From an uncultured delta proteobacterium (lineage in GTDB: Bacteria; Myxococcota_A; Polyangia; Polyangiales; Polyangiaceae), in contig CAWHQT010000020.1 in assembly GCA_963831555.1 (NCBI GenBank), forward strand, positions 12,099 to 76,098: DNA of 64,000 nt. Reading direction: 5' to 3'. The notes under the pieces are model-generated. The model was not told the origin of the DNA. It made no database searches and saw only the letters and a program-made list of their open reading frames with translations. The stretch's first letter is position 1. Each line of letters begins with the position of its first letter. The position numbers were made by a program, and so were the translations under genes. Of the stretch, positions 1 through 64,000 are shown piece after piece.

Positions 1-572
1 CGCTCTTCGTCGCGCGTCGGATAACCGACCTTGATCATCAGCATGAACCGATCGATTTGCGCTTCCGGCAGCGGGTACGTGCCCTCTTGTTCGATGGGGT
101 TTTGCGTCGCCATGACGATGAACGGTTCGGGCAGCGGATACGTTTTTTCGCCGATGGTGACCTGACGTTCTTGCATCGCTTCGAGCAGGGCGCTCTGCAC
201 CTTGGCCGGCGCGCGGTTGATCTCGTCAGCCAAGACCAGATTGGCGAAAATCGGACCGAGCTTGGATGTGAACTCGCCCCGCTGCTGGTTATAGACGACC
301 GTGCCGACCAGGTCCGCCGGCAACAAATCGGGCGTGAACTGGATTCGCGCGAACTTCGCGTGGACGGCATCGCAGAGCGTGCGCACCGTGAGCGTCTTGG
401 CGAGCCCGGGCACGCCTTCGACCAGGACGTGTCCGCCCGTGAGCAGGCCGACGAGAATCCGCTCGATCATGTACTGCTGACCGACGATCACCTTCCCGAG
501 CTCGGTGATGAGGCGGTCTACGAAGGCGCTTTCCTTGGCGACGAGCTCATTGAGGGCACGAACGTCGTACAT
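1..572 (-). CDS. MoxR-family AAA+ ATPase (N-terminal ~190 aa; the 3' end lies beyond the window start)
   Basis: The reverse strand from ATG (572-570) reads [60 protein letters not shown]...[29 protein letters not shown]...[25 protein letters not shown]. Walker A is GVPGLAKT and Walker B is LADEINR, the typical MoxR/AAA_3 layout. A GGAG lies about 7 nt upstream. It is absent from the ORF track because the frame runs off the window edge. Confidence 0.9.
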
Positions 573-778
573 GGGCGATCTCCTCGGCAGCCGCGACACC
601 GCGCGGGCGTCCGGAGTTGTACCATGAGGCCACGAGGGGCCGGCGTAGCGGACGCCCGAGCTTCGCCATTTATTCCGCTGGCTCCGGGGGGGCGGCCGGC
701 GAACGAGGCCGAACGAGCGAGCCCCGCTGTCGCCCGCGGGCTTGACGCCAGGACGAGGGACCCGCAATCCTCCGTGAC

Positions 779-1876
<1,098 letters not shown>

Positions 1877-1915
1877 GGCACCGAATAGCGTCGTGGAGGG
1901 TTTCCACTCCGCCTC

Positions 1916-2734
1916 CTACGGGCCGCCCGCGGGCGGCCCGACGCAAACGCCTCCTCCACTTTCGGACGTGTGCGGGCAGTGCGTGGCCGTGTCGGCAAAC
2001 AGGACCGCGTTCTCGAGGTGATACATGCGGCAGTTGAGCGTATTGCCGGAGCTATAGGCGAGGTCACTCTCCGCGGCGACGTCAACCTGCTCCAGGTAAG
2101 GGAATCCCGCGGTACCGCCATCCGCTCCCGCGTCCGAGCCACGGCACGCGGAGAGGCAATCGTCCATGCCTCCCGGGTATGCGATCGTGCCGCAGATCTG
2201 CAGGTCCAGCGTGCAAAACGGCGTGCACGGATCGCTTCCCATCGGGTTGCAATACGTCCCGCCGAGGGGGCCCGCGTGGGGGCAATGAATGTGGGTTTCC
2301 AACGTTTGATTATGGAACGCGGCCTCGAGAGCGGCGTTCGCATGCCATACGCGGCAGCTGAGCGTATCCGTGGAGGGCGCTGGGGCGGTCGGGTCAGCGG
2401 GGCCCCCGGGCTCGAAGAACGGACAGATGGCGGAGCACACTCCGGCGTCGGATCCCATCGCGAGCCCTTGCAAATACTCGAGATTGGTACTTCCGCAGGC
2501 CATCGTCACGAGGTTGCAATAGTTGTCGCACGTGACGTCGTAGTTGATCGGTGGCCCCGCCTCGGAGTTCCCTGCTCCAACGCCCGCGCCGCCTTCTCCA
2601 GCGTCCCGAGGGGCGCCGCTTTCTGCCGGCTCGAGGGTGGCCGGGTCGATTCCGAAGATAGAATTGCATGCGAGAAGTGCGCAGCATCCGAGCGCGAGGG
2701 CGCCCGCTCCCGCGGAGAAGACGATTCGCACCAT
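1916..2734 (-). CDS. Cys/His-rich lipoprotein with a two-fold internal repeat (candidate metal-binding)
   Basis: The start is the internal ATG at 2734-2732 of the 551-aa track ORF. The N-terminus MVRIVFSAGAGALALGCCALLAC is a signal peptide plus lipobox. The start overlaps the upstream stop as TAATG. Two repeats each end in C-R-x-(W/Y)-H...T-H-C-P-H-x4-5-G-G-x2-C. Confidence 0.7.
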   Translation of the reverse strand: MVRIVFSAGAGALALGCCALLACNSIFGIDPATLEPAESGAPRDAGEGGAGVGAGNSEAGPPINYDVTCDNYCNLVTMACGSTNLEYLQGLAMGSDAGVCSAICPFFEPGGPADPTAPAPSTDTLSCRVWHANAALEAAFHNQTLETHIHCPHAGPLGGTYCNPMGSDPCTPFCTLDLQICGTIAYPGGMDDCLSACRGSDAGADGGTAGFPYLEQVDVAAESDLAYSSGNTLNCRMYHLENAVLFADTATHCPHTSESGGGVCVGPPAGGP

Positions 2735-3795
2735 TACCAAGCTCCCTTGAGCGCCGCGCCGCCGAGAGTCGGCATGAGAACGAGGGTCGTGGCGTTGCCC
2801 GTTTCTCGGTTCTTCGTGCCCCCGGGGGCGGTCAGCCACAGCGCCACGCCCCCCACGATCGCGGCGCCGCCTACGACGAAAGCCACCGTGGCGATGTCCC
2901 CCGCGGAACGGGCGTCGGAACGTTCGTCGAGGCCCGGCTGCGAGCAAACATTTTGATTCGGCGCGGCTTCGCAGTCGTGATCGACCGAATCGTTGTACTT
3001 GTTCTTCGCGAGGACGAGGAAGCCCGCGCCAATCGCCACGCCCGCGACGCCGAGCCCCGACACGACCCAGCCCGCGATGCGTTGCGCGGATCCCGATCCT
3101 ACGGGGTTCGGGGCGGATGGGGTCGCGGGCTCTGCACCGACGGACGCCACCGGCGCGGCCGGACCGGCCGGAGCTCCCGGGGCCGGCGCCGTCGTGGCCG
3201 CCATTTCGACGGGAGCCGCCTCGAGCGGGGGCACCGTGGCGATGACCTGCGCTCCGTTCTGGGGGACCTCCACGACGGCGGACCAGTCCTTGTGGCCGGG
3301 AGCCGAGGCGCTGAGAGTGTGGCTTCCCGGGTCGATCGGGATGGCAATGGCCCACTCGGCGCGGTCCACGTTCACGCCGTCGCGGCGCACCTGGATGCCA
3401 TCGATGGGCGCGCCGACATTGATTGTCAGTCGCGCCAGCGTCGGCGCGAGGGAGTCCGCGTGCCGTTCGGCGGCCGTCACATAATCTTTGCGTCCGGCGG
3501 CGTTCGCGGAGCTCGCCGCCTCTTTGTACGTGGCCCACGCGGTGGCCGCACGGCCGAGTTTCTCCCAGCAATTAGCAAGGTTGAGGAGCGTCGCCGCGGA
3601 GGGGTCGAGCCGCTCGCTGTCGGCGAATTTCGGACACGCGTCGGCGTATTTCTTGTCCGCGACGAGCTTGCGCCCGTCTTCGAACAGCGCTTCCGCCGTC
3701 ACCTTGTCGCTCTCGGTCCCTTGGGCCTGGGCATCCGCGGTCGCAAGGGCAATTGTCGTCGCGAGCACCGCCGCCGAACAGTTGGCGAAACGCAT
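2734..3795 (-). CDS. Secreted membrane-anchored protein: signal peptide, helical TPR-like N-domain with conserved Cys, PEGA-like beta-sandwich, Ala/Pro linker, two C-terminal TM segments
   Basis: 353-aa ORF. The signal peptide ends ATADAQAQG. The beta-domain is LTINVGAPIDGIQVRRDGVNV...GSHTLSASAPGHKDW. TM1 is IAGWVVSGLGVAGVAIGAGFLVL and TM2 is VAFVVGGAAIVGGVALWL. The architecture matches the ORF at 24543..25511. Confidence 0.7.
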   Translation of the reverse strand: MRFANCSAAVLATTIALATADAQAQGTESDKVTAEALFEDGRKLVADKKYADACPKFADSERLDPSAATLLNLANCWEKLGRAATAWATYKEAASSANAAGRKDYVTAAERHADSLAPTLARLTINVGAPIDGIQVRRDGVNVDRAEWAIAIPIDPGSHTLSASAPGHKDWSAVVEVPQNGAQVIATVPPLEAAPVEMAATTAPAPGAPAGPAAPVASVGAEPATPSAPNPVGSGSAQRIAGWVVSGLGVAGVAIGAGFLVLAKNKYNDSVDHDCEAAPNQNVCSQPGLDERSDARSAGDIATVAFVVGGAAIVGGVALWLTAPGGTKNRETGNATTLVLMPTLGGAALKGAW

Positions 3796-3819
3796 GACCT
3801 CGTGTCTACCCGAAGGCGC

Positions 3820-5280
3820 TCATCGAAGGGCAGGAATGTCGTCATCCGGAATGGGCGGCCGGCTGTTGCCTGGCGTTCGGCCAGGCGCTGGGCCGCTTGG
3901 CGGCGCCCAGTGAACGACGGGCCTCGGCGGTGGGGGCGGCGCCTCGTGTTTCGCGGAGCTTGCCTCGGCACGTGCCGGTTCGGAGGGCGAGGTAGCGACG
4001 GGCTCTGGAAGTGCCACGATCGACGCCGTAGGGAGGATATCCGCTTGCATCGCGACCAGTGAATGTACGGCCGGCGGCAAGGCTGCGGCGCTCATCGGGG
4101 CGCTCTCCGTCGTCAGCGACGCGGCGGCTCCTACGCGTGCGCTCCGCCGTGCGAGAAGCACCCCGCTCGCGACCGTGGCTCCGATGAGCAGAGCGGCGAC
4201 AAGAGGTACGGCCAAGCGCGAGCGGCGCCGCTCGACCAAGGGTCCGGCGGGCGCTCCGCCCCACGCCGAAGGGGTTGGGCCCGACGCGACCGGAGAAGAC
4301 TCGGCACTTGGTAAGGTGGGCCTCGCGATATCCACCGGCTGGCTCGAGGTGGGCGCTGCGATGAGCGTCGTCCGAGGGCGGTCGGCGGCCACACGCGACA
4401 TCAACGGCGGAGCGAAGGGTTCGAGCGCAGCGGCTAGCTCCGTCGCGTTCGCGTAGCGCCCCGCCGGCTCTTTCGCGAGGCATCGCTGGATGACCGCCAC
4501 GACCCCCGGGGGTACGTCGGACCGAAACTCGCTCAGCGGTCGGGGCGCCTCCGTCACCACCTTGAGGCAAAGCTCGGGCATACTCTCCGCCTCGAAGGGC
4601 CAACGTCGCGTGAGAAGCTCGAAGAGCACGACTCCCAAGGCCCACACGTCGACCCGCGCGTCGACGTCTCGCGAGGAGCGCATTTGCTCGGGCGCCATGT
4701 AAAGGGGCGATCCGAGCATGGCGCGTGTGCGGGTTAGCGCTCCCAGGCCGTCTTTGGTCAGACCGATCGCTTTGGAGACGCCGAAGTCCAGGACCTTCAG
4801 CCGCGGCGACCCCGAAAACGTGCGCGTGAGAAACAGATTCTGCGGTTTAAGGTCGCGGTGCACGATGCCCGCTGCGTGCGCCTCGGCCACAGCCTCGCAC
4901 GCCTGAAGAAGCAAGAGCAATGCTGCGTCGAGCGCCATCGGCCCGCTCTCGTTCAGGACATGCCCGAGATCGTTGCCGTCGAGAAACTCCATGACCATGT
5001 ACGGTGCGCCGGAGTCGAGCTTTCCGACGTCGAGCACCTTCGCCACGTGCTCGCTGCGTAGGTTGACCGCGGCGCGCGCTTCGCGGAGAAACCGCTCGAC
5101 CGTATCGCCCTGCTCGAGCGCTTCGTCGCGGACGAGCTTGATGGCCACGAGCTGACCCAGTTGCTCATGCCGGGCGGCGACGACGACGCCCATGCCGCCC
5201 GACCCAATCACCCGCTCGACCCGGTACTTGCCGGCGAGTAGGTCGCCCTCGCGGACGGGGAGCGCACCAGTTTGACCCAT
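3820..5280 (-). CDS. Ser/Thr protein kinase with one TM segment and a Pro-rich extracytoplasmic tail
   Basis: The start is taken at ATG 5280-5278 (MGQTGALPVREGDLLAGKYRVERVIGSGGMGVV). Motifs VAIKLV, HRDLKPQN, DFG and LYMAPE are present. The TM is LAVPLVAALLIGATVASGVLLA. The longer 769-aa track ORF adds an Arg-rich, non-coding-looking N-terminus. Confidence 0.9.
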   Translation of the reverse strand: MGQTGALPVREGDLLAGKYRVERVIGSGGMGVVVAARHEQLGQLVAIKLVRDEALEQGDTVERFLREARAAVNLRSEHVAKVLDVGKLDSGAPYMVMEFLDGNDLGHVLNESGPMALDAALLLLLQACEAVAEAHAAGIVHRDLKPQNLFLTRTFSGSPRLKVLDFGVSKAIGLTKDGLGALTRTRAMLGSPLYMAPEQMRSSRDVDARVDVWALGVVLFELLTRRWPFEAESMPELCLKVVTEAPRPLSEFRSDVPPGVVAVIQRCLAKEPAGRYANATELAAALEPFAPPLMSRVAADRPRTTLIAAPTSSQPVDIARPTLPSAESSPVASGPTPSAWGGAPAGPLVERRRSRLAVPLVAALLIGATVASGVLLARRSARVGAAASLTTESAPMSAAALPPAVHSLVAMQADILPTASIVALPEPVATSPSEPARAEASSAKHEAPPPPPRPVVHWAPPSGPAPGRTPGNSRPPIPDDDIPALR

Positions 5281-5514
5281 CGCCCGTCCGGGATAGCACA
5301 AGTCCGGTCGACTGGCAGCCGCGTCGGCAACCCGCACGCAGGTCTCTGGCCCTCCCAGGGGCGTCCCAGGGGCGTCCGCCGACACACCGATGCGGGCACG
5401 CCCACGCACACCCCGGCGCTCCCGTCGAGCCCGGTGGTTCCCGGTTGTCTTGGGTTGGCGGGGAAACAAGTGATACGTTGGCCACCACCCAGCGGAAAGA
5501 GGTACGACAGACCC

Positions 5515-6186
5515 ATGGCACTCCAAAGCGCGACGTTCCGTCCGTTCGTCATCGCCGCAGCCGCTCTCGTTGGAACGACTGGGCTTACGCGGTCCGCGCG
5601 CGCGGACGAGGTATCTTCGACCGGCAAAGGGATCGCGGGTGGCGCCCTGCTCGGAGCGGAGGCGGTCACTATCGTGGAGTCTCTCGCCGACGTGCGACCT
5701 GGATGGGCCTACGCCGTTGGGGCGCTGGTAGGGGCTGGAGGCGGTGGAGTCGGCGGCTACTTCGTCGAACAAGGGAGTAGCGACGGGCGCGCCCCCTCGT
5801 ACATGCTTGCCGGCGGCCTCGCGTTGGTCATCCCGGCGCTCGTTTTGACGTTGAATGCGACGCGCTACAGACCTGAGGAGGGCGCGACGGAGGATCGCGC
5901 TCCCGTCGGGCCCGCCGCCGAGCCGGGGGTTCCCGGCGCGGGAATCATTGCGGCGCCTCCGCCTGCAGCGCCCGCTTCGCAGCCGGCGGCCGTGCCCACG
6001 CCGCCGCCGCCACCCGGGCCGTCGCCTGCGCCGCCTCAGTCTCTTCTCGATATGAGGCCGGGGGAGGTTCGGATGGGTGTTCCGGTGCCCGATGTGCGAC
6101 CTGTATTCTCGGTGACGCAACAGAGGCAATACGGGATGCGGGCAGAGACCGAAGTCCGGGTGCCGGTCTTACACGTCACTTTCTGA
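5515..6186 (+). CDS. Hypothetical membrane/secreted protein (signal peptide, Gly-zipper TM segments, Pro-rich tail)
   Basis: The start is the internal ATG at 5515 (MALQSATFRPFVIAAAALVGTTGLTRSARA). GALVGAGGGGVGGYF and LAGGLALVIPALVL are hydrophobic segments. I recognise no family. Confidence 0.55.
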   Translation: MALQSATFRPFVIAAAALVGTTGLTRSARADEVSSTGKGIAGGALLGAEAVTIVESLADVRPGWAYAVGALVGAGGGGVGGYFVEQGSSDGRAPSYMLAGGLALVIPALVLTLNATRYRPEEGATEDRAPVGPAAEPGVPGAGIIAAPPPAAPASQPAAVPTPPPPPGPSPAPPQSLLDMRPGEVRMGVPVPDVRPVFSVTQQRQYGMRAETEVRVPVLHVTF

Positions 6187-6261
6187 AGCGCGGGATTCCC
6201 GGTGACGTATCGCTACTGGTACCATCCAGCGTTCGACGCTTGGTCGGGGGTCAGATAGCGA

Positions 6262-7974
6262 ATGCAAAGTACACATCGAGTCAATCAACCGTCCAAGCCC
6301 ACGGACCCGATGCTCAATCGCGTCATCGCCGGGCGATATCGCCTGGAAGCGCGGATTGGCGAAGGCGGAATGGGCGTTGTTTACCGTGCGCGGCACGTCC
6401 TCATCGACCGCGTCGTCGCCGTCAAATTGATTCGCCCGGACCTGCGCGGCGAAACCCATTTGCGCGCGTGGATGCTTCGGGAAGCGAGGGCCGCCAACCG
6501 GGTGGACCACGCGCACATCATCGACATCCACGACATCGGCGAGACGGAAGACAGCGAACTCTACCTGGTGATGGAGTACCTGGTCGGGACGTCGCTCTCG
6601 AGCGAGCTCGCGCGTGGATCGATGCCTCTCGCGCGGAGCGTCGACATCCTCGAACAGATGTGCGCCGCGCTCGCCCGCGCACACGATCTGGGCGTCGTGC
6701 ACCGCGATCTCAAGAGCGACAACATCTTGCTGACGACGCGCGGCGGCAGGAAAGACTTCGTCAAGATTTTGGACTTCGGCTTGGCGCACCTCGCGATGGA
6801 TCCTCGGCTCGCGCCGAAAGGTGCCGTCTTCGGAACGCCCGAATACATGTCGCCCGAGCAGGCCAGGGGAGAGGAGGCCACGGCGCAGAGCGATCTGTAT
6901 GCGCTCGGCGTTCTCTTCTTCGAGATGCTGACCGGCCAGCTGCCTTTCCGGAGCGATGACCGCGATACGCTGTTGGAGCTTCAGCGCACGGGCGTCGCCC
7001 CGCGTCCCCGATCCATCAAGCCTGACGTTTTGCCCGCGGCCGAGGCCATCGTCGTAAAGCTTCTGGAGAAAGACAGGCGAAAGCGCTTTCAAGACGCCCA
7101 CCACATGCACGAGGAGCTGAAGTCACTTCAGCGCAGCCTGCCGAGCACTCCGTGGGAGATTGGGACCACGGGCGAGAACGCGGTCCCACCTCCACCACCG
7201 CCTCCGCAGTCGCCTGGCGTCATCGAGTGGGCGAGCCGCGCGGCGCTTTTCTCGCGCATGGTTTCGAGGGCTCACCCCGGAAACAACGCGCCCCCCGATG
7301 TCCAGACCGCAACGTCCCAGGCGTGGGACCTCGCATCGCGGGCCAGCCGGCTCGAGGGAGAAGTCGCGAGCCACACGCGCAAGCTGGAGGCGCTCGAGCG
7401 CAGGGGGAGGGCGCTTCGTGCGGAGATAGGCCGTAAGGTCGAGGAGCTCGCGCACGAGGAGTCGCGCGCCCTCCGCGAGCTGACGGCCGAGCAGCTGGAG
7501 GTGACGCGGCTCCGCGAATCCACGCAGCAGGCAGAGCGCAACGCCGGGCAGGCCAAGCAAGCCGCCGACGGCGCCAGCGGTTCGGGGGCGCAATTGCGCG
7601 TGACCTTCGAACGGTCGGGTGCGGCGGCTGCGCTGGTCGAGGCGAGGCGCGAGCAGCTGAAGAACCATGAGCAGCGCGCCGTGCAAAAAGAGGCGCAGGC
7701 ACGGGACCTTCGCCGCCAAATCGAGGAGCTCCGTGCCCAGCTGGCGCGCTACGCCGAAGCCCTCGAAGAGGATCTCTCGAGCGGACGCGAGAAGGTGGCG
7801 GGGCGCACGCGCGAAGGGATCGCATATGAGAAGGCGTTCAGCGAGGTGTCCGTCCTCCTTTTGAACCACCTGAAGACGAAGCCCGAGGCGCGCGATCTGC
7901 TCCAGGAGCTGGTCGCCGTGATGCACGGCCAGACCTACAACTCACCGGCGAAATCGGAGAGCAAGATTCCCTAG
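6262..7974 (+). CDS. Ser/Thr protein kinase with a long C-terminal coiled-coil region
   Basis: Motifs GEGGMGVVYRA, VAVKLI, HRDLKSDN, DFG and EYMSPE are present. The C-terminal ~250 aa is rich in E/R/L/A heptad-like sequence. An alternative start is the internal MLNRVIAG. Confidence 0.9.
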   Translation: MQSTHRVNQPSKPTDPMLNRVIAGRYRLEARIGEGGMGVVYRARHVLIDRVVAVKLIRPDLRGETHLRAWMLREARAANRVDHAHIIDIHDIGETEDSELYLVMEYLVGTSLSSELARGSMPLARSVDILEQMCAALARAHDLGVVHRDLKSDNILLTTRGGRKDFVKILDFGLAHLAMDPRLAPKGAVFGTPEYMSPEQARGEEATAQSDLYALGVLFFEMLTGQLPFRSDDRDTLLELQRTGVAPRPRSIKPDVLPAAEAIVVKLLEKDRRKRFQDAHHMHEELKSLQRSLPSTPWEIGTTGENAVPPPPPPPQSPGVIEWASRAALFSRMVSRAHPGNNAPPDVQTATSQAWDLASRASRLEGEVASHTRKLEALERRGRALRAEIGRKVEELAHEESRALRELTAEQLEVTRLRESTQQAERNAGQAKQAADGASGSGAQLRVTFERSGAAAALVEARREQLKNHEQRAVQKEAQARDLRRQIEELRAQLARYAEALEEDLSSGREKVAGRTREGIAYEKAFSEVSVLLLNHLKTKPEARDLLQELVAVMHGQTYNSPAKSESKIP

Positions 7975-8108
7975 TTCCGCCGCTGCGCGGTCGGCTGCGC
8001 CGAGGCGAAACTATCTTGTTTTCCTGGGGCTTCGCCCCGGACCCCCAAAGCCGCTCCCGCGGCTTTGCTAGTGCCGTCGACTCCGGCCGAACTTATGGCG
8101 GACGGCAC
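7975..8108. repeat. About 134-bp structured intergenic repeat, copy A
   Basis: Nearly identical to 28568..28696, with 2 mismatches seen by eye. It starts directly after the kinase stop codon (TAG ttccgcc). It contains the stems aaagccgc/gcggcttt and gtgccgtc/gacggcac. Confidence 0.85.
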
Positions 8109-8130
8109 CAGTGAGTCACGAGGGTCATTC

Positions 8131-8200
8131 GCACGGCACGTCGAAGGGAGCGATGCCGCTCCCTTCGAGCATGCCAGCAGGAAAGGACGCTGGTCGTCAC
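8131..8200. repeat. Hairpin repeat family, copy R1
   Basis: Sequence gcacggcacgtcgaagggagcgatgccgctcccttcgagcatgccagcaggaaaggacgc. It has a perfect 12-bp stem tcgaagggagcg/cgctcccttcga (8141..8168). Related copies lie at 30647, 47276, 47450 and 57599. Confidence 0.8.
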
Positions 8201-8351
8201 GGATAACGAAGCGGGAAGCCGACCGCGCCTAACGTCTCATCGGACTGGGACGAACGCAGCGCACGTCGAAGGGAACGTTGCGAAGATGGAACGCGTTCGC
8301 CATGCCATCCATTGTAGGTCCGCACCCGGACTCTCTCCAAAGAGGAACCTG

Positions 8352-10838
8352 ATGCGCAGATCATCTCGAGGTGTTGGCGTCGTGGCCCTTTTGACTCTGG
8401 GGGCTGGCGCGATCAGCAGCTGTTCCAGCGGCGGATCGAAGGCGGGGGACATACAGCACCTCGAGCAAACGGGAACCATCGGCGCGGAGCTTCAGCTTCC
8501 CGGCATAGCGATCAATAGTGTTACGTACGCCATCACGGGACCCGAATCGTTCACCCGGTCGGGCACAATCGACCTGTCGCACGCGTCGAGTCTTTCATTC
8601 ACTCTAGGCGGGATCCCGGCGGGGAGCGGTTACACCATCACGCTTACGGCGACGTCGACCGACGGCACGACGAGCTGCGCCGGATCGGCCACGTTCACCA
8701 TCGCGGCGGGGGCCACGACGCAAGTCGCGATTCACCTCGACTGCCACCAGCCGCCCACGACCGGCAGCGTCGCGGTGTCAGGAACGGTCAACATCTGCCC
8801 GGTGATCGATTCGCTATCCGCTACCCCGAGCGCGGCGGCGGTCGGCAACGCGATTGCGTTGGCGAGCGCCGCGCACGATCCCGACGACGGTCCGTCATCG
8901 CTCGCATACCAATGGGCCGCGACGTCAGGAACATTCGCCAACAGCTCGATCCAGAATCCCACGTTCACGTGTACCGCGGTCGGAGTCGCGACGCTCACGC
9001 TCACCGTATCCGATGGGGATTCGGCGCCCGGTTGCCCCGCCACGTCATCGACGTCGGTGACGTGTACGGCGGCTGCCCAAGCCGACGCGGGCGCGTCGGA
9101 CGCGGGCACCGCATCGGGACCGGACGGCGGTGATGCCGGTGTCGCGACGGCACAGAGCCTCATCACGACGGTGGACGAGGGCGTCTTTCCAACGCAAGTG
9201 ACGATCAACCAGGGAACGGCGATCGGGGAGGGTGTGCTCAACGGCTCGACGCCGTTCATGCTGACGAACCTTGCGGCCGATCCGAACGACACGCAGGTCA
9301 TCACGTCGAGCGATGGTGGCGCTCCCTTTCTTGCGACGGGAACGGTCCCGGACACCGCCTTCGGTTTCTGCGACTATCCGACGGATGGGGGTGCACCAAC
9401 GCGAATCACGCACGTGACTGGCGCGAAATTCGAGACGGCGTCCGGCTCGGACCCGATGGTGCCCCTGACGCCAGCCTACTTCCCACTGGTCTACACGACG
9501 ACCAACACCACGGCCGGAAGCGCCTTCGGAGGTCAATCCCCGATCATCGGGCTCTTCGATTGGCGTCCGAAGGATATCGACGAAGGGGTCCTTGCCGCAG
9601 AGTCCGACGACAACGGTCGGACCTGGTACTTCATGCAGATGGTGCTCGAGCTCAACCCCGATCTTACCAATCCGATCAACGGCGGCTTCTCAGCCACTTC
9701 CACCAGCACCGGTTGCCCCACGACAGTGAACGGCACCAACGCGAACCTCGTGTCGGCGAACGGGTCGCAGGCCGACGACGGCTGGGGACACGCGGCTATC
9801 ATCCAGCTCCCGGGAGCGGGGAACGTCAAAACCGGGCAGTATCTCTACTTGCTCGACCGAAACACGAACAACATTGCCGGCACGTCGACGGAGATTGTCG
9901 ATGGGTCTCCGCTTTGGGTGATTAACCTCAGCGGAACGAACGGAAACGGCGGTTCGAGCAACAAATTCCCGATCTGGAATACCAACAATACTGCCGCCGG
10001 AAATAACGACATCAAGTCGATCGGCTCCACGTTGAACCAGACGCCCGATTCCGGAGCTCCGATCAATATCCAGCAGACGGTGGGCCTGATCGATCCGGAC
10101 GGCATCATGGCGGTCTTCCCCACGCCGGCAGCCATGGTCGGAGTCACGGGTGCGCCGGTGACGGTCCTCTGGGTGCAAAAGATACTCAACGGCGACAACA
10201 CGGGCTCGACGGCGTTGCCCGCATCCGAGCAGTGCACCAAGGCGCCGTTCAGCGGCAAGACCAACCACGACATCGCGACCGTGCGCTTGGCCACCACGAC
10301 GGACGGCGTGCACTTCGTCGACCTCGGCGCGGTCAACGGTCTGAGCGATCCAACGACGGTAGACTACAACAAGACGCGCTGGGTTAGCCCGCGGGGGACC
10401 CTGATCGATATCCACGGAGATGGCTCCCGCTGGGGTCTCTATTTTTCGGCGGGCAATTGCCTCGACGGTGACTCGGACGCGTTCCATTACATCGGATACG
10501 CAGAGTCTGCCGACAGGGTCCAGTGGACCGTTTACAACGACATCAATCATCCCATCATGTCGATCAACCCACTCACGACGACCAATCAGGCCACCGGCCT
10601 CACGGTCACGATTCCTGCCAATCCGCCGCTCGTCCCGACGCAAGCGTGGTTTGCGGAGCGCCTGTACGCGCCCACGGCGACGCAAATCGACTCGACCCAC
10701 TTGAGCCTCACATTCGCAGGGTACGGGGTTCAGACACCGAACAACGACCTGCTCGACTACCGGGCGATCGGAAACGTCGTTCTCACCCTCAGCCAGGCGC
10801 TCCCGCCGGGCGTCCCCAACAACATCAACGCGCACTAG
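8352..10838 (+). CDS. Large lipoprotein: Ig/PKD-like N-terminal modules plus a C-terminal Asp-box (BNR-like) beta-propeller-type region
   Basis: The start is ATG 8352 with AGAGGA upstream. MRRSSRGVGVVALLTLGAGAISSC gives the lipobox. PKD-like segments are PSSLAYQWAATSGTF...PTFTCTAVGVATLTLTVSDGD. Asp-box-like motifs are SDDNGRTW, TTDGVHF and SADRVQW. There are Asn-rich stretches unusual for this genome. Confidence 0.6.
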   Translation: MRRSSRGVGVVALLTLGAGAISSCSSGGSKAGDIQHLEQTGTIGAELQLPGIAINSVTYAITGPESFTRSGTIDLSHASSLSFTLGGIPAGSGYTITLTATSTDGTTSCAGSATFTIAAGATTQVAIHLDCHQPPTTGSVAVSGTVNICPVIDSLSATPSAAAVGNAIALASAAHDPDDGPSSLAYQWAATSGTFANSSIQNPTFTCTAVGVATLTLTVSDGDSAPGCPATSSTSVTCTAAAQADAGASDAGTASGPDGGDAGVATAQSLITTVDEGVFPTQVTINQGTAIGEGVLNGSTPFMLTNLAADPNDTQVITSSDGGAPFLATGTVPDTAFGFCDYPTDGGAPTRITHVTGAKFETASGSDPMVPLTPAYFPLVYTTTNTTAGSAFGGQSPIIGLFDWRPKDIDEGVLAAESDDNGRTWYFMQMVLELNPDLTNPINGGFSATSTSTGCPTTVNGTNANLVSANGSQADDGWGHAAIIQLPGAGNVKTGQYLYLLDRNTNNIAGTSTEIVDGSPLWVINLSGTNGNGGSSNKFPIWNTNNTAAGNNDIKSIGSTLNQTPDSGAPINIQQTVGLIDPDGIMAVFPTPAAMVGVTGAPVTVLWVQKILNGDNTGSTALPASEQCTKAPFSGKTNHDIATVRLATTTDGVHFVDLGAVNGLSDPTTVDYNKTRWVSPRGTLIDIHGDGSRWGLYFSAGNCLDGDSDAFHYIGYAESADRVQWTVYNDINHPIMSINPLTTTNQATGLTVTIPANPPLVPTQAWFAERLYAPTATQIDSTHLSLTFAGYGVQTPNNDLLDYRAIGNVVLTLSQALPPGVPNNINAH

Positions 10839-10896
10839 AGCGACCGCCATCAGACGTGACAGCCTTGTGCTGAGAGAGCTTTCAGGGGGAGGCGTC

Positions 10897-11928
10897 ATGC
10901 GATCGACTTCTCCCGGGACGGCTCTCTTCGTCGCCGGGCTCGCGCTCTCGGTGCTCGCGTGCACGGACGGCGGCGCATGCCCCGGGGTGCAGAGCCCGGA
11001 CGCCTCCGAAACGGGCCCGGAACCGGACGCAACTTCCGCGATGGACGGGGTCGTAGGCCCTGAGTCCGACGCCGCAAACGGGGCGAGCTCCGATCGGGAG
11101 CCCGACTCGACGCAGCCGGCACCGTCGCTTTCGTTTCTTCGCGTCGCGAATTGGTCGAGCGACGCCCCGCCCATCGACATGTGCATCGCACCGCACGCGA
11201 CGAGTGCTTTCCAGGGACCGTTGCTCGCGGGTTTGACGGCTGCGCTCGATGAGGGCGGGATCGTGGATGGCGGAGAGGCCGCGCTCCCGTTCCCGGAAAC
11301 GAGCGCGTACCTTCTGGTTGCTGCCGGAGCCTACGACGCGCGGCTCGTCGTGGCTGGCGCAAGCGACTGCTCCGCGAGCGTCGTCGCGGACGAAACCGAC
11401 CTGCCTCCCGTCGCCGTCGGAACGGCGATGACGGTCGCGCTCGTAGGTGCGGCCCATCCGGTAGGAATGCAGCCCGGGCTAAGGATGATCGGCCTCCTCG
11501 ACGACAATCAAGCACCGGCGATGGTCGCGCTGCGGGTCGTCAACGCGAGCCCGGACATTGCTCTCGTCGATGTGGGCACGGTGACCGCCGGGGTGTTCGC
11601 GCCGCTCCTGGCGTCCGTTCCGTTCGGATTCGCGAGTCCGTTCGTCCCCGCGGAGGCATCGAGGCCGGCGGTCGACTCGAATGGATACGCGAGCGTTCCG
11701 GCGCTGACGCGCGCAACCCTCCACGTACGACCCTCCGGAACCAGCACTGATTCGACGGTTTCGAAGTCCGTTTCGATCGCGGCCGGAGCGATCGTGACCC
11801 TCGTCGTCGCGGGCCCGGGAGCACAATCCGAGACGGATGCGCTCGTGCCGATCGCACAGATCGTGGAGATCATCGACAATGCCGGGACCCTAGACAACGT
11901 TGCGAGCTGGAGCTTGATTGCGCCATGA
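10897..11928 (+). CDS. DUF4397-like lipoprotein
   Basis: ATG 10897 follows GGGGGAGG. MRSTSPGTALFVAGLALSVLAC gives the lipobox. The repeated pattern LRVANWSSDAPPIDMC and LRVVNASPDIALVDVG resembles the DUF4397 signature (RxxHxSPDAPxVDV). Confidence 0.6.
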   Translation: MRSTSPGTALFVAGLALSVLACTDGGACPGVQSPDASETGPEPDATSAMDGVVGPESDAANGASSDREPDSTQPAPSLSFLRVANWSSDAPPIDMCIAPHATSAFQGPLLAGLTAALDEGGIVDGGEAALPFPETSAYLLVAAGAYDARLVVAGASDCSASVVADETDLPPVAVGTAMTVALVGAAHPVGMQPGLRMIGLLDDNQAPAMVALRVVNASPDIALVDVGTVTAGVFAPLLASVPFGFASPFVPAEASRPAVDSNGYASVPALTRATLHVRPSGTSTDSTVSKSVSIAAGAIVTLVVAGPGAQSETDALVPIAQIVEIIDNAGTLDNVASWSLIAP

Positions 11929-12476
11929 GCCCCCACGGACGCCCCGCACGCCGTGCGCGAACCCCCCAATGCCCAATCCGTCATGTGCGATTCGTTCCGG
12001 CGCGCGCCGTCGCCCTCTTGACAGCAGTGGGACTGCTCCTTGGCGCGAGCCAGGCGCGGTCGTACTGCCGGGAAGTCGCGGCCGACCCTCCGGCGAACTA
12101 CGATCCGACGACCTCGGGATGCTTCGTGACGGACGCGGACGGCGCCGCCCTCCCGCCGCTCTTCTGGAGAAACCAGTGCGTGAGTTACAGCTTCCAGGCC
12201 GACGGAAGCGGGACGATCTCCGTCGCCGACACCGCGCGCATCGCAAACCAGGCCTTCGCGGCCTGGAGCAACGCGCCCTGCCCTGACGGCGGAACTCCCA
12301 GCATCCTCGCCGACCCGTATCCCGAGGTCGAATGCGATAGTGCCGAATCGCAGGGTCACAACAATGTCATTCTTTTTCGCAACGACGGCTGGCCATACGA
12401 CTCGGCCAACGCCCTTGGCGACCAGATCGGCGACGCGCAGAGCGTCGAGTTCGATGCCGGCGGGATCCTTCCGTAA
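11925..12476 (+). CDS. Secreted protein resembling the N-terminal half of myxobacterial matrixin-like metalloproteases; it lacks an HExxH region and may be truncated
   Basis: The start overlaps the upstream stop as ATGA. The signal-like segment is AVALLTAVGLLLGASQA. The sequence WRNQCVSYSF...IANQAFAAWSNAPCP...NVILFRNDGWPYDSANAL then stops without any zinc motif. Confidence 0.45.
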   Translation: MSPHGRPARRARTPQCPIRHVRFVPARAVALLTAVGLLLGASQARSYCREVAADPPANYDPTTSGCFVTDADGAALPPLFWRNQCVSYSFQADGSGTISVADTARIANQAFAAWSNAPCPDGGTPSILADPYPEVECDSAESQGHNNVILFRNDGWPYDSANALGDQIGDAQSVEFDAGGILP

Positions 12477-12636
12477 GTACACCGGCTCCGCCGGACGGGT
12501 CCGTGTGGCAAGGAGTACAGCCCGTGTATCCGTGCCGAATCATCCACGGATACGCGCGAGCGCTCGAGGCCACCATGGTGGGCCCGAGTACGAACGCAAT
12601 GACCAGGAAGAAACGAATGAACCGGCGCGGGGCCAT
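12367..12636 (-). pseudogene. Remnant of a CxxCH-motif secreted protein; only about the first 50 codons look genuine
   Basis: MAPRRFIRFFLVIAFVLGPTMVASSARAYPWMIRHGYTGCTPCHTDPSGGAGVLTE looks like a real signal peptide followed by a CxxCH motif. The frame then becomes Arg-rich nonsense, antisense to 11925..12476. Confidence 0.4.
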
Positions 12637-12669
12637 CGGCAGACTTCGGAAGGATCGGCCGACCCGTTT

Positions 12670-13215
12670 TCAGTTTTCGGTCACGCGAAAGCTCGCCGTC
12701 ACGTCGACGTCCGGCTTCACCGTCACTCCGAGGTAGGAGGGAACAACGATTCCGAAGTCATTCATGTCGACCCGAAGGCTTCCGGTGGCCTTGAGGGACG
12801 AGCCGTCGCCCTTCGCCTCGTAATGCACCGTCACCGGGTGCGTTTGACCGTGAAGTTGCATGGTGCCGGGGATGTCGGCGACCGCCTCGCGATCGTTGGC
12901 CGGCCATTTGAGCGCGCCCCGCGCGACGGTCAGCACCGCGCTCGGAAATTTTTGGACTTCCAAGTACTTCTCTTTCATATGGTGATCGCGGAGTCCGATA
13001 CCCGTGGTCAGATTGGCCAGCGGAACGGTGATGACGATGTTGACCAGGTCATCGCGGACCGAGAGTTCGGTCGTGCTTCCCTCGATCTTCATTCCCGCCG
13101 GCCCGGAGGCCTGAAACGACACGTGCGCGTCCGAGGTTAGCGAGAGCGCAGCATGCGCCACGCCGCCGCCGCCGAGCATGAGAATCGCGGCCCCGACGTA
13201 TTTCCGTGAAAACAT
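12670..13215 (-). CDS. YceI-family (polyisoprenoid-binding-like) periplasmic protein
   Basis: ATG 13215 lies 9 nt after GGAGG. There is a signal peptide. The YceI-like core reads VSFQASGPAGMKIEGST...LTTGIGLRDHHMKEKYLEVQKFPSAVL...GTMQLHGQTHPVTV. Confidence 0.8.
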   Translation of the reverse strand: MFSRKYVGAAILMLGGGGVAHAALSLTSDAHVSFQASGPAGMKIEGSTTELSVRDDLVNIVITVPLANLTTGIGLRDHHMKEKYLEVQKFPSAVLTVARGALKWPANDREAVADIPGTMQLHGQTHPVTVHYEAKGDGSSLKATGSLRVDMNDFGIVVPSYLGVTVKPDVDVTASFRVTEN

Positions 13216-13337
13216 AAGCACTTACCTCCGCGACCCGCTATCGCAGACGCTGTTCGGATACCGGTTAGATTGGCCCAGTTGGGCGCGGTTCTTTGTTACG
13301 TTTGCGCTACGAAGTCGTGCTCGTCTTGAGTCCGCCA

Positions 13338-14447
13338 TCAGAGTCCGTACTTTTTGACCTTTTCGTAAAGCGTGGACACGGCAATTCCAAGCGCGCGCGC
13401 CGCGCGAACTTTGCTACCGTCGACCTGCGCGAGCGTCTGACGAATCGCGACGCGCTCGATCCGATCGAGCGCCTGACCCCCGAGCGGGAGCCTGTCGAGC
13501 CAGGACTCCTCGGTGGCGGTCGGGCGGAGGAGCTTCAGATGGCTCGGGAGGAGCGCGATCGCCCCCGGATCGACGAAGGCCGCGGCGCAGGACAGTACGT
13601 TCTTGAGCTCCCGGATGTTTCCGCGCCACGGGTGCGCGCGTAACATTTCGCACGTCGCTTCGGGGACACTCAGGTGTCCGATGCCGAGGTCGGCAAGGAG
13701 GCTCTGGACGAGCTCCGGGAGGTCGTCAATCCGATCGCGAAGGGGCGGGATCGATACGACGGCGACCGCAAGGCGAAAGAACAGATCTTCTCGAAACTTA
13801 CCCGACGAGACGTCCGCGCGGAGGTCACGGTTGGTCGCGGCGATCACGCGCACATCCAGTCGCCGTTCGATCTTACCCCCCACCCGCCGGACTTTGCGGC
13901 TCTCGAGGGCCCGGAGAAGACGCGGTTGCAAATCGAGGGGCAGCTCCCCGATCTCGTCGAGAAACAGCGTGCCGCCGTGCGCACGCTCGAACGCGCCGGC
14001 ATGGGCCGCCACGGCGCCCGTGAACGCGCCGCGCTCGTGCCCGAGAAGCTCGCTCTCCGCGAGGGTGGCTGCGACGGCTCCACAATCGAACACGACGAAA
14101 GGGCCGTCCGCGCGGGCACTCTGGTCGTGAAGCGCCCGCGCGATGACGTCTTTACCGGCCCCCGTCTCACCCACGAACGTCACCGTCACGTCGGTTTGGG
14201 CAAACCGGTCGAGGACGTCGAATACCTCATACATCGGGGCCGAACGCGTCGTGAGATCGCCAAAGTGGCGGAGCGCACTGCGATAGCGCTCGCGATGCGT
14301 CGTGGCGGCCGCCACCATCTTGGGGTGATCCGCGGCGCTCCTCATCAGGCTTGCCGGCGGTGATTCAATCGCCACGCCACGAAATGAAGCGGGTCGGGCG
14401 GGCGTGTTCCTGGGGCGCTGCACCTCAGCGATATTCGCAACGTGCAT
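13338..14447 (-). CDS. Sigma-54-dependent transcriptional activator (bEBP) without a recognisable N-terminal sensor or receiver domain
   Basis: Walker A is GETGAGKD. The GAFTGA loop reads ERGAFTGAV. Walker B is LFLDEIGEL. RELKN and a C-terminal Fis-type HTH (AARALGIAVSTLYEKVKKYGL) are present. Only about 65 aa precede the AAA+ core. Confidence 0.9.
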   Translation of the reverse strand: MHVANIAEVQRPRNTPARPASFRGVAIESPPASLMRSAADHPKMVAAATTHRERYRSALRHFGDLTTRSAPMYEVFDVLDRFAQTDVTVTFVGETGAGKDVIARALHDQSARADGPFVVFDCGAVAATLAESELLGHERGAFTGAVAAHAGAFERAHGGTLFLDEIGELPLDLQPRLLRALESRKVRRVGGKIERRLDVRVIAATNRDLRADVSSGKFREDLFFRLAVAVVSIPPLRDRIDDLPELVQSLLADLGIGHLSVPEATCEMLRAHPWRGNIRELKNVLSCAAAFVDPGAIALLPSHLKLLRPTATEESWLDRLPLGGQALDRIERVAIRQTLAQVDGSKVRAARALGIAVSTLYEKVKKYGL

Positions 14448-14750
14448 GATTTCGGCTCCGTTCGAGCGGCTCGCGCCATGCGAGAGACTTGCGCGTTGTA
14501 CTCAGTAGTTGGCTGTTCGTATGCTACTTCTCGGAAACATTCTCACCCGGTCTCGCGGGAGGGCGACCCGGCGAGTCACGGAAGAGGTGCAGGGGGCAAC
14601 GACTCGTGTGCTCAGGGTTTTTCCCTCCACATTTCGTGATCTTCGAGAAACGTCCCTCCGCCGAGACCGTCCCCGAATGTCGTGGCTCTCCGCCAACGAC
14701 GATGACCGCCCCCCCGCGCGGCGGCCGATTACCGCTCCCTCCGCGATCGT

Positions 14751-15293
14751 CTACAACAGCTTCGCGCTCAGGAAGGCTTTCAGCTTCACAAGCGTCTTTG
14801 GATCGCGGGTGAAGGTCGGCGATCGGTATGCCGCGGCCCACGACCTCACGTCGCTGAGGAAGACTTTGCGTACCTCGGCGTCCGCGAGAACGTCGTCGAC
14901 CGTGCGTCCTCGGGCCGCTCCTTTGCGCAAATCGGCTACGTACGATTCGAGGCGGGCGTAGCTTTCGCCCAAGAACTCCCGGACGGCGTGCGCGTCTTCC
15001 GCGAGCCGCTCGATCGCGCCCTGCTTCGAGTCCGGGCGGGCGGAGACGGCGAACGCGCATGCCACCCGGAGGACGAACGCATCGTCGAGAAATCCGAGAT
15101 CGTCGACCCCGTCGGGGATGAGGTCGAGGGATTTGAAGATGTAGTTGATGCCCGCGACGAGCGAGCGGGTGGCTTCGTTGGACTCGCCGGCATCGGCGAT
15201 GACCCCTCCCACCGCGGCCGCGTCCTCACCGAGGCTGCGAAGCCACTGCGGAAAGATCTCGAGGTAACGCGAGTCGATGGCGGCGCTGTTCAT
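14751..15293 (-). CDS. Hypothetical protein with a DUF1232 (YkvA)-like motif
   Basis: 180 aa. DLIPDGVDDLGFLDDAFVLRV resembles the DUF1232 core. No TM segment is seen. Confidence 0.5.
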   Translation of the reverse strand: MNSAAIDSRYLEIFPQWLRSLGEDAAAVGGVIADAGESNEATRSLVAGINYIFKSLDLIPDGVDDLGFLDDAFVLRVACAFAVSARPDSKQGAIERLAEDAHAVREFLGESYARLESYVADLRKGAARGRTVDDVLADAEVRKVFLSDVRSWAAAYRSPTFTRDPKTLVKLKAFLSAKLL

Positions 15294-15370
15294 GGGAAAC
15301 TCCGAGGGAGGGTACGCTATCCGCGGGCGAGAGTCTCAAGCGAGCGAGTGGTGTCTCGCGGCGCAGGCCG

Positions 15371-16708
15371 TCACATTCGGCTGATCAGCCAGCCGAGCGC
15401 GAGACCCACGGCGAGGGCGCACGCGACGAAGAGGACGACGACCTTGGGAGCGACGCCAAGCCGCGGGAGCGGCCTTCCGCTCGAGGCGAGTTCGCTCACC
15501 TCCTGTGTCTTGGAGGGCAACGTTCCCCCGAAGCGTTGGGGATCCACCAAGAGAACTTGCGGTACGGGGTCAATGACGACGGCCGCTTGCGGGCTCGCGA
15601 GCGTGCCGCCTTTTCCGCCGGCCGGTGGCTGCAATGGCCGCACGTCCAATTTCTCGTTGATGGTCGGGGGGATGGGCGAGTCCACGACGCCACGCCGGTT
15701 GACCGCCGAGGCGACGGGCACCTCGCGTCCCGCCTCCTCGGGCCCCGGGCGCGCGCCCTTCGTCGCTCTCGCCGACGCATCGGGGGTTGGGCTCGCGCGG
15801 GCACCCGCCCCCCGTTCCGCGCGAAGCGCGCCCGCCGGTAACGCCGCGGTGAGCGCTCGCGTCATTTCGTTCGCGGACTGAAACCGCTCCTCGCGGTTCT
15901 TCCGGAGAGCGCGTTCGAGGAACGGCGCGAGGGGTGCGAGCGCAGGATCGATACGATCGATGGGCTCCGGCTCGGTCGACAGCAGGGCGGCGAGACGGGC
16001 GTATTCCGTGGGAGCGGGGAACGCCACGCGCCCGCTGAGCATCTCGTAAAAGAGCACGCCGACACTCCAAAGGTCCGCCCGCTGGTCCACGTCACGCGCG
16101 CTCCGCGCCTGCTCGGGGCTCATGTACGCGGGGGTCCCGAGCAGTACCCCGGTGCGCGTTCGGTTCCCCATCCCGCCGGCCGCATCCATCACTTTGGCGA
16201 TGCCGAAATCGACCAGCTTGACCACGAACGCTCCGCGCGGGTCGCGGGTGAGGATGACGTTGTCCGGCTTGAGGTCGCGATGGACGATTCCGCTCTTGTG
16301 GGCGGCGGCGAGGGCCGCCAAAATCGCCTGAACGATGGGCGCGGCTTGCGCCACGGCAATGCGAGCCCCGTTTTGCATGTACGCGCCGAGCGGCACCCCG
16401 TCCAAGAGCTCCATGACGATGAAGGGGGACTCGTCCTCGGCGCGCGCGCACTCCATGACGCGCACGATGTTCGGGTGCACGAGGCGCATGCAGGTGCGTG
16501 CCTCTTCCAGAAACCGGGACCGAATATCTGGATCGCCGACGAATTCTTTTCGAAGCACTTTCACCGCCGCGTGGGTGCTCCCGTCTACGGCTTCCGCGGC
16601 GTAGACTTCCCCCATCCCTCCCTCTCCAAGCTTGCGCACGAGCCTCCATCGGCGCGCGAGGATCGCACCGACGACGGAGTTGGAGACACCTACGAGCGGA
16701 ACTACCAT
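15371..16708 (-). CDS. Ser/Thr protein kinase with a C-terminal TM anchor
   Basis: Motifs GEGGMGEVYAA, AVKVL, HRDLKPDN, DFG and AYMSPE are present. The C-terminal segment VVVLFVACALAVGLALGWLI is the anchor. Confidence 0.9.
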   Translation of the reverse strand: MVVPLVGVSNSVVGAILARRWRLVRKLGEGGMGEVYAAEAVDGSTHAAVKVLRKEFVGDPDIRSRFLEEARTCMRLVHPNIVRVMECARAEDESPFIVMELLDGVPLGAYMQNGARIAVAQAAPIVQAILAALAAAHKSGIVHRDLKPDNVILTRDPRGAFVVKLVDFGIAKVMDAAGGMGNRTRTGVLLGTPAYMSPEQARSARDVDQRADLWSVGVLFYEMLSGRVAFPAPTEYARLAALLSTEPEPIDRIDPALAPLAPFLERALRKNREERFQSANEMTRALTAALPAGALRAERGAGARASPTPDASARATKGARPGPEEAGREVPVASAVNRRGVVDSPIPPTINEKLDVRPLQPPAGGKGGTLASPQAAVVIDPVPQVLLVDPQRFGGTLPSKTQEVSELASSGRPLPRLGVAPKVVVLFVACALAVGLALGWLISRM

Positions 16709-16784
16709 CCGTCGCGTTCCTCAGCGTAGCGTGCTTCTTCGACGAGTGGACCGCGTTCGGTCCGCCATTGCCCAGGGCCGCTCT

Positions 16785-19223
16785 TCACGTCCTCAAGGTA
16801 GCTCCAAACCGCGTCTCCAACGCAGAAAGGACGAGGCGGTGGCGAGCGTCGACTTCGGCGTCGGTTAGCGTGCGATCCGACGCACGATAGACGATGTGAA
16901 CCCCGAGACTCGCGTGGCCGCCGGGCACCGCGCCTCCGGTGAATCGATCGAACAGCACCACCTGGTCGGCGAGTTCTCCGGCCACTTCGCGGGCCGCGCT
17001 CTCGACGTCACCGGCGGCAACGCCGTCGGCGACCACGATGGCGACATCCCGCGCGCTCGAAGGAAAGCGCGGGAGCGCAGCGAAACGCGGCTGCTCTGCG
17101 CCAATCGTCTGCATCGCTCCGAGATCCAGATCGATTATCACGGCCGCCCCGCTTATCTCGAAGGCGTCCGCCACGTCCGGGTGCAAGGGACCGAACGAAC
17201 CGATCCGGCTATTGTCCACATCGATCCACGCGGCCCCTCGCGGATGCAGGGCGCGGGGTCGGTCGGCGTCGGAAGGTACGCGAATCGCGACCGTGCGCCT
17301 CAGGATCCGGGAAACCAGCCCCTCCGCGAGGCCCTTGGCGTCCCAAACGTCGACCGGCTCGGGCTTGTGCAGCCATGCCGCGCGGTCGCCAGCGACCAGC
17401 ACGGAGAGGGCGAGGCGCTCGTCCGGCAGGCCCTCGTGCTCGGCGAGATCCGCGGGGCGAACCAGGCGAGGAAGAAAAACCGCCCCCACCGTGAAGAGCC
17501 TCGCGTCGCGTTGTCCGTGTCGCTCCGCGCGGGCGAGCGCACGAAGGAGACCCGGCAAAAGGCTCGTGCGCATGACCGAGTGGTCTTCGTGCAGCGGGTT
17601 TCGAAGCGTCACGGTCGCGGCCGGCGCGCCGACCGCTTCGAGGTCCGCCGGCCGAACGAATGCGTACGTGACCGCCTCGCTCAAACCGCATCCGACGGCG
17701 GCCTCGCGAGCGCGCCGGGCCAGCGCTTGCCGAGGGCCCGCATCGCGCGATGCGCGGATGGGAGGTAGCGCCGTGGGGATCGAGTCGTAACCGCGGACGC
17801 GTCCGACTTCCTCGATGAGGTCCACCTCGCGCGAGACGTCGGGACGGAAGCTCGGCACTTCCCAGACTTCCGTTCCGGGCTGCGACGGCCGGCGCGAAAA
17901 GCCGAGTCTCTCGAGGGCGCCATGCGCATCGGTCGCCTCCACGACGGCGCCGAGTAGCGCGCGAATGCGATCCGGGCGCAAGGTGACCGTCCGACGCGCA
18001 AGCGCCTTGGCCTCGACGACGCGGGCGGGGCGGATCGCGATCGCGGCGGCGAACTTCGCGATGAGCGACACTCCCCGTGCGAGCGCAACGCGGGTGTCGC
18101 CCCAGTCGACGCCCCGCTCGAAGCGATGGCTCGATTCGGTGTGCAGCCCGTGGCGGCGCGCCGTGCGTCGCACGCTTCGAGGGTCGAAGTACGCGCATTC
18201 GAGAAGGACGCGCTCGGTCCCTTTGACGATTTCACTGCTCTGACCGCCCATGACACCCGCGAGGGCCAGCGGGCCCGCGCCGTCGCAAACGACGAGATCG
18301 TCCTCGTCGAGCGCTCGTTCGACGCCGTCGAGCGTGCGTAACGTCTCGCCGGCGCGCGCACGCCTGACCACGATGGCTCGCCCGCGGATCGTGTCGAGAT
18401 CGAACGCGTGCATCGGATGCCCGAACTCGAGCATCACCAGGTTGGTAACATCGACGACGTTGGAGATGGCTCGCATGCCGAGCGAAGCAAGACGAAAGCG
18501 CACCTCGAGCGGCGACGGGGCGACGCGCACCTCCGTGAGAAGGGCGGCGGCATAGTGCGGACACCGGTCGGCGTCCTCGATGGTCAGGTTCACATGGTTG
18601 GCCAGAAGGTCGTCGTGGGTGCGCTCCGGGTCTTTGGGGGCTGCCAAAACGAAGGGCACATCGAAGAGCGCCGCGGCCTCGCGCGCGAGCCCGACGTGGC
18701 CAAGCCCATCGGGCCGATTGGGCGTGAGCCCGATCTCGAGGATCGTGTCTCGTGCGGCCGGGATCGCGTCGACGAGTCGCGTGCCGGGCCTCGCCGCGGC
18801 GGGCGGGAGCGCCAAGATGCCGTCCGCGTCTTCCCCCAGGCCCAGCTCTGCTTCGCTGCAGAGCATGCCCTCGCTCGGTACTCCTGCGATCGATCGCTTT
18901 TCGACGGTCATGCCTTTGGCCGGCAGGTGCGCCCCGATCGGCGCGAGCACGACCAACCCCCCGGCCTCGGGAACGTTCGGCGCCCCGCAAACGATCTCCT
19001 GGGTGGCGGCGCCGTTGTGTATCGTAACCAGACGAAGGCCGCTTCGCGAAGGGTGCGGCCGCGTCGACACGACGCTCGCGATCACGCAGGCCTCGGCGCC
19101 GAGGCCAAACGTGCTGGCGCTCTCGACCTCCAGGCCTGCGGCGGTCAGGCGCTCGCCAATCGCTTTCGCGTCATCGGGCAGCTCGGGACAGAGCTCACGG
19201 AGCCAACGAACGGAGGCTTTCAT
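16785..19223 (-). CDS. pheT: Phenylalanine--tRNA ligase beta subunit
   Basis: The start is ATG 19223-19221 (MKASVRWLRELCPELPDDAKAIGERLTAAGLEVES), the typical PheT N-terminus. The tRNA-binding, B3/4, B5 and FDX-ACB regions are recognisable. 812 aa. Confidence 0.95.
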   Translation of the reverse strand: MKASVRWLRELCPELPDDAKAIGERLTAAGLEVESASTFGLGAEACVIASVVSTRPHPSRSGLRLVTIHNGAATQEIVCGAPNVPEAGGLVVLAPIGAHLPAKGMTVEKRSIAGVPSEGMLCSEAELGLGEDADGILALPPAAARPGTRLVDAIPAARDTILEIGLTPNRPDGLGHVGLAREAAALFDVPFVLAAPKDPERTHDDLLANHVNLTIEDADRCPHYAAALLTEVRVAPSPLEVRFRLASLGMRAISNVVDVTNLVMLEFGHPMHAFDLDTIRGRAIVVRRARAGETLRTLDGVERALDEDDLVVCDGAGPLALAGVMGGQSSEIVKGTERVLLECAYFDPRSVRRTARRHGLHTESSHRFERGVDWGDTRVALARGVSLIAKFAAAIAIRPARVVEAKALARRTVTLRPDRIRALLGAVVEATDAHGALERLGFSRRPSQPGTEVWEVPSFRPDVSREVDLIEEVGRVRGYDSIPTALPPIRASRDAGPRQALARRAREAAVGCGLSEAVTYAFVRPADLEAVGAPAATVTLRNPLHEDHSVMRTSLLPGLLRALARAERHGQRDARLFTVGAVFLPRLVRPADLAEHEGLPDERLALSVLVAGDRAAWLHKPEPVDVWDAKGLAEGLVSRILRRTVAIRVPSDADRPRALHPRGAAWIDVDNSRIGSFGPLHPDVADAFEISGAAVIIDLDLGAMQTIGAEQPRFAALPRFPSSARDVAIVVADGVAAGDVESAAREVAGELADQVVLFDRFTGGAVPGGHASLGVHIVYRASDRTLTDAEVDARHRLVLSALETRFGATLRT

Positions 19224-19411
19224 CGCGGGGTCCCAGGCGTAGCCTACGCAGCTCGGCCGGTCGAGGATGCCAGGGGTTCCCCGTGAGGGCGAGAATCGAA
19301 GGGCTAGGGCACGAGCGGGGGGCCCCACGGATGTCTTCGGAATCCTCGACGCGGTCGACACCATCCAAGAACGAACACGCGCGGGCGCGGCGCAATGTAT
19401 CCTCGCTCGGG

Positions 19412-20407
19412 ATGAACGTCCTTTTCGTCGGTGGCACGGGGATCATCAGCTCGGCGTGCGCAAGAGCGGCCCTTCTGCGCGGAATCGACGTGACCTTTCT
19501 GTGCCGCGGAAAGACCTCGCGGCACCCCGTTCCTGTCGGGGCCAACGTGATCCGGGGCGACGTTCGCGACCGAGAGTCCGTGCGCGCGGCGCTGGGCGAT
19601 CGACACTTCGATGCGGTCGTGCAATGGGTCGCCTTCGTGCCGGCCCACGTGGAGTTCGACATCGAGCTCTTTCGCGGGAGAACAGGACAATACATCTTCA
19701 TCAGCTCGGCGTCCGCCTACCAGACGCCGCCGGCGCGCCTCCCGGTCACCGAGTCGACCCCGCTCGCCAATCCCTTCTGGCAATATTCGCGCGACAAGAT
19801 CGCGTGCGAAGAGCGGTTGATTCACGCCTATCGCGCCGAGGGATTTCCGGTGACGATCGTTCGTCCTTCGCACACGTACGACGAGGCGCTTTTACCTCCC
19901 CACGGTGGCTACACCGTTGTGGACCGGATGCGGCGGGGGCTGCCGGTCATCGTGCACGGGGACGGGACGTCGCTCTGGACCCTGACTCACAACGAAGACT
20001 TCGCACGCGGCTTTGTGGGGCTGCTCGGCCACAGCGGCGCCATCGGCGACGCGTTTCACATCACGTCCGACGAGGCGCTCACCTGGGACGCGATTCACGA
20101 GATCCTGGGGCGCGCCATCTCGTGTCGCCCGAAGTTGGTGCACGTGCCGTCCGACCTCATCGCCGCGTTCGACGCCGAGTGGGGCGCGAGTCTGCTCGGC
20201 GACAAGGCGCACAGCATGGTGTTCGACAACACGAAGATCAAACGGCTCGTGGCCGACTTCCGCGCGACCACTCCCTACGCCCGCGGCGCCGAGCAACAGA
20301 TCGCCTGGTACGACGAAGACGCTCGTCGCCGCGTCGTGGACCCCGCTCTTAACGAGACGATCGACCGTATCCTCGCTCACTACGAGCGCGCGTGGCCTGC
20401 CGGCTGA
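19412..20407 (+). CDS. NAD-dependent epimerase/dehydratase (extended SDR)
   Basis: MNVLFVGGTGIISSA carries the GxxGxxG Rossmann motif. ISSASAYQ and YSRDK (YxxxK) are present. An alternative upstream start lies at 19283 or 19331. Confidence 0.85.
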   Translation: MNVLFVGGTGIISSACARAALLRGIDVTFLCRGKTSRHPVPVGANVIRGDVRDRESVRAALGDRHFDAVVQWVAFVPAHVEFDIELFRGRTGQYIFISSASAYQTPPARLPVTESTPLANPFWQYSRDKIACEERLIHAYRAEGFPVTIVRPSHTYDEALLPPHGGYTVVDRMRRGLPVIVHGDGTSLWTLTHNEDFARGFVGLLGHSGAIGDAFHITSDEALTWDAIHEILGRAISCRPKLVHVPSDLIAAFDAEWGASLLGDKAHSMVFDNTKIKRLVADFRATTPYARGAEQQIAWYDEDARRRVVDPALNETIDRILAHYERAWPAG

Positions 20408-20527
20408 CGTGCAAGGGCAGTCCAGGGGTCATCCAAGGGTCTCAGGCCCTTGCGAGTGCGCTTGGGCGCGTGTACGGTCGCGCGCCGCAGAGGGTGGATA
20501 ACGAACCCAGGTTCGCGGAGGATGGTC

Positions 20528-21319
20528 ATGAGAGTCATCGGTTCGTCGCTCGGAGTTTTTGCGATCACATTGGTGCCGCTGGTCGTGGTGGCTTGTGACC
20601 ACAACGACGCCCCCGCCCAAAGCGCGGCCACGGCCCCTGCGGCGGCACCTGCTGCGCCGACCGCCGCTGCGGTCGGTGCGGCCCCGCCGCCGGGCCCGAT
20701 GACGGTACCGGACAAGGACTGCCCAGCCGCCTTTAGTATCGACGACGAGGAGGACAACAATAACCAGTTGACCGTCCAGAGCGGGAGAAACGGCTATTGG
20801 TACACGTACGTCGATTCGCTGGGAACGACGATCACCCCCCCAGCGAAGACGACGTTTCTGCAGTCATCGGGCGGCGCGAAGGACTCGAAGTTTGCAGCTC
20901 ACTACGCGGGCAAAGTCTCCGCGACCGGCGACCCCCTTTACGCCGGCCTCGGATTTAGCTTCACGGATCCCAAAGGTCCGTACGACGCGACGCAGTACAC
21001 GGGCATCTCGTTCCAGGCGAAAGTCGGGCCGGGTTCGGTAAAGTCGGTGCGGCTGAAAGTGCCCGACGTGAACACGGACCCTGCGGGAAAAGTGTGCACC
21101 GAGTGTTACAACGACTTCGGCGCGGACCTGACGCTGACCGATCAGTGGACGAAGTACACGATCCCGTTCGCGGCGATGAAGCAGCTCGATGGGTGGGGAG
21201 CGCCCAATCCGCCGACGATTGACAAGTCGAAGCTTTACGGAGTGCAGTGGCAGGTGAACGACCGGGGCGCGACGTACGACGTCTGGGTTGACGACGTTCA
21301 GTTTACTGGTTGCCCGTAG
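20528..21319 (+). CDS. Lipoprotein with a carbohydrate-binding-module-like beta-sandwich (CBM11/CIA30-like)
   Basis: ATG 20528 lies 7 nt after GGAGG. The lipobox is LVVVAC, followed by an Ala/Pro linker. The sequence then reads IDDEEDNNNQL...GYWYTYVD...GISFQAK...VQWQV...VWVDDVQF, typical of CBM-type jelly rolls. Confidence 0.55.
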   Translation: MRVIGSSLGVFAITLVPLVVVACDHNDAPAQSAATAPAAAPAAPTAAAVGAAPPPGPMTVPDKDCPAAFSIDDEEDNNNQLTVQSGRNGYWYTYVDSLGTTITPPAKTTFLQSSGGAKDSKFAAHYAGKVSATGDPLYAGLGFSFTDPKGPYDATQYTGISFQAKVGPGSVKSVRLKVPDVNTDPAGKVCTECYNDFGADLTLTDQWTKYTIPFAAMKQLDGWGAPNPPTIDKSKLYGVQWQVNDRGATYDVWVDDVQFTGCP

Positions 21320-21374
21320 TACCTCCGCGGGCCCGGCGTCGGGCGGGGGGGCTCTACCCAGCCGTGGCCCTTCG

Positions 21375-22787
21375 TCACTCGGTCGGGGCGTCGGCGAAAC
21401 CGGCGTCGACTGCGGCGGCGTCGGAGGACCCCAGAGTCGCATCGCCACCGCCGCCTGTGACGTCCGCGGTCGCATCGGTCGTGGATCCGTCGCCCCCGTC
21501 GGCGAGAGGCGCGTCGTCGTCGAGTGCGGCGTCGGCTCCGGCCTCGAGCGCCGGCTTGGGGTTCGCGGGATAGGCCATCAGAGCGTCGTGGACGGCGGTG
21601 CCTTGCACCGTCGGCGTATCGTTCCAATCGGAAATCAGCGAGGGAAACGCGCAACCCCCGGGATACCAAGCCCAGGCCGTCCACGACATCTGGTGGCTGT
21701 CCGCAAACGCAATCAGCGCGGTATCCCAATCCCCGGTGCAGGCGTCCACGGGGGTGCCGTTCACGATCTTGGTGGTCGGGTCACCGAACTCCGTGGCGAT
21801 GACGGGAGCGATGTTCTGCGTCGCCAAATATCCGAAGCTATTTTCCCACGAGCTGGGTTGGCTATTGCCTTTGTACGGGTGGGTCGCGTACATGATATTG
21901 TAGCCCGCGATCATATTATTATATACTTGGGAGAGATCGAATGCCCACTCCAGCCCTCCGGCGATGACGACGTTGTCGGCGCCCGCGGCGCGCACGGCAT
22001 CGTAGAGTTGTTGCATTCCGGCGACGAGAAAACCCGTGGCCTCGCCCCCGTTGAGCCATATGCTCCACGAAATGCCGTTGGGCTCGTTGTAGAGCTCGAA
22101 GAGGACGCGGCCGTCGCCTTTGAAATCGGTCGCCACTTGTGTCCAGAACATCACGGAGTTCGCGTCCGCCATCTGCTGTTGATTGCTGCTGCCGGTGGTG
22201 TCTTGTTTGCCTTGATTGCCGAGTGCCGACGCGTCGAGGTCGCCGCGGTCGGACCAATGAAGATCGAGAATGACGTCGAGCCCCGCGCCCTCTGCCCAAA
22301 GGACGGCTTGTTTGATGGTGCTCTCGTAGCCCGGGTCGTAGAGCGCCGCACCAGAGAGCCAGAAATCCTGATTCAGAGCGATCCGGACGACGTTGGCGTT
22401 CCAATCCGCCATGGCCACGAAGTCGTCCGCGGAGACGTGGTCGCCGCCCGACTCGAACTCGAACGAGGGTCGGTCGACGCCGTGGAAGAGGTGGGGCTGG
22501 TCGTCGGCGGTGCAGACCGTCGCTCCGTTGACGTAGTACCCGTTCGGAGCGCTCGGCGGACGGGCGCCGCTCGCTCCGATGCACCCGCGCACCGTCGCGT
22601 CGGCGTTGGCGGGGTTGCCAGGGGCCGCAGGAGCGCCTCGGTCCGAGAAGCAGCCAGAAGCGCAGATCGAGCCGATCGAGAAGATGGCCGAAACAAAGAC
22701 CGAACGTGAAGCGGCGAAAGCTACGTGAACGGCAGCCGGGGCACGTGGGACGGAGCGACGAGGACGCATGGTCTGCAATGGTTGCAT
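21375..22787 (-). CDS. Glycoside hydrolase family 5 (cellulase/mannanase-type), secreted or lipoprotein
   Basis: ATG 22787 lies after GGGAGA. The signal peptide is followed by SICASGC. NVVRIAL, LDLHW, the acid/base FELYNEP and the nucleophile IATEFG are present. The tail is acidic and Ala/Asp-rich. Confidence 0.85.
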   Translation of the reverse strand: MQPLQTMRPRRSVPRAPAAVHVAFAASRSVFVSAIFSIGSICASGCFSDRGAPAAPGNPANADATVRGCIGASGARPPSAPNGYYVNGATVCTADDQPHLFHGVDRPSFEFESGGDHVSADDFVAMADWNANVVRIALNQDFWLSGAALYDPGYESTIKQAVLWAEGAGLDVILDLHWSDRGDLDASALGNQGKQDTTGSSNQQQMADANSVMFWTQVATDFKGDGRVLFELYNEPNGISWSIWLNGGEATGFLVAGMQQLYDAVRAAGADNVVIAGGLEWAFDLSQVYNNMIAGYNIMYATHPYKGNSQPSSWENSFGYLATQNIAPVIATEFGDPTTKIVNGTPVDACTGDWDTALIAFADSHQMSWTAWAWYPGGCAFPSLISDWNDTPTVQGTAVHDALMAYPANPKPALEAGADAALDDDAPLADGGDGSTTDATADVTGGGGDATLGSSDAAAVDAGFADAPTE

Positions 22788-22920
22788 CTGTCTCCCGGCG
22801 TGGCTCACTTCTTCGGGCTTCTGAAGCGGATCCGTCCACACTGGACGGTGTTGGACAAGAAGCGAGCCGGACACCAGCGGTGGCCCATGGAGCATTGATC
22901 GGGCTACCATACCGTGGAGA

Positions 22921-24504
22921 ATGGCTGCACCTTTACAGCCCCCCGCCCCTCCCCGAATCGTCGGAAGGTACGTCCTTTATGGCGAGATTGCGTCGGGCGG
23001 TATGGCCACGGTGCATTTCGGGCGCCTTTTGGGCCCTGCGGGGTTTTCGCGCCCAGTGGCGATCAAGCGCCTCCACGCTCAGTTCGCGCGCGACCCGGAT
23101 TTCGTGAAGATGTTCTTCGACGAGGCGCGCCTCGCCGCCCGAATCGCGCATACGAACGTCGTCGCCACGCTCGATGTCGTGTCCGCGGACGACGAGGTGT
23201 TTCTGGTGATGGAATACGTGCCCGGGACCTCGCTCGCGCAGCTCGTCCGAACGGCCCGGCGTCGCGGCGAACCCATCGCGGCGCTGGTGGGCGTCGGCGT
23301 CGTGAGCGGAATGCTCCACGGGCTTCACGCGGCTCATGAGGCACGAAACGATCGGGGCGAGCGACTCGACATCGTGCACCGCGACGTATCGCCGCAAAAC
23401 GTTTTGGTGGGCACGGACGGGATCCCGCGTCTCCTGGACTTCGGCGTCGCCAAGGCATCTGGCCGGCTTCAAACGACGCGAGACGGTCAGCTCAAGGGCA
23501 AGCTCGCGTATATGGCCCCCGAGCAGGTGCGCGGCGAGCCCCTCACGCGCCGAACGGACGTCTACGCCGCTTCGGTCGTGCTTTGGGAGGTGCTGACCGG
23601 AAAGCGCCTCTTCTACGCCGAAAACGAGGCAACGGTTCTGTCGCGCGTGCTAACGGCAGAAGTCCTTCCGCCGAGCACCATCATCCCGGAGCTTCCCCGG
23701 TCTCTCGATCGCGTGGTTCTGCAGGGCCTCGAGCGCGATCCCGACAAGCGCTATCCCACCGCGCGCGCAATGGCGGCCGATCTCGAGGCGTGCATCGGCT
23801 TGGCGTCGGCCGCCGAGATCGCCGATTGGGTGGAACACACCGCGGCAGAGGAGTTGCGCGAGCGCGCCCTGCACATCGCGGAGATCGAGCGGTCAGCCGC
23901 TGAAGCCGCCGAGGGCGGCACGGGCGCGCCGGCCGTCACCCAGAGCGGGCCGGCGACGTTGGGTCGGCACCCCCAAGACTCCTCGGGTACCTGGGGCAAT
24001 TCCCTGCCGACCCGGAACGAACGGATTCATCACGAGCTGTCGCAGCTATCGAACCTGTCTCTGGCGCGCGCGAGCGAGCCGCCCGCGCGTCCGTCGCGCA
24101 AGCTGGTGTCGGCCCTCGTGGCTTTCGCGGGCGCGATCCTCGTCGTCGTCGCGCTGCTTCTCTTCGCGCAGGCACACTCCAAGGTCGAGTCGGGCCGGTT
24201 CGAGTCGACCCGGCTCGAGTCAGGCGCCGGTCTGCAGACGAGCCAGTTGCCGCCGCCCGTCAAAGTAACGACGCCGCCGTCCGTCGAGGTCCCGCCGAGT
24301 ACGAACGTCAACGATCTCCCGGTCGCATCGCCCCTGCCCGATGCTTCGATGTCGACCGCGACGCCCGGTCTACCGCCTCCGCGACCGCAATGGCGCGCGT
24401 CTCCGCAGCCTGTGTGGCCGGCGGCAACGGCAAGCGAAGAATGTAATCCGCCCTACACTGCAGACGCAAAGGGACACATTCACTTCAAACCGAATTGTAT
24501 GTGA
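22921..24504 (+). CDS. Ser/Thr protein kinase with a TM segment and a Cys-containing extracytoplasmic tail
   Basis: Motifs SGGMATVHFG, VAIKRL, HRDVSPQN, DFG and AYMAPE are present. The TM is LVSALVAFAGAILVVVALLLFA. The C-terminus is ECNPPYTADAKGHIHFKPNCM. Confidence 0.9.
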   Translation: MAAPLQPPAPPRIVGRYVLYGEIASGGMATVHFGRLLGPAGFSRPVAIKRLHAQFARDPDFVKMFFDEARLAARIAHTNVVATLDVVSADDEVFLVMEYVPGTSLAQLVRTARRRGEPIAALVGVGVVSGMLHGLHAAHEARNDRGERLDIVHRDVSPQNVLVGTDGIPRLLDFGVAKASGRLQTTRDGQLKGKLAYMAPEQVRGEPLTRRTDVYAASVVLWEVLTGKRLFYAENEATVLSRVLTAEVLPPSTIIPELPRSLDRVVLQGLERDPDKRYPTARAMAADLEACIGLASAAEIADWVEHTAAEELRERALHIAEIERSAAEAAEGGTGAPAVTQSGPATLGRHPQDSSGTWGNSLPTRNERIHHELSQLSNLSLARASEPPARPSRKLVSALVAFAGAILVVVALLLFAQAHSKVESGRFESTRLESGAGLQTSQLPPPVKVTTPPSVEVPPSTNVNDLPVASPLPDASMSTATPGLPPPRPQWRASPQPVWPAATASEECNPPYTADAKGHIHFKPNCM

Positions 24505-24542
24505 CCCTTGCGCGGTTCTTATGATCGGGGCTGAGCTTTTCC

Positions 24543-25511
24543 ATGCTTACGTGTCGGCCAAACATGCGGCGAAACCGGGCGCGCAGCGCTGTTATCGGAG
24601 CTGCGTTACTCGGCGTTCCCGTCGCTGCTGGCGCGGGCGAGAGAACGAGCGACAAGCAGAACTGCATTGCGGCCGCGGAACAGGGCCAGAGCCAGCGGGA
24701 CGACGGGCAGTACAGAGCGGCGAGGGACGCGTTCGTTAAGTGCACCGACGACGTGTGCCCGCGCGTGATCGTTCAGTCGTGTACGAAGTGGCTCCGTGAG
24801 CTCGATGAGAGCGCCCCGACCATCGTCCTTGGTGCCAAAGACGAGCAGGGCAACGACCTCACGGACGCGACCGTGTCGTTCGACGGCGTGCCGTTCTCGA
24901 CGACTCTCACGGGCAAGCCGGTGGAGGTGGATGCGGGCGAACACGTTGTGCGCTTCGAACGCCAGGGAAGGATTGCCGTCGAGCAGAGGCTGCTTTTGCG
25001 CGCGGGCGAAAAGGCGCGCGTCGTGAGCGTGACGCTCCTGCCCGTGGCGGGACCCGAAGCCGACGCGGCGTCCTCGGACGCGTCCGCGGTGCAGGGGATC
25101 CAGGGAGGTGCCCTGCCTGCGCCCGCCGAACGGACTTTATCCGCGCACCATGTCGCGGCAGGAGCCATTGGTCTGGGCGCTGTCGCGGCGGCGGTGGTCG
25201 GGGTGGTCTTCGTTCTCAAGTCCAACGCGAAGCAAGACGATGCGGCCGGGTTACGCGGCACGCTCCCGGCGGACGGATGCACGGGCGTGTCGTCTCCGAT
25301 GTGCGCGTCGCTGAGCGACGCCGTCCACGCGCAGCATGACGACATGAACGTGGCCGGGGGGCTCTTCGCGGTTGCGGGGGCCCTCGCCGCCGGCGCGTTA
25401 GCGGCGTGGGTCTTCTGGCCCAGGGCGGCCAGCGCATCTCCGGCGACCACCGGCTGGATTGGGCCGATCCGCGGGGGCGCCGCGGTTCAAGTGACCGGCG
25501 TCTTCCGATGA
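24543..25511 (+). CDS. Secreted membrane-anchored TPR-like/PEGA-like protein, an architectural paralog of 2734..3795
   Basis: It has a signal peptide and a Cys-containing helical N-domain (NCIAAAEQG...KCTDDVCPRVIVQSCTKWL). The beta-domain is ATVSFDGVPF...GEHVVRFERQG. Two TM segments flank a Cys loop. An alternative start is at 24564. Confidence 0.7.
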   Translation: MLTCRPNMRRNRARSAVIGAALLGVPVAAGAGERTSDKQNCIAAAEQGQSQRDDGQYRAARDAFVKCTDDVCPRVIVQSCTKWLRELDESAPTIVLGAKDEQGNDLTDATVSFDGVPFSTTLTGKPVEVDAGEHVVRFERQGRIAVEQRLLLRAGEKARVVSVTLLPVAGPEADAASSDASAVQGIQGGALPAPAERTLSAHHVAAGAIGLGAVAAAVVGVVFVLKSNAKQDDAAGLRGTLPADGCTGVSSPMCASLSDAVHAQHDDMNVAGGLFAVAGALAAGALAAWVFWPRAASASPATTGWIGPIRGGAAVQVTGVFR

Positions 25512-26761
25512 AGCCGCTCTCCTTTTCCTCGTTCATCGTGGTGGTGGCGATGAGCGCTGCCTCCCTCGTGGCGAACGGTTGCGGCGGCATCGATTGCACG
25601 GAGACAGCGACCTGCCCAGGCCTTTCCGACGGTTCGTCCGACCAATCCGTGACGGAGGGCGGTGGGGCATCGGGCCAGGACGTGCAGGCCGAACCGCTCA
25701 CGGATGCCAGCGAGGCGGACACGCCATCCAATGCCTCCGACGCGAATGCGACGATGGAAGAAGCAGACGCCGGCGACGGATCGACCGATTCGACCGACGA
25801 GGACGTAGGCACGGATTCCACGTCGATCGCGGACGCGCAGTTCGATGCCCCGGACGCCCGCGGCCCGGACGCCGCACCCCCCACGTGCGCCAACGGATCA
25901 TCGTGTGTGAAGGCAGCCCCCGCGGGGTGGTTCGGGCCCGGCGCGCTGTTCGACGGCGCGTTCACCGCATCGCCGCCTGCATGCGTGGCCCCCTATGGCA
26001 ACAATGCATTCACCCTCAGCGCGATGCCCACGTCTCCAGCGCCAGCTTGCGGATGCGCATGCGGAGGCGTGAACGGCGGCTGCACGAACCCGACCGTCGC
26101 GGTCTACAGCGATAATCAGTGCGGGCCGTCCAATGACTGCGCTTCCGGGGGCGGCGCGGCCTGCACGGCGACCGAAGGTGCGCGTTGCCCGACCGGCGGA
26201 CAATCGGCCAACGTCACTGCTCTACCGCAGGCGACTTCGACGGGTTCGTGCAACGCCAGCGTCACGACGCTGAACACACCGACGCCCCAATGGACCCGGA
26301 CGGGTGAGACCTGTGCGGCGAGCCAAACGTTCACGAGCGCGGGATGCGCATCGGGTTCGGTTTGCGCCCCCGATGCGCCCTCACGATTTCAACCGAAGCT
26401 ATGCGTCTGGAAGGCCATGGCGGCCGATTGCTCGACCCCTGCGCTCTCGGGCTACTCGTTGGTTTATCGTTACTACTCGCGTATGACCGACACGCGCGCG
26501 TGTACGAAGGGTACGTGCGGATGCAACGCTGCGTCGGTCAGCGCCTGCACATTGACCGCCACGGCGTACCGCACGCCGAATTGCTCTTCCGGAGGAACCG
26601 TGCTCGCGAACTCGGGGTGCAGCTTCTCGGGCAATCTCATCGCGGGGCTGACCGCCAGCGTTGTCACCACCGGCTCGTGCGCCCCGAACGGAAGCGCCGG
26701 AACGTCGGGGACGGTGGTGCCCGACAACGCGACCGAATTCACCGTTTGCTGCACGCAGTGA
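25508..26761 (+). CDS. Cys-rich lipoprotein (acidic linker plus two Cys-rich beta-type modules)
   Basis: ATG 25508 overlaps the upstream stop as ATGA. MKPLSFSSFIVVVAMSAASLVANGC gives the lipobox. The internal similarity is ACGCACGG...C...C versus TCGCNAAS...C...C. The C-terminus is FTVCCTQ. Confidence 0.7.
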   Translation: MKPLSFSSFIVVVAMSAASLVANGCGGIDCTETATCPGLSDGSSDQSVTEGGGASGQDVQAEPLTDASEADTPSNASDANATMEEADAGDGSTDSTDEDVGTDSTSIADAQFDAPDARGPDAAPPTCANGSSCVKAAPAGWFGPGALFDGAFTASPPACVAPYGNNAFTLSAMPTSPAPACGCACGGVNGGCTNPTVAVYSDNQCGPSNDCASGGGAACTATEGARCPTGGQSANVTALPQATSTGSCNASVTTLNTPTPQWTRTGETCAASQTFTSAGCASGSVCAPDAPSRFQPKLCVWKAMAADCSTPALSGYSLVYRYYSRMTDTRACTKGTCGCNAASVSACTLTATAYRTPNCSSGGTVLANSGCSFSGNLIAGLTASVVTTGSCAPNGSAGTSGTVVPDNATEFTVCCTQ

Positions 26762-26798
26762 GGCGCGTTCGCGGCGCAACGCCCCGAATCACGCGCCG

Positions 26799-27890
26799 TC
26801 AGAACTGCGCGAGAAAGCGCGGATCGTTCTCGAAGAGCAGCCGAATATCCGGAATCCCGTATCGCACGATGGCGATGCGCTCCACACCCATTCCGAAGGC
26901 AAAGCCGGTCCACTTGTCCGGATCGATGCCGCAGTTCTCGAATACGACCGGATGGATCATCCCGCACCCGAGGATCTCGATCCACCCCGTGCGCTTGCAA
27001 ACCGCGCAGCCCGCGCGGGTACCGTCTGGGCGCTTGCAAAACGGGCAGCCCACGTCGACTTCGGCGCCTGGCTCCACGAACGGAAAGTAACTCGGACGCA
27101 GCCGGATCGCCGTGCCTTCCCCGAAGAAGCGCTCCGCAAATTCGGCGAGCACTCCCTTGAGGTGCGCGAGCGTGATTCCCTGATCGACCAGAAAGCACTC
27201 GATCTGATGGAACATGGGCGCGTGCGTCGCGTCGTCGTCGCGTCGAAAGACCGTGCCGGGCGCAATAAAGGCCATCGGCGGGGCGTGCGAGCTCATCGCG
27301 CGGATCTGCACGTTGCTCGTATGCGTTCGCAGCAAGGTGCGCCGCTCGGCCGGCGCGCCAGCCACGTTCACCCAAAAGCTGTCCTGCATGTCCGTTGCCG
27401 GATGGTCCGGCGGAAAGCCGAGCTTTGCGAAGTTGTTCTCTTCGAACTCCACCTCCGGTCCGTCGTGGACAGCGAAGCCGAGGCTGACGAGCGCGTCGAC
27501 GATCTCGTCGCGCACGCGCGAGATCGGATGAGCGTGGCCGGGCGTCGATGGGTCCCGACCGGGGAGAGTGAGATCGAGTCGCGGCGCGTTGAGCTCAGCC
27601 AGGCGCTTGTTCCGAGCGAGGACGACGAGCCGCTCGCCGAACGCTGCTTCCACGTCCTGCCGCAGGGCATTGACGGCCTCCCCTATGGGCTTGCGCGCGT
27701 CGGCCTGGACCGCGCCGAGCTGCCGGAGAATCGCCGTGAGTTCGCCCTTCTTGCCAAGGATCTTCGCGTTCTCATCGCGCAGGGCCTGCTCCGTGAGGGT
27801 CGCCTCGAAGCGGCCGCGGAAGGTGGCCCGCAAGACCGAGAGAGATCGCTCGATCGACGATGGAACCATAGCGGGATCGGTTGTGCTCAT
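26799..27890 (-). CDS. pheS: Phenylalanine--tRNA ligase alpha subunit
   Basis: The start is ATG 27890 (MSTTDPAMVPSSIERSL...). Class II motifs are present: HPATDMQDSFW, LRTHTSNVQIR, FRRD and GFAFGMGVERIA. Confidence 0.95.
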   Translation of the reverse strand: MSTTDPAMVPSSIERSLSVLRATFRGRFEATLTEQALRDENAKILGKKGELTAILRQLGAVQADARKPIGEAVNALRQDVEAAFGERLVVLARNKRLAELNAPRLDLTLPGRDPSTPGHAHPISRVRDEIVDALVSLGFAVHDGPEVEFEENNFAKLGFPPDHPATDMQDSFWVNVAGAPAERRTLLRTHTSNVQIRAMSSHAPPMAFIAPGTVFRRDDDATHAPMFHQIECFLVDQGITLAHLKGVLAEFAERFFGEGTAIRLRPSYFPFVEPGAEVDVGCPFCKRPDGTRAGCAVCKRTGWIEILGCGMIHPVVFENCGIDPDKWTGFAFGMGVERIAIVRYGIPDIRLLFENDPRFLAQF

Positions 27891-28048
27891 CGGCGGCGAC
27901 TGGCAATAGCATGGGGGCTGCGCACTGCGTGCGTCCGCTGTGGGTGTGCGCGTACACGCGGGTGCGTCGTGCGTCGTGCGGCTGCAGGCGTGGGCCGTGC
28001 TTAACTCACCGACTCGGAAACCCGTACGCCATGTAGAGGTTTGCCCCA

Positions 28049-28531
28049 TTGACGCTGCATAGCCCCGGGTCCCCGGACGCGCTCGACGCGGACACCGAAG
28101 AGGTCGAGCTGGACATCCCGGCCCCGGCGGCCATGCCGAGCGACACCGCTCCCGTGGTCATGGTGGTGGACGATGACGCGGACATTCGCGCGATGCTCGT
28201 TCGCGCGCTCGGCGTGACGTACACGGTTTATGAAGCGCGCGACGGCGAAGAGGCCCGCCAGATTCTCCAGATCATTCCGACCCCTGACGCGCTCGTGTGC
28301 GACATCATGATGCCGCGGCTGGACGGGATTGGCCTCGCCAAGGCTCTGCGCAAGGAGCCTTCGCTCGCACGAATGCCCATCTTGTTCTTGACGGCAAAAG
28401 GCTCCCCGCTCGACGTCGTCAGCGGTATCAATGCGGGCGCCCGCCACTACGTGACCAAGCCCTTCAAGATCGCCGACGTGCTCGCGAAAGTTGCGGCGAT
28501 GACCGGGACGGCGAAAACCGCCAAACGCTAG
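28049..28531 (+). CDS. Stand-alone response-regulator receiver domain (CheY-like)
   Basis: VVMVVDDDADIR has the acidic pocket. DALVCDIMMPRLDG has the phospho-acceptor Asp. LTAKG and KPF are present. The start is TTG 28049, or ATG 28133 for the core domain only. Confidence 0.85.
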   Translation: MTLHSPGSPDALDADTEEVELDIPAPAAMPSDTAPVVMVVDDDADIRAMLVRALGVTYTVYEARDGEEARQILQIIPTPDALVCDIMMPRLDGIGLAKALRKEPSLARMPILFLTAKGSPLDVVSGINAGARHYVTKPFKIADVLAKVAAMTGTAKTAKR

Positions 28532-28696
28532 TTCCGCCCGTCGGAAAGTCCTACCGGACTTCCGACGCCGCTGCGCGGTCGGCTGCGCCGAGGCGAAACT
28601 ATCTTGTTTTCCCGGGGCTTCGCCCCGGACCCCCAAAGCCGCTCCCGCGGCTTTGCTGGTGCCGTCGACTCCGGCCGAACTTATGGCGGACGGCAC
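28532..28696. repeat. Structured intergenic repeat, copy B, with an extra 29-nt hairpin insert
   Basis: Like copy A, it begins right after a stop codon with ttccgcc. Positions 28568..28696 match 7981..8108. The extra segment cgtcggaaagtcctaccggacttccgacg is itself an imperfect hairpin. Confidence 0.85.
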
Positions 28697-28698
28697 TA

Positions 28699-29899
28699 GT
28701 GCCGCTCGGCAGAAATTTGGCCCTTGGAATCAGGGCCTGATAGCTGCGAGGTCATGATTGATCCGAGACCGTGGGTAACACGACCCCACCGCGGTCCTCG
28801 GGCGACGCCGCTGCCCCTCTCGCCGGAGCATCGCGAGGCGGTAGAGGCTGCGATTCGCCCGGCGACCGCGGAGAAACGCATTGTATTGCGCGGCATGGCG
28901 CTGCTGGCCATGGCCGACGGCTTAAGCATTGTGGATACGGCCAAAGCCCTGCACGTCAATGACCGCACGGTCCGACGGTGGCGCAAACGCTTCAAGGATG
29001 CGCAAGACTCGGTCGCTGCGCTGGCGGACGCCCCACGATCGGGACGGCCGCCCTCTCTCTCTCGGCAGCCGACGCCGCGCGCATCGAGAGCCATGCGTGC
29101 AAGCCGCCGGGCGACGTTGGCATTCCGGTAACGCACTGGTCGGCGGCGCTGCTGGGCGCGCATGTCCGCGCCGAAGGGATCGAGACCAGCGATCGCACCG
29201 TCGGCCGAATCTTGGCGAGCGCCGATCTGCAGCCCCATCGGCAGAAGATGTACCTGACGTCGCATGACGAAGACTTTCGTCAGAAGCGCGACGACGTGCT
29301 GCATGTCTACTACGACACACCGAGCGACGAGCACATCGTCTGCTTGGATGAAAAGACCGGCATGCAAGCGCTTGAGCGCAAGGTCGCCGACTTGCCGATG
29401 GAGCCCGGGCAGCCCGTACGTCGCGAATTCGAGTACATACGCCATGGAACGCTCTGCCTGATGGGGGCCTATGACGTCCGCAGTCGCAAGCTCTTCGGCT
29501 TTCTCTCCGAGGATCACACTGCCTTGACGTTCGTCGACCTGCTCGATGTGGTCGACCAGTCCTACCCGCTCGGACGCGGCCACCTGATCTTCGACAACCT
29601 TTTCGCCCATGACACCGACGACGTCCTCGACTGGTTCGAGGACCATCCCCGCTGGACCCCACACTTCACCCCAAAGCATGCCTCTTGGCTCAACCAGATC
29701 GAATGCGCCTTCTCCATCCTCGGCCGACAAGCTCTCGCACGGGCCTCCTTCGGCTCTCTCGACGATCTTCGCGAGGCCATCTACCGCTACCTTCTATGGT
29801 TCAACGCGCAGGACAAACCGCCGTTCCGTTGGTCCTATCGTCCAAAGTCTTGGCACCTCGCCATGCCAAACTGAGGACAAAACCTCTGCCGAGCGGCAC
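28699..29899 (+). mobile_element. IS630-family insertion sequence (1201 bp)
   Basis: There are 14-bp perfect terminal inverted repeats: gtgccgctcggcag at 28699..28712 and ctgccgagcggcac at 29886..29899. A TA duplication flanks them (28697-98 and 29900-01), and both junctions read CTAG. The element encodes an HTH plus DDE transposase. Confidence 0.9.
28754..29874 (+). CDS. IS630-family transposase split over two frames (orfA 28754..29131, orfB from ~29053 to 29874)
   Basis: orfA has an HTH (IVDTAKALHVNDRTVRRWRKRF) and ends ...PRSGRPPSLS. orfB continues SAADAARIESHACKPP...THWS and carries the DDE region (VCLDEKTG...IFDNLFAHDT...WLNQIECAFS). The switch lies at the (CT)5 run, 29053..29063. Confidence 0.85.
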
Positions 29900-30009
29900 T
29901 AGTAACTAGTGCCGCTCGGCCGACGTTCTGTCCTGACTTCGACCGCCGCTTCGCGGCCGGTTCGCCGGGGCGGCCCCCGGCTTCTTCGCAACGCCCGCTA
30001 AACACCCCC

Positions 30010-30375
30010 TCAGGGCGACGCGGGTGACCTCGGCAAGACGGCGCCAACGATTTGCCCGAAGGCCGCTGCGTCGGCGACTGCGATATCCGCGAGGATTTTG
30101 CGATCGAGGACCACTTGCGCCTTCTTCAGTGAATGCATCAAGCGCGAATACGTCGTGCCGTTCAGCCGCGCGGCAGCGTTGATGCGAGCGATCCAGAGCC
30201 TGCGAAAATCGCGTTTGCGGAGCTTGCGGTGGGCGTAGGAATAGACCCACGCCTTCATCACGACTTCCTTCGCGTACGCGAAGAGGCGCGAGCGCGCACT
30301 ATGGTAGCCCTTGGCGGCTTTCAGAACGCGGTTGCGGCGGCGGCGCGCCTTGAATCCTCGTTTTGCGCGGGGCAT
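30010..30375 (-). CDS. rplT: 50S ribosomal protein L20
   Basis: [70 protein letters not shown] is the canonical L20 sequence. Confidence 0.97.
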
Positions 30376-30385
30376 CGATTATCCC

Positions 30386-30583
30386 TCAACCGTACGGGAG
30401 AAGGCGCTTGACGTGCTTCTCCATTGACGTGTGGACCATGTCATTCTGACGCAGGCGCCGCAGCCGTTTGCGCGACTTCTCCTGCATCCCATGGTTGCCG
30501 CCCGCCTTCGGACGGCGAACGCGACCCTTGCCGGTCACCCGGAAGCGCTTGGCCGCGGCCTTTTTGGTCTTCATCTTCGGCAT
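30386..30583 (-). CDS. rpmI: 50S ribosomal protein L35
   Basis: The start is the internal ATG at 30583 (MPKMKTKKAAAKRFRVTGKGRVRRPKAGGNH), 65 aa. The track ORF extends it artificially. Confidence 0.95.
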   Translation of the reverse strand: MPKMKTKKAAAKRFRVTGKGRVRRPKAGGNHGMQEKSRKRLRRLRQNDMVHTSMEKHVKRLLPYG

Positions 30584-30646
30584 GTGACTACCTTGCTGGC
30601 AAGGGAGCGGCAAAATGGTCGCAAATGCGCGACCTGTCAAGCTTGA

Positions 30647-30719
30647 CTGTCACGTCCAGGGAGCGATGCCGCTCCACCTCGAGCGAGCTCCCCAGCAGGA
30701 AAGACACTCGTTTCCTACG
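30647..30719. repeat. Hairpin repeat family, copy R2 (variant subtype)
   Basis: ctgtcacgtccagggagcgatgccgctccacctcgagcgagctccccagcaggaaagacactcgtttcctac aligns with R5 at 57599. Confidence 0.7.
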
Positions 30720-30839
30720 TCGCGTGTCCGGCGTAGCCGGGTGGGGGCTGGTCGGTGCTGGTCGGTAACAGCGTCACCCCACAAGAAAGACGTGCCCTTT
30801 GCGTGTGCCGCTGCGGGTAAGGCGGGCCGATTGGCGCGG

Positions 30840-32702
30840 TCAAATTCGGAGCATAGCTTGGAAGTCAGCAACTAGGCGAATCATGGCGGCTTGGGCTCGG
30901 GCGGTCGCTCGCGCGACCTCTCCGTCGCCTCGGGTGTCTTGGTCGAGGCCGTCGCCTCGGGTGTCTTGGTCGAGGCCGTCGCCTCGGGTGTCTTGGTCGA
31001 GGCCGTCGCCTCGAACCTCCTCGTGCACGTCGAAGTAAAGCTTGGCCTTCGGCTCTGTACCGCTCGGGCGCGCGATGATGCGAGCGCCGGACGCGAGGTC
31101 GTACGCAAGAACGTTGCTCGGCGGCAGCGAGAGCATCTCGATTCGCGCCCCACGTCCGCTTGCCCGCACGGTGCGTCGGCCAACGGCGTAGTCGGTCACG
31201 GCGACGACTTCGTCCCTCCCAATCCTAGCCGGTGGGCATGCGCGGAGACCGTCCATCATGGCCCGGACCGCTGCGGTCCCGGTGATGCCCTTGCGAGTCA
31301 CGGTCGCTTGCGCGCTCGCGAAGACGCCCCAGCGACGCGCGATTCGGTCGAGGGCGTCCAGGATGGTCAGACCTCGCGCGCGAAGTACGGCGGCAACCTC
31401 CGCCACCAGAAGACCCGCCGAGATGCCGTCCTTGTCACGCACCGCACTCCCCACGCAATAGCCAAGGGCCTCCTCGTATCCGAACACGAAGTCGTAGCCC
31501 GCGTGCTCGAGCTCGATCGCGCGAGCGGCGATCCACTTGAAGCCGGTCAGCGTCTCTTCGTATCGGACGCCCAGGTCGGCCGCGATTCGTCCCAGCCAAG
31601 GCGACGACACGATCGACGCGACCACCGCGCGCGGCTTCTGCGTGGTGCTCTCGTCGGGACCCTTCTCGGTCAGCAGGTAGTGGCCCAAGAGCACGCCAAC
31701 CTGGTTGCCCGTGAGCTGCAAATACTCGCCGCGCCGTCCGGCCCAGGGAACGGCGACCGCAAGCCGGTCGGCGTCGGGGTCGTTGGCCAATACGAGGTCC
31801 GCACGGCTTGCGCGCGCCAACGCAAGCGCCAGGTCCATGGCACCCGGTTCTTCGGGATTCGGGAAAGCGACGGTCGGAAACGCGCCGTCTGGCTTTTGCT
31901 GCTCGCGAACGGTTGTCACGGCGGTGAACCCCGCCTGGTGAAGCGCCCGCCGCATGAGCGCGTCCCCCACGCCGTGAAGCGGCGTATACACGATACGCAA
32001 ATCGCGCTTTCCTTCTGTTGGGTGAACTCCCAACCCAACGATGGCATCGACGTAAGCTCGCTCCGCGTCGTCCGGTGGCGCGGCCAGAAGACCTTGCGAT
32101 ACGAGCGCATCCAGGCGGGGGCGCGGGATGCTCCGAGCCGGCGGTGCGCAGTTCATCGCCGCGGCCACACGGTCGTCGATGGGCGGGACGATCTGCGCCG
32201 CATTCTCCCAATAGACCTTGTAGCCGTTGTATTCAGGCGGGTTGTGGCTCGCGGTGATGACCACGCCGGCCGCGGCGCCCACGCGTTTCACGGTGAAGCC
32301 CACGAGAGGTGTGGGCGCCGGCACGCGAAAGAGCATGACCCGTAGCCCCAGAGCGGCGAGAATCGCGGCTACGTCCTCGGCGAACTCGGGGCTCATTCGT
32401 CGAGCGTCCGCCGCTACGACGACTCCGCGCTCCGCTGCCCTAGGCACCGCCTCCAGGAGCACGCGCCCGAGGCCCCACGTGGCCCTGGCGACCACGGCTC
32501 GGTTCATTCGGTTCGGGCCGGCCCCAAGCACGCCGCGCAACCCTGCCGTGCCGAACTCGAGGCCGCCCGCGAAGCGGTCTGCCAGGTCCGTCCCCGCGAG
32601 GTCCGGCTGACCGAGAACGGCCCGGAGCTCCTCTTGCGTCGTCGCGTCCGGGTCGTCCGCGATCCACTGCTCCGCGCGGGCGCGCAAATCCGCCAGGTTC
32701 AT
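30840..32702 (-). CDS. Alpha-D-phosphohexomutase (phosphoglucomutase/phosphomannomutase family) with a C-terminal repeat insertion
   Basis: The start is ATG 32702 (MNLADLRARAEQW). The active-site loop is TASHNPPEYNGYK. The metal loop is ANDPDADR. Domain 4 has ARPSGTEPKAKLY. RGDGLDQDT x3.5 precedes the last helix. Confidence 0.9.
   Translation of the reverse strand: MNLADLRARAEQWIADDPDATTQEELRAVLGQPDLAGTDLADRFAGGLEFGTAGLRGVLGAGPNRMNRAVVARATWGLGRVLLEAVPRAAERGVVVAADARRMSPEFAEDVAAILAALGLRVMLFRVPAPTPLVGFTVKRVGAAAGVVITASHNPPEYNGYKVYWENAAQIVPPIDDRVAAAMNCAPPARSIPRPRLDALVSQGLLAAPPDDAERAYVDAIVGLGVHPTEGKRDLRIVYTPLHGVGDALMRRALHQAGFTAVTTVREQQKPDGAFPTVAFPNPEEPGAMDLALALARASRADLVLANDPDADRLAVAVPWAGRRGEYLQLTGNQVGVLLGHYLLTEKGPDESTTQKPRAVVASIVSSPWLGRIAADLGVRYEETLTGFKWIAARAIELEHAGYDFVFGYEEALGYCVGSAVRDKDGISAGLLVAEVAAVLRARGLTILDALDRIARRWGVFASAQATVTRKGITGTAAVRAMMDGLRACPPARIGRDEVVAVTDYAVGRRTVRASGRGARIEMLSLPPSNVLAYDLASGARIIARPSGTEPKAKLYFDVHEEVRGDGLDQDTRGDGLDQDTRGDGLDQDTRGDGEVARATARAQAAMIRLVADFQAMLRI
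30924..31013. repeat. Perfect 27-bp tandem repeat, 3.3 copies, in frame inside the phosphohexomutase gene
   Basis: The unit gtcgcctcgggtgtcttggtcgaggcc occurs at 30924, 30951 and 30978, with a partial copy at 31005..31013. No mismatch is visible. Confidence 0.95.
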
Positions 32703-32712
32703 GGGCACGGGG

Positions 32713-33984
32713 TCAGGGATTGAAGTCCGGCGGAGTCGTGGGCGCTGGGGCAGTCGCGGGCGGAGGTGCGGGCGCACGCGCGGCCAGAGGGGCGTGGGCG
32801 GGCGCTGGCGGAGGCGCGATTGCGGGCGGTGGCGGCGGCGGCAGCTTGGGGGGCCCCCCGGATGCCGGCTTGTGGGCTGGCTTCGTGTCCTTCGTGTCCT
32901 TCGTGTCGACGTTTTCGTCCTTGGGCTTGGTGCGATCGGTCGTGCCAGCCACGACGGGCACGCTCGGCGCCGGTGCCAACGCGTCTCCTTTGGTCACGTC
33001 GAACGCGGGCGCGGTGTTCGGATCGCAACCCGGACCGAATCCTGCGGCGTCGAAGTCGCTCGCCACGCTTCCCGTTCGGATCGAGTTGCCTTTCAGGTCT
33101 TTCTCCGCCGCCTCGATGCGAACTTGGTGCTTTCCGGCGCGCGACGGCGAGCAATACGATAAGAGGTAAAAGCTTCTCGTGCGTCCCTCCACTTTGGCGC
33201 CGACTTCGTCGAACGCCTTCACGATGGCCGTCTTGTCCGCGGCCATGGCCGTTCCGTTCTTTCCGATGGCCGCGAGCTCCGATGGCTTGATCTCGGCCCC
33301 CAAGCCGATGGCAAAGACGTCGAACGGAGTATCCCGAATGCGCTTTTCCATCACCGCCGTAGGGACGCGATTGGCGCGATCGGTCCCATCGGTGAAAACG
33401 ACGAGAGTGCCGAATTTCAACGGCTGGGGTGCGCGACCGAGGGCGGTCTGCAATTGATCGAGGGCGCTCAGGATCGCTCCGTTCAAGTTGGTGCTCGGAT
33501 CTTTGGGCTTGAACGTCGCGAGCTCACTGACCCCGGCCTTGGCGCCGCCCGGCTGGTCGGTAAAGGCGGCCAGCGGGTGCAGGTCGGCTTCGCCGTCGAA
33601 GGCGTACATGCCGACCTTCTGTTGTTGCGCGACGCGATCGGTGAACGTGCCGACCGCTTGGACCAGAGTCTCGACCGCGCCGCTTTCGCTCACGCTACCG
33701 CTCATATCGACCAGCAGCAGCGTATAGTGAGCGGCGGCCACCTCCGGATTGAGGATCGTTTGCTTGCTCTCGTATTTCGAGACCAGCTGCGAATCTTCAT
33801 AGATGCGGAAATGATCCGCTGTCAGGCCGCCCACGGGGTCGCCCGATTCGTCTTGCACTTTGAAGTAGATGGCGACATTGCTCGGCCTTTGCTGTGCCGT
33901 CTTTACGGTCGACAGAGTCAGCTCGGCGCAGCCGGCGTTGAGGATGAGCAACGAACCAAGAACCAATGCGAACGCAATTCTCAC
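32713..33984 (-). CDS. vWA-domain lipoprotein with a Pro-rich C-terminal tail
   Basis: GTG start. MRIAFALVLGSLLILNAGC gives the lipobox. The MIDAS motif is LLLVDMSGSVS. VVFTDGTD is present. The tail contains DTKDTKDTK and poly-Pro. Confidence 0.85.
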   Translation of the reverse strand: MRIAFALVLGSLLILNAGCAELTLSTVKTAQQRPSNVAIYFKVQDESGDPVGGLTADHFRIYEDSQLVSKYESKQTILNPEVAAAHYTLLLVDMSGSVSESGAVETLVQAVGTFTDRVAQQQKVGMYAFDGEADLHPLAAFTDQPGGAKAGVSELATFKPKDPSTNLNGAILSALDQLQTALGRAPQPLKFGTLVVFTDGTDRANRVPTAVMEKRIRDTPFDVFAIGLGAEIKPSELAAIGKNGTAMAADKTAIVKAFDEVGAKVEGRTRSFYLLSYCSPSRAGKHQVRIEAAEKDLKGNSIRTGSVASDFDAAGFGPGCDPNTAPAFDVTKGDALAPAPSVPVVAGTTDRTKPKDENVDTKDTKDTKPAHKPASGGPPKLPPPPPPAIAPPPAPAHAPLAARAPAPPPATAPAPTTPPDFNP

Positions 33985-34139
33985 GGAGGTACTCTATCGC
34001 AGCTCGGCTCTCCACCGCGAAGGTCTGCGCATGACCCAATCCTTGGTGCGCGTTTTACCGTCCGCCTACCTCGCGCCTACCCCGTTAAAATGCGCGTGTT
34101 CGCGTTCGGCGACCGTTGGCGCGTTTCGCGCGCCGCCGT

Positions 34140-34715
34140 TCAGCGCTCGACCGCGAACGAATGAACGATGGCTTCGCAGGTCGATCGGTAGCGCTCGAAT
34201 GCGTCCGCGGAGACGGAGCAGGTGACGACGTACCCCGTGCCGCGGGAAGCCAGGTTGGCCTGCATCGTGCGGTACGGCACGTTCGCCGGTGCAATGGCCG
34301 ACCAACGCGATTGGACGACCAGGGTCGGGTCCCCATCGATGACTTCTTCGCTCGTGGTCTCGACAGAAGCGCGGGGGTCGTGGTGCAGCTCCTCGACGCT
34401 GGCTTTGGCGTACGCGTAGGATTCGCCGACGAACGGCTCAGTGACCACGTTGACGCTCGCGCGAAAATCGTCGACGGGCTGTGGATCGACGAACGACCAT
34501 ACGCCCGGCTCGCCGTGCTGCGGATCGTGCCACGTGGCGGGAGTGACCAGGCGCCAACTGCGGCCCGCCTGTTCGGCGAAGCCAGCCGGCAAGGGGGGCC
34601 TGACGAACGAGGCGACGTGCGGATGATCGCCGTGCTTGCAGCCCCCCGCGGGCGCGAGAGCCAGGAGCGCGGTCGCGAAGCAAGCGGCGGCGTCGAGTCG
34701 CTCCATTTGGCTCAT
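34140..34715 (-). CDS. Small lipoprotein, function unknown
   Basis: The start is the internal ATG at 34715 (MSQMERLDAAACFATALLALAPAGGC). It lies 1 nt after the PP2C stop. The 408-aa track ORF is an artefactual extension. Confidence 0.6.
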   Translation of the reverse strand: MSQMERLDAAACFATALLALAPAGGCKHGDHPHVASFVRPPLPAGFAEQAGRSWRLVTPATWHDPQHGEPGVWSFVDPQPVDDFRASVNVVTEPFVGESYAYAKASVEELHHDPRASVETTSEEVIDGDPTLVVQSRWSAIAPANVPYRTMQANLASRGTGYVVTCSVSADAFERYRSTCEAIVHSFAVER

Positions 34716-34716
34716 T

Positions 34717-36006
34717 CTATCGCTTCCGTCTCTTGGACTCCGTGGGACTCGCCTCGAGCGGAGCGATTGGCTCGCCGGCCGGCACGGCGGCCGAGGGGAG
34801 GACGACCGCCTCCGGGGCAAGCGTCGTCGGGCCGCCGCCAACCGCGGCATCGACCGAAAGGATACCGCTGGCCGGTTCGCTTCCGGCGTTCCTCTTGCCA
34901 CTTCGTTCCGCGAAATGAAGGAAAAGCACCGCGCCGAGAAGCGCGGCGGCGACGCATGCGAGCGCGAGGCCGACCGCCACCAACGCCGTGTGCGACCGGC
35001 TCGCGCTCGCCGGGGGTCCGGCAGCGGCCGGCTCGCTCTGCCATGGCGCCGAACCGGCCAACCCGACCCGTGGCCCCAAGGAGATCGGCGCGGCCCGCAG
35101 AGGTTCCGTGACGGGCACCGTTTTCGCGTTCGCTTCCGCGGGCGCCGGCAGAGCGGTCGCCTCGAGAATAGGGCCTTGTGGCGCGCTTGTTTGGGCGATC
35201 GTGGCGGCGACTGCCGCAGCGGCAGGCTGCGGCGAGATGGCGCTCTCTCTCGCGCGCAGCACGACCACCGTGATGTTGTCGTGACCGCCGCGGGCGTTCG
35301 CGAGATCGACCAGCTTGCCGACGGCCTGCGCCGCAGGTTCACCGGCGACGATCGCCAGGATTTCACGGTCCTCCACCAGATCGCTCAGCCCGTCCGAGCA
35401 AAGCACGAAGGCGTCTCCGGCCCGATGATGAACGGGAAACGCGCGCGCCTCGGGCTCGACTTCGGCCGCGATCCCGAGGGCGCGCGTGATCCGGTTTGCG
35501 TCCGGGTGACGGGCGGCCTGCTGCGGGGTGATGAGGCCTCGATCCACGAGCTCCTGAACGACGGAATGATCCCGAGTGACGCGGAAGATCTGTCCCTCGT
35601 GCACCAGGTAGGCGCGGCTATCGCCGACGTGCGCAATCTCCGTCCCGTGGGCGTGCAGGAGGGCGGCGACGAGGGTGCACCCGGGGCGACCGGCGCCCAT
35701 TTCCGCGGGGCGCATTGCGAAAACTCCGTGGTTGGCTTGCACGATGGCCGAGACCAGCACCTGACTGGGCGCGACTCCCTCGGCCGCGTGCTGGAAAGCG
35801 TCGAGGACCGTGGACACGGCTAGCGCTGCCGCTTCGCGTCCGGCGGCATGACCTCCCATTCCGTCGCACACGACGCAGAGGTGCCCGAATCGGGTCTTGC
35901 GACAGACGCACGCGTCTTCGTTGACTTGCTTGTCCGGGTCGCGCCCGGGGTCCGAGCGCTCGGCGTACTCTATTGCCGGCAGCACGGGCGACGGATGCGT
36001 TTCCAT
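34717..36006 (-). CDS. PP2C-family Ser/Thr phosphatase with a C-terminal TM segment
   Basis: NEDACV, VCDGMGGHAAG, VGDSRAY, LCSDGLSD and ARGGHDNITVVV are present. The TM is ALVAVGLALACVAAALLGAVLFL. Confidence 0.9.
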   Translation of the reverse strand: METHPSPVLPAIEYAERSDPGRDPDKQVNEDACVCRKTRFGHLCVVCDGMGGHAAGREAAALAVSTVLDAFQHAAEGVAPSQVLVSAIVQANHGVFAMRPAEMGAGRPGCTLVAALLHAHGTEIAHVGDSRAYLVHEGQIFRVTRDHSVVQELVDRGLITPQQAARHPDANRITRALGIAAEVEPEARAFPVHHRAGDAFVLCSDGLSDLVEDREILAIVAGEPAAQAVGKLVDLANARGGHDNITVVVLRARESAISPQPAAAAVAATIAQTSAPQGPILEATALPAPAEANAKTVPVTEPLRAAPISLGPRVGLAGSAPWQSEPAAAGPPASASRSHTALVAVGLALACVAAALLGAVLFLHFAERSGKRNAGSEPASGILSVDAAVGGGPTTLAPEAVVLPSAAVPAGEPIAPLEASPTESKRRKR

Positions 36007-36015
36007 GTCCCGCGG

Positions 36016-36411
36016 TCACATTTCGAGCTGCACGGTGAACTCGACCGGGCCAAAGCGCAGCGGCATTCCAGCCGGCACCGGCGTCCACACGCCTGGCGCG
36101 AGCCGCGCGCCGGATACCCAGGTCCCGTTGTTCGATGTCTCGTCGCGGACGATCAAATGCCCGCTATCGAAACGGAGCGTAGCGTGGACGCCGCTGACGC
36201 GTGGCTCGCTCAGGAAAATCGGGCATTGGGCCGGATCGCGACCGACGCGCACCTCCGCGCCCGCTCGCACCGTGTATTGCCCGACCACGCCTCGGAGCGT
36301 GGCGGCCGCGGCTCCATGGCCCGCAGGGGGGTACGCGACCTCTTGCGCGGCTCCCGGTCCGTTTGCCCTTGGATCCAATCGCGCGAAAGCCCGGGGTGCC
36401 GGAGCGCCCAC
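36016..36411 (-). CDS. FHA domain, either a separate small ORF or the frameshifted C-terminus of the upstream vWA protein
   Basis: VRVGRDPAQCPIFLSEPRVSGVHATLRFDSGHLIVRDETSNNGTWVSG is a classic FHA core. The only candidate start is GTG 36411, which directly abuts AGGAGG with no spacer. The ORF overlaps the 3' 248 nt of the upstream ORF. Confidence 0.6.
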   Translation of the reverse strand: MGAPAPRAFARLDPRANGPGAAQEVAYPPAGHGAAAATLRGVVGQYTVRAGAEVRVGRDPAQCPIFLSEPRVSGVHATLRFDSGHLIVRDETSNNGTWVSGARLAPGVWTPVPAGMPLRFGPVEFTVQLEM

Positions 36412-38515
36412 CTCCTCTCGTCACATCGCCGGCGATTGGTTGCCCGCACGAGAAACACACGGCAGGCTGGCCCGAGGTTGCCATCGTATTCATCCCGCAC
36501 GCGGGGCACTGCACCTCCACCACCGGTGCGTTCACACCGTGGGCTTCGGACGTCCCGGAGGATGGCTGCAGAGGCGCCATGGGCAGCATGGCACCCAAAC
36601 CAAGCGGCGTTGCGGCTGGGGCGTGAGGGCGTCCAATGACCGCAGCCGTGGCGCCAAAGGGGTCGGCCGCGGGCTGCATCCCGTAGCCCCCCGGGGGAGG
36701 ATGCGGCTGCGCGTAGCCGCCCGGCGGAGGCCCATAACCGCCGGGACCTCCGTAGCCCGGCGCGGGCGGCGGTGGTGTCCCTCCGCCGCGCTTGCGTCCT
36801 CCGCCGCGGAGGAGGACCAGGACCAGGAGCACGATGACCACGAGGAGCCCCGCGATGCCCGCGATCAGAATGACCGAAATTGGTTTCTTCGTCGCCTTGA
36901 GCGAGAGGATGCCCTTCTCGTCCACGGCGGACGCGCGATGGGCTTTGTTGTCATAGATGACGACGTGCGAGACGGTGTTGTCGCCCGTCCCGTCGAGGAC
37001 CTTGTCGTCATCGGGAACCGTGAACGTGGCGTATCCATCGCCCGTGGCGACGGCCGTGCCGAGCATGTGTTCGGCCTGAAGTTGCTGCATGGCCTTCTTT
37101 GCAACGTCCGGATCCCGGGTGTTCGACGCCTCGGGCTTCGTCCCGGCCGGCACGAAGTACGACTCCGCGCGCTCCTTGTCGCCGCTCCAACAGAAATCGC
37201 CGTACACCGTGAACTGGCCGCCCGGATAGAGTGGATTGTCCTGCGCCGCTTTCACGGTTTTCGCGGCGTCGATGTCGAGCGGCCATTCGGTGGGGTCCAT
37301 CCCGATCGGGACCTCCTTGAACGTGCCGTCGGGCGCGATCGCGGGGTGCGTGTTCTCGAACACGAGATTGAACGTTTGCTCGACGCTCGGATTGATGCAG
37401 CTCATGTTCCAGTGAATGAGCCACATCGCATTGAAGCGGGCGCGCACGAGGCCGATGATCGTCTTGGCTTTGGGCGCGCCCATGCCGTCTTGAACGATGT
37501 CGAAGAACCCGCCAATCTCGGGATTCGCCAGCGACTGCATGAACTGCGCTTCGTTGTTCCGATAGATGTTCTCGGTGAGGCTTGACGCGTTGGGAAGCCA
37601 GATCGAGATGACCGGAAGCGGCGTCTTCGGCAGTGACGTGTTGTCGTCCGGGAAGCGGCCTTTGTCGAGGTACTGGTGGAACACGTCCGCGCTCGGGCTG
37701 GCGCTCTCCGGGTCGCCGCGCCCGGCCCCGTTCGAAAGAACGACCATGGCCTGGTGCAGAGGCACGGTGTCGGGCTGGTCGGAGTTGCCGAGCGACCCGA
37801 AACCGTCTTGCGTCATCGTCTTGATTTCGGAAAAGAGCGCGCGGTCGCGACCGTGCGAGGGGCTCGTGGCTTTGAAGTCGTTCAGGGCATTGCCCAACTC
37901 CGCGCGCTGCTTGAACGTTTTCCACTTCGTGTCGCGAACGACCTGGACGTCGTCGAAAAACATCAAGTCCATCAGGTCGTTGGGCTGCATTTGTTCGATG
38001 AACTCGTGGGCGATGGCGCGGGCGTCCCCGAAGCGAGACCCCATTGCGCTGGAGGAGTCGATCGCGATGAGCCATGCGGTACCGACGTTGGGCCGATTCT
38101 GCGCCTTGCCCCATTGGGTCTTGTCGGCAAACTTGGTGAGTGTGTCCTCGCCGGCGACCTTGACGAGCAAGTGCGCGTTTGCTTCAGGGAAGGGGAACGG
38201 CTCCCAGAGGGCGCCGGGCTTCTCAAGTTGCTCGCTCCAGCATCCGAGGGTGGCAGCGGCCGAGACCCCGGCGCACGGTTGGAGCGCGTCGCTCAAGCGC
38301 TTGAACTGCACGACCTCGATGACCGTGGTGAGCAGCGGCTTGCCGTCCTTGAGACCGGTGCGTGGGTCGATTCGGAGGATGTGCGCTTCGGGTGCCGCGA
38401 GCGCACCGCGTCCGCTCGTCATCGAGCAGAGCAGGGACGCGAGCGCAAAAAAAAGGACCCGAAAGGACCGGCGTGCGGCCATCACGAGAGACCTCGTCAG
38501 GGGCATGGGTTTCAC
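36164..38515 (-). CDS. Transmembrane vWA protein: signal peptide, periplasmic vWA/MIDAS domain plus a large beta region, one TM, a Gly/Pro-rich linker, and a zinc ribbon
   Basis: The MIDAS motif is LIAIDSSSAMG. The TM is ILIAGIAGLLVVIVLLVLVLL. PPGGYG repeats are present. The zinc ribbon is CPACG...CFSCG. After ...PIAGDVTRGG the frame turns into Arg/Gly nonsense, while the FHA frame opens. The GTG start overlaps the upstream stop as GTGA. Confidence 0.75.
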   Translation of the reverse strand: MKPMPLTRSLVMAARRSFRVLFFALASLLCSMTSGRGALAAPEAHILRIDPRTGLKDGKPLLTTVIEVVQFKRLSDALQPCAGVSAAATLGCWSEQLEKPGALWEPFPFPEANAHLLVKVAGEDTLTKFADKTQWGKAQNRPNVGTAWLIAIDSSSAMGSRFGDARAIAHEFIEQMQPNDLMDLMFFDDVQVVRDTKWKTFKQRAELGNALNDFKATSPSHGRDRALFSEIKTMTQDGFGSLGNSDQPDTVPLHQAMVVLSNGAGRGDPESASPSADVFHQYLDKGRFPDDNTSLPKTPLPVISIWLPNASSLTENIYRNNEAQFMQSLANPEIGGFFDIVQDGMGAPKAKTIIGLVRARFNAMWLIHWNMSCINPSVEQTFNLVFENTHPAIAPDGTFKEVPIGMDPTEWPLDIDAAKTVKAAQDNPLYPGGQFTVYGDFCWSGDKERAESYFVPAGTKPEASNTRDPDVAKKAMQQLQAEHMLGTAVATGDGYATFTVPDDDKVLDGTGDNTVSHVVIYDNKAHRASAVDEKGILSLKATKKPISVILIAGIAGLLVVIVLLVLVLLRGGGRKRGGGTPPPPAPGYGGPGGYGPPPGGYAQPHPPPGGYGMQPAADPFGATAAVIGRPHAPAATPLGLGAMLPMAPLQPSSGTSEAHGVNAPVVEVQCPACGMNTMATSGQPAVCFSCGQPIAGDVTRGGGRSGTPGFRAIGSKGKRTGSRARGRVPPCGPWSRGRHAPRRGRAIHGASGRGGARRSRSGPMPDFPERATRQRRPRYAPFR

Positions 38516-39489
38516 ACGCGGCCGATCACTTTGACGATCGTCGTGAAGCCGCCGAAGCGCACGCGGTCCCCATCGCGGAGCTCGCGGCGTCCCCCGTATC
38601 CAATGTGCTCGTCATTGACGAACGTCCCATTGGTGGATCCGGTATCTTCGACGCCGACCGATCCGTTGGTCGCGTCCACCACCAGAGCCGCGTGCCGAGA
38701 CGAGATCGTCGGGTCTTGAAGCGGGATGTCGAGACCGTCCCCCGTCCCGAATCGACCGATCGTGTGCCGTCCGGCGGTCAGGGGCCAAAAGTCACCGTTC
38801 GAGTTCGTCCCATACGCCACGAGGAACCCACGGAGCGTGCGCGCTGGCGCCGCGTCGCGGCCCGGATCGTCGCCGAACGAAGGTTGCGGGGCTGGCTGCG
38901 CGGGGGGCGGCGCGTACACCGGTTGCACGGGAAAGGGCGGGAGCGGCTGTTGTGGGGAGAAGCCGGGCTGCATCGCGGGCGCGCCGAACGCGGACGCATA
39001 GGCGGCTTGATTCGGCGCCGGAGAGTAGCCGCCCTGGGCGGGGAGCGCGCCGCGCTGCGAAGGAGGCGCGGTCGCGTAACCCCCGTGCGCTCGAGGTGCT
39101 GGCCCGTATCCCTGCAGGGCCGGCGCTTGGCCGTAGGCGCCTCCGTAGGGGTCGTTCGCGAACTGCATCTGATCGAGCGCAATCGGATGACCTTGCGCGC
39201 AGTAGCTGCCGCCCGGTGCGATCTCGTGGCCCGCTTGGCATCGCGCAGGGGCCGTGGGCGGAGCGTAAGCGGGAGCCGGGGCGGGCGGATAGGCAGCAGC
39301 TGGCGTCGGTGCGTAGGGGGCGGGCGCGGCCCTCTCCTTCTCCGAGGCGAAGGTGGGCGGCGCTACCGGTGGGGCGTATCCGGCCCCCGCTTGGGGCGGA
39401 GCCGAGCCGCGCACGATAGGGGACCCGCAGACATTGCAAAACTTGTCGGCCGGTTTGACCACGGTGCCGCATTGGGAGCATGCGCTCAT
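38512..39489 (-). CDS. Zinc-ribbon plus FHA domain protein with a Pro/Ala/Tyr-rich linker
   Basis: The zinc ribbon is MSACSQCGTVVKPADKFCNVCG, and a second Cys/His pair follows. The FHA core is HTIGRFGTGDGLDIPLQDPTISSRHAALVVD...VEDTGSTNGTFVN. Confidence 0.85.
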   Translation of the reverse strand: MSACSQCGTVVKPADKFCNVCGSPIVRGSAPPQAGAGYAPPVAPPTFASEKERAAPAPYAPTPAAAYPPAPAPAYAPPTAPARCQAGHEIAPGGSYCAQGHPIALDQMQFANDPYGGAYGQAPALQGYGPAPRAHGGYATAPPSQRGALPAQGGYSPAPNQAAYASAFGAPAMQPGFSPQQPLPPFPVQPVYAPPPAQPAPQPSFGDDPGRDAAPARTLRGFLVAYGTNSNGDFWPLTAGRHTIGRFGTGDGLDIPLQDPTISSRHAALVVDATNGSVGVEDTGSTNGTFVNDEHIGYGGRRELRDGDRVRFGGFTTIVKVIGRV

Positions 39490-39611
39490 GGTGTCGCCCT
39501 CGATGCCTTCTGTGCGTCCGCCGACGAGTCGGGCGGGTGCACGAAACAGAGCATAGCGAATTGTTTATGAAAAATGCGAGGTCGACGCACGCGCAACGCT
39601 CCTCGATGGGG

Positions 39612-41009
39612 TCACACGCTCATAGCCCGCTTCGCCGAGAGGGACATCACCACGCGCAACACCTCGCGCACCGGCACTCCATGAGCCCGTGCGGCCTCCG
39701 CGCAAGCGTCAAACTCCGGCTTCATTTGTGGCGGCCCGAATGGCCCCCCGGCGATCTTCACGGCAATGAGTCCGAACGGCGTTTCCACATACTCGATCGT
39801 TCGGGGCCGTTCGATACGGCGGACATCGTAGCGACGGACCCCGAGGCTCGTCGTTTCGCGGAGCATCGTGCTCGCGAGCTCATCGGCCCGGTCTCGCGCC
39901 GCCAGGGCGGAAATCACCAACGCCGGCCGGCCTTTCTTCATCGTGATGGGCGTCGCCCACGCGTCCAGCGCGCCCGCAACGAGGAGCGCCTCGATCCAAT
40001 GAGCCGCGAGCTCGCCCGTGGCGTCGTCGATGTTCGCTTCGAGCACCGTGTGCGTTGGGGGGCCGTCCTCGGCCAGCAGCAACGCCTCACCCGCGCGCCG
40101 ACGCTCGACGTCCGGCACGACCCCCAGCACCGCCCGCAGCACGTTTGGCCGATCGCTCAAACTGGCGTGCCCCGCGCCCCACCCGGTTCGCTCCGGCGCC
40201 ATGGCCGGCCAGCGCAGTGAACCGGTCGCGTGCGCGCCCACGATGGCGGCGCCCGTCGGCGTGACGAATTCGAAGTCGAGCCCTCCGTCGTAGGTTGCGA
40301 GCCCGGCGAGACATTCAACCGTGGCGGGTGCCGGCAGGGGCAGCGTCCCATGGGCCGCGCGGACGAAACCTCGGCCCATCGGCAGAGGGGACACCCAGAG
40401 CTCGGCGTCCAGGTGGTCGAGCGCGGCCGCGCTTCCGACCACGTCCACGATGGCGTCGATCGCTCCGACCTCGTGAAAATGAACGTCGTCGATCGCCGTT
40501 CGGTGCACCTTCGCTTCCGCGTTCGCGAGACGCAGAAACGTGCGTTGCGCTCGTGCCTTCACCGCGTCGGACAGCCGCGATTGCGCCAGCATGGCGCGAA
40601 TGCTGGCGTAGGTTCGCGTTGGCTGCGGCGCGCTCACGCGCACGTCGAACGCCGTCGCTACGATCCCGCTCTGCACGCGCGTTCCGAACGTAACGTCGAA
40701 GTCCGTGATCGGCAGCGCCGCGATCGCGTCGCCAACGACCCCGCGCGGAACGCCCAAGTCGACGAGCGCGGCGATGATCATGTCCCCCGCCAAGCCGCTT
40801 GGTGCATCGAAGAAGAGCACCCGCCCGCCTCGCGGACCGGGCGGACCGTCTTCGCAGCTCGACCGACCGACGCTCGGGTCACGAACGCGCGAGCGCGGGT
40901 CCGGGCCGTACGCGGGATCGTACTCGCCGTCGCGCGCCTCTTCGTGGCCGGCGTGTTCATGGCGGAGGCCCAAATCTCCGTCGCCGTGTTCGTGTCCCTC
41001 ATGCCCCAT
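39612..41009 (-). CDS. larC: LarC-type nickel insertion protein (DUF111 family) with a His-rich N-terminal extension
   Basis: ATG 41009 lies after GGAGA. MGHEGHEHGDGDLGLRHEHAGHEE is followed by FDAPSGLAGDMIIAALVDLG...HFHEVGAIDAIVDVVG...MKKGRPA, the typical LarC/DUF111 motifs. Confidence 0.8.
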   Translation of the reverse strand: MGHEGHEHGDGDLGLRHEHAGHEEARDGEYDPAYGPDPRSRVRDPSVGRSSCEDGPPGPRGGRVLFFDAPSGLAGDMIIAALVDLGVPRGVVGDAIAALPITDFDVTFGTRVQSGIVATAFDVRVSAPQPTRTYASIRAMLAQSRLSDAVKARAQRTFLRLANAEAKVHRTAIDDVHFHEVGAIDAIVDVVGSAAALDHLDAELWVSPLPMGRGFVRAAHGTLPLPAPATVECLAGLATYDGGLDFEFVTPTGAAIVGAHATGSLRWPAMAPERTGWGAGHASLSDRPNVLRAVLGVVPDVERRRAGEALLLAEDGPPTHTVLEANIDDATGELAAHWIEALLVAGALDAWATPITMKKGRPALVISALAARDRADELASTMLRETTSLGVRRYDVRRIERPRTIEYVETPFGLIAVKIAGGPFGPPQMKPEFDACAEAARAHGVPVREVLRVVMSLSAKRAMSV

Positions 41010-41082
41010 GACGTCTCCGGTTCGAAGCTCCCGAGATCCCGTCGGCCCGGGCGCATGTGAAGGCGGCGCGCTCGGTACCGAT

Positions 41083-41844
41083 TCAATACCGATCGCGCAT
41101 GCGCAGGATTCGTGCGGCCGCGTAGGCGGCCCCGAAGCCGTTGTCGATGTTGCACACGACCACCCCGGCCGCGCAGCTCGACAGCATCCCCGCCAGGGCC
41201 GCCAAGCCTCCGAAGCTGACGCCGTACCCGATGGACGTCGGCACGGCGATGACGGGCCCGGCCACCATACCACCAACGACACTCGGGAGTGCCCCTTCCA
41301 TGCCCGCGACCACGACGACGACGGCCGCGCGTTCGAACACTTCTCGCTTGTGGAGCAGCCGATGGATTCCTGCGACGCCCACGTCGTAGATGCGTTCGAC
41401 TCCGGCGCCCAGCATGCGCAACGTTTCGGCACACTCCTCCGCAACGGGAAGGTCTCCTGTCCCCGCGCTGACGAGCGCGACCGGCTGCCCTCCGAGCGGC
41501 GCAATCGACCGATGCTCGATCGTCGCGATTCGCGCGAGGTCTACGTACCGGAGATCCGGCAGCTCCGCACGAATCTCGCTCGCCTTCTCGGCGTCGAGCC
41601 GGGTGACCAGCACGTTCTGGCCTGTGCGCGAAAGTTCGCGTGCAATTCCGATGATCTGCGCTGCCGTCTTGCCGTGCCCAAAGATGACTTCGGGTGCGCC
41701 CTGCCGGAGCGCCCGATGATGGTCGACGGTCGCGTAGCCGAGGTCGGCGTAAGGCAGATCACGCAGTTCAGTCACGGCATCGTCGATGCTGGTGGCTCCG
41801 CGCCGCACGCCTTCGAGGAGCTCGCGGAGTCTTTCAGGATGCAT
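41083..41844 (-). CDS. larB: LarB-type pyridinium-3,5-biscarboxylic acid mononucleotide synthase (PurE-like)
   Basis: DHHRALRQGAPEVIFGHGKT...VALVSAGTGDLPVAEEC...VVVAGMEGALPSVVGG...VIAVPTSIGYG is the typical LarB layout. The start is ATG 41844, or possibly the upstream non-ATG start at 41868. Confidence 0.8.
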   Translation of the reverse strand: MHPERLRELLEGVRRGATSIDDAVTELRDLPYADLGYATVDHHRALRQGAPEVIFGHGKTAAQIIGIARELSRTGQNVLVTRLDAEKASEIRAELPDLRYVDLARIATIEHRSIAPLGGQPVALVSAGTGDLPVAEECAETLRMLGAGVERIYDVGVAGIHRLLHKREVFERAAVVVVVAGMEGALPSVVGGMVAGPVIAVPTSIGYGVSFGGLAALAGMLSSCAAGVVVCNIDNGFGAAYAAARILRMRDRY

Positions 41845-41919
41845 CAGGTCCGCGGCGAACCCTAGCACCGGGGAAGGCCGGGGCCTACACTCGCAGGCTC
41901 CGACGGACTCGGACGCCTC

Positions 41920-42498
41920 ATGCCGATCTTCTTCGCTGATCTCCTGGGCCTCGCGCTCGGCGCCGCGCTGGCCTGGGTTGCAGCGCCCGAGCTCGCGCGA
42001 AGCGACGGCCCCTTCGTTTTCTCTCGGCCCTTCACCGTAGTCCTAGTGTTTGCAACCGTCGTGTGGTTGCCTATCGTCGCCTACTTTATCGCGTTTCACG
42101 ACAACTGGTCCTATCTCTACTTGGTGCCGCGGAGGCAGGTCCCGAGCGCCGTAGACTTGGCGCTCGTCCTCCTCGCGGGCGTCACGGTCGTCGTGGGTTT
42201 CTCGGTAGCCGCCGGCCCGCTGCGCCGCCATCGCCTAGGGCCGGTGCTCGGGCTGATCCTTGGCCCGGGCGGAGTGACCCTCGCTGCTCTTCCATTCGCG
42301 GCTCGACGACTCGCGGTCAGCGCTACGTATGCGCAGTTTCACGGCGATTTTGGTACCGAGCCGATTGGCGCCAGTTTGCTGGGCAAAGGCGTCCTCCTTA
42401 TGGGCACCGTCCTCGTGGTGGCGGTGGCGTGGACCGTGCGCTCGCTCACTCGGATGGCCGCCGACGGCCCCAGCGGTGGCGAAGCGAGACGGCGATGA
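41920..42498 (+). CDS. Hypothetical integral membrane protein (about 5 TM segments)
   Basis: 192-aa ORF with repeated hydrophobic segments. I recognise no family. Confidence 0.55.
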   Translation: MPIFFADLLGLALGAALAWVAAPELARSDGPFVFSRPFTVVLVFATVVWLPIVAYFIAFHDNWSYLYLVPRRQVPSAVDLALVLLAGVTVVVGFSVAAGPLRRHRLGPVLGLILGPGGVTLAALPFAARRLAVSATYAQFHGDFGTEPIGASLLGKGVLLMGTVLVVAVAWTVRSLTRMAADGPSGGEARRR

Positions 42499-43208
42499 CA
42501 GGGATGAGGCAAGGGAAGCCCCGAGCGGGAGGTCATACGCGATCCCCGCGCGACCCCATCGCCCTGCGCGCCTTACCCCTGCTAGCATGCGGCGGTATGT
42601 GGGTGAGAGGCGCGGCCATCCGCCCAGTGCCGCGGTATGCGGTCGTTGACGCGGCCACGCTCGAGCAGATTGAGCGGGAGCTCGCCGAGGACTCGTCCGG
42701 AGCGCGCGATGCTCTCGACGAAGCGTTCGCCCGGTTCGAGTCGACGCAGCCTCACCTCGCCGATGTCCTCGCCCACGTCTTGTCCAAGCCTCTCGATGAC
42801 ACGGCGCTGGCCCTCGGCTACTTCCTCACGATCGCCACCTGGCTCGCTTTCGAGCGCACTTTCGGCAAAGCGCGCTTGCGCGAAGTGTCGCAAGACGCCC
42901 TCGACGCCACCGAAGAGGCGATCAAGCTCGAGGAGGAGCTCCGGGCCACGCACGGTGACGAGCCGTTCGATCTCGACGACGTGGTGTCGATCGAGCAGCC
43001 GAACTTACTCGCGTTCGTCCACGAGCATGTCGACGCGGCGCTCGATCCCGCGCCGCGCGACGGGAGCTCCTCGCCGACGAATCGCGACGTGGACGTGGAC
43101 GACGTGCACGCCGTCTACCGCGCGATCGTGCTGCTGACCCTCTGCCTGTCGCACGCTGTTCTCTCCGTCGATGGCGCGTCGCGCGGCGGCCGGGAGCTGA
43201 TGGCGTGA
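42495..43208 (+). CDS. Hypothetical acidic protein
   Basis: The ATG overlaps the upstream stop as ATGA. An alternative start is near 42597. No motif is recognised. Confidence 0.45.
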   Translation: MTGMRQGKPRAGGHTRSPRDPIALRALPLLACGGMWVRGAAIRPVPRYAVVDAATLEQIERELAEDSSGARDALDEAFARFESTQPHLADVLAHVLSKPLDDTALALGYFLTIATWLAFERTFGKARLREVSQDALDATEEAIKLEEELRATHGDEPFDLDDVVSIEQPNLLAFVHEHVDAALDPAPRDGSSSPTNRDVDVDDVHAVYRAIVLLTLCLSHAVLSVDGASRGGRELMA

Positions 43209-44242
43209 GGACCGAAGCGTTGGCCTTGTCAACGCACGGCGGCCCGGAGGTCCTTGTCCGCCAGATGGTCGAAATCGGCGAGCCGGGCCCGCGCGACGTG
43301 CTGATTCGCGTGCGTGCGGTCGCGTTGAATCATTTGGATCTGTGGGTTCGGCGCGGCCTCCCCAATCTCAAACTCACGTATCCACATCGCCTGGGAAGTG
43401 ACATCGCCGGGGAAGTCGAAGCGGTAGGCGCGTTCGCGCGGGGCGTGGCTGTGGGCGATCGGGTCGTCGTGAGCCCCGGATTGTCGTGCGGCATTTGCCC
43501 TCGCTGCTTGTCGGGTGAAGACAACCTCTGCCTCCGTTACGCCATCCTGGGCGAGCACGTGAGCGGCGGCTACGCGCGGCATCTCATCGTGCCGGACACC
43601 AACATTCTTCCGTACCCGGGCGATTTGCCGTTTTCCGAGGCCGCCGCCGTGCCTCTCGCCTTCTTGACGGCCTGGCAGATGGTCGTCGTCAAGGCACGCC
43701 TGCGCCTGGGCCAAACGATTTTGGTCCACGCCGCGGGGAGCGGCGTATCCACCGCGGCGATTCAGATCGCGAAGCTCCACGGCGCGCGCGTCATCGCCAC
43801 GGTCTCCAGCGACCTGAAGGCCGAGCGCGCGCGCGCGATTGGAGCCGATCACGTCGTCAACTATTCCCACCAAGACTTCGTCGGGGAGGTCAGGCGGCTC
43901 ACGGGCAAGCGCGGCGCCGACGTGACCGTGGACCACGTGGGCGGTGACGTGATGGCCAAGAGCATTCTGGCTACGGCAACGGGCGGACGCATCGTGACCT
44001 GCGGAGCTACCGCCGGCTTTTCGCCCGCGATCGACCTCCGCCACGTCTTTTTCCGGCAGATCGAAATCCTGGGTTCGACGATGGGGTCGAAGGGTTCGCT
44101 TTTCCCGATCCTCGAACACGTGAGGACCGGCCGGCTCCGCGCCATCATCGATCGGGTCATGCCGCTTTGGGACGCGGCGGACGCCCATCGCGCGCTCGAG
44201 GCCCGCGAGGTCTTCGGAAAGATCGTGCTCGAGGTGAATTGA
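43205..44242 (+). CDS. Zinc-type alcohol dehydrogenase / quinone oxidoreductase (MDR superfamily)
   Basis: The start overlaps the upstream stop as GTGA. GSDIAGEV, the structural-Zn loop CGICPRCLSGEDNLC, and the Rossmann motif VHAAGSGVSTAAIQIAK are present. Confidence 0.85.
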   Translation: MRTEALALSTHGGPEVLVRQMVEIGEPGPRDVLIRVRAVALNHLDLWVRRGLPNLKLTYPHRLGSDIAGEVEAVGAFARGVAVGDRVVVSPGLSCGICPRCLSGEDNLCLRYAILGEHVSGGYARHLIVPDTNILPYPGDLPFSEAAAVPLAFLTAWQMVVVKARLRLGQTILVHAAGSGVSTAAIQIAKLHGARVIATVSSDLKAERARAIGADHVVNYSHQDFVGEVRRLTGKRGADVTVDHVGGDVMAKSILATATGGRIVTCGATAGFSPAIDLRHVFFRQIEILGSTMGSKGSLFPILEHVRTGRLRAIIDRVMPLWDAADAHRALEAREVFGKIVLEVN

Positions 44243-44243
44243 G

Positions 44244-45251
44244 GTGACGGGTTTCGCCCGCGCTTCGGGCCTGGCGGTGCTGCTTGCCGTCGTCGCCATC
44301 GCTCTTGCGGGTCTTTTGGCCGGGGGGGTGCGGGTCCTGCCGTGGTTGCTGGACCCGGACGTGCCCTGGCGCGTCGCGGGACCCTTCGCGCGGGGCTTGG
44401 CGGCGGTGGCGGTCGAGTCGGCGCTGCTCGTGGGGTGGCCGCTCGGGTGGTCGTTCGCGTGCTTCCGCCTGGTCGAGAGCGGCGAAGCCCGCGTTCTGCA
44501 GGCGCTTGGCGAGCGGCCCCTTGCCACGGTCGGCCGATTGGCGCCGCAGGGAGCGGTGCTCGCTCTTCTGCTTGCGGCGGTTGCCGTGGTCTACGGCCGA
44601 GACGCGGACGCCCCCGGCCGAGTCGCGACGGAATTGCTTGCTCGCTCGCGCGGCGCGTGTTTGGCGGTCACCGCTCCGGCAACGTACGTCATCCCGTTCA
44701 CGAATCTGACGTGGCTCTGCGCGCCGGGCCGGCCACCCCGTCTTCTCGGTTCACTTGCGGGGCTCGCTCCGTCGTCTTCTGTTCTCTCCGCCGAAGGAGC
44801 CCGGATCGCCGGAGACTTTCGCGCGCTCGAACTTGACGACGCACGGGTGCTCATCGAGAGGGATCCCCCTATCGCTCTTCATGTGGCGTCGCTTTCAATC
44901 CGGGGTCTGCCCGCGTGGGCGCAAGCCTCGAGTCTACCGGCGTCCCTTCGCGCGCTGGTCCTCGCGTTGAGCGGATGGGTTGCCGCCACGCTCGGCGCGC
45001 ATACCGTGCTCCGTGGCGTGGTGAAGACGCGCGCGGGCGCTCTTTTCGTCGGCGCTATCGGCCCGCTTTCGGCGCTCGGTCTCATGCGACTCTTCGAGCG
45101 GATGAGCGCGGGCCCGATGGCATTCGCGACGGTTCCCGTGACGGGGGGCGCCTGCACCCTCGTTCTTGGGCTTGTCCTTTCGCGCCGGGGTGACGCCGCT
45201 CGGCTCGTTGCGCTCGCCTTGCGGATTCGAAGGCGAGCTGCTAACACTTAG
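44244..45251 (+). CDS. Hypothetical polytopic membrane protein (LptF/LptG-like topology; weak call)
   Basis: GTG start 1 nt after the upstream stop. There are N-terminal TM helices, a central soluble segment, and C-terminal TM helices. Confidence 0.4.
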   Translation: MTGFARASGLAVLLAVVAIALAGLLAGGVRVLPWLLDPDVPWRVAGPFARGLAAVAVESALLVGWPLGWSFACFRLVESGEARVLQALGERPLATVGRLAPQGAVLALLLAAVAVVYGRDADAPGRVATELLARSRGACLAVTAPATYVIPFTNLTWLCAPGRPPRLLGSLAGLAPSSSVLSAEGARIAGDFRALELDDARVLIERDPPIALHVASLSIRGLPAWAQASSLPASLRALVLALSGWVAATLGAHTVLRGVVKTRAGALFVGAIGPLSALGLMRLFERMSAGPMAFATVPVTGGACTLVLGLVLSRRGDAARLVALALRIRRRAANT

Positions 45252-45266
45252 TCGAGGAATTTAGCC

Positions 45267-45488
45267 ATGGGCAACGTCGGACCGACCGAGATTCTGCTCA
45301 TCGCGCTTGTCGCCCTGCTCCTGTTTGGAGCCGGCCGTATCGCGGACATCGGCAAGGGCATGGGTCAAGGTATCAAGAACTTCAAGCAAGGTTTGAGGGA
45401 AGCGAACGAACTCGACGACGAGAAGAAGCTTCCTGAGAAGACCGCCGCAACGCCGGTCGCAAAGGAAGATCCCGCGAAGGCTTCCTGA
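45267..45488 (+). CDS. tatA: Twin-arginine translocase subunit TatA/E
   Basis: MGNVGPTEILLIALVALLLFGAGRIADIGKGMGQGIKNFKQGL is the canonical TatA TM plus amphipathic helix. GAGGAA is the RBS. Confidence 0.9.
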   Translation: MGNVGPTEILLIALVALLLFGAGRIADIGKGMGQGIKNFKQGLREANELDDEKKLPEKTAATPVAKEDPAKAS

Positions 45489-45687
45489 GAGCCTTCACGT
45501 GGGATGGTGAAGCTCCTTTGCGCCTCCACGGGCGTTCGGGGGGCTTCGCGCCACGGGAGGTCTTTGTCTTGACGCGGCGTTGGTAGCGCACGTGCTCGAG
45601 ATTGACTTCTCGTCCGTGGGGAAGCCACGCCAGTGAGCCGCGCCTGACGCATCGGCCTTCGTCACTCTGGCCCCCCCACCCGGTTCC

Positions 45688-46368
45688 TCAGCGCTCCCGT
45701 TCGAGGCGGTGAATGTCATCCAAGAGCATATCGATCCCTCCGGGATCGTCGGTGGAGTAATAGCCACGGATCTGCTGGCGGGCGTCTACGAGAACGAACC
45801 AGTCGCCGTGCGTGACATCGTAGTCGCCAGCGCCCCGGGCGATCTTCGCCGCCGAGACTTTGAAGCCCGAGACGACTGCGCGGGTCACGTCCTCCGGGGG
45901 GCCGGTCACGAAAGACCAGCGGGCGGCGTCCGCGTGGACACGCGCAGCGTACTGGGCCAAGACCGAAGGGGTGTCGTTATCCGGATCGACGGAGAACGAT
46001 ACGAGCCTCGCGCCGCTCCGGCTGCCTGCCAGCCGGCCCTGCAGTTCCGCCATGGTCGCCGTGAGCCGCGGACACGACGACGCGCAGCGGGTGAAGATGA
46101 AGTCGACCACAGTCACGTGACCGAGCATCGAGCTTGCGTCGAACAGAGCGCCTCGCTCGTTGACCAAGTGCAAGCTCGGCACGTGACCGAATACGGCGAG
46201 TGCGGGCTTCGGCCGCATCGATCGCGCGACCAGCGCGAGCGAAGCGGCGATGCACAAGCCGGCGATCGTGACGACGCGGCGAAAAGTTCGTTCGCGTCCG
46301 TGCGTTTCCTCGACGCGGTCGCGAGTACCCGCCGAGTGAGGAGGTGTCGTCGGGGCGGCGGCGTGCAT
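45688..46368 (-). CDS. SCO1/SenC-family copper chaperone (thioredoxin fold)
   Basis: A TM anchor is followed by VVDFIFTRCASSCP (CxxxC) and DVTHGDWFVLVD (conserved His). Confidence 0.85.
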   Translation of the reverse strand: MHAAAPTTPPHSAGTRDRVEETHGRERTFRRVVTIAGLCIAASLALVARSMRPKPALAVFGHVPSLHLVNERGALFDASSMLGHVTVVDFIFTRCASSCPRLTATMAELQGRLAGSRSGARLVSFSVDPDNDTPSVLAQYAARVHADAARWSFVTGPPEDVTRAVVSGFKVSAAKIARGAGDYDVTHGDWFVLVDARQQIRGYYSTDDPGGIDMLLDDIHRLERER

Positions 46369-46390
46369 GGGAAAAAGGCCGCTGGCCTCG

Positions 46391-47284
46391 TTAGGTCGTG
46401 ATGCGATCAGCTAGTAGAATGAGGAGGAGCACGGTCAGATAAGGGATCGAGAACGCAAAGACGTGCTTGGCCCACCGCTTCGAGTCGGAGCCCGATCCCC
46501 GGCGCGCGCCGCGCAGCACCAGCGCGATGAATGCGAGACCGAAGAGCGTGGCCGCGGCTTCGTAAGTGTGCCCCGCCATTCCGAGCGCTCCGAAAAGCAG
46601 CGACGTTCCGACGAGCAGAACGGTCCACGCCGTGATCATGCGGCGGGCGGCGTCCTCGCCGTGTTGCACGCTGACGACCTGCAGCCCGGCCCGCCGATAG
46701 TCCTCGGTTCGGAAGATCGTGATGGCGGCAAAGTGCGGCACTTGCCAGACGAACAGAAACGCAAAAAGGAGCAGGCCTCCGAGGCCAATCCCGCCCGTCA
46801 CCGTGGACCAACCGAGCAAGGGTGGGATCGCCCCGGGCATCGCGCCCACGAGCAGGGCGAGATGCGTATGGCGCTTGAGGGGAGTGTAGATCGCGACATA
46901 GCTGATGAGCGAGACGAGACCGAGCAACCCCGTGGTTGCATTCACGAGAAACAACATGGGAACCGAGACAAGCGCGAGCGCCAAGCCGAACATGAGCGCT
47001 ACGTCGGGCGCCATGCGGCCCGCCGGGAGCGGCCGATTTCGCGTTCGCGTCATGTGCGCGTCGACGTCGCGCTCCCACCACATGTTGAGTGCGTTCGCCG
47101 AACCGACGATGAGCATCGTGCCCACGAGAGACAGCAGGCGCGTCCGGGTGCTCACCGTGCCCGGGGCAAGCCGTGTACCCACCGCTTCCGTCAGCAAGAC
47201 GAGCGCGGTGATGCGGGGCTTCGTCAGCGCTGCCAAGTCGCGAACAAATGGAAGGATGCGCGGGGCAAGTGAGTTGCACGTCAC
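46391..47284 (-). CDS. ctaB: Protoheme IX farnesyltransferase (heme O synthase)
   Basis: LTKPRITALVLLT...NMWWERDVDAHMTRTRNRPLPAG...YTPLKR is typical CtaB/CyoE. The start is uncertain: GTG 47284 or TTG 47236. The 392-aa track ORF N-terminus is a translation of repeat DNA. Confidence 0.85.
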   Translation of the reverse strand: MTCNSLAPRILPFVRDLAALTKPRITALVLLTEAVGTRLAPGTVSTRTRLLSLVGTMLIVGSANALNMWWERDVDAHMTRTRNRPLPAGRMAPDVALMFGLALALVSVPMLFLVNATTGLLGLVSLISYVAIYTPLKRHTHLALLVGAMPGAIPPLLGWSTVTGGIGLGGLLLFAFLFVWQVPHFAAITIFRTEDYRRAGLQVVSVQHGEDAARRMITAWTVLLVGTSLLFGALGMAGHTYEAAATLFGLAFIALVLRGARRGSGSDSKRWAKHVFAFSIPYLTVLLLILLADRITT

Positions 47285-47520
47285 GTCGAAGGGAGCGATG
47301 TTTCCTCGTCGGAGGTCCTTGTCACCCTGAGCGCTTCGCTCCGGCTCGACTCGCTTCGCGCTTCCTAGTTGGAGCCCCGTGTCACCCTGAGCGCTTCGCT
47401 CCGGCTCGACTCGCTTCGCTCGCTCGCCTCCGCTCCCGCAGCCTTGGAGGCACGTCACGTCGAAGGGAGCGATGCCGCTCCCTTCGAGCATCCCACCAGG
47501 AGCAGACGCTCGTTTCACTC
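47276..47520. repeat. Composite repeat: hairpin-family copies R3 (partial) and R4 flank a 60-bp-period tandem duplication
   Basis: A 25-nt perfect direct repeat gcacgtcacgtcgaagggagcgatg occurs at 47276..47300 and 47450..47474. A 39-nt unit gtcaccctgagcgcttcgctccggctcgactcgcttcgc occurs at 47321..47359 and 47381..47419. Confidence 0.9.
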
Positions 47521-47661
47521 TTTGCGCGTCCGGCTGCGGGTGGGGGACTAGCAACTCGGTGTTGGCCACGCTCGCAAAACCTCGCGCTTTGGCAGGGGTT
47601 TAGAGCTCGACACCCAACTTGGCAAGCGGAGAGGCCTCCAGCGTCAATTTCTTGCCCGGAT

Positions 47662-48786
47662 TCAAGCGCCTGGGCCTCCGCCCTTCCCGCCCTCAAGATC
47701 GCCTTCTCTGACGCGCCGGTTTCGCTCGGCGAGCAGCGCGCGCCACATGGCGCGGTCGTCTACCGCCGCCAGCGCCGCCCATTGCGCCGCAACGACCGCG
47801 CATAGACCGCGAAGAGGCGCGTCGAACGCTCCACGTGAGACGAGCGCGAGCGCCATCGCGGCGACGACTGCCGTGATGTGCCGAGTCTGCGTGGCGGCCA
47901 CGAGCGCCAACAAAAGCGAGGCGGGCACCAGGAACGTGGCGAGTCCGGCGAACGCGTTCGGAGAGGGCACACCCGGAGCGTCCGCCAGCGCGGTATGCAG
48001 GACCGCCTGCCACGGGGCAGCATCCGAGTGAACGCCGCTCGCGACGCCCCATGTAAGGGCGAACGCAACGACCAGGGCTGCGCAACACGCGAGCTGCCCC
48101 ATGCCCCGACCTCGCGCTCCCAGCCACGTGATGGCCGTCAGTTGCCCGGCAGCCTCCAGAAATACGCCTGCGGTGGCCAGCGCGCGGCTCACGGCGAACA
48201 TCTGCAGGCTCGCCGTGTCTCCAGCCCGCATGGCGAGTTCCCACGCCGCGAGACGAGCGATGCCTGCGAACGCGAACGCTCCAAGCATGCCCGCCGTGGC
48301 ACGCGTGTGCGGGGCTTGCGCCGCGCAATAGGCTCCCGCCAAGCAGGCGACCGCGGCCGCAGCTGTGATGAGCACCGAAACAAGGGGCGGGACGCGGTCG
48401 CGCAGACCCACCAGCGAGAGCGACAGGACGGCCGCGCCCCCCACGGCGAGGGCCAGCCGCGGCGCGCTCGCGATCTCGCGGGTGCGTAGAAGCTCGACGG
48501 CCCCAAGGAGCACGAGCGAAAGAAGGGTACAGACGAGAAGATACGAGACGGTGGCGGAGACTCGATCGGCCACCACGACGACCCGTTCGCCTGCGTTACC
48601 GCGCAAACCAGGGGCGACAATGACTCCCATGACCCCCGCGGCGACGGACGTGAGTGCGGCGGTTCGTAGCAGCCACGTCGCCGACAGCAAGGGCGATGCC
48701 GGCGCTATTCGTGCCGGACTCGAGCTCGGCGGCGTGCGGCGGTCCCCCTCGGGAGCGTCGGCACGCGTGACGTCGGCGGTCGCCAT
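47662..48786 (-). CDS. Hypothetical polytopic membrane protein (about 8 TM segments)
   Basis: 374-aa ORF, Ala/Leu/Val-rich, with many hydrophobic segments. I recognise no family. Confidence 0.5.
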   Translation of the reverse strand: MATADVTRADAPEGDRRTPPSSSPARIAPASPLLSATWLLRTAALTSVAAGVMGVIVAPGLRGNAGERVVVVADRVSATVSYLLVCTLLSLVLLGAVELLRTREIASAPRLALAVGGAAVLSLSLVGLRDRVPPLVSVLITAAAAVACLAGAYCAAQAPHTRATAGMLGAFAFAGIARLAAWELAMRAGDTASLQMFAVSRALATAGVFLEAAGQLTAITWLGARGRGMGQLACCAALVVAFALTWGVASGVHSDAAPWQAVLHTALADAPGVPSPNAFAGLATFLVPASLLLALVAATQTRHITAVVAAMALALVSRGAFDAPLRGLCAVVAAQWAALAAVDDRAMWRALLAERNRRVREGDLEGGKGGGPGA

Positions 48787-48818
48787 CGATCCCGAAGCCT
48801 AGCGCAACCGATGCGGGC

Positions 48819-50539
48819 TTACGTCCCCGATTGCGCCGCCGACGACACCGGCGAAAGCAGCGAACCCTCGCGCGCGTCATTCGGGCTGGATGGCGGGGCT
48901 GCACGCTCTTTCGCCGGTCCCGGTGCGGGCGAGGGCTGGGGCGGCTCTTCATTCGCCGGCGCAGGCGTGTTCAAAAGGAATGGTCGCGCGTTCATGGTCG
49001 AGCATGCGTACACTTGATCGCGGTGAAACTCCCAGTGCAGATAGACGTTGCCGTCGGGTGAAATGATTGCATTCGGGGGCGGTCCAAAAGGCTGCGCGCG
49101 GTCCACCGCATCGAGGGCCGCGATGTCGAACGCCGTGACGCCGCTGTTTTTCACGATCCCCATCTTCTTCAATCGGCCCTCCTTCGTGAGGACGATCTCC
49201 AGGCGTGTCACGAGGGTCTGGTCATTCATCGGGTGACCGGGTGGCAATCTGTCCAAGGACTCGAGGAACGACTCGGCGAAAATCGGATGAATGCGATTGT
49301 GCATCCCGTTCAAGTACGTCGCGAAAGGCGAGCGCGCCGTGTTGAGCGCCGTCTGATTGCCGGGCTTGACGCTCGATGCATAGTTCTCGATGGCGCTACG
49401 CCATCGGTCGAAGTTCGAGGCGACCCATGATCCGCGGTGTTCGCTCTTGCGCCGCTCTCCGTCCGCCTCCCGAATCTTCCGGAGGTTGTCCGAGCCGACG
49501 ATGGAGGCAATCTGTCCCTGATTGAGATTCGTATTGAGAGTTCCGGGCGCTGCGCTCTCGCCCAGCCCGGGAAGCGACCAGAGCCTGCCGCCGGGCAACC
49601 TCTGCATGGGGCCGCCCGCGTTCTCTTGCGGCGTGATCCCCGGCGCTCCGCCGAGCCGTGCCGGATTGAACGTCCAGGTCCCGTCGGCTGCATTCTCGAC
49701 GTCAGGCGATGGCGTCGACGCGCCGCCCGGCGTTGGTTGCGGCTCGGCCTCGGGAACGGAGGGCGACGAGGGGCGTGCTTCGCTGCCCGCCCCGCGCGCC
49801 GCGGAGGGAGGGAAAGCGGCCGTCACCGCGCTCTCGGACTGCGCCGCTTTGGGAGTCTTGGGTTCCTTGAGAACGTCGAAGTCTTGGCCTCGTTCACCGG
49901 GTGCGCGGTTCCTCTCCCCCTTGTGCTCGTCGCTCTCGGCGACGCGCGTTTTCTCGCTGTCGCCTTCGGCCCGATCCGTTCCTCGGTGCGTTGCGCCCGG
50001 GCTCGGTTGTTCGTCGTCGCGGTCGTGGGACGTTTGCGTCGCGCGCGTTTCCTGGTCGACGCGGTTCGCCTCGTCCGCGATAAACTTGGCGGTCGGATTG
50101 TCGTCCTGGTTCGGCTTTGCGTGCTGCCGCACGGCGATGCGCTGATCTTCGAGAGATCCTCCGGCAAAACGAGCGGCTTCTTGTCGTCCGCCTTTTTCAC
50201 CAAGAGAATGCGTTTCTCGGGCTTCGGCCGCTCCTCGGGCGTCTTCGGGGTGTCTTGACGCGCCTTCTCCGGCGGGGCGGGTGGAGGTGTCTTGGGGGCG
50301 GGAGGCTTCGGCGGGATCACTTCCTCCTTCGGCTCGTCGCTCGGGTCGCCCAAAGAAACTTCGAACGTCTGCTCGCCTTGCTTGGCGAGCCCGCTTGCGA
50401 TTCGCGAGAGCTTCCATAGTTCGGAGCGGTCGTCGTGAACCTTCGCGACCACGAGCCCGCCGGAGCCGAAGACGAAATGCGCGCATATCGCCGCGCAAAT
50501 CCACAAGCCCAGGGGGATGGTGACGTCGCGCGACCGCAT
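48819..50539 (-). CDS. TonB-C-like domain protein, apparently frameshifted (N-terminal TM and Pro-rich part in one frame, the rest in another)
   Basis: Frame B from 50539 reads MRSRDVTIPLGLWICAAICAHFVFG...PPKPPAPKTPPPAPPEK...KKPLVLPEDL. Frame A from about 50150 down to 48819 reads DQRIAVRQHAKPNQDDNPTAKFIADE...GVTAFDIAALDAVDRAQPFGPPP (TonB-C-like). Each frame is nonsense in the other's region. Confidence 0.65.
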
Positions 50540-50830
50540 GTGCTCCCGGAGCCTCTATCGCTTACAGGACGCCAGGCACCTGGCCCATCCAAGCTTCAAC
50601 TTACGTTCCGAAAGCCGAGGCGTCGAGCCGAGCCGGGTACGTATTGTCGCCATCGAGCCCGCTTACCGCCGGATCCTTGATGAATCGCAGTCCGAGGAGC
50701 GCCGATGCGCGCCGAGAACAACGCCCTGACGAAAACAAGGAAAGAGCGTAACCTTTCCAACCTTTCAGGACACCGCCTCCGTGCACGGCCGGTCATGGGC
50801 GCAGAGCTCGTGGTATTGCATGCATGGCCG

Positions 50831-51868
50831 ATGGCTGTCTTCTACGAGATTCGCGGCGCGGTTCCGGCCGATGAAGACCAGCTCTTCGAGGTAGCCCGTT
50901 ATTTGAACAGCGTGAACCTCCCGGCCGACCGGACCGAGATTCGCGGCCTTCTTGAGCATGCGCGGCAGAGCTTTACGGGCGCGATCGTCGATCCTCGCAA
51001 GCGTGAATACGTGTTTGTCATGGTCGACGTGGAGCGGCAACGGATCGTCGGCACGTCGATGATCATCGCCCAGCTCGGTCGCCGCGACGGGCCGTACATC
51101 TACGTCGACGTCTTCGAAGAGGAGCGTTACTCCGCAACGCTCGACAAGCACTTCCGGCACGTGGTGCTCAAGATCGGATATTCGTACAGTGGGCCCACCG
51201 AGATCGGCGGCCTGATCGTGGACCCGGCGTATCGTCGCAAGCCAGAGCGGCTCGGTCTGCTCATTTCGTACGTGCGATTTCTTTACATCAAGATGCACCG
51301 CGAGCTCTTTCGCGACGAGCTTCTCGCGGAGCTCCTGCCCCCTCTCGAACCGGACGGGACTTCGCATCTTTGGGATGCAGTGGGTCGAAGATTCACGGAG
51401 ATGACCTACGCGGACGCGGATCGCCTCTCGAAGAAGAACAAGGAGTTCGTCAAGGGTCTCTTTCCGGAGGGCCCCATCTACGCAACGCTCTTGCCGCAGA
51501 ATGCCCAGGACGTCGTCGGCAAAGTGGGCGCGCAGACGCGTGGCGTGGAGCGAATGCTTCGCCGGATCGGGTTCAACTACGCCTTTCGGGTAGACCCGTT
51601 CGACGGTGGCCCGCACTTCACGGCGCCGACGGACGAAGTGACGCTCGTGCAGCGCTCGCATCGCGCCGTCATTGCCGAACTCGTGCCGCCGGGCGACGGA
51701 CCCAGGCCCCGTGCGCTTATCGCCGTCGAGCGGGGCGAGGCGCCGTTTTTTCGCGCGGTGCTGGCGCCTTGGCAGGAGACGGCGCCCGGAGCTCGCGTAG
51801 GCATGGAAGCGGCTCTCCATCTCGGCGCTCGGCAGGGGGACACGGTGTGGGCGCTTCCGATCGACTGA
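50831..51868 (+). CDS. Arginine N-succinyltransferase (AstA)-family acyltransferase
   Basis: YVFVMVD...IVGTSMIIAQLG...PTEIGGLIVDPAYRR...GLLISYVRFLY...AELLPP...GTSHLWD...KNKEFVKGLFPEGPIYATLLP...DPFDGGPHF matches the AstA family layout. Alternative starts are at 50795 and 50705. Confidence 0.7.
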   Translation: MAVFYEIRGAVPADEDQLFEVARYLNSVNLPADRTEIRGLLEHARQSFTGAIVDPRKREYVFVMVDVERQRIVGTSMIIAQLGRRDGPYIYVDVFEEERYSATLDKHFRHVVLKIGYSYSGPTEIGGLIVDPAYRRKPERLGLLISYVRFLYIKMHRELFRDELLAELLPPLEPDGTSHLWDAVGRRFTEMTYADADRLSKKNKEFVKGLFPEGPIYATLLPQNAQDVVGKVGAQTRGVERMLRRIGFNYAFRVDPFDGGPHFTAPTDEVTLVQRSHRAVIAELVPPGDGPRPRALIAVERGEAPFFRAVLAPWQETAPGARVGMEAALHLGARQGDTVWALPID

Positions 51869-51914
51869 GGGGCGAGCGGGGCGGGCGAACGGCGGGAGGC
51901 TTTCCTTCGGGACG

Positions 51915-53351
51915 TCAGCAGGATCGATGGCCCTGGGAGGGAAAGATCTTTCCTGGATTGAGCAACTCTTTCGGGTCGAAGGCGCGCTTGATGTCGCGCT
52001 GTAGCGCGATGAGGTCTTCGCTCTGTTCGATCGGCAGGTACGGCGCTTTCGAGACGCCGATCCCATGCTCTCCGCTGAGCGTGCCGCCCAGCTCCACCGT
52101 GGCGCGCATCAGCTTCTCGATCGCGACATTGACCGCGGGCCTCTCGGCGTCGTCATTCCAAAGAAAGTTCACGTGCAGATTCCCGTCCCCCGCGTGGCCG
52201 TAGGCCAGGTGACGCACGCCGGTCTCCGCGCCGATCTCGTCGGTGCGGGCGAGCAAGTCCGCGATGCGCGTGCGGGGGACGACGATGTCTTCGCTCAACT
52301 TGTGGCGCGCGAGCTTGCGCGTCGCTTTGGACAGCATTCGACGCGCCGCCCAGAGTCGGTCCCGTTGCGCGCCGTTTTGCGCGACGACGACGTCGACGCA
52401 GCCCGGGCACGCCGCGGCCACTTCGCCAAGGCGTGCGATGGCGGCAAGGGTGGCGTCGTCGTGCTCCCCGTCCACTTCGATCAGCAACATCGCTCCCGCG
52501 CGCGCGTCGACGGCGACTCCTTCGCCGCGCACCGCGTCGAGCGTCGCGCGGTCGAGCATCTCCATGCAGCGCGGGACGACGCCCGCCGCGACGATCGCCG
52601 AGACGGCGCTCGCGGCCGCGCGTACGTCCGAAAAGAGCGCGAGCGCGGTCGAGATGGCCGGCGGTTTGGCGATGAGGCGCAACGTCGCCTCGGTGAAGAC
52701 GGCGAGCGTCCCTTCGCTGCCCACGAGAAGCGCGGTGACGTCGTACCCGGTGACGCCCTTGAGGGTCCGCCGGCCGGTCCGCACGACGCGACCCCCGATG
52801 AGGCACGCTTCGAGCCCGAGCACCCAGTCGCGCGTCACCCCGTATTTGAAGGCGCGGGGACCCCCGGCGTTCTCGGCGAGGTTGCCCCCGATGCAGCAGC
52901 TATCGAGCGAGTTTGGATCGGGCGCGTAAAAGAGACCCTCGCGCTCGACGGCGGCGTGCAGATCGCCGGTGATGACGCCCGGCTCGACGACCGCGACCAT
53001 GTTCGCGCGGTCGATCTCTTTGATTTGCGCGAGGGCATGCGTTGCGAGAACGATCCCTCCTGCCACCGGGACCGCTCCCCCCGTGCGGCCGGTGCCTCCC
53101 GCCCGCGGCGTGATGGGCACGTTGCAACGGTCGGCGACGGCAAGCGCGATGGCCACGTCCGCGGGCGTGGCCGCGATCACGACCGCGTCCGGGGGACGGC
53201 TCGCGACGTCGCTGTCGTCCGCCGCGTACGCCCCGCACGCTTCGACGCTCGTCAACACCTTCGACGGGCCCAATTGCCGTTCGAGCTCGATCCGCGCGCG
53301 GTCCAACGCAGCGCGAGACGGCAAGCGAACTTCCGGGCTAACGAGCAGCAT
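51915..53351 (-). CDS. FAD-linked oxidase (GlcD / D-lactate dehydrogenase family)
   Basis: The FAD-binding PCMH region is PRAGGTGRTGGAVP. DPNSLDSCCIGGNLAENAGGPRAFKYG and GEHGIG are present. Confidence 0.85.
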   Translation of the reverse strand: MLLVSPEVRLPSRAALDRARIELERQLGPSKVLTSVEACGAYAADDSDVASRPPDAVVIAATPADVAIALAVADRCNVPITPRAGGTGRTGGAVPVAGGIVLATHALAQIKEIDRANMVAVVEPGVITGDLHAAVEREGLFYAPDPNSLDSCCIGGNLAENAGGPRAFKYGVTRDWVLGLEACLIGGRVVRTGRRTLKGVTGYDVTALLVGSEGTLAVFTEATLRLIAKPPAISTALALFSDVRAAASAVSAIVAAGVVPRCMEMLDRATLDAVRGEGVAVDARAGAMLLIEVDGEHDDATLAAIARLGEVAAACPGCVDVVVAQNGAQRDRLWAARRMLSKATRKLARHKLSEDIVVPRTRIADLLARTDEIGAETGVRHLAYGHAGDGNLHVNFLWNDDAERPAVNVAIEKLMRATVELGGTLSGEHGIGVSKAPYLPIEQSEDLIALQRDIKRAFDPKELLNPGKIFPSQGHRSC

Positions 53352-53387
53352 GGCCGACCGGGGGGAGCGGGACGAGTCTAGTGCCGA

Positions 53388-55190
53388 TTACCGATAGCCG
53401 CTCGCTTGAAGCTCGAACATGTGCGCGTAACGGCCATGCGCGGCGACGAGTTCGTCATGCGTTCCCAGCTCCACGACGCGGCCATGCTCGAGCACGACGA
53501 TGCGGTCGGCCATGCGGACGGTCGGAAAGCGGTGCGAGATCACGATGGTCGTGCGCCCTCGGGCGAGCGTGCGAAAGCGCTCGAAGACGTAGTGCTCCGC
53601 TTCCGCGTCGAGCGACGCGGTGGGCTCGTCCAGCACGAGGATGTCCGCCTCTTCGCGCATGAACGCGCGTGAAAGCGCGATCTTCTGCCACTGCCCGCCC
53701 GAGAGCTCCGTCCCATCGCGAAACCAGTGACCGAGCGACGTATCGAGCCCCCGCGGCAATTCCGCGATGACCTCCGCCGCGCCCCCTTCGTCCGCGGCGC
53801 GTCGAATGCGTGCGTCGTCATCGACGTGCGGAGCGTCGCCGAGCCCGACGTTGTCGCGCACGGACAGTTGGTATTGATTGAAGTCTTGGAACACCACCCC
53901 GAAGCGCGCCCGCAGTAGCGCCTCGTCCCAATCGCCGAGCTCTTTGCCATCGAGAAGGATGCGGCCCCGCGTGGGCTCGTAGAGCCCTGTCAGGAGCTTC
54001 ACGATCGTCGTCTTTCCCGCGCCGTTCTCGCCCACCAGCGCGACGCTCGCTCCGTGGGGCAACGAGAGGGAGAGGTCGTCCACCGCCCAGTCCGTCTTGC
54101 CGGGGTAACGAAAGGAAACATGATCGAACACGATCCCCCGTGTAGCGGGCGCGACGTCGTTCGACCGTCGCTGCACGGGCTTCGGATCGGAGCCAGGGGT
54201 CTCCAGGAATTCGAAGAGATTCGACATGTAGAGGTTCTGCTCGTAGATGCCTCCGACGGATGCGAGGACGGACTGAAACGCTTGCTGTCCTTGCCGGAAG
54301 GAGACCACGTAGAGCGTGAGGTTGCCGATCGTGATGCGAGCCGCCGCTGCCGCGAGCGCCATGGCCACGTACGCCGCGTAGAATGCAATCGTGGCGACCA
54401 ACGAAAGGAGCTGGCCGAGCGTGCGGCGGACGGCAACGCTCCTATCCTCCTGGAAAAGCTGCTCGGCGAGCGAGCGGTAGCGCGCGAGAAGCGGTGCCCC
54501 GAGCGCGAAGAGCTTCACCTCTTTGGCGTGCTCGTCGTTCGCGAGCACGTGTTCCAGGTACGTGAGCCGCCGCCACTCCTGCGACCGGCGATTGCGCATT
54601 TGGAATGTGAGCTTCGAAGCGCGCATCTCCGCCACGGTGGCTGGGATGGTCGCGACCAGGAGGATCAGGACGATCCAGAGGCTGAAACGAGCGAGCAACG
54701 CGGCGTATCCGGCGAGCATGACGACGCTCTGGACGAGACCGAAGCTCTCGCGAACGAGCTGCAGCGGACGCGTGGATGCTTCACGGCGCGCTCGCGTCAT
54801 CTTGTCGTAAAAGTCGGAGTCCTCGAACGCGGCGAGGCGCAGTCCCGTCGCTTTTTCGAGGATGGCCACGTTCACGTCGATGCCCAGGCGCAGCCCGAGC
54901 ACCTGGCTGACGAGCGAAAGGCCGCGTTGCAGCGCCGTCTGCACGGCAACGAGTGCAAATTCGATGAGCACCCAAGAGAGCACGTGGGACGCGTCGTGCG
55001 CGACGACCGCATCGACGATTCTCTTCCCCGCCCATGCGGTCGCCGGAGGGACCAACGCGGCGCCCATCGTCATGCCCCCCATGCCCGCGGTGAGCCCGGG
55101 CGAAGCGCGCCACACCATGGCCACGGCCCGCGCCGCGTGGCGCGCGCTCCGTCGTGTTTGCTCGATGCGCGAGGACGCCTTGGCGGTCAC
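53388..55190 (-). CDS. ABC exporter, fused permease and ATPase (MsbA/ABCB type)
   Basis: Six TM helices are followed by Walker A GENGAGKTT, the signature LSGGQ, and Walker B ILVLDEPT. The preferred start is GTG 55190, which overlaps the SurA stop as GTGA. The track start is 55235. Confidence 0.85.
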   Translation of the reverse strand: MTAKASSRIEQTRRSARHAARAVAMVWRASPGLTAGMGGMTMGAALVPPATAWAGKRIVDAVVAHDASHVLSWVLIEFALVAVQTALQRGLSLVSQVLGLRLGIDVNVAILEKATGLRLAAFEDSDFYDKMTRARREASTRPLQLVRESFGLVQSVVMLAGYAALLARFSLWIVLILLVATIPATVAEMRASKLTFQMRNRRSQEWRRLTYLEHVLANDEHAKEVKLFALGAPLLARYRSLAEQLFQEDRSVAVRRTLGQLLSLVATIAFYAAYVAMALAAAAARITIGNLTLYVVSFRQGQQAFQSVLASVGGIYEQNLYMSNLFEFLETPGSDPKPVQRRSNDVAPATRGIVFDHVSFRYPGKTDWAVDDLSLSLPHGASVALVGENGAGKTTIVKLLTGLYEPTRGRILLDGKELGDWDEALLRARFGVVFQDFNQYQLSVRDNVGLGDAPHVDDDARIRRAADEGGAAEVIAELPRGLDTSLGHWFRDGTELSGGQWQKIALSRAFMREEADILVLDEPTASLDAEAEHYVFERFRTLARGRTTIVISHRFPTVRMADRIVVLEHGRVVELGTHDELVAAHGRYAHMFELQASGYR

Positions 55191-56200
55191 AAGCGAACGT
55201 CGATATAGACGTTGCGACGAAGATCTTGGAGCCACTGCTTGCGGGCGCGTTCGAGTCCCTCGAGGAGCGCGCGCTGCATCATCTCGTTCTTCATCTCGTC
55301 GTACGAAGGTGTGCGCGCTTGCCCGAGCGGCATGAGTATGACCAGCGCCTGCTCCGCCCCCGTCGTCACGTCGACGGGATCCGACACGGTGCCCGGCTTC
55401 ATCGTGCGCAGGGCCTCTTGGATGGGTGCAAGGAGTCCCGCGATGGGCTGCGGGCCGTGCGAGCCACAGGCGTCCCGCGTCGACACGTCGTCGCTATACT
55501 GGGACACCAAGCGGCAAAAGTCCTCCCCTTCACGGGCCCGCCGCACCAGCTCCTGCGCGAGCAGAAGGCGCGCGTCGGCCTGGGCTTTCGACGGCGGCAC
55601 GCGCAGCGCGAGAATTCGCACGTCGATCGGTTCCTGATCGTGCATTTCTTGAACCCAATGCTTGTACGTAGCGCGCGCGTCCTGCTCGGTGACCCGAACG
55701 CGCGGGCGCACGCGGAGCTCAATTAGCTTGCCATCCAATATCTGCCGCCGGATCTCGTCGCGGAAGTCCTGTTCCGTCATGCCCCGGCGCCGGATCTCGT
55801 CCAAAACGTCCGCCACCGTCAGCGCCCGACCCTGCTGCGCTTGCGCCTGCGAGGCAATGTTCGCGATGCCGCGATCGATCTCTTCTTGCGTCGCCTTGAG
55901 GTGGGCTCTGTCGGCCTGCTGCTCCTCCAGACGATCGTCGATCATCCGATTCAGGAGCTCTTTATACATCTCCTGCTCTTGAACGCTGATGACGTTCGGA
56001 TCTTGCGTCTGAGCGCGTATCTGCACGCGCCCCGCAATCGCGCGGTGCACGAGCTCCGTCCACAGGACCGGGCGCTCTCCGATGACCGCGACGACTCGCT
56101 CGACGATCGTTGCTTTGGCCGGCGGCGCAAGCAGGGTGAGGGTGGCGAAGATCAGCCAGATCACCCTGAGCCTGGCGCTGGGGAGTGTTCTTCTTAACAT
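55187..56200 (-). CDS. SurA-like periplasmic chaperone / PpiC-type peptidyl-prolyl isomerase
   Basis: A signal peptide is followed by a SurA_N-like start (IVERVVAVIGERPVLWTEL) and a parvulin-like region (ILALRVP...ELVRRAREGEDFCRLVSQYSDD). Confidence 0.7.
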   Translation of the reverse strand: MLRRTLPSARLRVIWLIFATLTLLAPPAKATIVERVVAVIGERPVLWTELVHRAIAGRVQIRAQTQDPNVISVQEQEMYKELLNRMIDDRLEEQQADRAHLKATQEEIDRGIANIASQAQAQQGRALTVADVLDEIRRRGMTEQDFRDEIRRQILDGKLIELRVRPRVRVTEQDARATYKHWVQEMHDQEPIDVRILALRVPPSKAQADARLLLAQELVRRAREGEDFCRLVSQYSDDVSTRDACGSHGPQPIAGLLAPIQEALRTMKPGTVSDPVDVTTGAEQALVILMPLGQARTPSYDEMKNEMMQRALLEGLERARKQWLQDLRRNVYIDVRL

Positions 56201-56254
56201 CACCCAAGTTACCCTGGAGGTGTGCCCGGAAACGGCGCGGCCCGGGGGCCCACG

Positions 56255-56650
56255 TTAGCGCTTCGAATACTGGAACCGCTTGCGGGCGCCTGGTTGCCCG
56301 TACTTCTTGCGTTCCTTCTTCCGCGCGTCGCGCGTGAGGAAGCCCGCTCGCTTTACCGCGCCGCGCTTTTCCGGATCGAGCGTGATGAGCGCTCGCGCGA
56401 TGCCATGGCGCATCGCCTCCGCCTGCGCGCTCTTGCCGCCGCCCGAGCACGTAGCCCAGACGTCGAACTGGTCTTGCGCCTCGATGAGCTCAAGGGCCTG
56501 CCGAAGGACCATGCGCGAAGTCTCACGCTCGAAGTACTGATCGACGGGCAGCCCGTTGACCATAATCGTACCGCTCCCGGCTTTGAGCCAGATGCGTGCG
56601 ATGGCGGTCTTGCGCTTGCCAGTGGCATAGGTGCGGGTGTCGGTGGCCAT
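56255..56650 (-). CDS. rpsI: 30S ribosomal protein S9
   Basis: [13 protein letters not shown]...[19 protein letters not shown]...[25 protein letters not shown]. Confidence 0.97.
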
Positions 56651-56675
56651 GTCTACTCGTTTGACTCGGCTGCGT

Positions 56676-57179
56676 TCACGAGGGCTGGGCGATCACGGCC
56701 GTGGTGCGTATCTGCAAAGGCTGAGGCTTCTGGGCGGCATGAGGGTGATCCGGTGTAACGTAAATCTTCAGTTTCGTTAGCATTTGGCGACCGAGGACGC
56801 CCTTCGGCAGCATTCCGCGAACGGCCTTCTCGACGGGAAAGGTACCTTTCCGCGCGAGAAGATGGCGGTAGCTCTCGGCTTGGAAGCCGCCCGGGATGCC
56901 CGAATGATGGTAGTAGAACTTCTTGTCGAGCTTCGAGCCCGTGAGGAGCACTTTGTCCGCGTTCACCACGACCACGAAGTCGCCGGTGTCCTCATGGGGA
57001 GTGTACTGCGGCTTGTGTTTACCGCGAAGCACGCTCGCCACTTCACTCGCAAGCCGACCAAGGGGCTTACCGGTCGCGTCGACGACCCACCACGCGCGCG
57101 ATGCGTGCGCCTGCGCCGTGGTCATGACGAAGGTTTTTTGCGACCTGCGCGTATTGGGCTGCGACTGCGTGGAGGACAT
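56676..57179 (-). CDS. rplM: 50S ribosomal protein L13
   Basis: [44 protein letters not shown]...[10 protein letters not shown]. The start is ATG 57179, or alternatively 57125. Confidence 0.95.
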
Positions 57180-57388
57180 GGCCTGTTCGCGACTTCTCCG
57201 AGGGAACGCATGCGAGCGCACGAGGCCCGCCAAAGGGGGGCGGAAAGTACGCGGCGAGGCCCTCGCTGTCAAGCCGGGGTGTGGTGTTCTAGTGAAGTCA
57301 CCCGGGTCAGCCTGAGTCTCGCTCCGCCTTGCCTCCGGCACTGATCATTTGTCGCATCTTGGTCCGTGCCGGCCGCATGTTCTCGCAT

Positions 57389-57538
57389 CCCCGGCATGAA
57401 TGCCGGGGCAACTCGGACAGCGGTTACGCGAAGCCCGCCGCTGGCGGGCTACGACAAACGACAGACTGGATCGACGTAGCCCGCCAGCGGCGGGCTTTGT
57501 GCTCCGCTTCCAGGGGTGCCCCGGCATTTATGCCGGGG
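57389..57538. repeat. Array of four GC-rich hairpins (two types, ordered H1-H2-H2'-H1')
   Basis: H1 is ccccggca-tgaa-tgccgggg (57389..57408). H2 is agcccgcc-gct-ggcgggct (57432..57450). H2' is agcccgcc-agc-ggcgggct (57478..57496). H1' is ccccggca-ttta-tgccgggg (57519..57538). Confidence 0.85.
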
Positions 57539-57598
57539 GCGCCCGAGATGTGACGAATGATGAGGCCTCCGGCAAGGCTCCGCTCGACAAAAGGGGCT

Positions 57599-57672
57599 CG
57601 CACGGCACGTCGAGGGGAGCGATGCCGCTCCACCTCGAGCTCCCCAGCAGGGCAAGACGCGCTCGCTTCCTA
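57599..57672. repeat. Hairpin repeat family, copy R5 (variant subtype)
   Basis: cgcacggcacgtcgaggggagcgatgccgctccacctcgagctccccagcagggcaagacgcgctcgcttcctac. Confidence 0.75.
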
Positions 57673-57706
57673 CGCCCCGCCGCCGGGCGAAGGGATACCG
57701 CGACGT

Positions 57707-58408
57707 TCATGACCACGCGCCGTCCTTCAATAGCTCATGGGGGCGAAACGCCGCCTTGTATTGGAGCGACGCGCATCCCGCGACGCGATAGCCGAGATAC
57801 ACGTACTTGCGCCCCGCCGTCCGCGCGTCTTCCACGAGGGACACCACGTTGCTCGTGCCCGGCGACAGCCGCGCATAGTCGGGATCGTAGAAGAAGAACG
57901 CGGCGGAGAGCGCTTGCGGCGTTTCGTCGAAGAGCCCCAAACCCACCAGGCGGCCGGCCGCCTCGTCATCGTAGAAGGCGGCTTCTTGGGCGGACGGGTG
58001 GGGGAACGCAAACTCCAGAGCGTACCGGTCGCGCGTCTGCGGATTGGCGTCCCAACCGCGCGCCTCTTCGCGCCCGGCGTGCCAGCGGGCGTAGAGAGCG
58101 AGGCGCGCGTCATCGACCCGCGGCGGCCCCACGACGCGGCGGAGGCGTGCGCACGCGCGGGCTGCTCGCCGCTGGCTCTTGCTCGGAGCGAAGTCTCTGG
58201 CGAGGACGCGCAAGCTCACGCACTCGGCGCAACTGGCGCAAGCCGGGCGAAAATAGATCGGGCCGAAGCGGCGCCAGCCCCGTTCGAGCAGCGTGTCCAG
58301 CTCGACGGGACTCACGTCCTCCATTACTCGGATATCGAGGCGGGCGCGCTCGCCGGGCAAGTACGCACAGGAGCGCTGTTTCTCGCGGAATTGCTCGAGG
58401 ATATGCAT
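57707..58408 (-). CDS. bpt: Arginyltransferase-family protein (bacterial Asp/Glu leucyltransferase Bpt type)
   Basis: CAYLPGE...GWRRFGPIYFRPACASCAEC...YDPDYARLSPGT...YVYLGYRVAGCASLQYKAAFRPHE are ATE_N and ATE_C motifs. Confidence 0.8.
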   Translation of the reverse strand: MHILEQFREKQRSCAYLPGERARLDIRVMEDVSPVELDTLLERGWRRFGPIYFRPACASCAECVSLRVLARDFAPSKSQRRAARACARLRRVVGPPRVDDARLALYARWHAGREEARGWDANPQTRDRYALEFAFPHPSAQEAAFYDDEAAGRLVGLGLFDETPQALSAAFFFYDPDYARLSPGTSNVVSLVEDARTAGRKYVYLGYRVAGCASLQYKAAFRPHELLKDGAWS

Positions 58409-58463
58409 GAATGCGGCTCGCTCCGGGGCTCCGCGCTGGCGGCTCGTGCAGGCGAGCGCGCAC

Positions 58464-58512
58464 TCTAGAGCGACCGTAGATTGAACGGAACACCGTACGC
58501 GGTCGCTCTAGA
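58464..58512. promoter_or_regulatory. 13-bp perfect inverted repeat with a 23-nt spacer in the bpt / GT2 divergent intergenic region (candidate operator or hairpin)
   Basis: tctagagcgaccg (58464..58476) pairs with cggtcgctctaga (58500..58512). Confidence 0.4.
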
Positions 58513-58606
58513 ATTCATGTGCGTCGCGTCCGTCTTTCGAATGTTCCATTCAAAAGACTCCTTCCTCTAACGCAAAAGAGGCCCATGCTAAGGTCGCGCC
58601 CTCCCG

Positions 58607-59665
58607 TTGACTCCGCCCGCGTCTGACCACTCCGTGACGTATAGCGTCGTCGTTCCTGTCTTCAACGAAGAGGGAAACGTGGAGTCTCTGGCGTCGCGCG
58701 TCATCGCCACCATGGATCGCCTGGGCGCGCCGTTCGAGCTACTTTTCGTTGACGACGGCTCGCGCGACGGCACCCCCGAGCGCTTGCGCGCGCTCGCGGC
58801 GCGCGACGCGCGCATATGCGTCGTTCGTTTCACTCGCAACTACGGCCAGGAGGCCGCCGTCGAAGCGCTCTACCTCAACGCGCGGGGCCGATGGCTCATC
58901 CAAATGGACGGAGATCTTCAACACCCTCCCGAGGAAATCCCGAAGCTCGTTTCCAAGAAGAACGAGGGATACGACGTCGTCTACGGCATACGGCACGAAC
59001 GGCAAGATTCGCCGTTGCGCATCGCCGCGTCGCGCGCCATGCAGTGGGGAATGCGCTCGATGATGGAAATCGAGCTTCCGGACGACGTGTCGACCTTTCG
59101 CCTGATGAGCGCGCCCATCGCCCGGCTTGTCGCCGCGCTGCCGGAAAGGCGCAAGTTCTTCAGCGCGCTCCTCGTCTGGAGTGGAGCGCGGATCGGGACG
59201 GTGAACGTGAAGCACGCGCCCAGGCACACCGGCGCGTCGCACTATGGCTTTTCGAAGCTCCTCAATCACACGTTCGATCTCATCGTCGGCTTCTCTAGCA
59301 AACCGCTCCGCTACATCGGAACGCTCGGCTTCGTGTTCGCGGCCATCGGTCTCTGCCTCGGGGCGTGGGTCATCGCACGCAAGCTTCTATGGGACTACGG
59401 TATCATGGGGTGGCCCTCTCTCTTCGCCGCGGTCGTAATCCTCGGGGGTGTGCAGCTCATGGCCACGAGCGTCATCGGCGAATACATCGCGCGCATTTAC
59501 GTTCAGGCGCAGGCGCGCCCCCTCTATACCGTCGCCGAACGTCTGAACTTCGACCAGGCCCAGGGCCCCGACGAGCTGCAGCGCGCCTCGCTCGCCCCCA
59601 ACGCGTCCGCCTCCGGGACCCCGCCGGTCGGCCCGAATTCGGTCGCAAAGAGGGCCATCTCGTGA
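58607..59665 (+). CDS. Family-2 glycosyltransferase, polyprenyl-phosphate sugar transferase type (ArnC/GtrB/DPM1-like), with two C-terminal TM segments
   Basis: YSVVVPVFNEEGN, FVDDGSRDGT and MDGDLQHPPEEIP (DxD region) are present. The C-terminal TM pair is LGFVFAAIGLCLGAWVI / LFAAVVILGGVQLMATSVIGEY. The start is TTG 58607 or GTG 58634. Confidence 0.85.
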   Translation: MTPPASDHSVTYSVVVPVFNEEGNVESLASRVIATMDRLGAPFELLFVDDGSRDGTPERLRALAARDARICVVRFTRNYGQEAAVEALYLNARGRWLIQMDGDLQHPPEEIPKLVSKKNEGYDVVYGIRHERQDSPLRIAASRAMQWGMRSMMEIELPDDVSTFRLMSAPIARLVAALPERRKFFSALLVWSGARIGTVNVKHAPRHTGASHYGFSKLLNHTFDLIVGFSSKPLRYIGTLGFVFAAIGLCLGAWVIARKLLWDYGIMGWPSLFAAVVILGGVQLMATSVIGEYIARIYVQAQARPLYTVAERLNFDQAQGPDELQRASLAPNASASGTPPVGPNSVAKRAIS

Positions 59666-60903
59666 CGCGCGTGATGATCGTGGGGTGCGGCTTCCCGCAG
59701 CTCTCGCTCGTGCGCGCCGCGAAGCGGCAGGGCCTCTTCGTCATCGGCGCGGACGCCAACCCGCGTGCGGTCGCGGTCGCTCATTGCGACGAGTTTTTCG
59801 AAGTCTCGACGAGCGACGTCCACGGCCTCCGTGGCGTCGTTCGCGCCGGGCGCGCAGACGCGGTGACCACGAGCGGAAGCGAAGTGTCGCTCAAAGCGAC
59901 CGCCGAGGTGGCGGCGCGCGAAGGGTTGCCTTTCTACGCCGAGCCAGAAACCGTCCGTCGATGCCAGGACAAGGACGTGATGCGCGCAGCGTATGCCGGG
60001 GCCGGGCTCTCGGTCCCTCCCCATGCGCGCTGCGAGTCCATCGCGGACGCGCGCGCGTTCTCCCGGGCCAGGGGTTTTCCCCTCGTGGTCAAGCCCTCTC
60101 GCGGGTGGGGCCAGCGCGGCGTCGCTCGCGTGGAGAGCGACGCGGAGCTCGTCGCCGCGTTCGACCACGCGCGGGCTCACGCGGCCAGCGCCGGCTTGCC
60201 CATCGTCGTCGTCGAAGGGTGGCTCGATGGCCGCGAATATTCGGTGAATGGATGGGTCGAGAACGGGCGGCTTTCGAGCTACTGCGTGACCGAGAGAGTG
60301 ACCGTCGCCGGCAATCGGCCGCTGGGCATCATGATCGCCGAGGTCTACCCCTCGGGTTTGTCGGAGCCCGATGAAGCGCGCGTGGTAGAGGAAGCTCGCC
60401 GCGGCGCCACGGCGCTCGGACACGTGCGCGGGCCCTGCTATTCGCAAGTCGCGCTCGACCCGAAAAGAGGATGCGTTCTCTTCGAGACCGCCGCGCGTCT
60501 CGGCGGCGGCTTCGATGCGGACGTCACGAGGCTCGCGTCCGGGGTGAACCTCTACGATCGGGTGCTCGGCGTGGCGCTCGGCGACGCGACGCTCGAACGG
60601 CAGGGGATCGTGGCTCCAAAACGGAGCGCCGCGATTGCAAAGTTTCTCGTGGCCAAACCCGGGATCGTGCGCGCCGTGCACGGACTCGACACCGCGCGCG
60701 AGACCGAGGGTGTCGAGGACGCCCAGGTCTTCGTGCCTGTCGGCGGTCGCGTCTTCCCGTTGACCGACAGCGCGAAGCGCGCCGCCTACGTTCTCTGCCA
60801 CGGCGCGACGCGCGACGAGGCCCTCGGGCGGGCGGACGCGGCGCTCGCGCGTCTTTGCATCGAAACGACGGCGGACGAGTCGCGAGCGGGGGCCAACGCG
60901 TGA
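59662..60903 (+). CDS. ATP-grasp domain protein
   Basis: The GTG start overlaps the GT2 stop as GTGA. VMIVGCG is a pre-ATP-grasp Rossmann-like start. DKDVMRAAYAGAGLSVP...FPLVVKPSRGWGQRGV...VVVEGWLDGREYSVNG is typical ATP-grasp. Confidence 0.8.
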   Translation: MTRVMIVGCGFPQLSLVRAAKRQGLFVIGADANPRAVAVAHCDEFFEVSTSDVHGLRGVVRAGRADAVTTSGSEVSLKATAEVAAREGLPFYAEPETVRRCQDKDVMRAAYAGAGLSVPPHARCESIADARAFSRARGFPLVVKPSRGWGQRGVARVESDAELVAAFDHARAHAASAGLPIVVVEGWLDGREYSVNGWVENGRLSSYCVTERVTVAGNRPLGIMIAEVYPSGLSEPDEARVVEEARRGATALGHVRGPCYSQVALDPKRGCVLFETAARLGGGFDADVTRLASGVNLYDRVLGVALGDATLERQGIVAPKRSAAIAKFLVAKPGIVRAVHGLDTARETEGVEDAQVFVPVGGRVFPLTDSAKRAAYVLCHGATRDEALGRADAALARLCIETTADESRAGANA

Positions 60904-61727
60904 CGCCGACGGGCAATGGCGTGGGCGGCACGGGATCGGCGGGAGTGTGGCAGCTCTTCAAAGAGCGGAGATCGCGAGGCTCGCTCTACGGAGCGGCGGC
61001 CTACTGGGACGCTCGCGCGTCGGCGCGGCGCGGTATGGCGCGGTCGCTCTGGCCCTCCAATGCGTTCAACGTCGTGTGGGACGAACGTCAACGCGAGATC
61101 GTCGCGCGCGCGCTCGGGGCGTTGCGCGGGCGTCGCGTCGTCGACGTGGGCTGCGGCACCGGTCGCATGGTCCGATGGCTCGCCGAGGACCGCGGCGCGG
61201 GTCACGTCGTCGGTGTGGACTTCTCTCCCGCAACGGTCGATGCGGCGCGCCTCGAGTCGAGCGCGCTCGTTTCGTCGGGCGTCGTCCGCTACGAGCAGGG
61301 CGACGTCGTGGCCGGTCTCGGCACTCTTGGGATCGCCGCGTTCGACGATGCCTTGGTGCTCGGCTGCCTCTCGGTCGCCTGCCCCGATCGCCCAGCGCTC
61401 GAGCGCGCACTCAAGAACGTCGCGGAGCTCGTCCGCCACGAGGGGCGGGTCGTTCTCTTGGAGCCGATCCATCGCTCGCCCCTTTTGCGCCGCGTGCTCG
61501 ATCTGGGCCTCGAAGAGTGGATCGCGTGTGCCAACCGCGCCGGCCTCGCGCTCCTCCACGCCGATCGGATGGGATTCGTTCCCGCGCGCCTGCTGCTCAG
61601 CGTCCGCGACTTGCCGTCGCGGCTGGTCGATCCGTTCTTTTTTGCGGGTGAAAGGCTCCTCGATAGAGCTCCCTGGCTCGCGCCGTTATCGGATTACAAG
61701 CTCTTGCTCTTCGCGCGCACTGGCTGA
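60900..61727 (+). CDS. Class I SAM-dependent methyltransferase
   Basis: The GTG start overlaps the ATP-grasp stop as GTGA. Motif I is VVDVGCGTGRM, followed by VVGVDFSP. Confidence 0.8.
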   Translation: MTPTGNGVGGTGSAGVWQLFKERRSRGSLYGAAAYWDARASARRGMARSLWPSNAFNVVWDERQREIVARALGALRGRRVVDVGCGTGRMVRWLAEDRGAGHVVGVDFSPATVDAARLESSALVSSGVVRYEQGDVVAGLGTLGIAAFDDALVLGCLSVACPDRPALERALKNVAELVRHEGRVVLLEPIHRSPLLRRVLDLGLEEWIACANRAGLALLHADRMGFVPARLLLSVRDLPSRLVDPFFFAGERLLDRAPWLAPLSDYKLLLFARTG

Positions 61728-61775
61728 CGCGGTTGCCCCGCAACCGCCCGCAACCAGGCGCTCTAACCAAGCGTT

Positions 61776-62582
61776 CTAAGGCCGTCCGCAGCGGGCGGCC
61801 CAGATGACCGCTCCCACCACCAGCAAAGCGAGCGCGAAAATCAGCCTTTGCTTGCGCCATTGGCGCCGGCGAGCCCGCGCCGCATCGAGCGCCGCGAGCT
61901 CGACTTCCGCGCCGCTCGTGCGGTCGAGGGCCCGCAGCTCGTCGGGGGCGATGCCCCGATAGCCGCCGAGGCCGCCAGCGCGGGCGAACTCAATCTGCTG
62001 CTCCTGGAGCTGCGTCGACAACGCAGCCAACCGGACGCACGCCCCCACGCACATCTCGAGCAGGCGCTTGACCTCACCCGGCTGCTCGATGAATCCCCCT
62101 TTGTCGAAGCACAGCTCCCGCGCCGCGACCGTGAGCCGGCACGGCCAAAATGTCAGCAGAGCGGCACGAATGGGCTCATCGAGAATGGCCCGCGCGACCT
62201 CCGACGGGGCCGCTTCGACGATGAACGCGTCGTCGAACGCGTCGTCGCCCAGGACGAGGTCAATTGCGCGCCCTTTCTCGACGTGCCGCAGTTCGCCTGC
62301 GGTTTGCGGCCGTAGTTCCATTTCGAGGCGGGGGCAGTCGGCGGGAATGAGCGTGGTGCAAAACGTTCGGCTCGGCACGTTTTTACCCCCGGGGCGAAGC
62401 TCGTACGTGACGGCCATTCCGCCCGCGGATCCCATGACCGTATTGCCTGTGCTCACGGGCGCTGCGCCGAGGGCGCGGAGCTCGTCGGCCACGACGCGAA
62501 GGCGCTCCTGCTTGGCCCCGTACGCCGAGACCACGACGGCAACCGCAATGGCCGCAAATAGAAGGAATACCAGGATCGACAT
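61776..62582 (-). CDS. Hypothetical protein with N- and C-terminal TM anchors
   Basis: 268-aa ORF. MSILVFLLFAAIAVAVVVSAYG lies at the N-terminus and LIFALALLVVGAVIWAA at the C-terminus. Confidence 0.5.
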   Translation of the reverse strand: MSILVFLLFAAIAVAVVVSAYGAKQERLRVVADELRALGAAPVSTGNTVMGSAGGMAVTYELRPGGKNVPSRTFCTTLIPADCPRLEMELRPQTAGELRHVEKGRAIDLVLGDDAFDDAFIVEAAPSEVARAILDEPIRAALLTFWPCRLTVAARELCFDKGGFIEQPGEVKRLLEMCVGACVRLAALSTQLQEQQIEFARAGGLGGYRGIAPDELRALDRTSGAEVELAALDAARARRRQWRKQRLIFALALLVVGAVIWAARCGRP

Positions 62583-62603
62583 GCGCCTGCTTACGAGCGC
62601 ACA

Positions 62604-63809
62604 TCATAGCCACCGCAGCGCGCGCGCGGCGATTTCTTCGCCGATGGCGAGCGAAGCCGTTGCGGCGGGGGAAGGCGCGTTGATGACATGCACCATTCGC
62701 TCGGCCTCACGTATGGCAAAGTCGTCGACGAGTGTTCCATCGCGCGCGATCGCTTGCGCGCGAACGCCCACGCCTCCCTGCGCGAGGTCGCGCGCCGTCA
62801 CCTCCGGCACGAGACGCGCGCAGGCTCTTGCAAACGCGACCCGGCTGAGAGAGCGAGCTTGTTCCGCCGCCCCCTCGCGCCAATGCCGCCGCGCCATGCG
62901 CCAGAACCCGGGCCATCGGGCGACATCCCACGCGTCCCGGGGGTTGAAGGCCGCCCGCCCGTATCCCTCGCGCGCAAACGCAAGCACCGCGTTGGGCCCC
63001 GCCTCAATCTGACCCCCGACCCGACGCGTGAAGTGCACTCCTAGAAATGGAAAGGACGGATTGGGTACCGGGTAGATGAGACTTCGCACGAGGTGCGCGC
63101 GCGCAGGGGCTAGCGTCCAGTATTCCCCGCGGAACGGAACAATGGCGACGTCCGTCTCCAGTCCGGCCATACGAGCCAGGCGGTCGCTCGCCAACCCCGC
63201 GCATCCCACGAGGACGCGCGCCTCGATCTCGCCGGCGGTGGAGGTCACGACGATGCGCTCGCCGCGCCGGTGAATTGCCGTGACGCGCGCCCCCGTCTCG
63301 ACGGCGGCGCCGCGCCGCGTGAGCTCGCGCGCATAGGCCCGCGCGACTTCGCGATAGTCGACGATGCCTGTCTCGCGCACGAAAAGAGCGGCGACGCCGG
63401 TCGCGTGAGGTTCGTGCTCGCGGAGCTCTTCGATCCCTATCCGCCGCATCCCTTCGAGACCGTTGGCCCGCCCGCGCCGCTCGAGCTCGTCGAGGCGTGG
63501 CACTTCGTCAGCCCGCGTGGCCACGACGACCTTGCCGCATCGCTCGAACCGGACCCCGTGGTCATCGCAAAAGCGCTCGAGCCGGACGCGCCCGCTCGTG
63601 CACATCTGCGCTTTGCGCGATCCGGGCTTGTAATAAAGCCCCGCGTGGATGACGCCGCTATTGTGCCCCGTTTGGTGGGAGGCAACGGAACCCTCCTTTT
63701 CGAGAATGCACAGCGACAGCCGGGGCCGCGACGAAAGCAGCGAAAGGCCCGAGGAGAGGCCCACGATTCCGCCTCCGATGACCAGCGCGTCGACGCTTCG
63801 TAACGCCAT
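62604..63809 (-). CDS. lhgO: FAD-dependent L-2-hydroxyglutarate oxidase/dehydrogenase family
   Basis: The start is ATG 63809 (MALRSVDALVIGGGIVGLS, the GxGxxG motif). HQTGHNSGVIHAGLYYKPGS, PFRGEY and the overall length are typical of LhgO. The 459-aa track ORF adds an implausible N-terminus. Confidence 0.75.
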   Translation of the reverse strand: MALRSVDALVIGGGIVGLSSGLSLLSSRPRLSLCILEKEGSVASHQTGHNSGVIHAGLYYKPGSRKAQMCTSGRVRLERFCDDHGVRFERCGKVVVATRADEVPRLDELERRGRANGLEGMRRIGIEELREHEPHATGVAALFVRETGIVDYREVARAYARELTRRGAAVETGARVTAIHRRGERIVVTSTAGEIEARVLVGCAGLASDRLARMAGLETDVAIVPFRGEYWTLAPARAHLVRSLIYPVPNPSFPFLGVHFTRRVGGQIEAGPNAVLAFAREGYGRAAFNPRDAWDVARWPGFWRMARRHWREGAAEQARSLSRVAFARACARLVPEVTARDLAQGGVGVRAQAIARDGTLVDDFAIREAERMVHVINAPSPAATASLAIGEEIAARALRWL

Positions 63810-64000
63810 TCGACGGCATTCGAGCAGAAGCGGCGCCGCGTTGCACCCCGGGCGAACGTCCTCTTGGTTTCTCGCGAAGAGGCGCTCGAATTTCCATCCG
63901 AGGGGATGACATCGAACAAGCTTGCACTTAGCGTCACTCATCGGACCGCCCCCTCTCGACCGGTGGCTGTCAACCGAGGTCACGCATGTCCGAGGACGCA

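Follow-up and report, generated by a model that had tools for sequence, protein, structure and literature searches.

Two kinase-adaptor-lipoprotein loci

The window, a stretch of 64,000 nucleotides from an uncultured delta proteobacterium (GCA_963831555.1, CAWHQT010000020.1:12099-76098), carries two gene triplets, each encoding a membrane-bound Ser/Thr kinase, a periplasmic adaptor with a membrane anchor and a lipoprotein that varies between copies (Table 1). The genes of locus 1, on the minus strand, are referred to as K1, M1 (adaptor) and L1, and those of locus 2, on the plus strand, as K2, M2 and L2. All six genes were found with the coordinates, order, gaps and overlaps that a preliminary description of this DNA had given. 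At locus 1, 24 nt separate the K1 stop from the M1 ATG, and the M1 stop and L1 start overlap in TAATG (2736-2732, minus strand). At locus 2, the K2-M2 gap is 38 nt, and the M2 stop and L2 start overlap in ATGA (25508-25511, plus strand); an ATG at 24564 may be an alternative start of M2. This arrangement at both loci is far beyond chance, and the triplets are real, anciently diverged copies of one three-gene cassette, which has apparently not been described so far. The earlier exclusion of a recent duplication agrees with the degree of sequence divergence, by which the copies are judged to be old: K1 and K2 are 32% identical, and pairwise BLASTP gave no significant match between M1 and M2 (E 0.63). 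L1 and L2, regarded beforehand as lipoproteins of different types, were not related to each other by tblastn or Pfam.

Table 1. Features of the two loci (positions in the window).
Feature	Position (nt)	Strand	Remarks
K1, bitopic Hanks Ser/Thr kinase, 486 aa	3820..5280	-	Pkinase E 2.6e-46
K1 TM helix, residues 356-377	4150-4215	-	
K1 C-terminal octapeptide DDDIPALR-COOH	3823..3846	-	Proposed docking peptide for M1 TPR domain
M1, adaptor, 353 aa	2734..3795	-	Signal peptide
M1 TPR domain	3439-3717	-	AF2 pLDDT about 96; A1 profile
M1 PEGA-like beta-sandwich	3232-3435	-	AF2 pLDDT about 96
M1 Ala/Pro linker	3094-3231	-	
M1 helical TM hairpin	2830-3093	-	AF2 pLDDT about 80
M1 hairpin loop CEAAPNQNVC	2944-2973	-	
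M1 C-terminal beta-hairpin	2737-2787	-	End GAW
L1, lipoprotein, 272 aa, 19 Cys	1916..2734	-	Lipobox LLAC; low-complexity linker after head
L1 conserved head CNSIFGID	2645-2668	-	Nearly invariant in alignment A3
L1 Cys/His modules CRxWH...HCPH...GGxxC (two)	2249-2356, 1943-2032	-	
K2, bitopic Hanks Ser/Thr kinase, 527 aa	22921..24504	+	Pkinase E 3.8e-34
K2 TM helix, residues 395-416	24103-24168	+	
K2 C-terminal disulphide-bracketed motif CNPPYTADAKGHIHFKPNC	24442..24498	+	Proposed docking loop for M2 Cys-helical N-domain
M2, adaptor, 322 aa	24543..25511	+	Signal peptide
M2 four-Cys helical N-domain	24651-24806	+	
M2 beta-sandwich	24813-25037	+	Followed by linker
M2 TM1	25146-25217	+	
M2 loop CTGVSSPMC	25278-25304	+	
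M2 TM2	25350-25418	+	
L2, predicted lipoprotein, 417 aa, 29 Cys	25508..26761	+	Cys-rich body
L2 conserved head CGGIDCTETATC	25580-25615	+	Followed by acidic low-complexity linker

Both kinases satisfied the criteria for Hanks-type Ser/Thr kinases (PF00069), namely a domain match together with the VAIK lysine, HRD, DFG and APE; the motifs were readable as VAIK, HRDLKPQN, DFG and APE in K1 and as VAIK, HRDVSPQN, DFG and APE in K2. Each has a single TM helix and, outside the membrane, a low-complexity tail of ~110 aa, Pro/Ala-rich in K1, for which a Pfam search returned no domain match. A segment within K2 (23596-23899) was identical to two metatranscriptome contigs.

Structure and homology of the adaptors

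M1 and M2 have a common layout, consisting of a signal peptide, a Cys-containing helical N-domain, a beta-sandwich, an Ala/Pro linker and a C-terminal half in which two hydrophobic helices surrounding a two-Cys loop are followed by a short tail, ending in GVFR in M2. In the M2 alignment (A2), C41, C67, C72, C80, C246 and C254 were invariant; the M1 alignment (A1) comprised 34 orthologues. When the two families were compared by hhalign, they aligned over their full length (268 columns) with a probability of 98.15% and an E of 6.5e-14, and an M2 profile search found M1 directly (E 3e-6). At the level of sequence profiles, M1 and M2 are homologous, and the preliminary description, for which a negative profile comparison would have been a refutation, withstood this comparison.

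The N-domains had both been labelled TPR. For the M1 type, this label was sustained by sequence, since the A1 profile matched consensus TPR proteins (E 3e-11 to 1e-8) and TPR_16 matched 18 of the 34 orthologues; for the M2 type it was not, as no TPR match was obtained by sequence and the TPR region was aligned by hhalign only. The AF2 model of the M1 N-domain consists of five helices. Foldseek searches with the M1 model retrieved transthyretin-like and TPR-clamp folds, the nearest to the N-domain being the C-terminal-peptide-binding clamp TPRs of CHIP, Sgt2 and Hop. The sandwich resembles transthyretin-like carboxypeptidase domains in fold (Foldseek E about 3e-3), and its PEGA (PF08308) score was weak in M1 (E 0.25), with no match in M2. 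Matches to PEGA/CarboxypepD_reg-like models that stayed below the Pfam gathering score were obtained with 3-4 of the 34 orthologues of M1 and with one of 34 for M2, and one distant member of the adaptor family matched PEGA with an E of 6e-6. No Pfam family matched M2, and neither Pfam nor NCBIfam holds a model for the adaptor family, of which public data contain ~12,400 representative sequences when clustered at 50% identity.

The loop between TM1 and TM2 is conserved in the M1 and M2 alignments, with two invariant Cys and a nearly invariant Tyr/Ser. Since a cleaved signal peptide is combined with two TM helices, this loop is inferred to face the cytoplasm, which its Lys/Arg content, judged by eye, would suit. 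For a conserved pair of Cys, however, the periplasm would be the likelier location, and the topology of the hairpin, an inference, is thus unsettled.

Recurrence of the cassette

The 5.9-Mb genome encodes 36 adaptor paralogues. A Hanks kinase gene was located directly upstream of at least 21 of them, compared to an expected 1.9% (binomial p 2e-27; 89 kinases in the genome), while two further adaptors had a longer N-extension with a kinase upstream of it, and a kinase in divergent orientation accompanied 2-3 more. Approximately 15 adaptor genes were followed by a lipoprotein gene overlapping or abutting the adaptor stop. The cassette is present at about two dozen loci in this soil myxobacterium. 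In other Polyangiaceae genomes, a kinase lay upstream at 49 of 50 M1-type loci. Of the M2 orthologue loci, 9 of 13 had one as well. Labilithrix luteola DSM 27648 is a cultured carrier. The excess over kinase density, without which the preliminary description would have fallen, was therefore found both in this genome and elsewhere.

These data bear on the possibility that unrelated secreted proteins and lipoproteins merely happen to lie beside kinases in a kinase-rich genome, their likeness being compositional. Kinase density is indeed high, with five kinases within 25 kb of the start of the window, and the lack of a significant BLASTP match between M1 and M2 would fit. Nevertheless, the profile homology of the adaptors, the adjacency to kinases in this and other genomes, the start/stop overlaps and the motif covariation described below refute a coincidental neighbourhood, to which we give practically no credence.

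The cassette is at times incomplete, with the kinase or the lipoprotein missing. About half of the adaptors had no recognisable downstream lipoprotein, and adaptor-lipoprotein pairs without a kinase were found at C13:116173, C19:15282 and C4:345269. At three M2-L2 orthologue loci, in three genomes, a cytoplasmic Hsp70-like ATPase occupies the upstream place of the kinase, indicating that the kinase is not obligatory. Apparent kinase-adaptor and adaptor-lipoprotein fusions in metagenomes were rejected as Rosetta-stone evidence because they were frameshift read-throughs.

Kinase C-termini and adaptor subtypes

The partner kinases of the adaptor paralogues share one architecture in 21 of 21 cases, with a kinase domain followed by a single TM helix and then 95-167 aa of tail. 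A new observation from sequence comparison is that the last 8-20 residues of this outer tail co-vary with the adaptor subtype. K1 orthologues from about 30 genomes carry [DN]DDIP[SA][LMIV]R at the extreme C-terminus, preceded by an unconserved tail. Kinases partnered with TPR-type adaptors have short linear C-termini, e.g. DDDIPxLR or GGFIxVRE, while those partnered with Cys-helical adaptors end in CxPP[YF]...KxxC, a putatively disulphide-bracketed motif that is nearly invariant in nine K2 orthologues. In this genome, the Cys motif was present in all 12 kinases lying next to M2-type adaptors and entered the covariation test as 12 of 13 M2-type versus none of 10 M1-type cases (Fisher p 1e-5), and it was absent from all other ORFs; in other genomes, it was found at 13/13 M2-type loci versus 0/7 M1-type loci. 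Kinases bearing the Cys motif span at least three kinase-domain clades, each with an M1-type-paired kinase as near sister, and hence the motif tracks the adaptor rather than kinase ancestry. Group-specific kinase ends included DDDIPxLR, GGFIxVRE, HGxLSxxR and RxLPNVRN.

Kinases paired with M1-type adaptors vary in their C-termini, and there is no one consensus that ties these ends to a TPR clamp.

The covariation is also relevant to an inside-out arrangement, in which the adaptor and lipoprotein would form a structural, adhesive or tethering envelope module regulated by the kinase, e.g. through phosphorylation of the cytoplasmic loop of the adaptor. The conserved TM1-TM2 loop with its Tyr/Ser and Cys residues, the existence of kinase-less adaptor-lipoprotein pairs and the Hsp70-like ATPase, which points to a cytoplasmic interface, would all be compatible with such control. 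We nonetheless regard it as unlikely, since the sole conserved non-catalytic part of the kinase is its extreme C-terminus in the periplasm, and this end shows covariation with the adaptor N-domain, likewise periplasmic. This covariation argues for a periplasmic contact without deciding in which direction information flows.

Conserved heads and variable bodies of the lipoproteins

L1 meets the lipobox criterion [LVI][ASTVI][GAS]C, with an invariant Cys23, and its Cys and His residues are invariant in alignment A3. Precomputed annotation assigned PF28386.1 (BfoA_C) to L1 and nearly all its homologues; a literature search for BfoA found no paper. The AF2 model of L1 is all-alpha (pTM 0.72) and had no PDB analogue. 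The lipobox of L2, ANGC, is atypical (GTGC or VQGC in orthologues), and no Pfam family matched this protein. Its head, GC...DC.ETATC, is invariant in eight orthologues, with a body only 29-40% identical, and one L2 paralogue adjoins an M2 paralogue at C10:43762-44730.

Across orthologous triads, identity was 51-71% for the kinase, 50-56% for the middle protein and 29-40% for the lipoprotein, and in paralogous cassettes the lipoprotein bodies fell into Cys-rich repeat, DPBB/expansin-like, LamG-like and PBP-like classes. Both the low identity and these shifts in fold class support the initial view that the lipoprotein is the variable component. The head motif C-x-x-[ILV]-[ILF]-G-[ILV]-(x)-D occurred ten times in the genome, eight of them directly after an adaptor gene, and not at all in a reversed-sequence control. 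The lipoproteins thus have a conserved head directly behind the Cys predicted to be lipidated and, after it, domains that are interchangeable and evolve faster. As they lack a +2 Lys, the Myxococcus xanthus rule predicts no inner-membrane retention; their localisation is inferred.

Fast evolution of the lipoproteins, together with the missing retention signal, would also be expected if they were surface-exposed polymorphic molecules of kin or prey recognition (TraA-like), with adaptor and kinase reporting cell-cell contact instead of soluble ligands or envelope stress. In many paralogues, long spacers rich in Thr/Gly/Ser or Asp/Ala occur together with bodies of Cys-rich repeats, up to 1207 aa in size, and some M. 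xanthus lipoproteins reach the matrix (PMC3222651). However, the Cys/His patterns of L1 and L2 are invariant among orthologues from different genera, unlike those of hypervariable alleles, and Pfam detected no MYXO-CTERM or PA14-type TraA features, so that we find this explanation hard to favour.

Discussion

Myxobacteria possess up to hundreds of Hanks kinases. To our knowledge, a sensor domain cannot be recognised in the majority of those bound to the membrane, and the signals that they sense are therefore an open question. The cassettes described here most likely represent plug-in envelope receptors for kinases without a sensor domain of their own, envelope sensing itself being an inference. 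We consider it reasonably probable that each triplet is one unit of a multi-copy, three-part trans-envelope receptor, whose function and contacts are inferred.

In this receptor, the catalytic domain of the kinase would be cytoplasmic, and a single TM helix would lead to an outer tail of ~100 aa that is unstructured and conserved only in its last 8-20 residues. The adaptor, exported by its signal peptide, would be anchored in the inner membrane through a helical hairpin resembling a glycine zipper and would expose to the periplasm a TPR (M1) or a disulphide-stapled helical hairpin (M2), followed by the PEGA-like beta-sandwich. In the lipoprotein, a long flexible linker would connect a conserved head at the lipid anchor to an interchangeable globular domain. 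The adaptor N-domain may catch the C-terminal peptide of its own kinase as a subtype-specific docking code, while the lipoprotein head may be held by the part common to adaptors, i.e. the sandwich and/or the C-terminal hairpin. A ligand or envelope perturbation at the variable domain could then alter adaptor-kinase clustering and, in turn, kinase trans-autophosphorylation. Every physical contact in this scheme, as well as the direction of signalling, is inferred.

More tentatively, and with binding again inferred, Polyangiaceae and neighbouring myxobacterial families might possess combinatorial plug-in receptors based on two short linear docking codes, keeping dozens of pathways insulated and lipoprotein bodies swappable. 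In the first code, the kinase end (linear, as DDDIPxLR or GGFIxVRE, or the disulphide loop CxPP[YF]...KxxC) would be read either by a clamp of the TPR type or by a helical hairpin with four Cys; in the second, the lipoprotein head (CNxILGID-type or GCxxDCxETATC-type) would be read by the constant part of the adaptor.

A comparable system is TagQ/TagR(-TagST)-PpkA of the Pseudomonas aeruginosa H1-T6SS, where a bitopic Hanks kinase is likewise under periplasmic control by an accessory protein and a lipoprotein encoded nearby (PMC13713981); the adaptor-lipoprotein complex has been proposed to bind and dimerise the kinase (PMC13713981). However, TagR is soluble and not homologous, whereas M1 and M2 have no comparable Pfam domain and are anchored by a TM hairpin; PpkA has a folded periplasmic domain, whereas K1 and K2 have a disordered tail and terminal peptide only. 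Further, TagQRST-PpkA is a single-copy, T6SS-dedicated system, in contrast with the cassette, whose roughly two dozen paralogous copies have lipoproteins that are interchangeable. The TagQRST-PpkA threonine phosphorylation pathway is defined by a PpkA-type kinase whose periplasmic domain is folded, a soluble TagR-type activator in the periplasm, the TagQ lipoprotein and a link to T6SS/Fha1. An assignment of the cassette to this pathway was rejected given the tails without a domain match in Pfam and the TM-anchored adaptors, which share no domain with a soluble activator, the resemblance being functional only.

Receptor-type Hanks kinases that bear a sensor domain in cis, be it PEGA (PF08308) or another, have the same layout (catalytic domain, one TM helix, outer region) as the cassette kinases, and the adaptor sandwich is PEGA/CarboxypepD_reg-like, with weak support from sequence. 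In four other kinases of this genome, a PEGA domain is part of the same chain, which makes PEGA and such a kinase a natural functional unit. Unlike in these proteins, the folded outer domains of the cassette reside on a separate anchored polypeptide and the kinase would keep a docking peptide only, as in a split receptor (docking is inferred).

In RcsF-IgaA and NlpE-CpxA, outer-membrane lipoproteins with a flexible linker report the envelope state to inner-membrane signalling proteins. The components are unrelated to those described here; their output is a His-Asp phosphorelay rather than a Hanks kinase, and the cassette family is massively paralogous with variable lipoprotein bodies. With the carboxylate clamps of CHIP, Hop and Sgt2, which bind the EEVD end of Hsp70/Hsp90, the M1 N-domain shares a three-repeat TPR, for which they are the nearest solved folds, and M1 partner kinases, like clamp ligands, end in conserved short acidic C-terminal peptides. 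In contrast, M1 is bacterial and periplasmic, its binding is inferred from covariation only, and the M2 subtype has a disulphide-stapled helical domain and a cyclic-looking motif instead.

The cassette provides about a quarter of the kinases of this genome with a periplasmic adaptor and a variable lipoprotein and offers a concrete pairing rule between kinase C-terminal peptide and adaptor N-domain, on which genetic work is possible in Labilithrix luteola DSM 27648. If the docking codes are real, they would account for how paralogous kinase pathways avoid cross-talk and would supply parts for engineering orthogonal receptors. If the two-code reading is true, gene shuffling could bring in new ligand-binding lipoprotein bodies, and the adaptors, with >12,000 clusters at 50% identity, would form one of the largest classes of accessory proteins in bacterial signalling yet to be described.

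Two kinase–adaptor–lipoprotein triplets in opposite orientation

The window corresponds to C20:12099-76098 (C-numbers denote contigs of this genome, which has 5.89 Mb and 66% GC). Open reading frame (ORF) listing and translation located 6/6 genes where the preliminary description had placed them, and confirmed two triplets of identical order in opposite orientation, each comprising a Hanks kinase (K1, K2), a middle protein, hereafter adaptor (M1, M2), and a predicted lipoprotein (L1, L2). The tight spacing was likewise recovered, with a 24-nt gap separating the stop of K1 from the M1 ATG and one of 38 nt preceding M2, as were the start/stop overlaps of M1/L1 (TAATG) and M2/L2 (ATGA). In K1 and K2 the catalytic motifs are intact, and both are canonical Hanks kinases. 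The copies are diverged, as proposed, since their kinase domains are 32% identical and pairwise BLASTP detected no significant similarity between M1 and M2 (E 0.63); L1 and L2 are unrelated and, as had been claimed, of different types. Searches of Pfam and NCBIfam with the six cassette proteins provided names for the kinases only.

Relatives of the window proteins were found in Polyangiaceae MAGs of soil, peat and permafrost origin. In addition, two 151-nt contigs of a soil metatranscriptome (run X6) were identical to the K2 coding sequence within 23596-23899, which is weak evidence for in situ transcription of K2, and too little to judge co-transcription of the cassette. A 25 kb portion of the window contains five Hanks kinases, of which only K1 and K2 are cassette members. 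L1 and the kinase at 779-1876 are convergent, an arrangement also kept in L002, a locus from another genome. A third kinase–adaptor pair lies on the same contig just beyond the window (C20:463-3088).

Coordinates of the cassette genes, other kinases of the window, predicted M1 domains and Hsp70-like genes (L003, L033, L034 and L036 are loci in other genomes)
Feature	Location	Strand	Basis or remark
K1	window 3820-5280	minus	ORF listing and translation
M1	window 2734-3795	minus	ORF listing and translation
L1	window 1916-2734	minus	ORF listing and translation
K2	window 22921-24504	plus	ORF listing and translation
M2	window 24543-25511	plus	ORF listing and translation
L2	window 25508-26761	plus	ORF listing and translation
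Hanks kinase	window 779-1876	plus	365 aa
Hanks kinase	window 6262-7974	plus	
Hanks kinase	window 15371-16708	minus	
Five-helix TPR	M1 residues 27-119		AF2 pLDDT about 96
Beta-sandwich	M1 residues 121-188		AF2 pLDDT about 96
Disordered linker	M1 residues 190-234		AF2 model
Helical hairpin, Cys loop at tip	M1 residues 235-272 and 286-322		AF2 pLDDT about 80
C-terminal beta-hairpin	M1 residues 337-352		AF2 pLDDT low
Hsp70-like ATPase	L033:1803-3413		
Hsp70-like ATPase	L034:1874-3493		
Hsp70-like ATPase	L036:1684-3336		
Hsp70-like ATPase	L003:4378-5985		15 nt to adaptor start

The adaptors form one family with two N-domain subtypes

The non-significant BLASTP result for M1 and M2 was overruled by transitive paralogue matches and by hhalign. 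Searching all genome ORFs by phmmer with M1 and with M2 retrieved approximately 29 paralogues, at least six of which matched both M1 (1e-8 to 1e-16) and M2 (1e-17 to 1e-31), aligning over the beta-sandwich and the C-terminal half. Comparison by hhalign of the M1 and M2 families (profiles A1 and A2, built from 34 orthologues each) gave a probability of 98.15% and an E value of 6.5e-14 over 268 columns, from the N- to the C-terminus, and the A2 HMM matched M1 itself (E 3e-6). As judged from these profiles, M1 and M2 are homologous, and this premise of the preliminary description held.

Both families share a signal peptide, a helical N-domain with conserved Cys, a beta-sandwich followed by an Ala/Pro linker, two Gly/Ala-rich hydrophobic helices on either side of a loop containing an invariant Cys pair, a W-x-x-x-P motif past the second of these helices, and, at the C-terminus, a strand pair of the form P-x-x-G-G...G-x-[WF]. 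Neither Pfam nor NCBIfam has a model for this family. An AF2 model computed from A1 had a mean pLDDT of 77, and the assignment of the M1 N-domain as TPR was backed by profile matches to consensus TPR proteins (E 3e-11). In a Foldseek search with this model, the nearest solved folds were peptide-binding TPR clamps and transthyretin-like carboxypeptidase domains; these were per-domain analogues only, and no whole-protein analogue was found.

The cassette recurs within and beyond this genome

A search of the genome ORFs with the A1 and A2 HMMs (E <= 1e-5) identified 36 adaptor-family ORFs. At least 21 of them have a same-strand Hanks kinase ORF ending about 120 nt or less upstream; in two others the kinase lies just 5' of a longer N-terminal extension, and in two or three it is in divergent orientation. 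Given 89 kinase ORFs in approximately 4750 called genes, the binomial tail for 21/36 is 2e-27, so the association is commoner than the high kinase density of this genome predicts. Since gene calling under-calls Cys-rich lipoproteins, the ORFs downstream of adaptors were scanned directly: lipobox-bearing ORFs that start -7 to +2 nt from the adaptor stop were found behind about 15 adaptor genes, and about 12 of these ORFs have 4-13% Cys.

Several variants were observed in this genome (G000). A 1453-aa protein (C16:34148-38509), one of the two with a longer N-terminal extension, directly follows a cassette-type kinase (C16:32462-33925) and is a giant adaptor variant whose C-terminus consists of an M1-like module (A1 E 1e-25). 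Two cassettes (C21:185276-186412 plus the downstream gene, and C4:348494-351432) contain an M1-like protein without the C-terminal module, and very large lipoproteins of 1207 and 658 aa, with 12-13% Cys and CxxGxC-type repeats. C13:275607-277687 and C21:60757-63110 hold two copies of one cassette lipoprotein, identical over the first ~43 residues and each with a long repetitive Thr/Gly/Ser-rich linker; a 208-aa ORF ahead of the former, in which a kinase fragment runs into an adaptor C-terminus, has the look of a decayed duplicate.

In other genomes, syntenic triads were found on long contigs, both for M1 (L001 and L002: kinase, M1-like protein, PF28386 protein) and for M2 (L004: kinase, M2-like protein, 438-aa protein). 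GTDB species representatives provided 59 M1-type loci, 50 of them with enough upstream DNA, and in 49 of these 50 a kinase lies directly 5' of the adaptor; the L1-type lipoprotein head is encoded downstream in 31 loci. For M2 orthologues (15 loci), a kinase was present in 9/13 informative ones. Whole-genome searches of 151 Myxococcota genomes detected, among the matches listed, A1 in 10/11 and A2 in 9/11 genomes of the window's own family, where the adaptors are concentrated and reach at least 15 copies per genome; elsewhere in Myxococcota the adaptors occur in a few neighbouring families and otherwise sporadically. Among 1.84 billion cluster representatives, 12,406 proteins matched the A2 profile at E <= 1e-3, and 2,575 did so at <= 1e-30. 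A cultured strain, Labilithrix luteola DSM 27648, has an M1-type cassette whose adaptor directly follows the kinase (L093, NZ_CP012333.1:2648193-2656143) and is a possible experimental host.

Two metagenome proteins, P0452 (a kinase with an M2-like part) and P0339 (an M2-like with an L2-like part), were considered as Rosetta-stone fusions. Both were rejected as frameshift read-throughs with Arg-rich nonsense linkers and, on their sequences, confirm synteny only.

The kinase C-terminus covaries with the adaptor subtype

The partner kinases were uniform in layout (21/21): the kinase domain is followed by a juxtamembrane segment, a single TM helix and a tail of low complexity and 95-167 aa. In four other kinases of the genome the tail itself bears a genuine PEGA domain, in cis, which allows the adaptor to be viewed as the outer half of a PEGA-type receptor kinase, split off as a separate protein.

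Kinases beside M2-type adaptors (Cys-helical N-domain) end in a Cys-bracketed motif, C-x-x-P-[YFW]-x(5-11)-K-x-x-C, which in K2 reads ECNPPYTADAKGHIHFKPNCM. In this genome it is present in 12/13 kinases with M2-type neighbours vs. 0/10 with M1-type (TPR) neighbours (Fisher p 1e-5), the sole exception (on C11) being next to an adaptor that consists of the C-terminal module alone, and it was not found in the remaining ORFs of the genome. The corresponding values in other genomes were 13/13 and 0/7. Across nine K2 orthologues the last 20 residues hardly vary, whereas the tail just ahead of them is unalignable. M1-type partners have other endings: [DN]DDIP[SA][LMIV]R-COOH in K1 orthologues of approximately 30 genomes, GGFI[KR]VRE-COOH in a second subgroup that includes Labilithrix, and HG[IV]LSxxR or RxLPNVRN in smaller groups.

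In a maximum-likelihood tree of 82 kinase domains, cassette kinases did not form one clade. Kinases with the Cys motif were spread over at least three clades, and in each of these a partner of an M1-type adaptor was a close sister; the terminal motif therefore tracks the adaptor subtype and not kinase-domain descent. Such covariation, as read from sequence, is what binding of the kinase end by the adaptor N-domain would be expected to produce. This putative docking code at the kinase C-terminus is new here.

Lipoproteins combine a constant head with a variable body

Many cassette lipoproteins carry C-x-x-[ILV]-[ILF]-G-[ILV]-(x)-D right behind the predicted lipid-modified Cys (CNSIFGID in L1). 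This motif occurs 10 times in the genome, 8 of them immediately 3' of an adaptor gene, was absent from a reversed-sequence control, and is nearly invariant in L1 orthologues. Since it accompanies both adaptor subtypes, the head probably addresses the shared part of the adaptors, a contact that has not been shown. In L2-type proteins the invariant head is another one, GC-x-x-x-DC-x-ETATC. Behind the heads, long Asp/Ala- or Thr/Gly/Ser-rich spacers lead to unrelated bodies: Cys-rich repeats of up to 1207 aa, and DPBB/expansin-like, LamG-like and PBP-like domains. In orthologous triads, identity was 51-71% for the kinase, 50-56% for the adaptor and 29-40% for the lipoprotein, in agreement with the earlier proposal that the lipoprotein is the variable part.

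Lys at +2, which in M. xanthus is the signal for retention in the inner membrane (PMC3222651), is absent from all cassette lipoproteins, and anchoring in the outer membrane or at the surface is thus plausible but unproven. L1 is assigned by a precomputed annotation to Pfam PF28386 (BfoA_C), for which a literature search (BfoA/PF28386) returned nothing relevant. It is predicted to be all-alpha (pTM 0.72) and contains two invariant CRxWH...HCPH...GGxxC modules, whose CRxWH/HCPH motif suggests a possible metal site, in the absence of metal data. Neither Foldseek with the L1 model nor a sequence search against the PDB found a solved analogue.

A ternary trans-envelope receptor as the best-supported model

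The best-supported reading of the cassette is a ternary trans-envelope receptor, for which no contact has been shown. The adaptor N-domain would hold the C-terminal peptide of the kinase and its constant part the lipoprotein head, while the lipoprotein body would sense a ligand or envelope state; adaptor-mediated clustering would then set kinase activity. A parallel is provided by the nearest functional analogue, TagQ/TagR-PpkA of Pseudomonas aeruginosa, whose lipoprotein–adaptor complex has been proposed to dimerise the kinase (PMC13713981).

The opposite direction, with an envelope module regulated from inside by the kinase, remains viable because of several weak points of this model, the missing contacts among them. 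A cleaved signal peptide and two TM helices imply that the invariant Cys pair of the adaptor lies in the cytoplasm, an odd site for a conserved Cys pair, although the Lys/Arg content of the loop, assessed by eye, fits that side. Some adaptor–lipoprotein pairs lack a kinase. Further, a cytoplasmic Hsp70/MreB-like ATPase (~535 aa) takes the kinase's place directly 5' of M2–L2 orthologues in 3-4 Polyangiaceae genomes, three M2-orthologue loci being counted for this reading. As a general alternative partner this gene was rejected: its orthologue here (C19:25725-27275) is unlinked to any adaptor, and the arrangement, limited to 3 related loci, is unexplained.

With the ternary receptor as the preferred model, the interpretation of the cassette given in the preliminary description is supported. 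No description of the cassette was found in the searchable literature (PEGA, kinase, lipoprotein, Myxococc). Within the theme of Hanks kinases controlled by accessory proteins, the cassette is a variant that is non-homologous and massively paralogous, and it brings a specific, testable pairing hypothesis.

Follow-up and report, generated by a model that had tools for sequence, protein, structure and literature searches.

Accounts of Ser/Thr signalling in bacteria usually begin with the kinase and work outwards, and the locus considered here raises the question of what kind of module is formed when phospho-threonine (pThr) readers, a phosphatase and a receptor-like membrane protein are encoded side by side with no kinase among them. 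The operon was found in an uncultured delta proteobacterium assigned to the family Polyangiaceae (GTDB taxonomy), within a 64,000-nucleotide stretch of contig CAWHQT010000020.1 (assembly GCA_963831555.1, positions 12,099–76,098), hereafter the window. Its five minus-strand ORFs were re-found, packed as the first-pass annotation of this DNA had described: a soluble zinc-ribbon–FHA protein of 325 aa (38512–39489), a receptor-like type-I membrane protein (36164–38515, a 783-aa ORF as assembled, delimited from the ORF and its homologues), a PP2C Ser/Thr phosphatase of 429 aa (34717–36006), a small lipoprotein of 191 aa (34140–34715) and a vWA lipoprotein of 423 aa (32713–33984). All features given below lie on the same strand. 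The PP2C gene starts 9 nt past the stop of the receptor's FHA frame, the first ATG of the small lipoprotein lies 1 nt from the PP2C stop, and 155 nt precede the second vWA gene, all in agreement with the earlier reading. The GTGA overlap reported between the first two genes is, by contrast, probably an artefact of ORF extension, as receptor homologues begin at M12; the probable true start, judged from the sequence, is ATG 38482, which leaves a 29-nt gap to the FHA gene and has GAGG 9 nt upstream.

The upstream soluble protein carries a Pfam FHA domain at residues 243–313 (E 2e-17) with the pThr-binding motifs GR, SxxH and NG(T), preceded by a long Pro-Ala-Tyr-rich linker and an N-terminal zinc ribbon (Zn_Ribbon_1, residues 4–24, E 8e-5, under the cut-off). 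The combination of FHA domain and zinc ribbon recurs in the corresponding protein at two further loci, L069 and L002. This protein was thus shown to have the same cytoplasmic design (zinc ribbon, linker, FHA) as the tail of the receptor encoded next to it.

The full receptor product, an inner-membrane protein of ~830 aa, runs from a signal peptide and an ectodomain through a transmembrane (TM) helix, a disordered Pro/Gly linker and a zinc ribbon to a terminal FHA domain; its 1040 homologues are mostly 800–850 aa long, with FHA in frame. Residues 12–40 (38396–38482) are predicted from their sequence pattern to form a Sec signal peptide cleaved after A-L-A, and in every homologue the N-terminus is hydrophobic and precedes AxA / APEAH. 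The ectodomain of ~500 residues contains an N-terminal β-sandwich (38114–38389), a vWA-fold domain (37406–38080) and a second, C-terminal β-domain (36893–37381), together with four invariant Cys. It went unrecognised by Pfam, which also found no Pkinase domain in the receptor. The vWA fold proposed in the first-pass annotation was recovered both in an AF2 model (pLDDT 86, pTM 0.81) and by Foldseek, where the top PDB match was archaeal ArnB (8s05_A, E 1.5e-7, 520 columns), with global TM-scores of 0.24/0.33 and an rmsd of 18 Å, so that the likeness holds per domain and not for the whole arrangement. Most of the fold matches, dozens in number, were integrin I-domain and vWF A structures (E 1e-6 to 1e-4, TMt 0.6–0.74).

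The single TM helix (ISVILIAGIAGLLVVIVLLVLVLL, 36809–36880), recognised in the sequence and modelled as a helix at model residues 511–533, is followed by RGGGRKRGGG, placing basic residues on its C-terminal side. Together, the signal peptide, the TM helix and the four invariant Cys argue for a periplasmic ectodomain. These sequence features predict an N-out/C-in topology with the vWA domain in the periplasm and the zinc ribbon and FHA domain in the cytoplasm, as had been supposed. The four-Cys zinc ribbon (CPAC...CFSC, 36443–36508) has nearly invariant Cys columns in the close clade and is missing in some distant clades; the receptor FHA domain has intact pThr-binding residues. What did not survive comparison was the reading of DSSSAMG as a conserved MIDAS. 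Across 146 homologues only D153 of the MIDAS columns is invariant (DSSSA, 38039–38062); position 155 is S in 56% and A in 37%, position 157 is G, S or A, the Thr is missing, and the β4 Asp is replaced by Asn (LSNG, 37721–37738) in 86%. Since only the first Asp is invariant, we regard the receptor MIDAS as degenerate.

The FHA tail of the receptor posed a separate problem. It was found in 64/66 loci and lies in frame 0 in most family members, whereas in the window it is shifted by +1 with respect to the 783-aa ORF (36016–36411; Pfam FHA 2.4e-13, tblastn; FHA domain at ~36049–36252). The FHA domain ascribed to the 783-aa protein is therefore present but outside its reading frame: the last ~75 residues of the assembled ORF are out of frame, and the deposited protein P0001 has the same out-of-frame tail. 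The tblastn HSPs of intact homologues change frame between ~36355 and 36390, where an AAA run (36362–36364) is a candidate junction. Upstream lies an internal Shine-Dalgarno (SD)-like motif, GAGAGGAGGTGGGCGC (36404–36419), identified by codon conservation and enclosing a GTG in the +1 frame (36409–36411). Its family consensus, AAGGAGGTGGGGG, encodes KGGGG, and 17/19 close-clade loci use the codons GGA GGT GGG, at odds with gene-wide Gly codon usage (GGA 13%, GGT 8.5%) and with the other invariant Gly positions of the gene, whose codons vary freely. The stretch AAGGAGGUGGG is perfectly complementary to the anti-SD sequence.

That +1 tails follow a motif conserved at the nucleotide level (AAGGAGGTGGG) suggests that the ribosome is programmed to shift by +1 or that translation restarts internally. 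In sister lineages, ribosomes probably produce the tail by shifting +1 or restarting at AAGGAGGUGGG; initiation at the GUG that the motif contains is as open a possibility as the shift. The closest precedent is the +1 site of prfB (RF2), in which an SD-like sequence precedes the P-site re-pairing codon (AGGGGG-UAU-CUU U; PMC3711429). Here, too, an SD-like stretch stands directly before a codon that could re-pair (GGAGGU-GGG G); unlike in prfB, the A site of the putative shift site holds neither an in-frame stop nor another codon that is plainly slow, and the downstream domain is mostly in frame 0. The broader proposal that recoding at AAGGAGGUGGG(G) joins the FHA tail to this kinase-less receptor, or yields it as a separate product, is tentative, and we think it unlikely as it stands.

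For the window itself, the copy could be defective, recently mutated or mis-assembled: its tail is out of frame and its motif (GGT GGG CGC) lacks the slippery G-run. That we are dealing with a receptor pseudogene or an assembly error, with a frame break of no biological meaning here, strikes us as only somewhat unlikely: the junction lies past the PGF motif, close to the AAA run, and so differs in position from that of the maintained lineage, and P0001 as deposited merely carries the out-of-frame tail. Against this stands the pattern of the breaks. Nine loci show the +1 arrangement, and every break after the motif is +1, none −1; the +1 frame of the window is open from exactly the SD-like motif to the FHA stop, over a fully intact FHA sequence that matches the conservation seen in unbroken genes; and in at least one sister lineage with the same +1 layout, lineage A, the FHA frame is under purifying selection.

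The remaining three proteins were examined for domains and conservation. The phosphatase matches PP2C_2 (65.8 bits, 5e-18) and PP2C (49.6 bits) in Pfam, both over the cut-off, and scores 213.7 bits against the NCBIfam Stp1/IreP model (cut-off 230); NED, DGMGGH, GDSR, SDG and GGHDN are present, so its catalytic motifs are intact. A predicted C-terminal TM helix (34912–34992) with a short extracytoplasmic tail is consistent with the membrane anchoring claimed for it. The small lipoprotein, whose conserved start judging by the sequence is probably M4 at 34706, has an invariant lipobox Cys, C166 and C180. It has no Pfam match, and one homologue has a precomputed match to PF01789; Foldseek aligned its AF2 model (core pLDDT 70–86, overall 62) with EagT6, PsbP and DcrB (E 2e-6 to 1e-5, TMt 0.6–0.67), which makes it a candidate for the α-β-α sandwich of the PsbP/DcrB/DUF1795 (Mog1-like) type. 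The second vWA lipoprotein had been credited with a MIDAS (DMSGS), and this MIDAS proved complete (D93-x-S95-x-S97, T165, D199), ahead of a Pro-rich C-terminal tail; VWA (1.1e-6) and VWA_2 (2e-6) both exceed the Pfam gathering cut-off, and across 13 orthologues the MIDAS residues and lipobox Cys vary little or not at all. Both lipoproteins are confined to the closest clade and hence cannot be core partners.

The receptor family was detected in 272 species genomes. In 69/75 related loci the receptor gene is immediately preceded by an FHA gene, and PP2C lies directly downstream in 50/63; the phosphatase is missing in the other 13/63, so it is not obligatory. The five-gene order put forward by the first-pass annotation thus resolves into two layers: the FHA / receptor / PP2C trio is kept across Polyangia, of which it is a specific conserved module, but all five genes occur together only in the closest clade (~12 loci). 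The trio is syntenic in, among others, Sorangium cellulosum So ce26 and Labilithrix luteola; these cultivable genera carry intact copies, and the module is testable there. The absence of a kinase from the operon likewise holds beyond the window, as a kinase of any kind occurs within ±8 kb in only 14/83 related loci, and not at a constant position. Elsewhere in the window the five Hanks-kinase-like regions counted previously were recovered (836–1642, 4414–5244, 6322–7131, 15845–16663 and 22957–23793), none of them within 8.9 kb of the operon.

Membership of any described system was not found, as the first-pass annotation had held, yet several such systems are close in design, and the operon is a variant within the known FHA–vWA–PP2C modules represented by PpkA/PppA/Fha1, ArnA/ArnB and FhaA/FhaB/PstP. 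PpkA, whose vWA domain is extracellular, acts together with PppA and Fha1 (PMC3224232); in Pseudomonas aeruginosa and Agrobacterium this set likewise joins a single-pass extracellular-vWA protein to an FHA reader and a PP2C eraser, and its lipoprotein/periplasmic accessories (TagQRST) parallel the lipoproteins here. The receptor, however, carries a zinc ribbon and FHA domain in place of the cytoplasmic kinase domain of PpkA, is predicted to be oriented N-out/C-in, and differs from PpkA in its ~500-aa ectodomain, where β-sandwich domains accompany a degenerate MIDAS; its neighbourhood is without a kinase or T6SS genes. In the archaellum-regulatory module of Sulfolobus acidocaldarius, ArnA (ZnF-FHA) binds ArnB (vWA + β-sandwich) in a phosphorylation-dependent manner (PMC12852372; PMC6509490), and the kinases ArnC/D are fused to neither partner. 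Our operon has a comparable pairing of a ZnF-linker-FHA protein with a protein of apparent vWA and β-sandwich make-up; the likeness to ArnA is purely architectural, and outside the generic FHA domain no sequence similarity to it is detectable. ArnB is cytoplasmic with a complete MIDAS, whereas the receptor ectodomain is predicted to be periplasmic and has a degenerate one. As this ArnB-like part is joined through the TM helix to the ArnA-like tail, the zinc ribbon and FHA domain could not contact the vWA domain. The phosphatases also differ, PP2C here and PP2A in the archaeal module. Genes for vWA, FHA, PP2C and STPK proteins share one operon in Deinococcus radiodurans (DRA0331-0334; bioRxiv 10.64898/2026.01.23.701218), and vWA-PP2C-kinase ('TerY-P'-type) triads are known (eLife PMC7159879). 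Unlike the present operon, both always include a kinase, and their vWA protein is separate and apparently cytoplasmic, where ours is fused to FHA and predicted to be extracytoplasmic.

We consider it slightly more likely than not that the operon encodes a membrane-spanning pThr 'reader and eraser' module that relies on kinases encoded elsewhere. Threonines of the tails or of a partner would be targets of one or more of the many Hanks kinases of these bacteria; the two FHA domains would gather a complex at the membrane, and PP2C would reset it. The ectodomain may act by protein–protein contact rather than metal-mediated ligand binding, coupling complex assembly to an envelope partner; in the window clade, likely partners would be the MIDAS-competent vWA lipoprotein and the putatively PsbP-like lipoprotein, both encoded in the operon, while other clades have an FHA-FHA-ABC exporter gene alongside. 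The signal might run either outside-in or inside-out, the outside-in direction given by the first-pass annotation being pure inference.

Overlapping with this reader-and-eraser reading, and differing from it mainly in output, is a scaffold for envelope growth or division of the FhaA/FhaB(FipA)/PstP type, in which FHA proteins recruit wall-synthesis or export machinery under kinases acting in trans and the vWA ectodomain is an add-on. The order soluble FHA, membrane FHA, TM-anchored PP2C is that of the actinobacterial fhaA-fhaB(fipA)-pstP-rodA-pbpA-pknA-pknB cluster, and both FHA domains are closest in NCBIfam to FhaB_Rv0019c (E 1.7e-9 and 9.5e-8). The operon is flanked by housekeeping genes (PGM, LarB/LarC, ADH, UbiA, PheS/T), and in other clades an FHA-FHA-ABC exporter resembling Rv1747 adjoins the trio, downstream in 24 loci. 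We nevertheless judge such a scaffold quite unlikely, given that the two proteins score only 37.9 and 32.2 bits against the FhaB/FipA equivalog NF049868 (cut-off 125), that rodA, pbpA, pknA and pknB are absent from the window flanks and the listed homologous loci, and that FhaB has no counterpart of the ~500-aa ectodomain.

The prevalence of integrin I and vWF A structures among the fold matches, together with the complete MIDAS of the vWA lipoprotein, would also suit an adhesion or motility device, whose vWA ectodomain and vWA lipoprotein bind surface or matrix ligands in the manner of integrin I-domains or the gliding adhesin CglB, with zinc ribbon/FHA tails linking to intracellular machinery. 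Myxobacteria offer a precedent in the focal adhesions of Myxococcus, with FHA domains in GltG, a zinc ribbon in GltJ and the vWA lipoprotein CglB (PMC11761067). The degenerate MIDAS of the receptor itself, the confinement of the vWA lipoprotein to one clade, the lack of a TonB-like domain or Agl/Glt genes nearby and a GltG match in NCBIfam of 22.6 bits (cut-off 650) make this improbable. Membership of a T6SS threonine-phosphorylation pathway, a Bat/MoxR aerotolerance operon or a TerY-P (vWA/PP2C/kinase) triad, for which the common vocabulary of vWA, FHA and PP2C domains and a weak TagH match (TIGR03354, E 4e-6) might speak, is effectively refuted by gene contexts: T6SS core families, MoxR AAA+, DUF58, BatA-D-type TM-vWA and kinase genes are absent from the operon, the window flanks and the Pfam lists of three homologous loci, the operon FHA proteins reach 26.9 and 25.3 bits against the 120.25-bit cut-off of the TagH/Fha1 family, and PADLOC returned nothing but weak PP2C similarity. 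For the core trio, the earlier reading accordingly withstood scrutiny on all three points at which it had been declared vulnerable, namely fold, gene order and identity with a named system.

These results describe a module with a reader (two FHA proteins), an eraser (PP2C) and a receptor-like ectodomain, and no writer, and they provide a defined entry point into the question of how myxobacteria connect their very large kinase families with the envelope. In the receptor, a core that resembles the ArnB/Sec23 type at the level of domains would be fused across the membrane to a zinc ribbon–FHA tail of ArnA type, which would extend an ancient pairing to a new topology; if the proposal of a recoded kinase-less receptor is true, ArnA-like and ArnB-like halves would be joined across a membrane. 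The +1 FHA tail behind an SD-like motif is a candidate for a new recoding or internal-initiation signal. Were recoding to occur, the receptor would exist in forms with and without the FHA tail, possibly in the window organism too, and the motif would count as a new recoding site in bacteria besides that of prfB, within a signalling protein. In practice, the +1 tail also warns against automatically labelling such 'frameshifted' genes in metagenome-assembled genomes as truncated.

The operon consists of five genes tightly packed on the minus strand (32713-39489). The first encodes a 325-aa protein (38512-39489) in which a linker of ~200 residues, rich in Pro, Ala and Tyr, joins an N-terminal CxxC...CxxC zinc ribbon to an FHA domain at the C-terminus (Pfam FHA, 2e-17; zinc-ribbon matches fell below the cut-off); a PDB sequence search with this protein returned generic FHA matches only, ArnA not being among them. 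Its linker holds a second possible metal-binding motif, CxxxH...CxxxH (RCQAGHEIAPGGSYCAQGH; residues 83-101, 39190-39245), amid low complexity. Next come a large ORF of 783 aa (36164-38515) with zero Pfam matches, referred to here as the receptor, and, in a different frame, an FHA-tail ORF (36016-36411) with a clean Pfam FHA match (2.4e-13). These are followed by a PP2C gene (34717-36006; Pfam PP2C_2, 5e-18), whose product retains all catalytic motifs on inspection of the sequence, scores 213.7 bits against the NCBIfam Stp1/IreP model (cut-off 230) and is membrane-anchored, as first proposed, by a C-terminal TM helix (34912-34992). A small lipoprotein (34140-34715; 191 aa, no Pfam match) and a vWA lipoprotein (32713-33984; 423 aa, Pfam VWA and VWA_2 both above cut-off) complete the set.

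Overall, the first-pass annotation was largely confirmed in its observations, with corrections concerning the frame break, the start codon and the MIDAS, while its interpretation was partly supported. The gene spacings it gave are correct. The GTGA overlap of the receptor start with the FHA gene is doubtful: homologues of the large protein begin at the equivalent of M12 (ATG 38482, GAGG 9 nt upstream), so that the overlap is probably an ORF-extension artefact and the real gap is ~29 nt. Counts from a promoter and terminator scan of 32500-39800 were no higher than in shuffled controls, and Rfam gave no match at E ≤ 1 in 32000-40000. The five kinases placed elsewhere in the window, with none in the operon, were recovered as five Hanks-type kinase-like regions (836-1642, 4414-5244, 6322-7131, 15845-16663 and 22957-23793), the nearest 8.9 kb away; five such regions per 64 kb represent a high kinase density of the source genome, and none adjoins the operon. 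Two other ORFs (8286-10838, plus strand, 850 aa; 1916-3571, minus strand, 551 aa) had no Pfam match at E ≤ 1e-5 and may be spurious products of high-GC sequence or uncharacterised genes.

A search with the frame-corrected large protein found 1040 relatives, nearly all from Polyangiaceae MAGs and annotated just as 'FHA domain-containing' or 'hypothetical'; a typical relative is 800-850 aa long and has an in-frame FHA domain. Their alignment revealed a signal-peptide-like N-terminus ending in AxA/APEAH, an ectodomain of ~500 conserved residues including four invariant cysteines, a single hydrophobic helix, RGGG(R/K), a low-complexity linker rich in Pro, Gly and Tyr, a four-Cys zinc ribbon confined to the nearer clades, and an FHA domain whose GR, SxxH and NNGT motifs are conserved. 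The proposed receptor with zinc ribbon and FHA inside the membrane is the predicted architecture of the nearer homologues; in the window itself the FHA tail lies out of frame (+1). A candidate phospho-acceptor threonine in the linker, T623, was dropped, being conserved in 55% only. In two loci of distant clades, L038 (~9800-9830) and L057 (~9820-9836), the ORF for ectodomain and TM helix stops at a common ...CCAAACCCTCCGTAG before the zinc ribbon, which suggests a natural fission into an ecto-TM gene and a zinc ribbon-FHA gene.

Pfam gave no match on the ectodomain, and phmmer against 1.84 billion representatives retrieved the family itself (213 clusters at 50% identity) and no generic vWA proteins; its assignment as a vWA domain therefore rests on structure prediction. 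In the AlphaFold2 model (27-sequence alignment; pLDDT 86, pTM 0.81), a β-sandwich at the N-terminus precedes an α/β domain, which is followed by another β-domain and the TM helix. The best Foldseek match in the PDB was 8s05_A, the ArnA-ArnB complex described as an 'archaeal ortholog of the Sec23/24 core' (E 1.5e-7, 520 columns), accompanied by dozens of integrin I-domains and vWF A-domains (TMt 0.6-0.74). The vWA fold proposed earlier is thereby confirmed at the level of the predicted structure. Since the global TM-score to ArnB is low (0.24/0.33), the likeness to ArnB is one of domain composition and not of rigid arrangement. DSSSAMG, previously read as a MIDAS, did not survive comparison of 146 homologues: its only invariant residue is Asp at position 153. 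At position 155, 56% have Ser and 37% Ala; position 157 varies among Gly, Ser and Ala; Arg or Asp takes the place of the loop Thr, and in 86% Asn stands where the β4 Asp is expected.

Both lipoproteins have a lipobox cysteine conserved across orthologues. The vWA lipoprotein, unlike the receptor, retains an invariant MIDAS (D-x-S-x-S, Thr and Asp), in agreement with the first reading; a PDB sequence search with it gave no match. Close paralogy of the two vWA proteins was rejected (hhalign 18% probability, E 1.3e-3), although their β1 and β4 strands are sensibly aligned. For the small lipoprotein, 292 relatives were found, none of them named. Its model, of moderate confidence (core pLDDT 70-86), resembled the PsbP/DcrB/DUF1795 (Eag chaperone)/Mog1 fold (E 2e-6 to 1e-5), and a periplasmic location would agree with its two further invariant cysteines.

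Across one genome per GTDB species, the ectodomain was present in 272 species, the best 80 of which were all Polyangia-type Myxococcota; a few short contigs are evidently mis-binned. Among these 80 are Labilithrix luteola DSM 27648, Sorangium cellulosum So ce26, two other Sorangium genomes and Byssovorax. When window proteins were compared with related loci by tblastn, an FHA gene lay directly upstream of the receptor in 69/75 loci, an FHA tail followed the ectodomain in 64/66, and PP2C began 0-84 nt past the FHA tail in 50/63. Just 14 of 83 loci had any Hanks kinase within ±8 kb, and its position was not consistent among them; this is compatible with the background kinase density of these genomes. 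This shows that FHA, receptor and PP2C are inherited together without a kinase. The five-gene order, whose conservation the first-pass annotation proposed to check, holds in the closest clade (~12 loci), the only one in which both lipoproteins occur together, with the vWA lipoprotein alone in two more loci; more widely, conservation is limited to the FHA/receptor/PP2C trio.

Several variations surround this core. In the sub-lineage of loci L014, L084-L087 and L003 there is no PP2C gene, and the receptor directly precedes the small and then the vWA lipoprotein; an adjacent PP2C is also missing in twelve more distant loci. In 24 loci of more distant clades, Sorangium and Labilithrix included (L069:11436-14570, where FHA is seen as three matched stretches; L080:12773-15898; and 22 further loci), the same strand carries a gene for an Rv1747-like FHA-FHA-ABC exporter 1-5 kb further downstream; no such gene was found adjoining the operon in the window. 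LarC and probable LarB genes (39612-41868) lie upstream on the same strand, also in most related loci down to ~50% identity, which may reflect functional linkage or plain synteny; LarB (AIRC-type) and LarC (Ni-insertion) serve nickel-pincer cofactor synthesis. The downstream phosphoglucomutase-like (PGM/PMM-family) ORF (30840-32777, minus strand) was a neighbour in no other locus examined. In the C-terminal part of its product, the nine-residue unit RGDGLDQDT is repeated perfectly three times in tandem (~30920-31020). As annotated, the ORF begins inside the end of the vWA lipoprotein gene; its true start is likely an internal Met near 32702.

Closest in design among described systems is the T6SS threonine-phosphorylation pathway, where PpkA, with an extracellular vWA domain, acts with PppA (PP2C) and Fha1 (PMC3224232); the present protein, however, has a zinc ribbon-FHA unit in place of the kinase domain, and no T6SS is present. 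Closest in fold and domain pairing is ArnA/ArnB, in which ArnB (vWA and β-sandwich) is cytoplasmic, has a complete MIDAS and is directly contacted by the ZnF and FHA of ArnA (PMC6509490, PMC12852372). Here the ectodomain and the zinc ribbon-FHA unit are predicted on opposite membrane sides, which would make an ArnA-ArnB-type contact impossible. The gene order mirrors fhaA-fhaB-pstP, but the FhaB model scores far under its cut-off and rodA/pbpA/pknAB are absent, and vWA/kinase/FHA/PP2C operons such as DRA0331-0334 always contain a kinase (bioRxiv 10.64898/2026.01.23.701218). T6SS, MoxR, DUF58 and Agl/Glt genes were absent from the window flanks and from three homologous neighbourhoods listed in full; on this gene context, T6SS, Bat/MoxR and TerY-P membership was rejected, the first two having been named in the first-pass annotation as outcomes that would refute it. 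PADLOC returned weak PP2C similarity only, so the operon is not a known defence system. The earlier view that no described system matches thus stands in that the cluster belongs to none of the four compared, but it is a variant of the same FHA/vWA/PP2C module type.

Of 66 loci, 14 have the FHA tail in a frame other than that of the upstream ORF. In the window the tail lies in the +1 frame relative to the upstream receptor ORF, and the deposited protein P0001 ends in the same out-of-frame tail; similarity to intact homologues places the junction between the PGF motif and GPGAAQ (~36355-36390), with an AAA run (36362-36364) as candidate site. Just ahead of the +1-frame FHA (36016-36411) is a nucleotide-conserved, internal SD-like motif, AAGGAGGTGGG(G) (36404-36419), encoding KGGG(G). 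Its codons are GGA GGT GGG in 17 of 19 close-clade loci, against a gene-wide Gly usage of GGC 54%, GGG 25%, GGA 13% and GGT 8.5%, whereas codons at fifteen other conserved Gly positions vary freely. The sequence AAGGAGGTG from these codons perfectly complements the conserved 16S rRNA 3' end. Zinc ribbon and following GG(A/G)GGTGGG motif occur in 26 loci, with the FHA tail +1 in nine (L011, L014, L021, L032, L070 and L084-L087) and -1 in none. The conserved PGFP motif is encoded in two frames at once, its sequence CCCCCGGGTTTCCCC translating to PGFP in either.

One lineage, comprising L014, L084 and L085 (near-identical, from peat and palsa samples and three independent assemblies) with L086, L087 and the proteins P0098 and P0102, reads GAAGGGAGGTGGGGACGCG... 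in the motif region and shares a common junction between GGG and SPGF. Differences in its FHA region fall mainly on third positions of the FHA frame (31-40, against 1-6 each at first and second), with 32-39 synonymous versus 6-9 non-synonymous codon changes in 96 codons, and linker indels keep the FHA frame (125, 129 and 137 codons). It follows that translation of the +1 FHA frame, and selection on it, have continued since the divergence of these sequences. L032 and L070, both +1 too, have a third-position excess of 37/22/66. Together, the conserved motif, the nine +1 loci and purifying selection in this lineage make the site a candidate for programmed +1 frameshifting or internal restart.

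By analogy, a prfB-like +1 ribosomal frameshift at the motif would fit: the SD-like sequence directly precedes GGG G, on which tRNA-Gly can re-pair in the +1 frame, and short SD-to-P-site spacing promotes +1 shifts according to references in PMC3711429. A simple analogy with prfB is weakened by the absence of a slow A-site codon and by the in-frame FHA of most family members; moreover, the window's motif, GGT GGG CGC, is not slippery, and its junction, placed by similarity, differs from that of the lineage with the shared junction. Translation could also start at the motif's own GUG, the sole conserved start candidate in the +1 frame, but at very short spacing. For the window itself, a recent mutation or assembly error is a possible, though less likely, source of the frame break. 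A dnaX-like design, with an immediate +1 stop yielding a short isoform in intact genes, was rejected, as +1 closes after 11-83 codons instead (a recurrent 15-codon closure is a by-product of Leu/Met-Asn codons), as was slippage at a C-run in the lineage with the shared junction, given that L087 reads CCCCA there and the run is not the conserved element.

The trio thus comprises a receptor-like protein, predicted to combine an extracytoplasmic vWA-fold module with a cytoplasmic zinc ribbon-FHA tail, a soluble zinc ribbon-FHA protein and a membrane-anchored, apparently active PP2C. We propose that Hanks kinases acting in trans would create pThr marks, which the two FHA domains would read, building a membrane-proximal complex, and which PP2C would erase. 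Lacking a functional-looking MIDAS, the ectodomain probably acts by protein-protein contacts and may tie the FHA complex to an envelope partner, in the window's clade likely the vWA lipoprotein, which is MIDAS-competent, and the PsbP-like lipoprotein; in other clades, the neighbouring FHA-ABC exporter would be a likely output. Signalling, first proposed to run outside-in, may run in either direction. In sum, this is a conserved and so far uncharacterised module without a kinase, and its most novel feature is the FHA tail that is kept in the +1 frame behind an internal SD-like motif.
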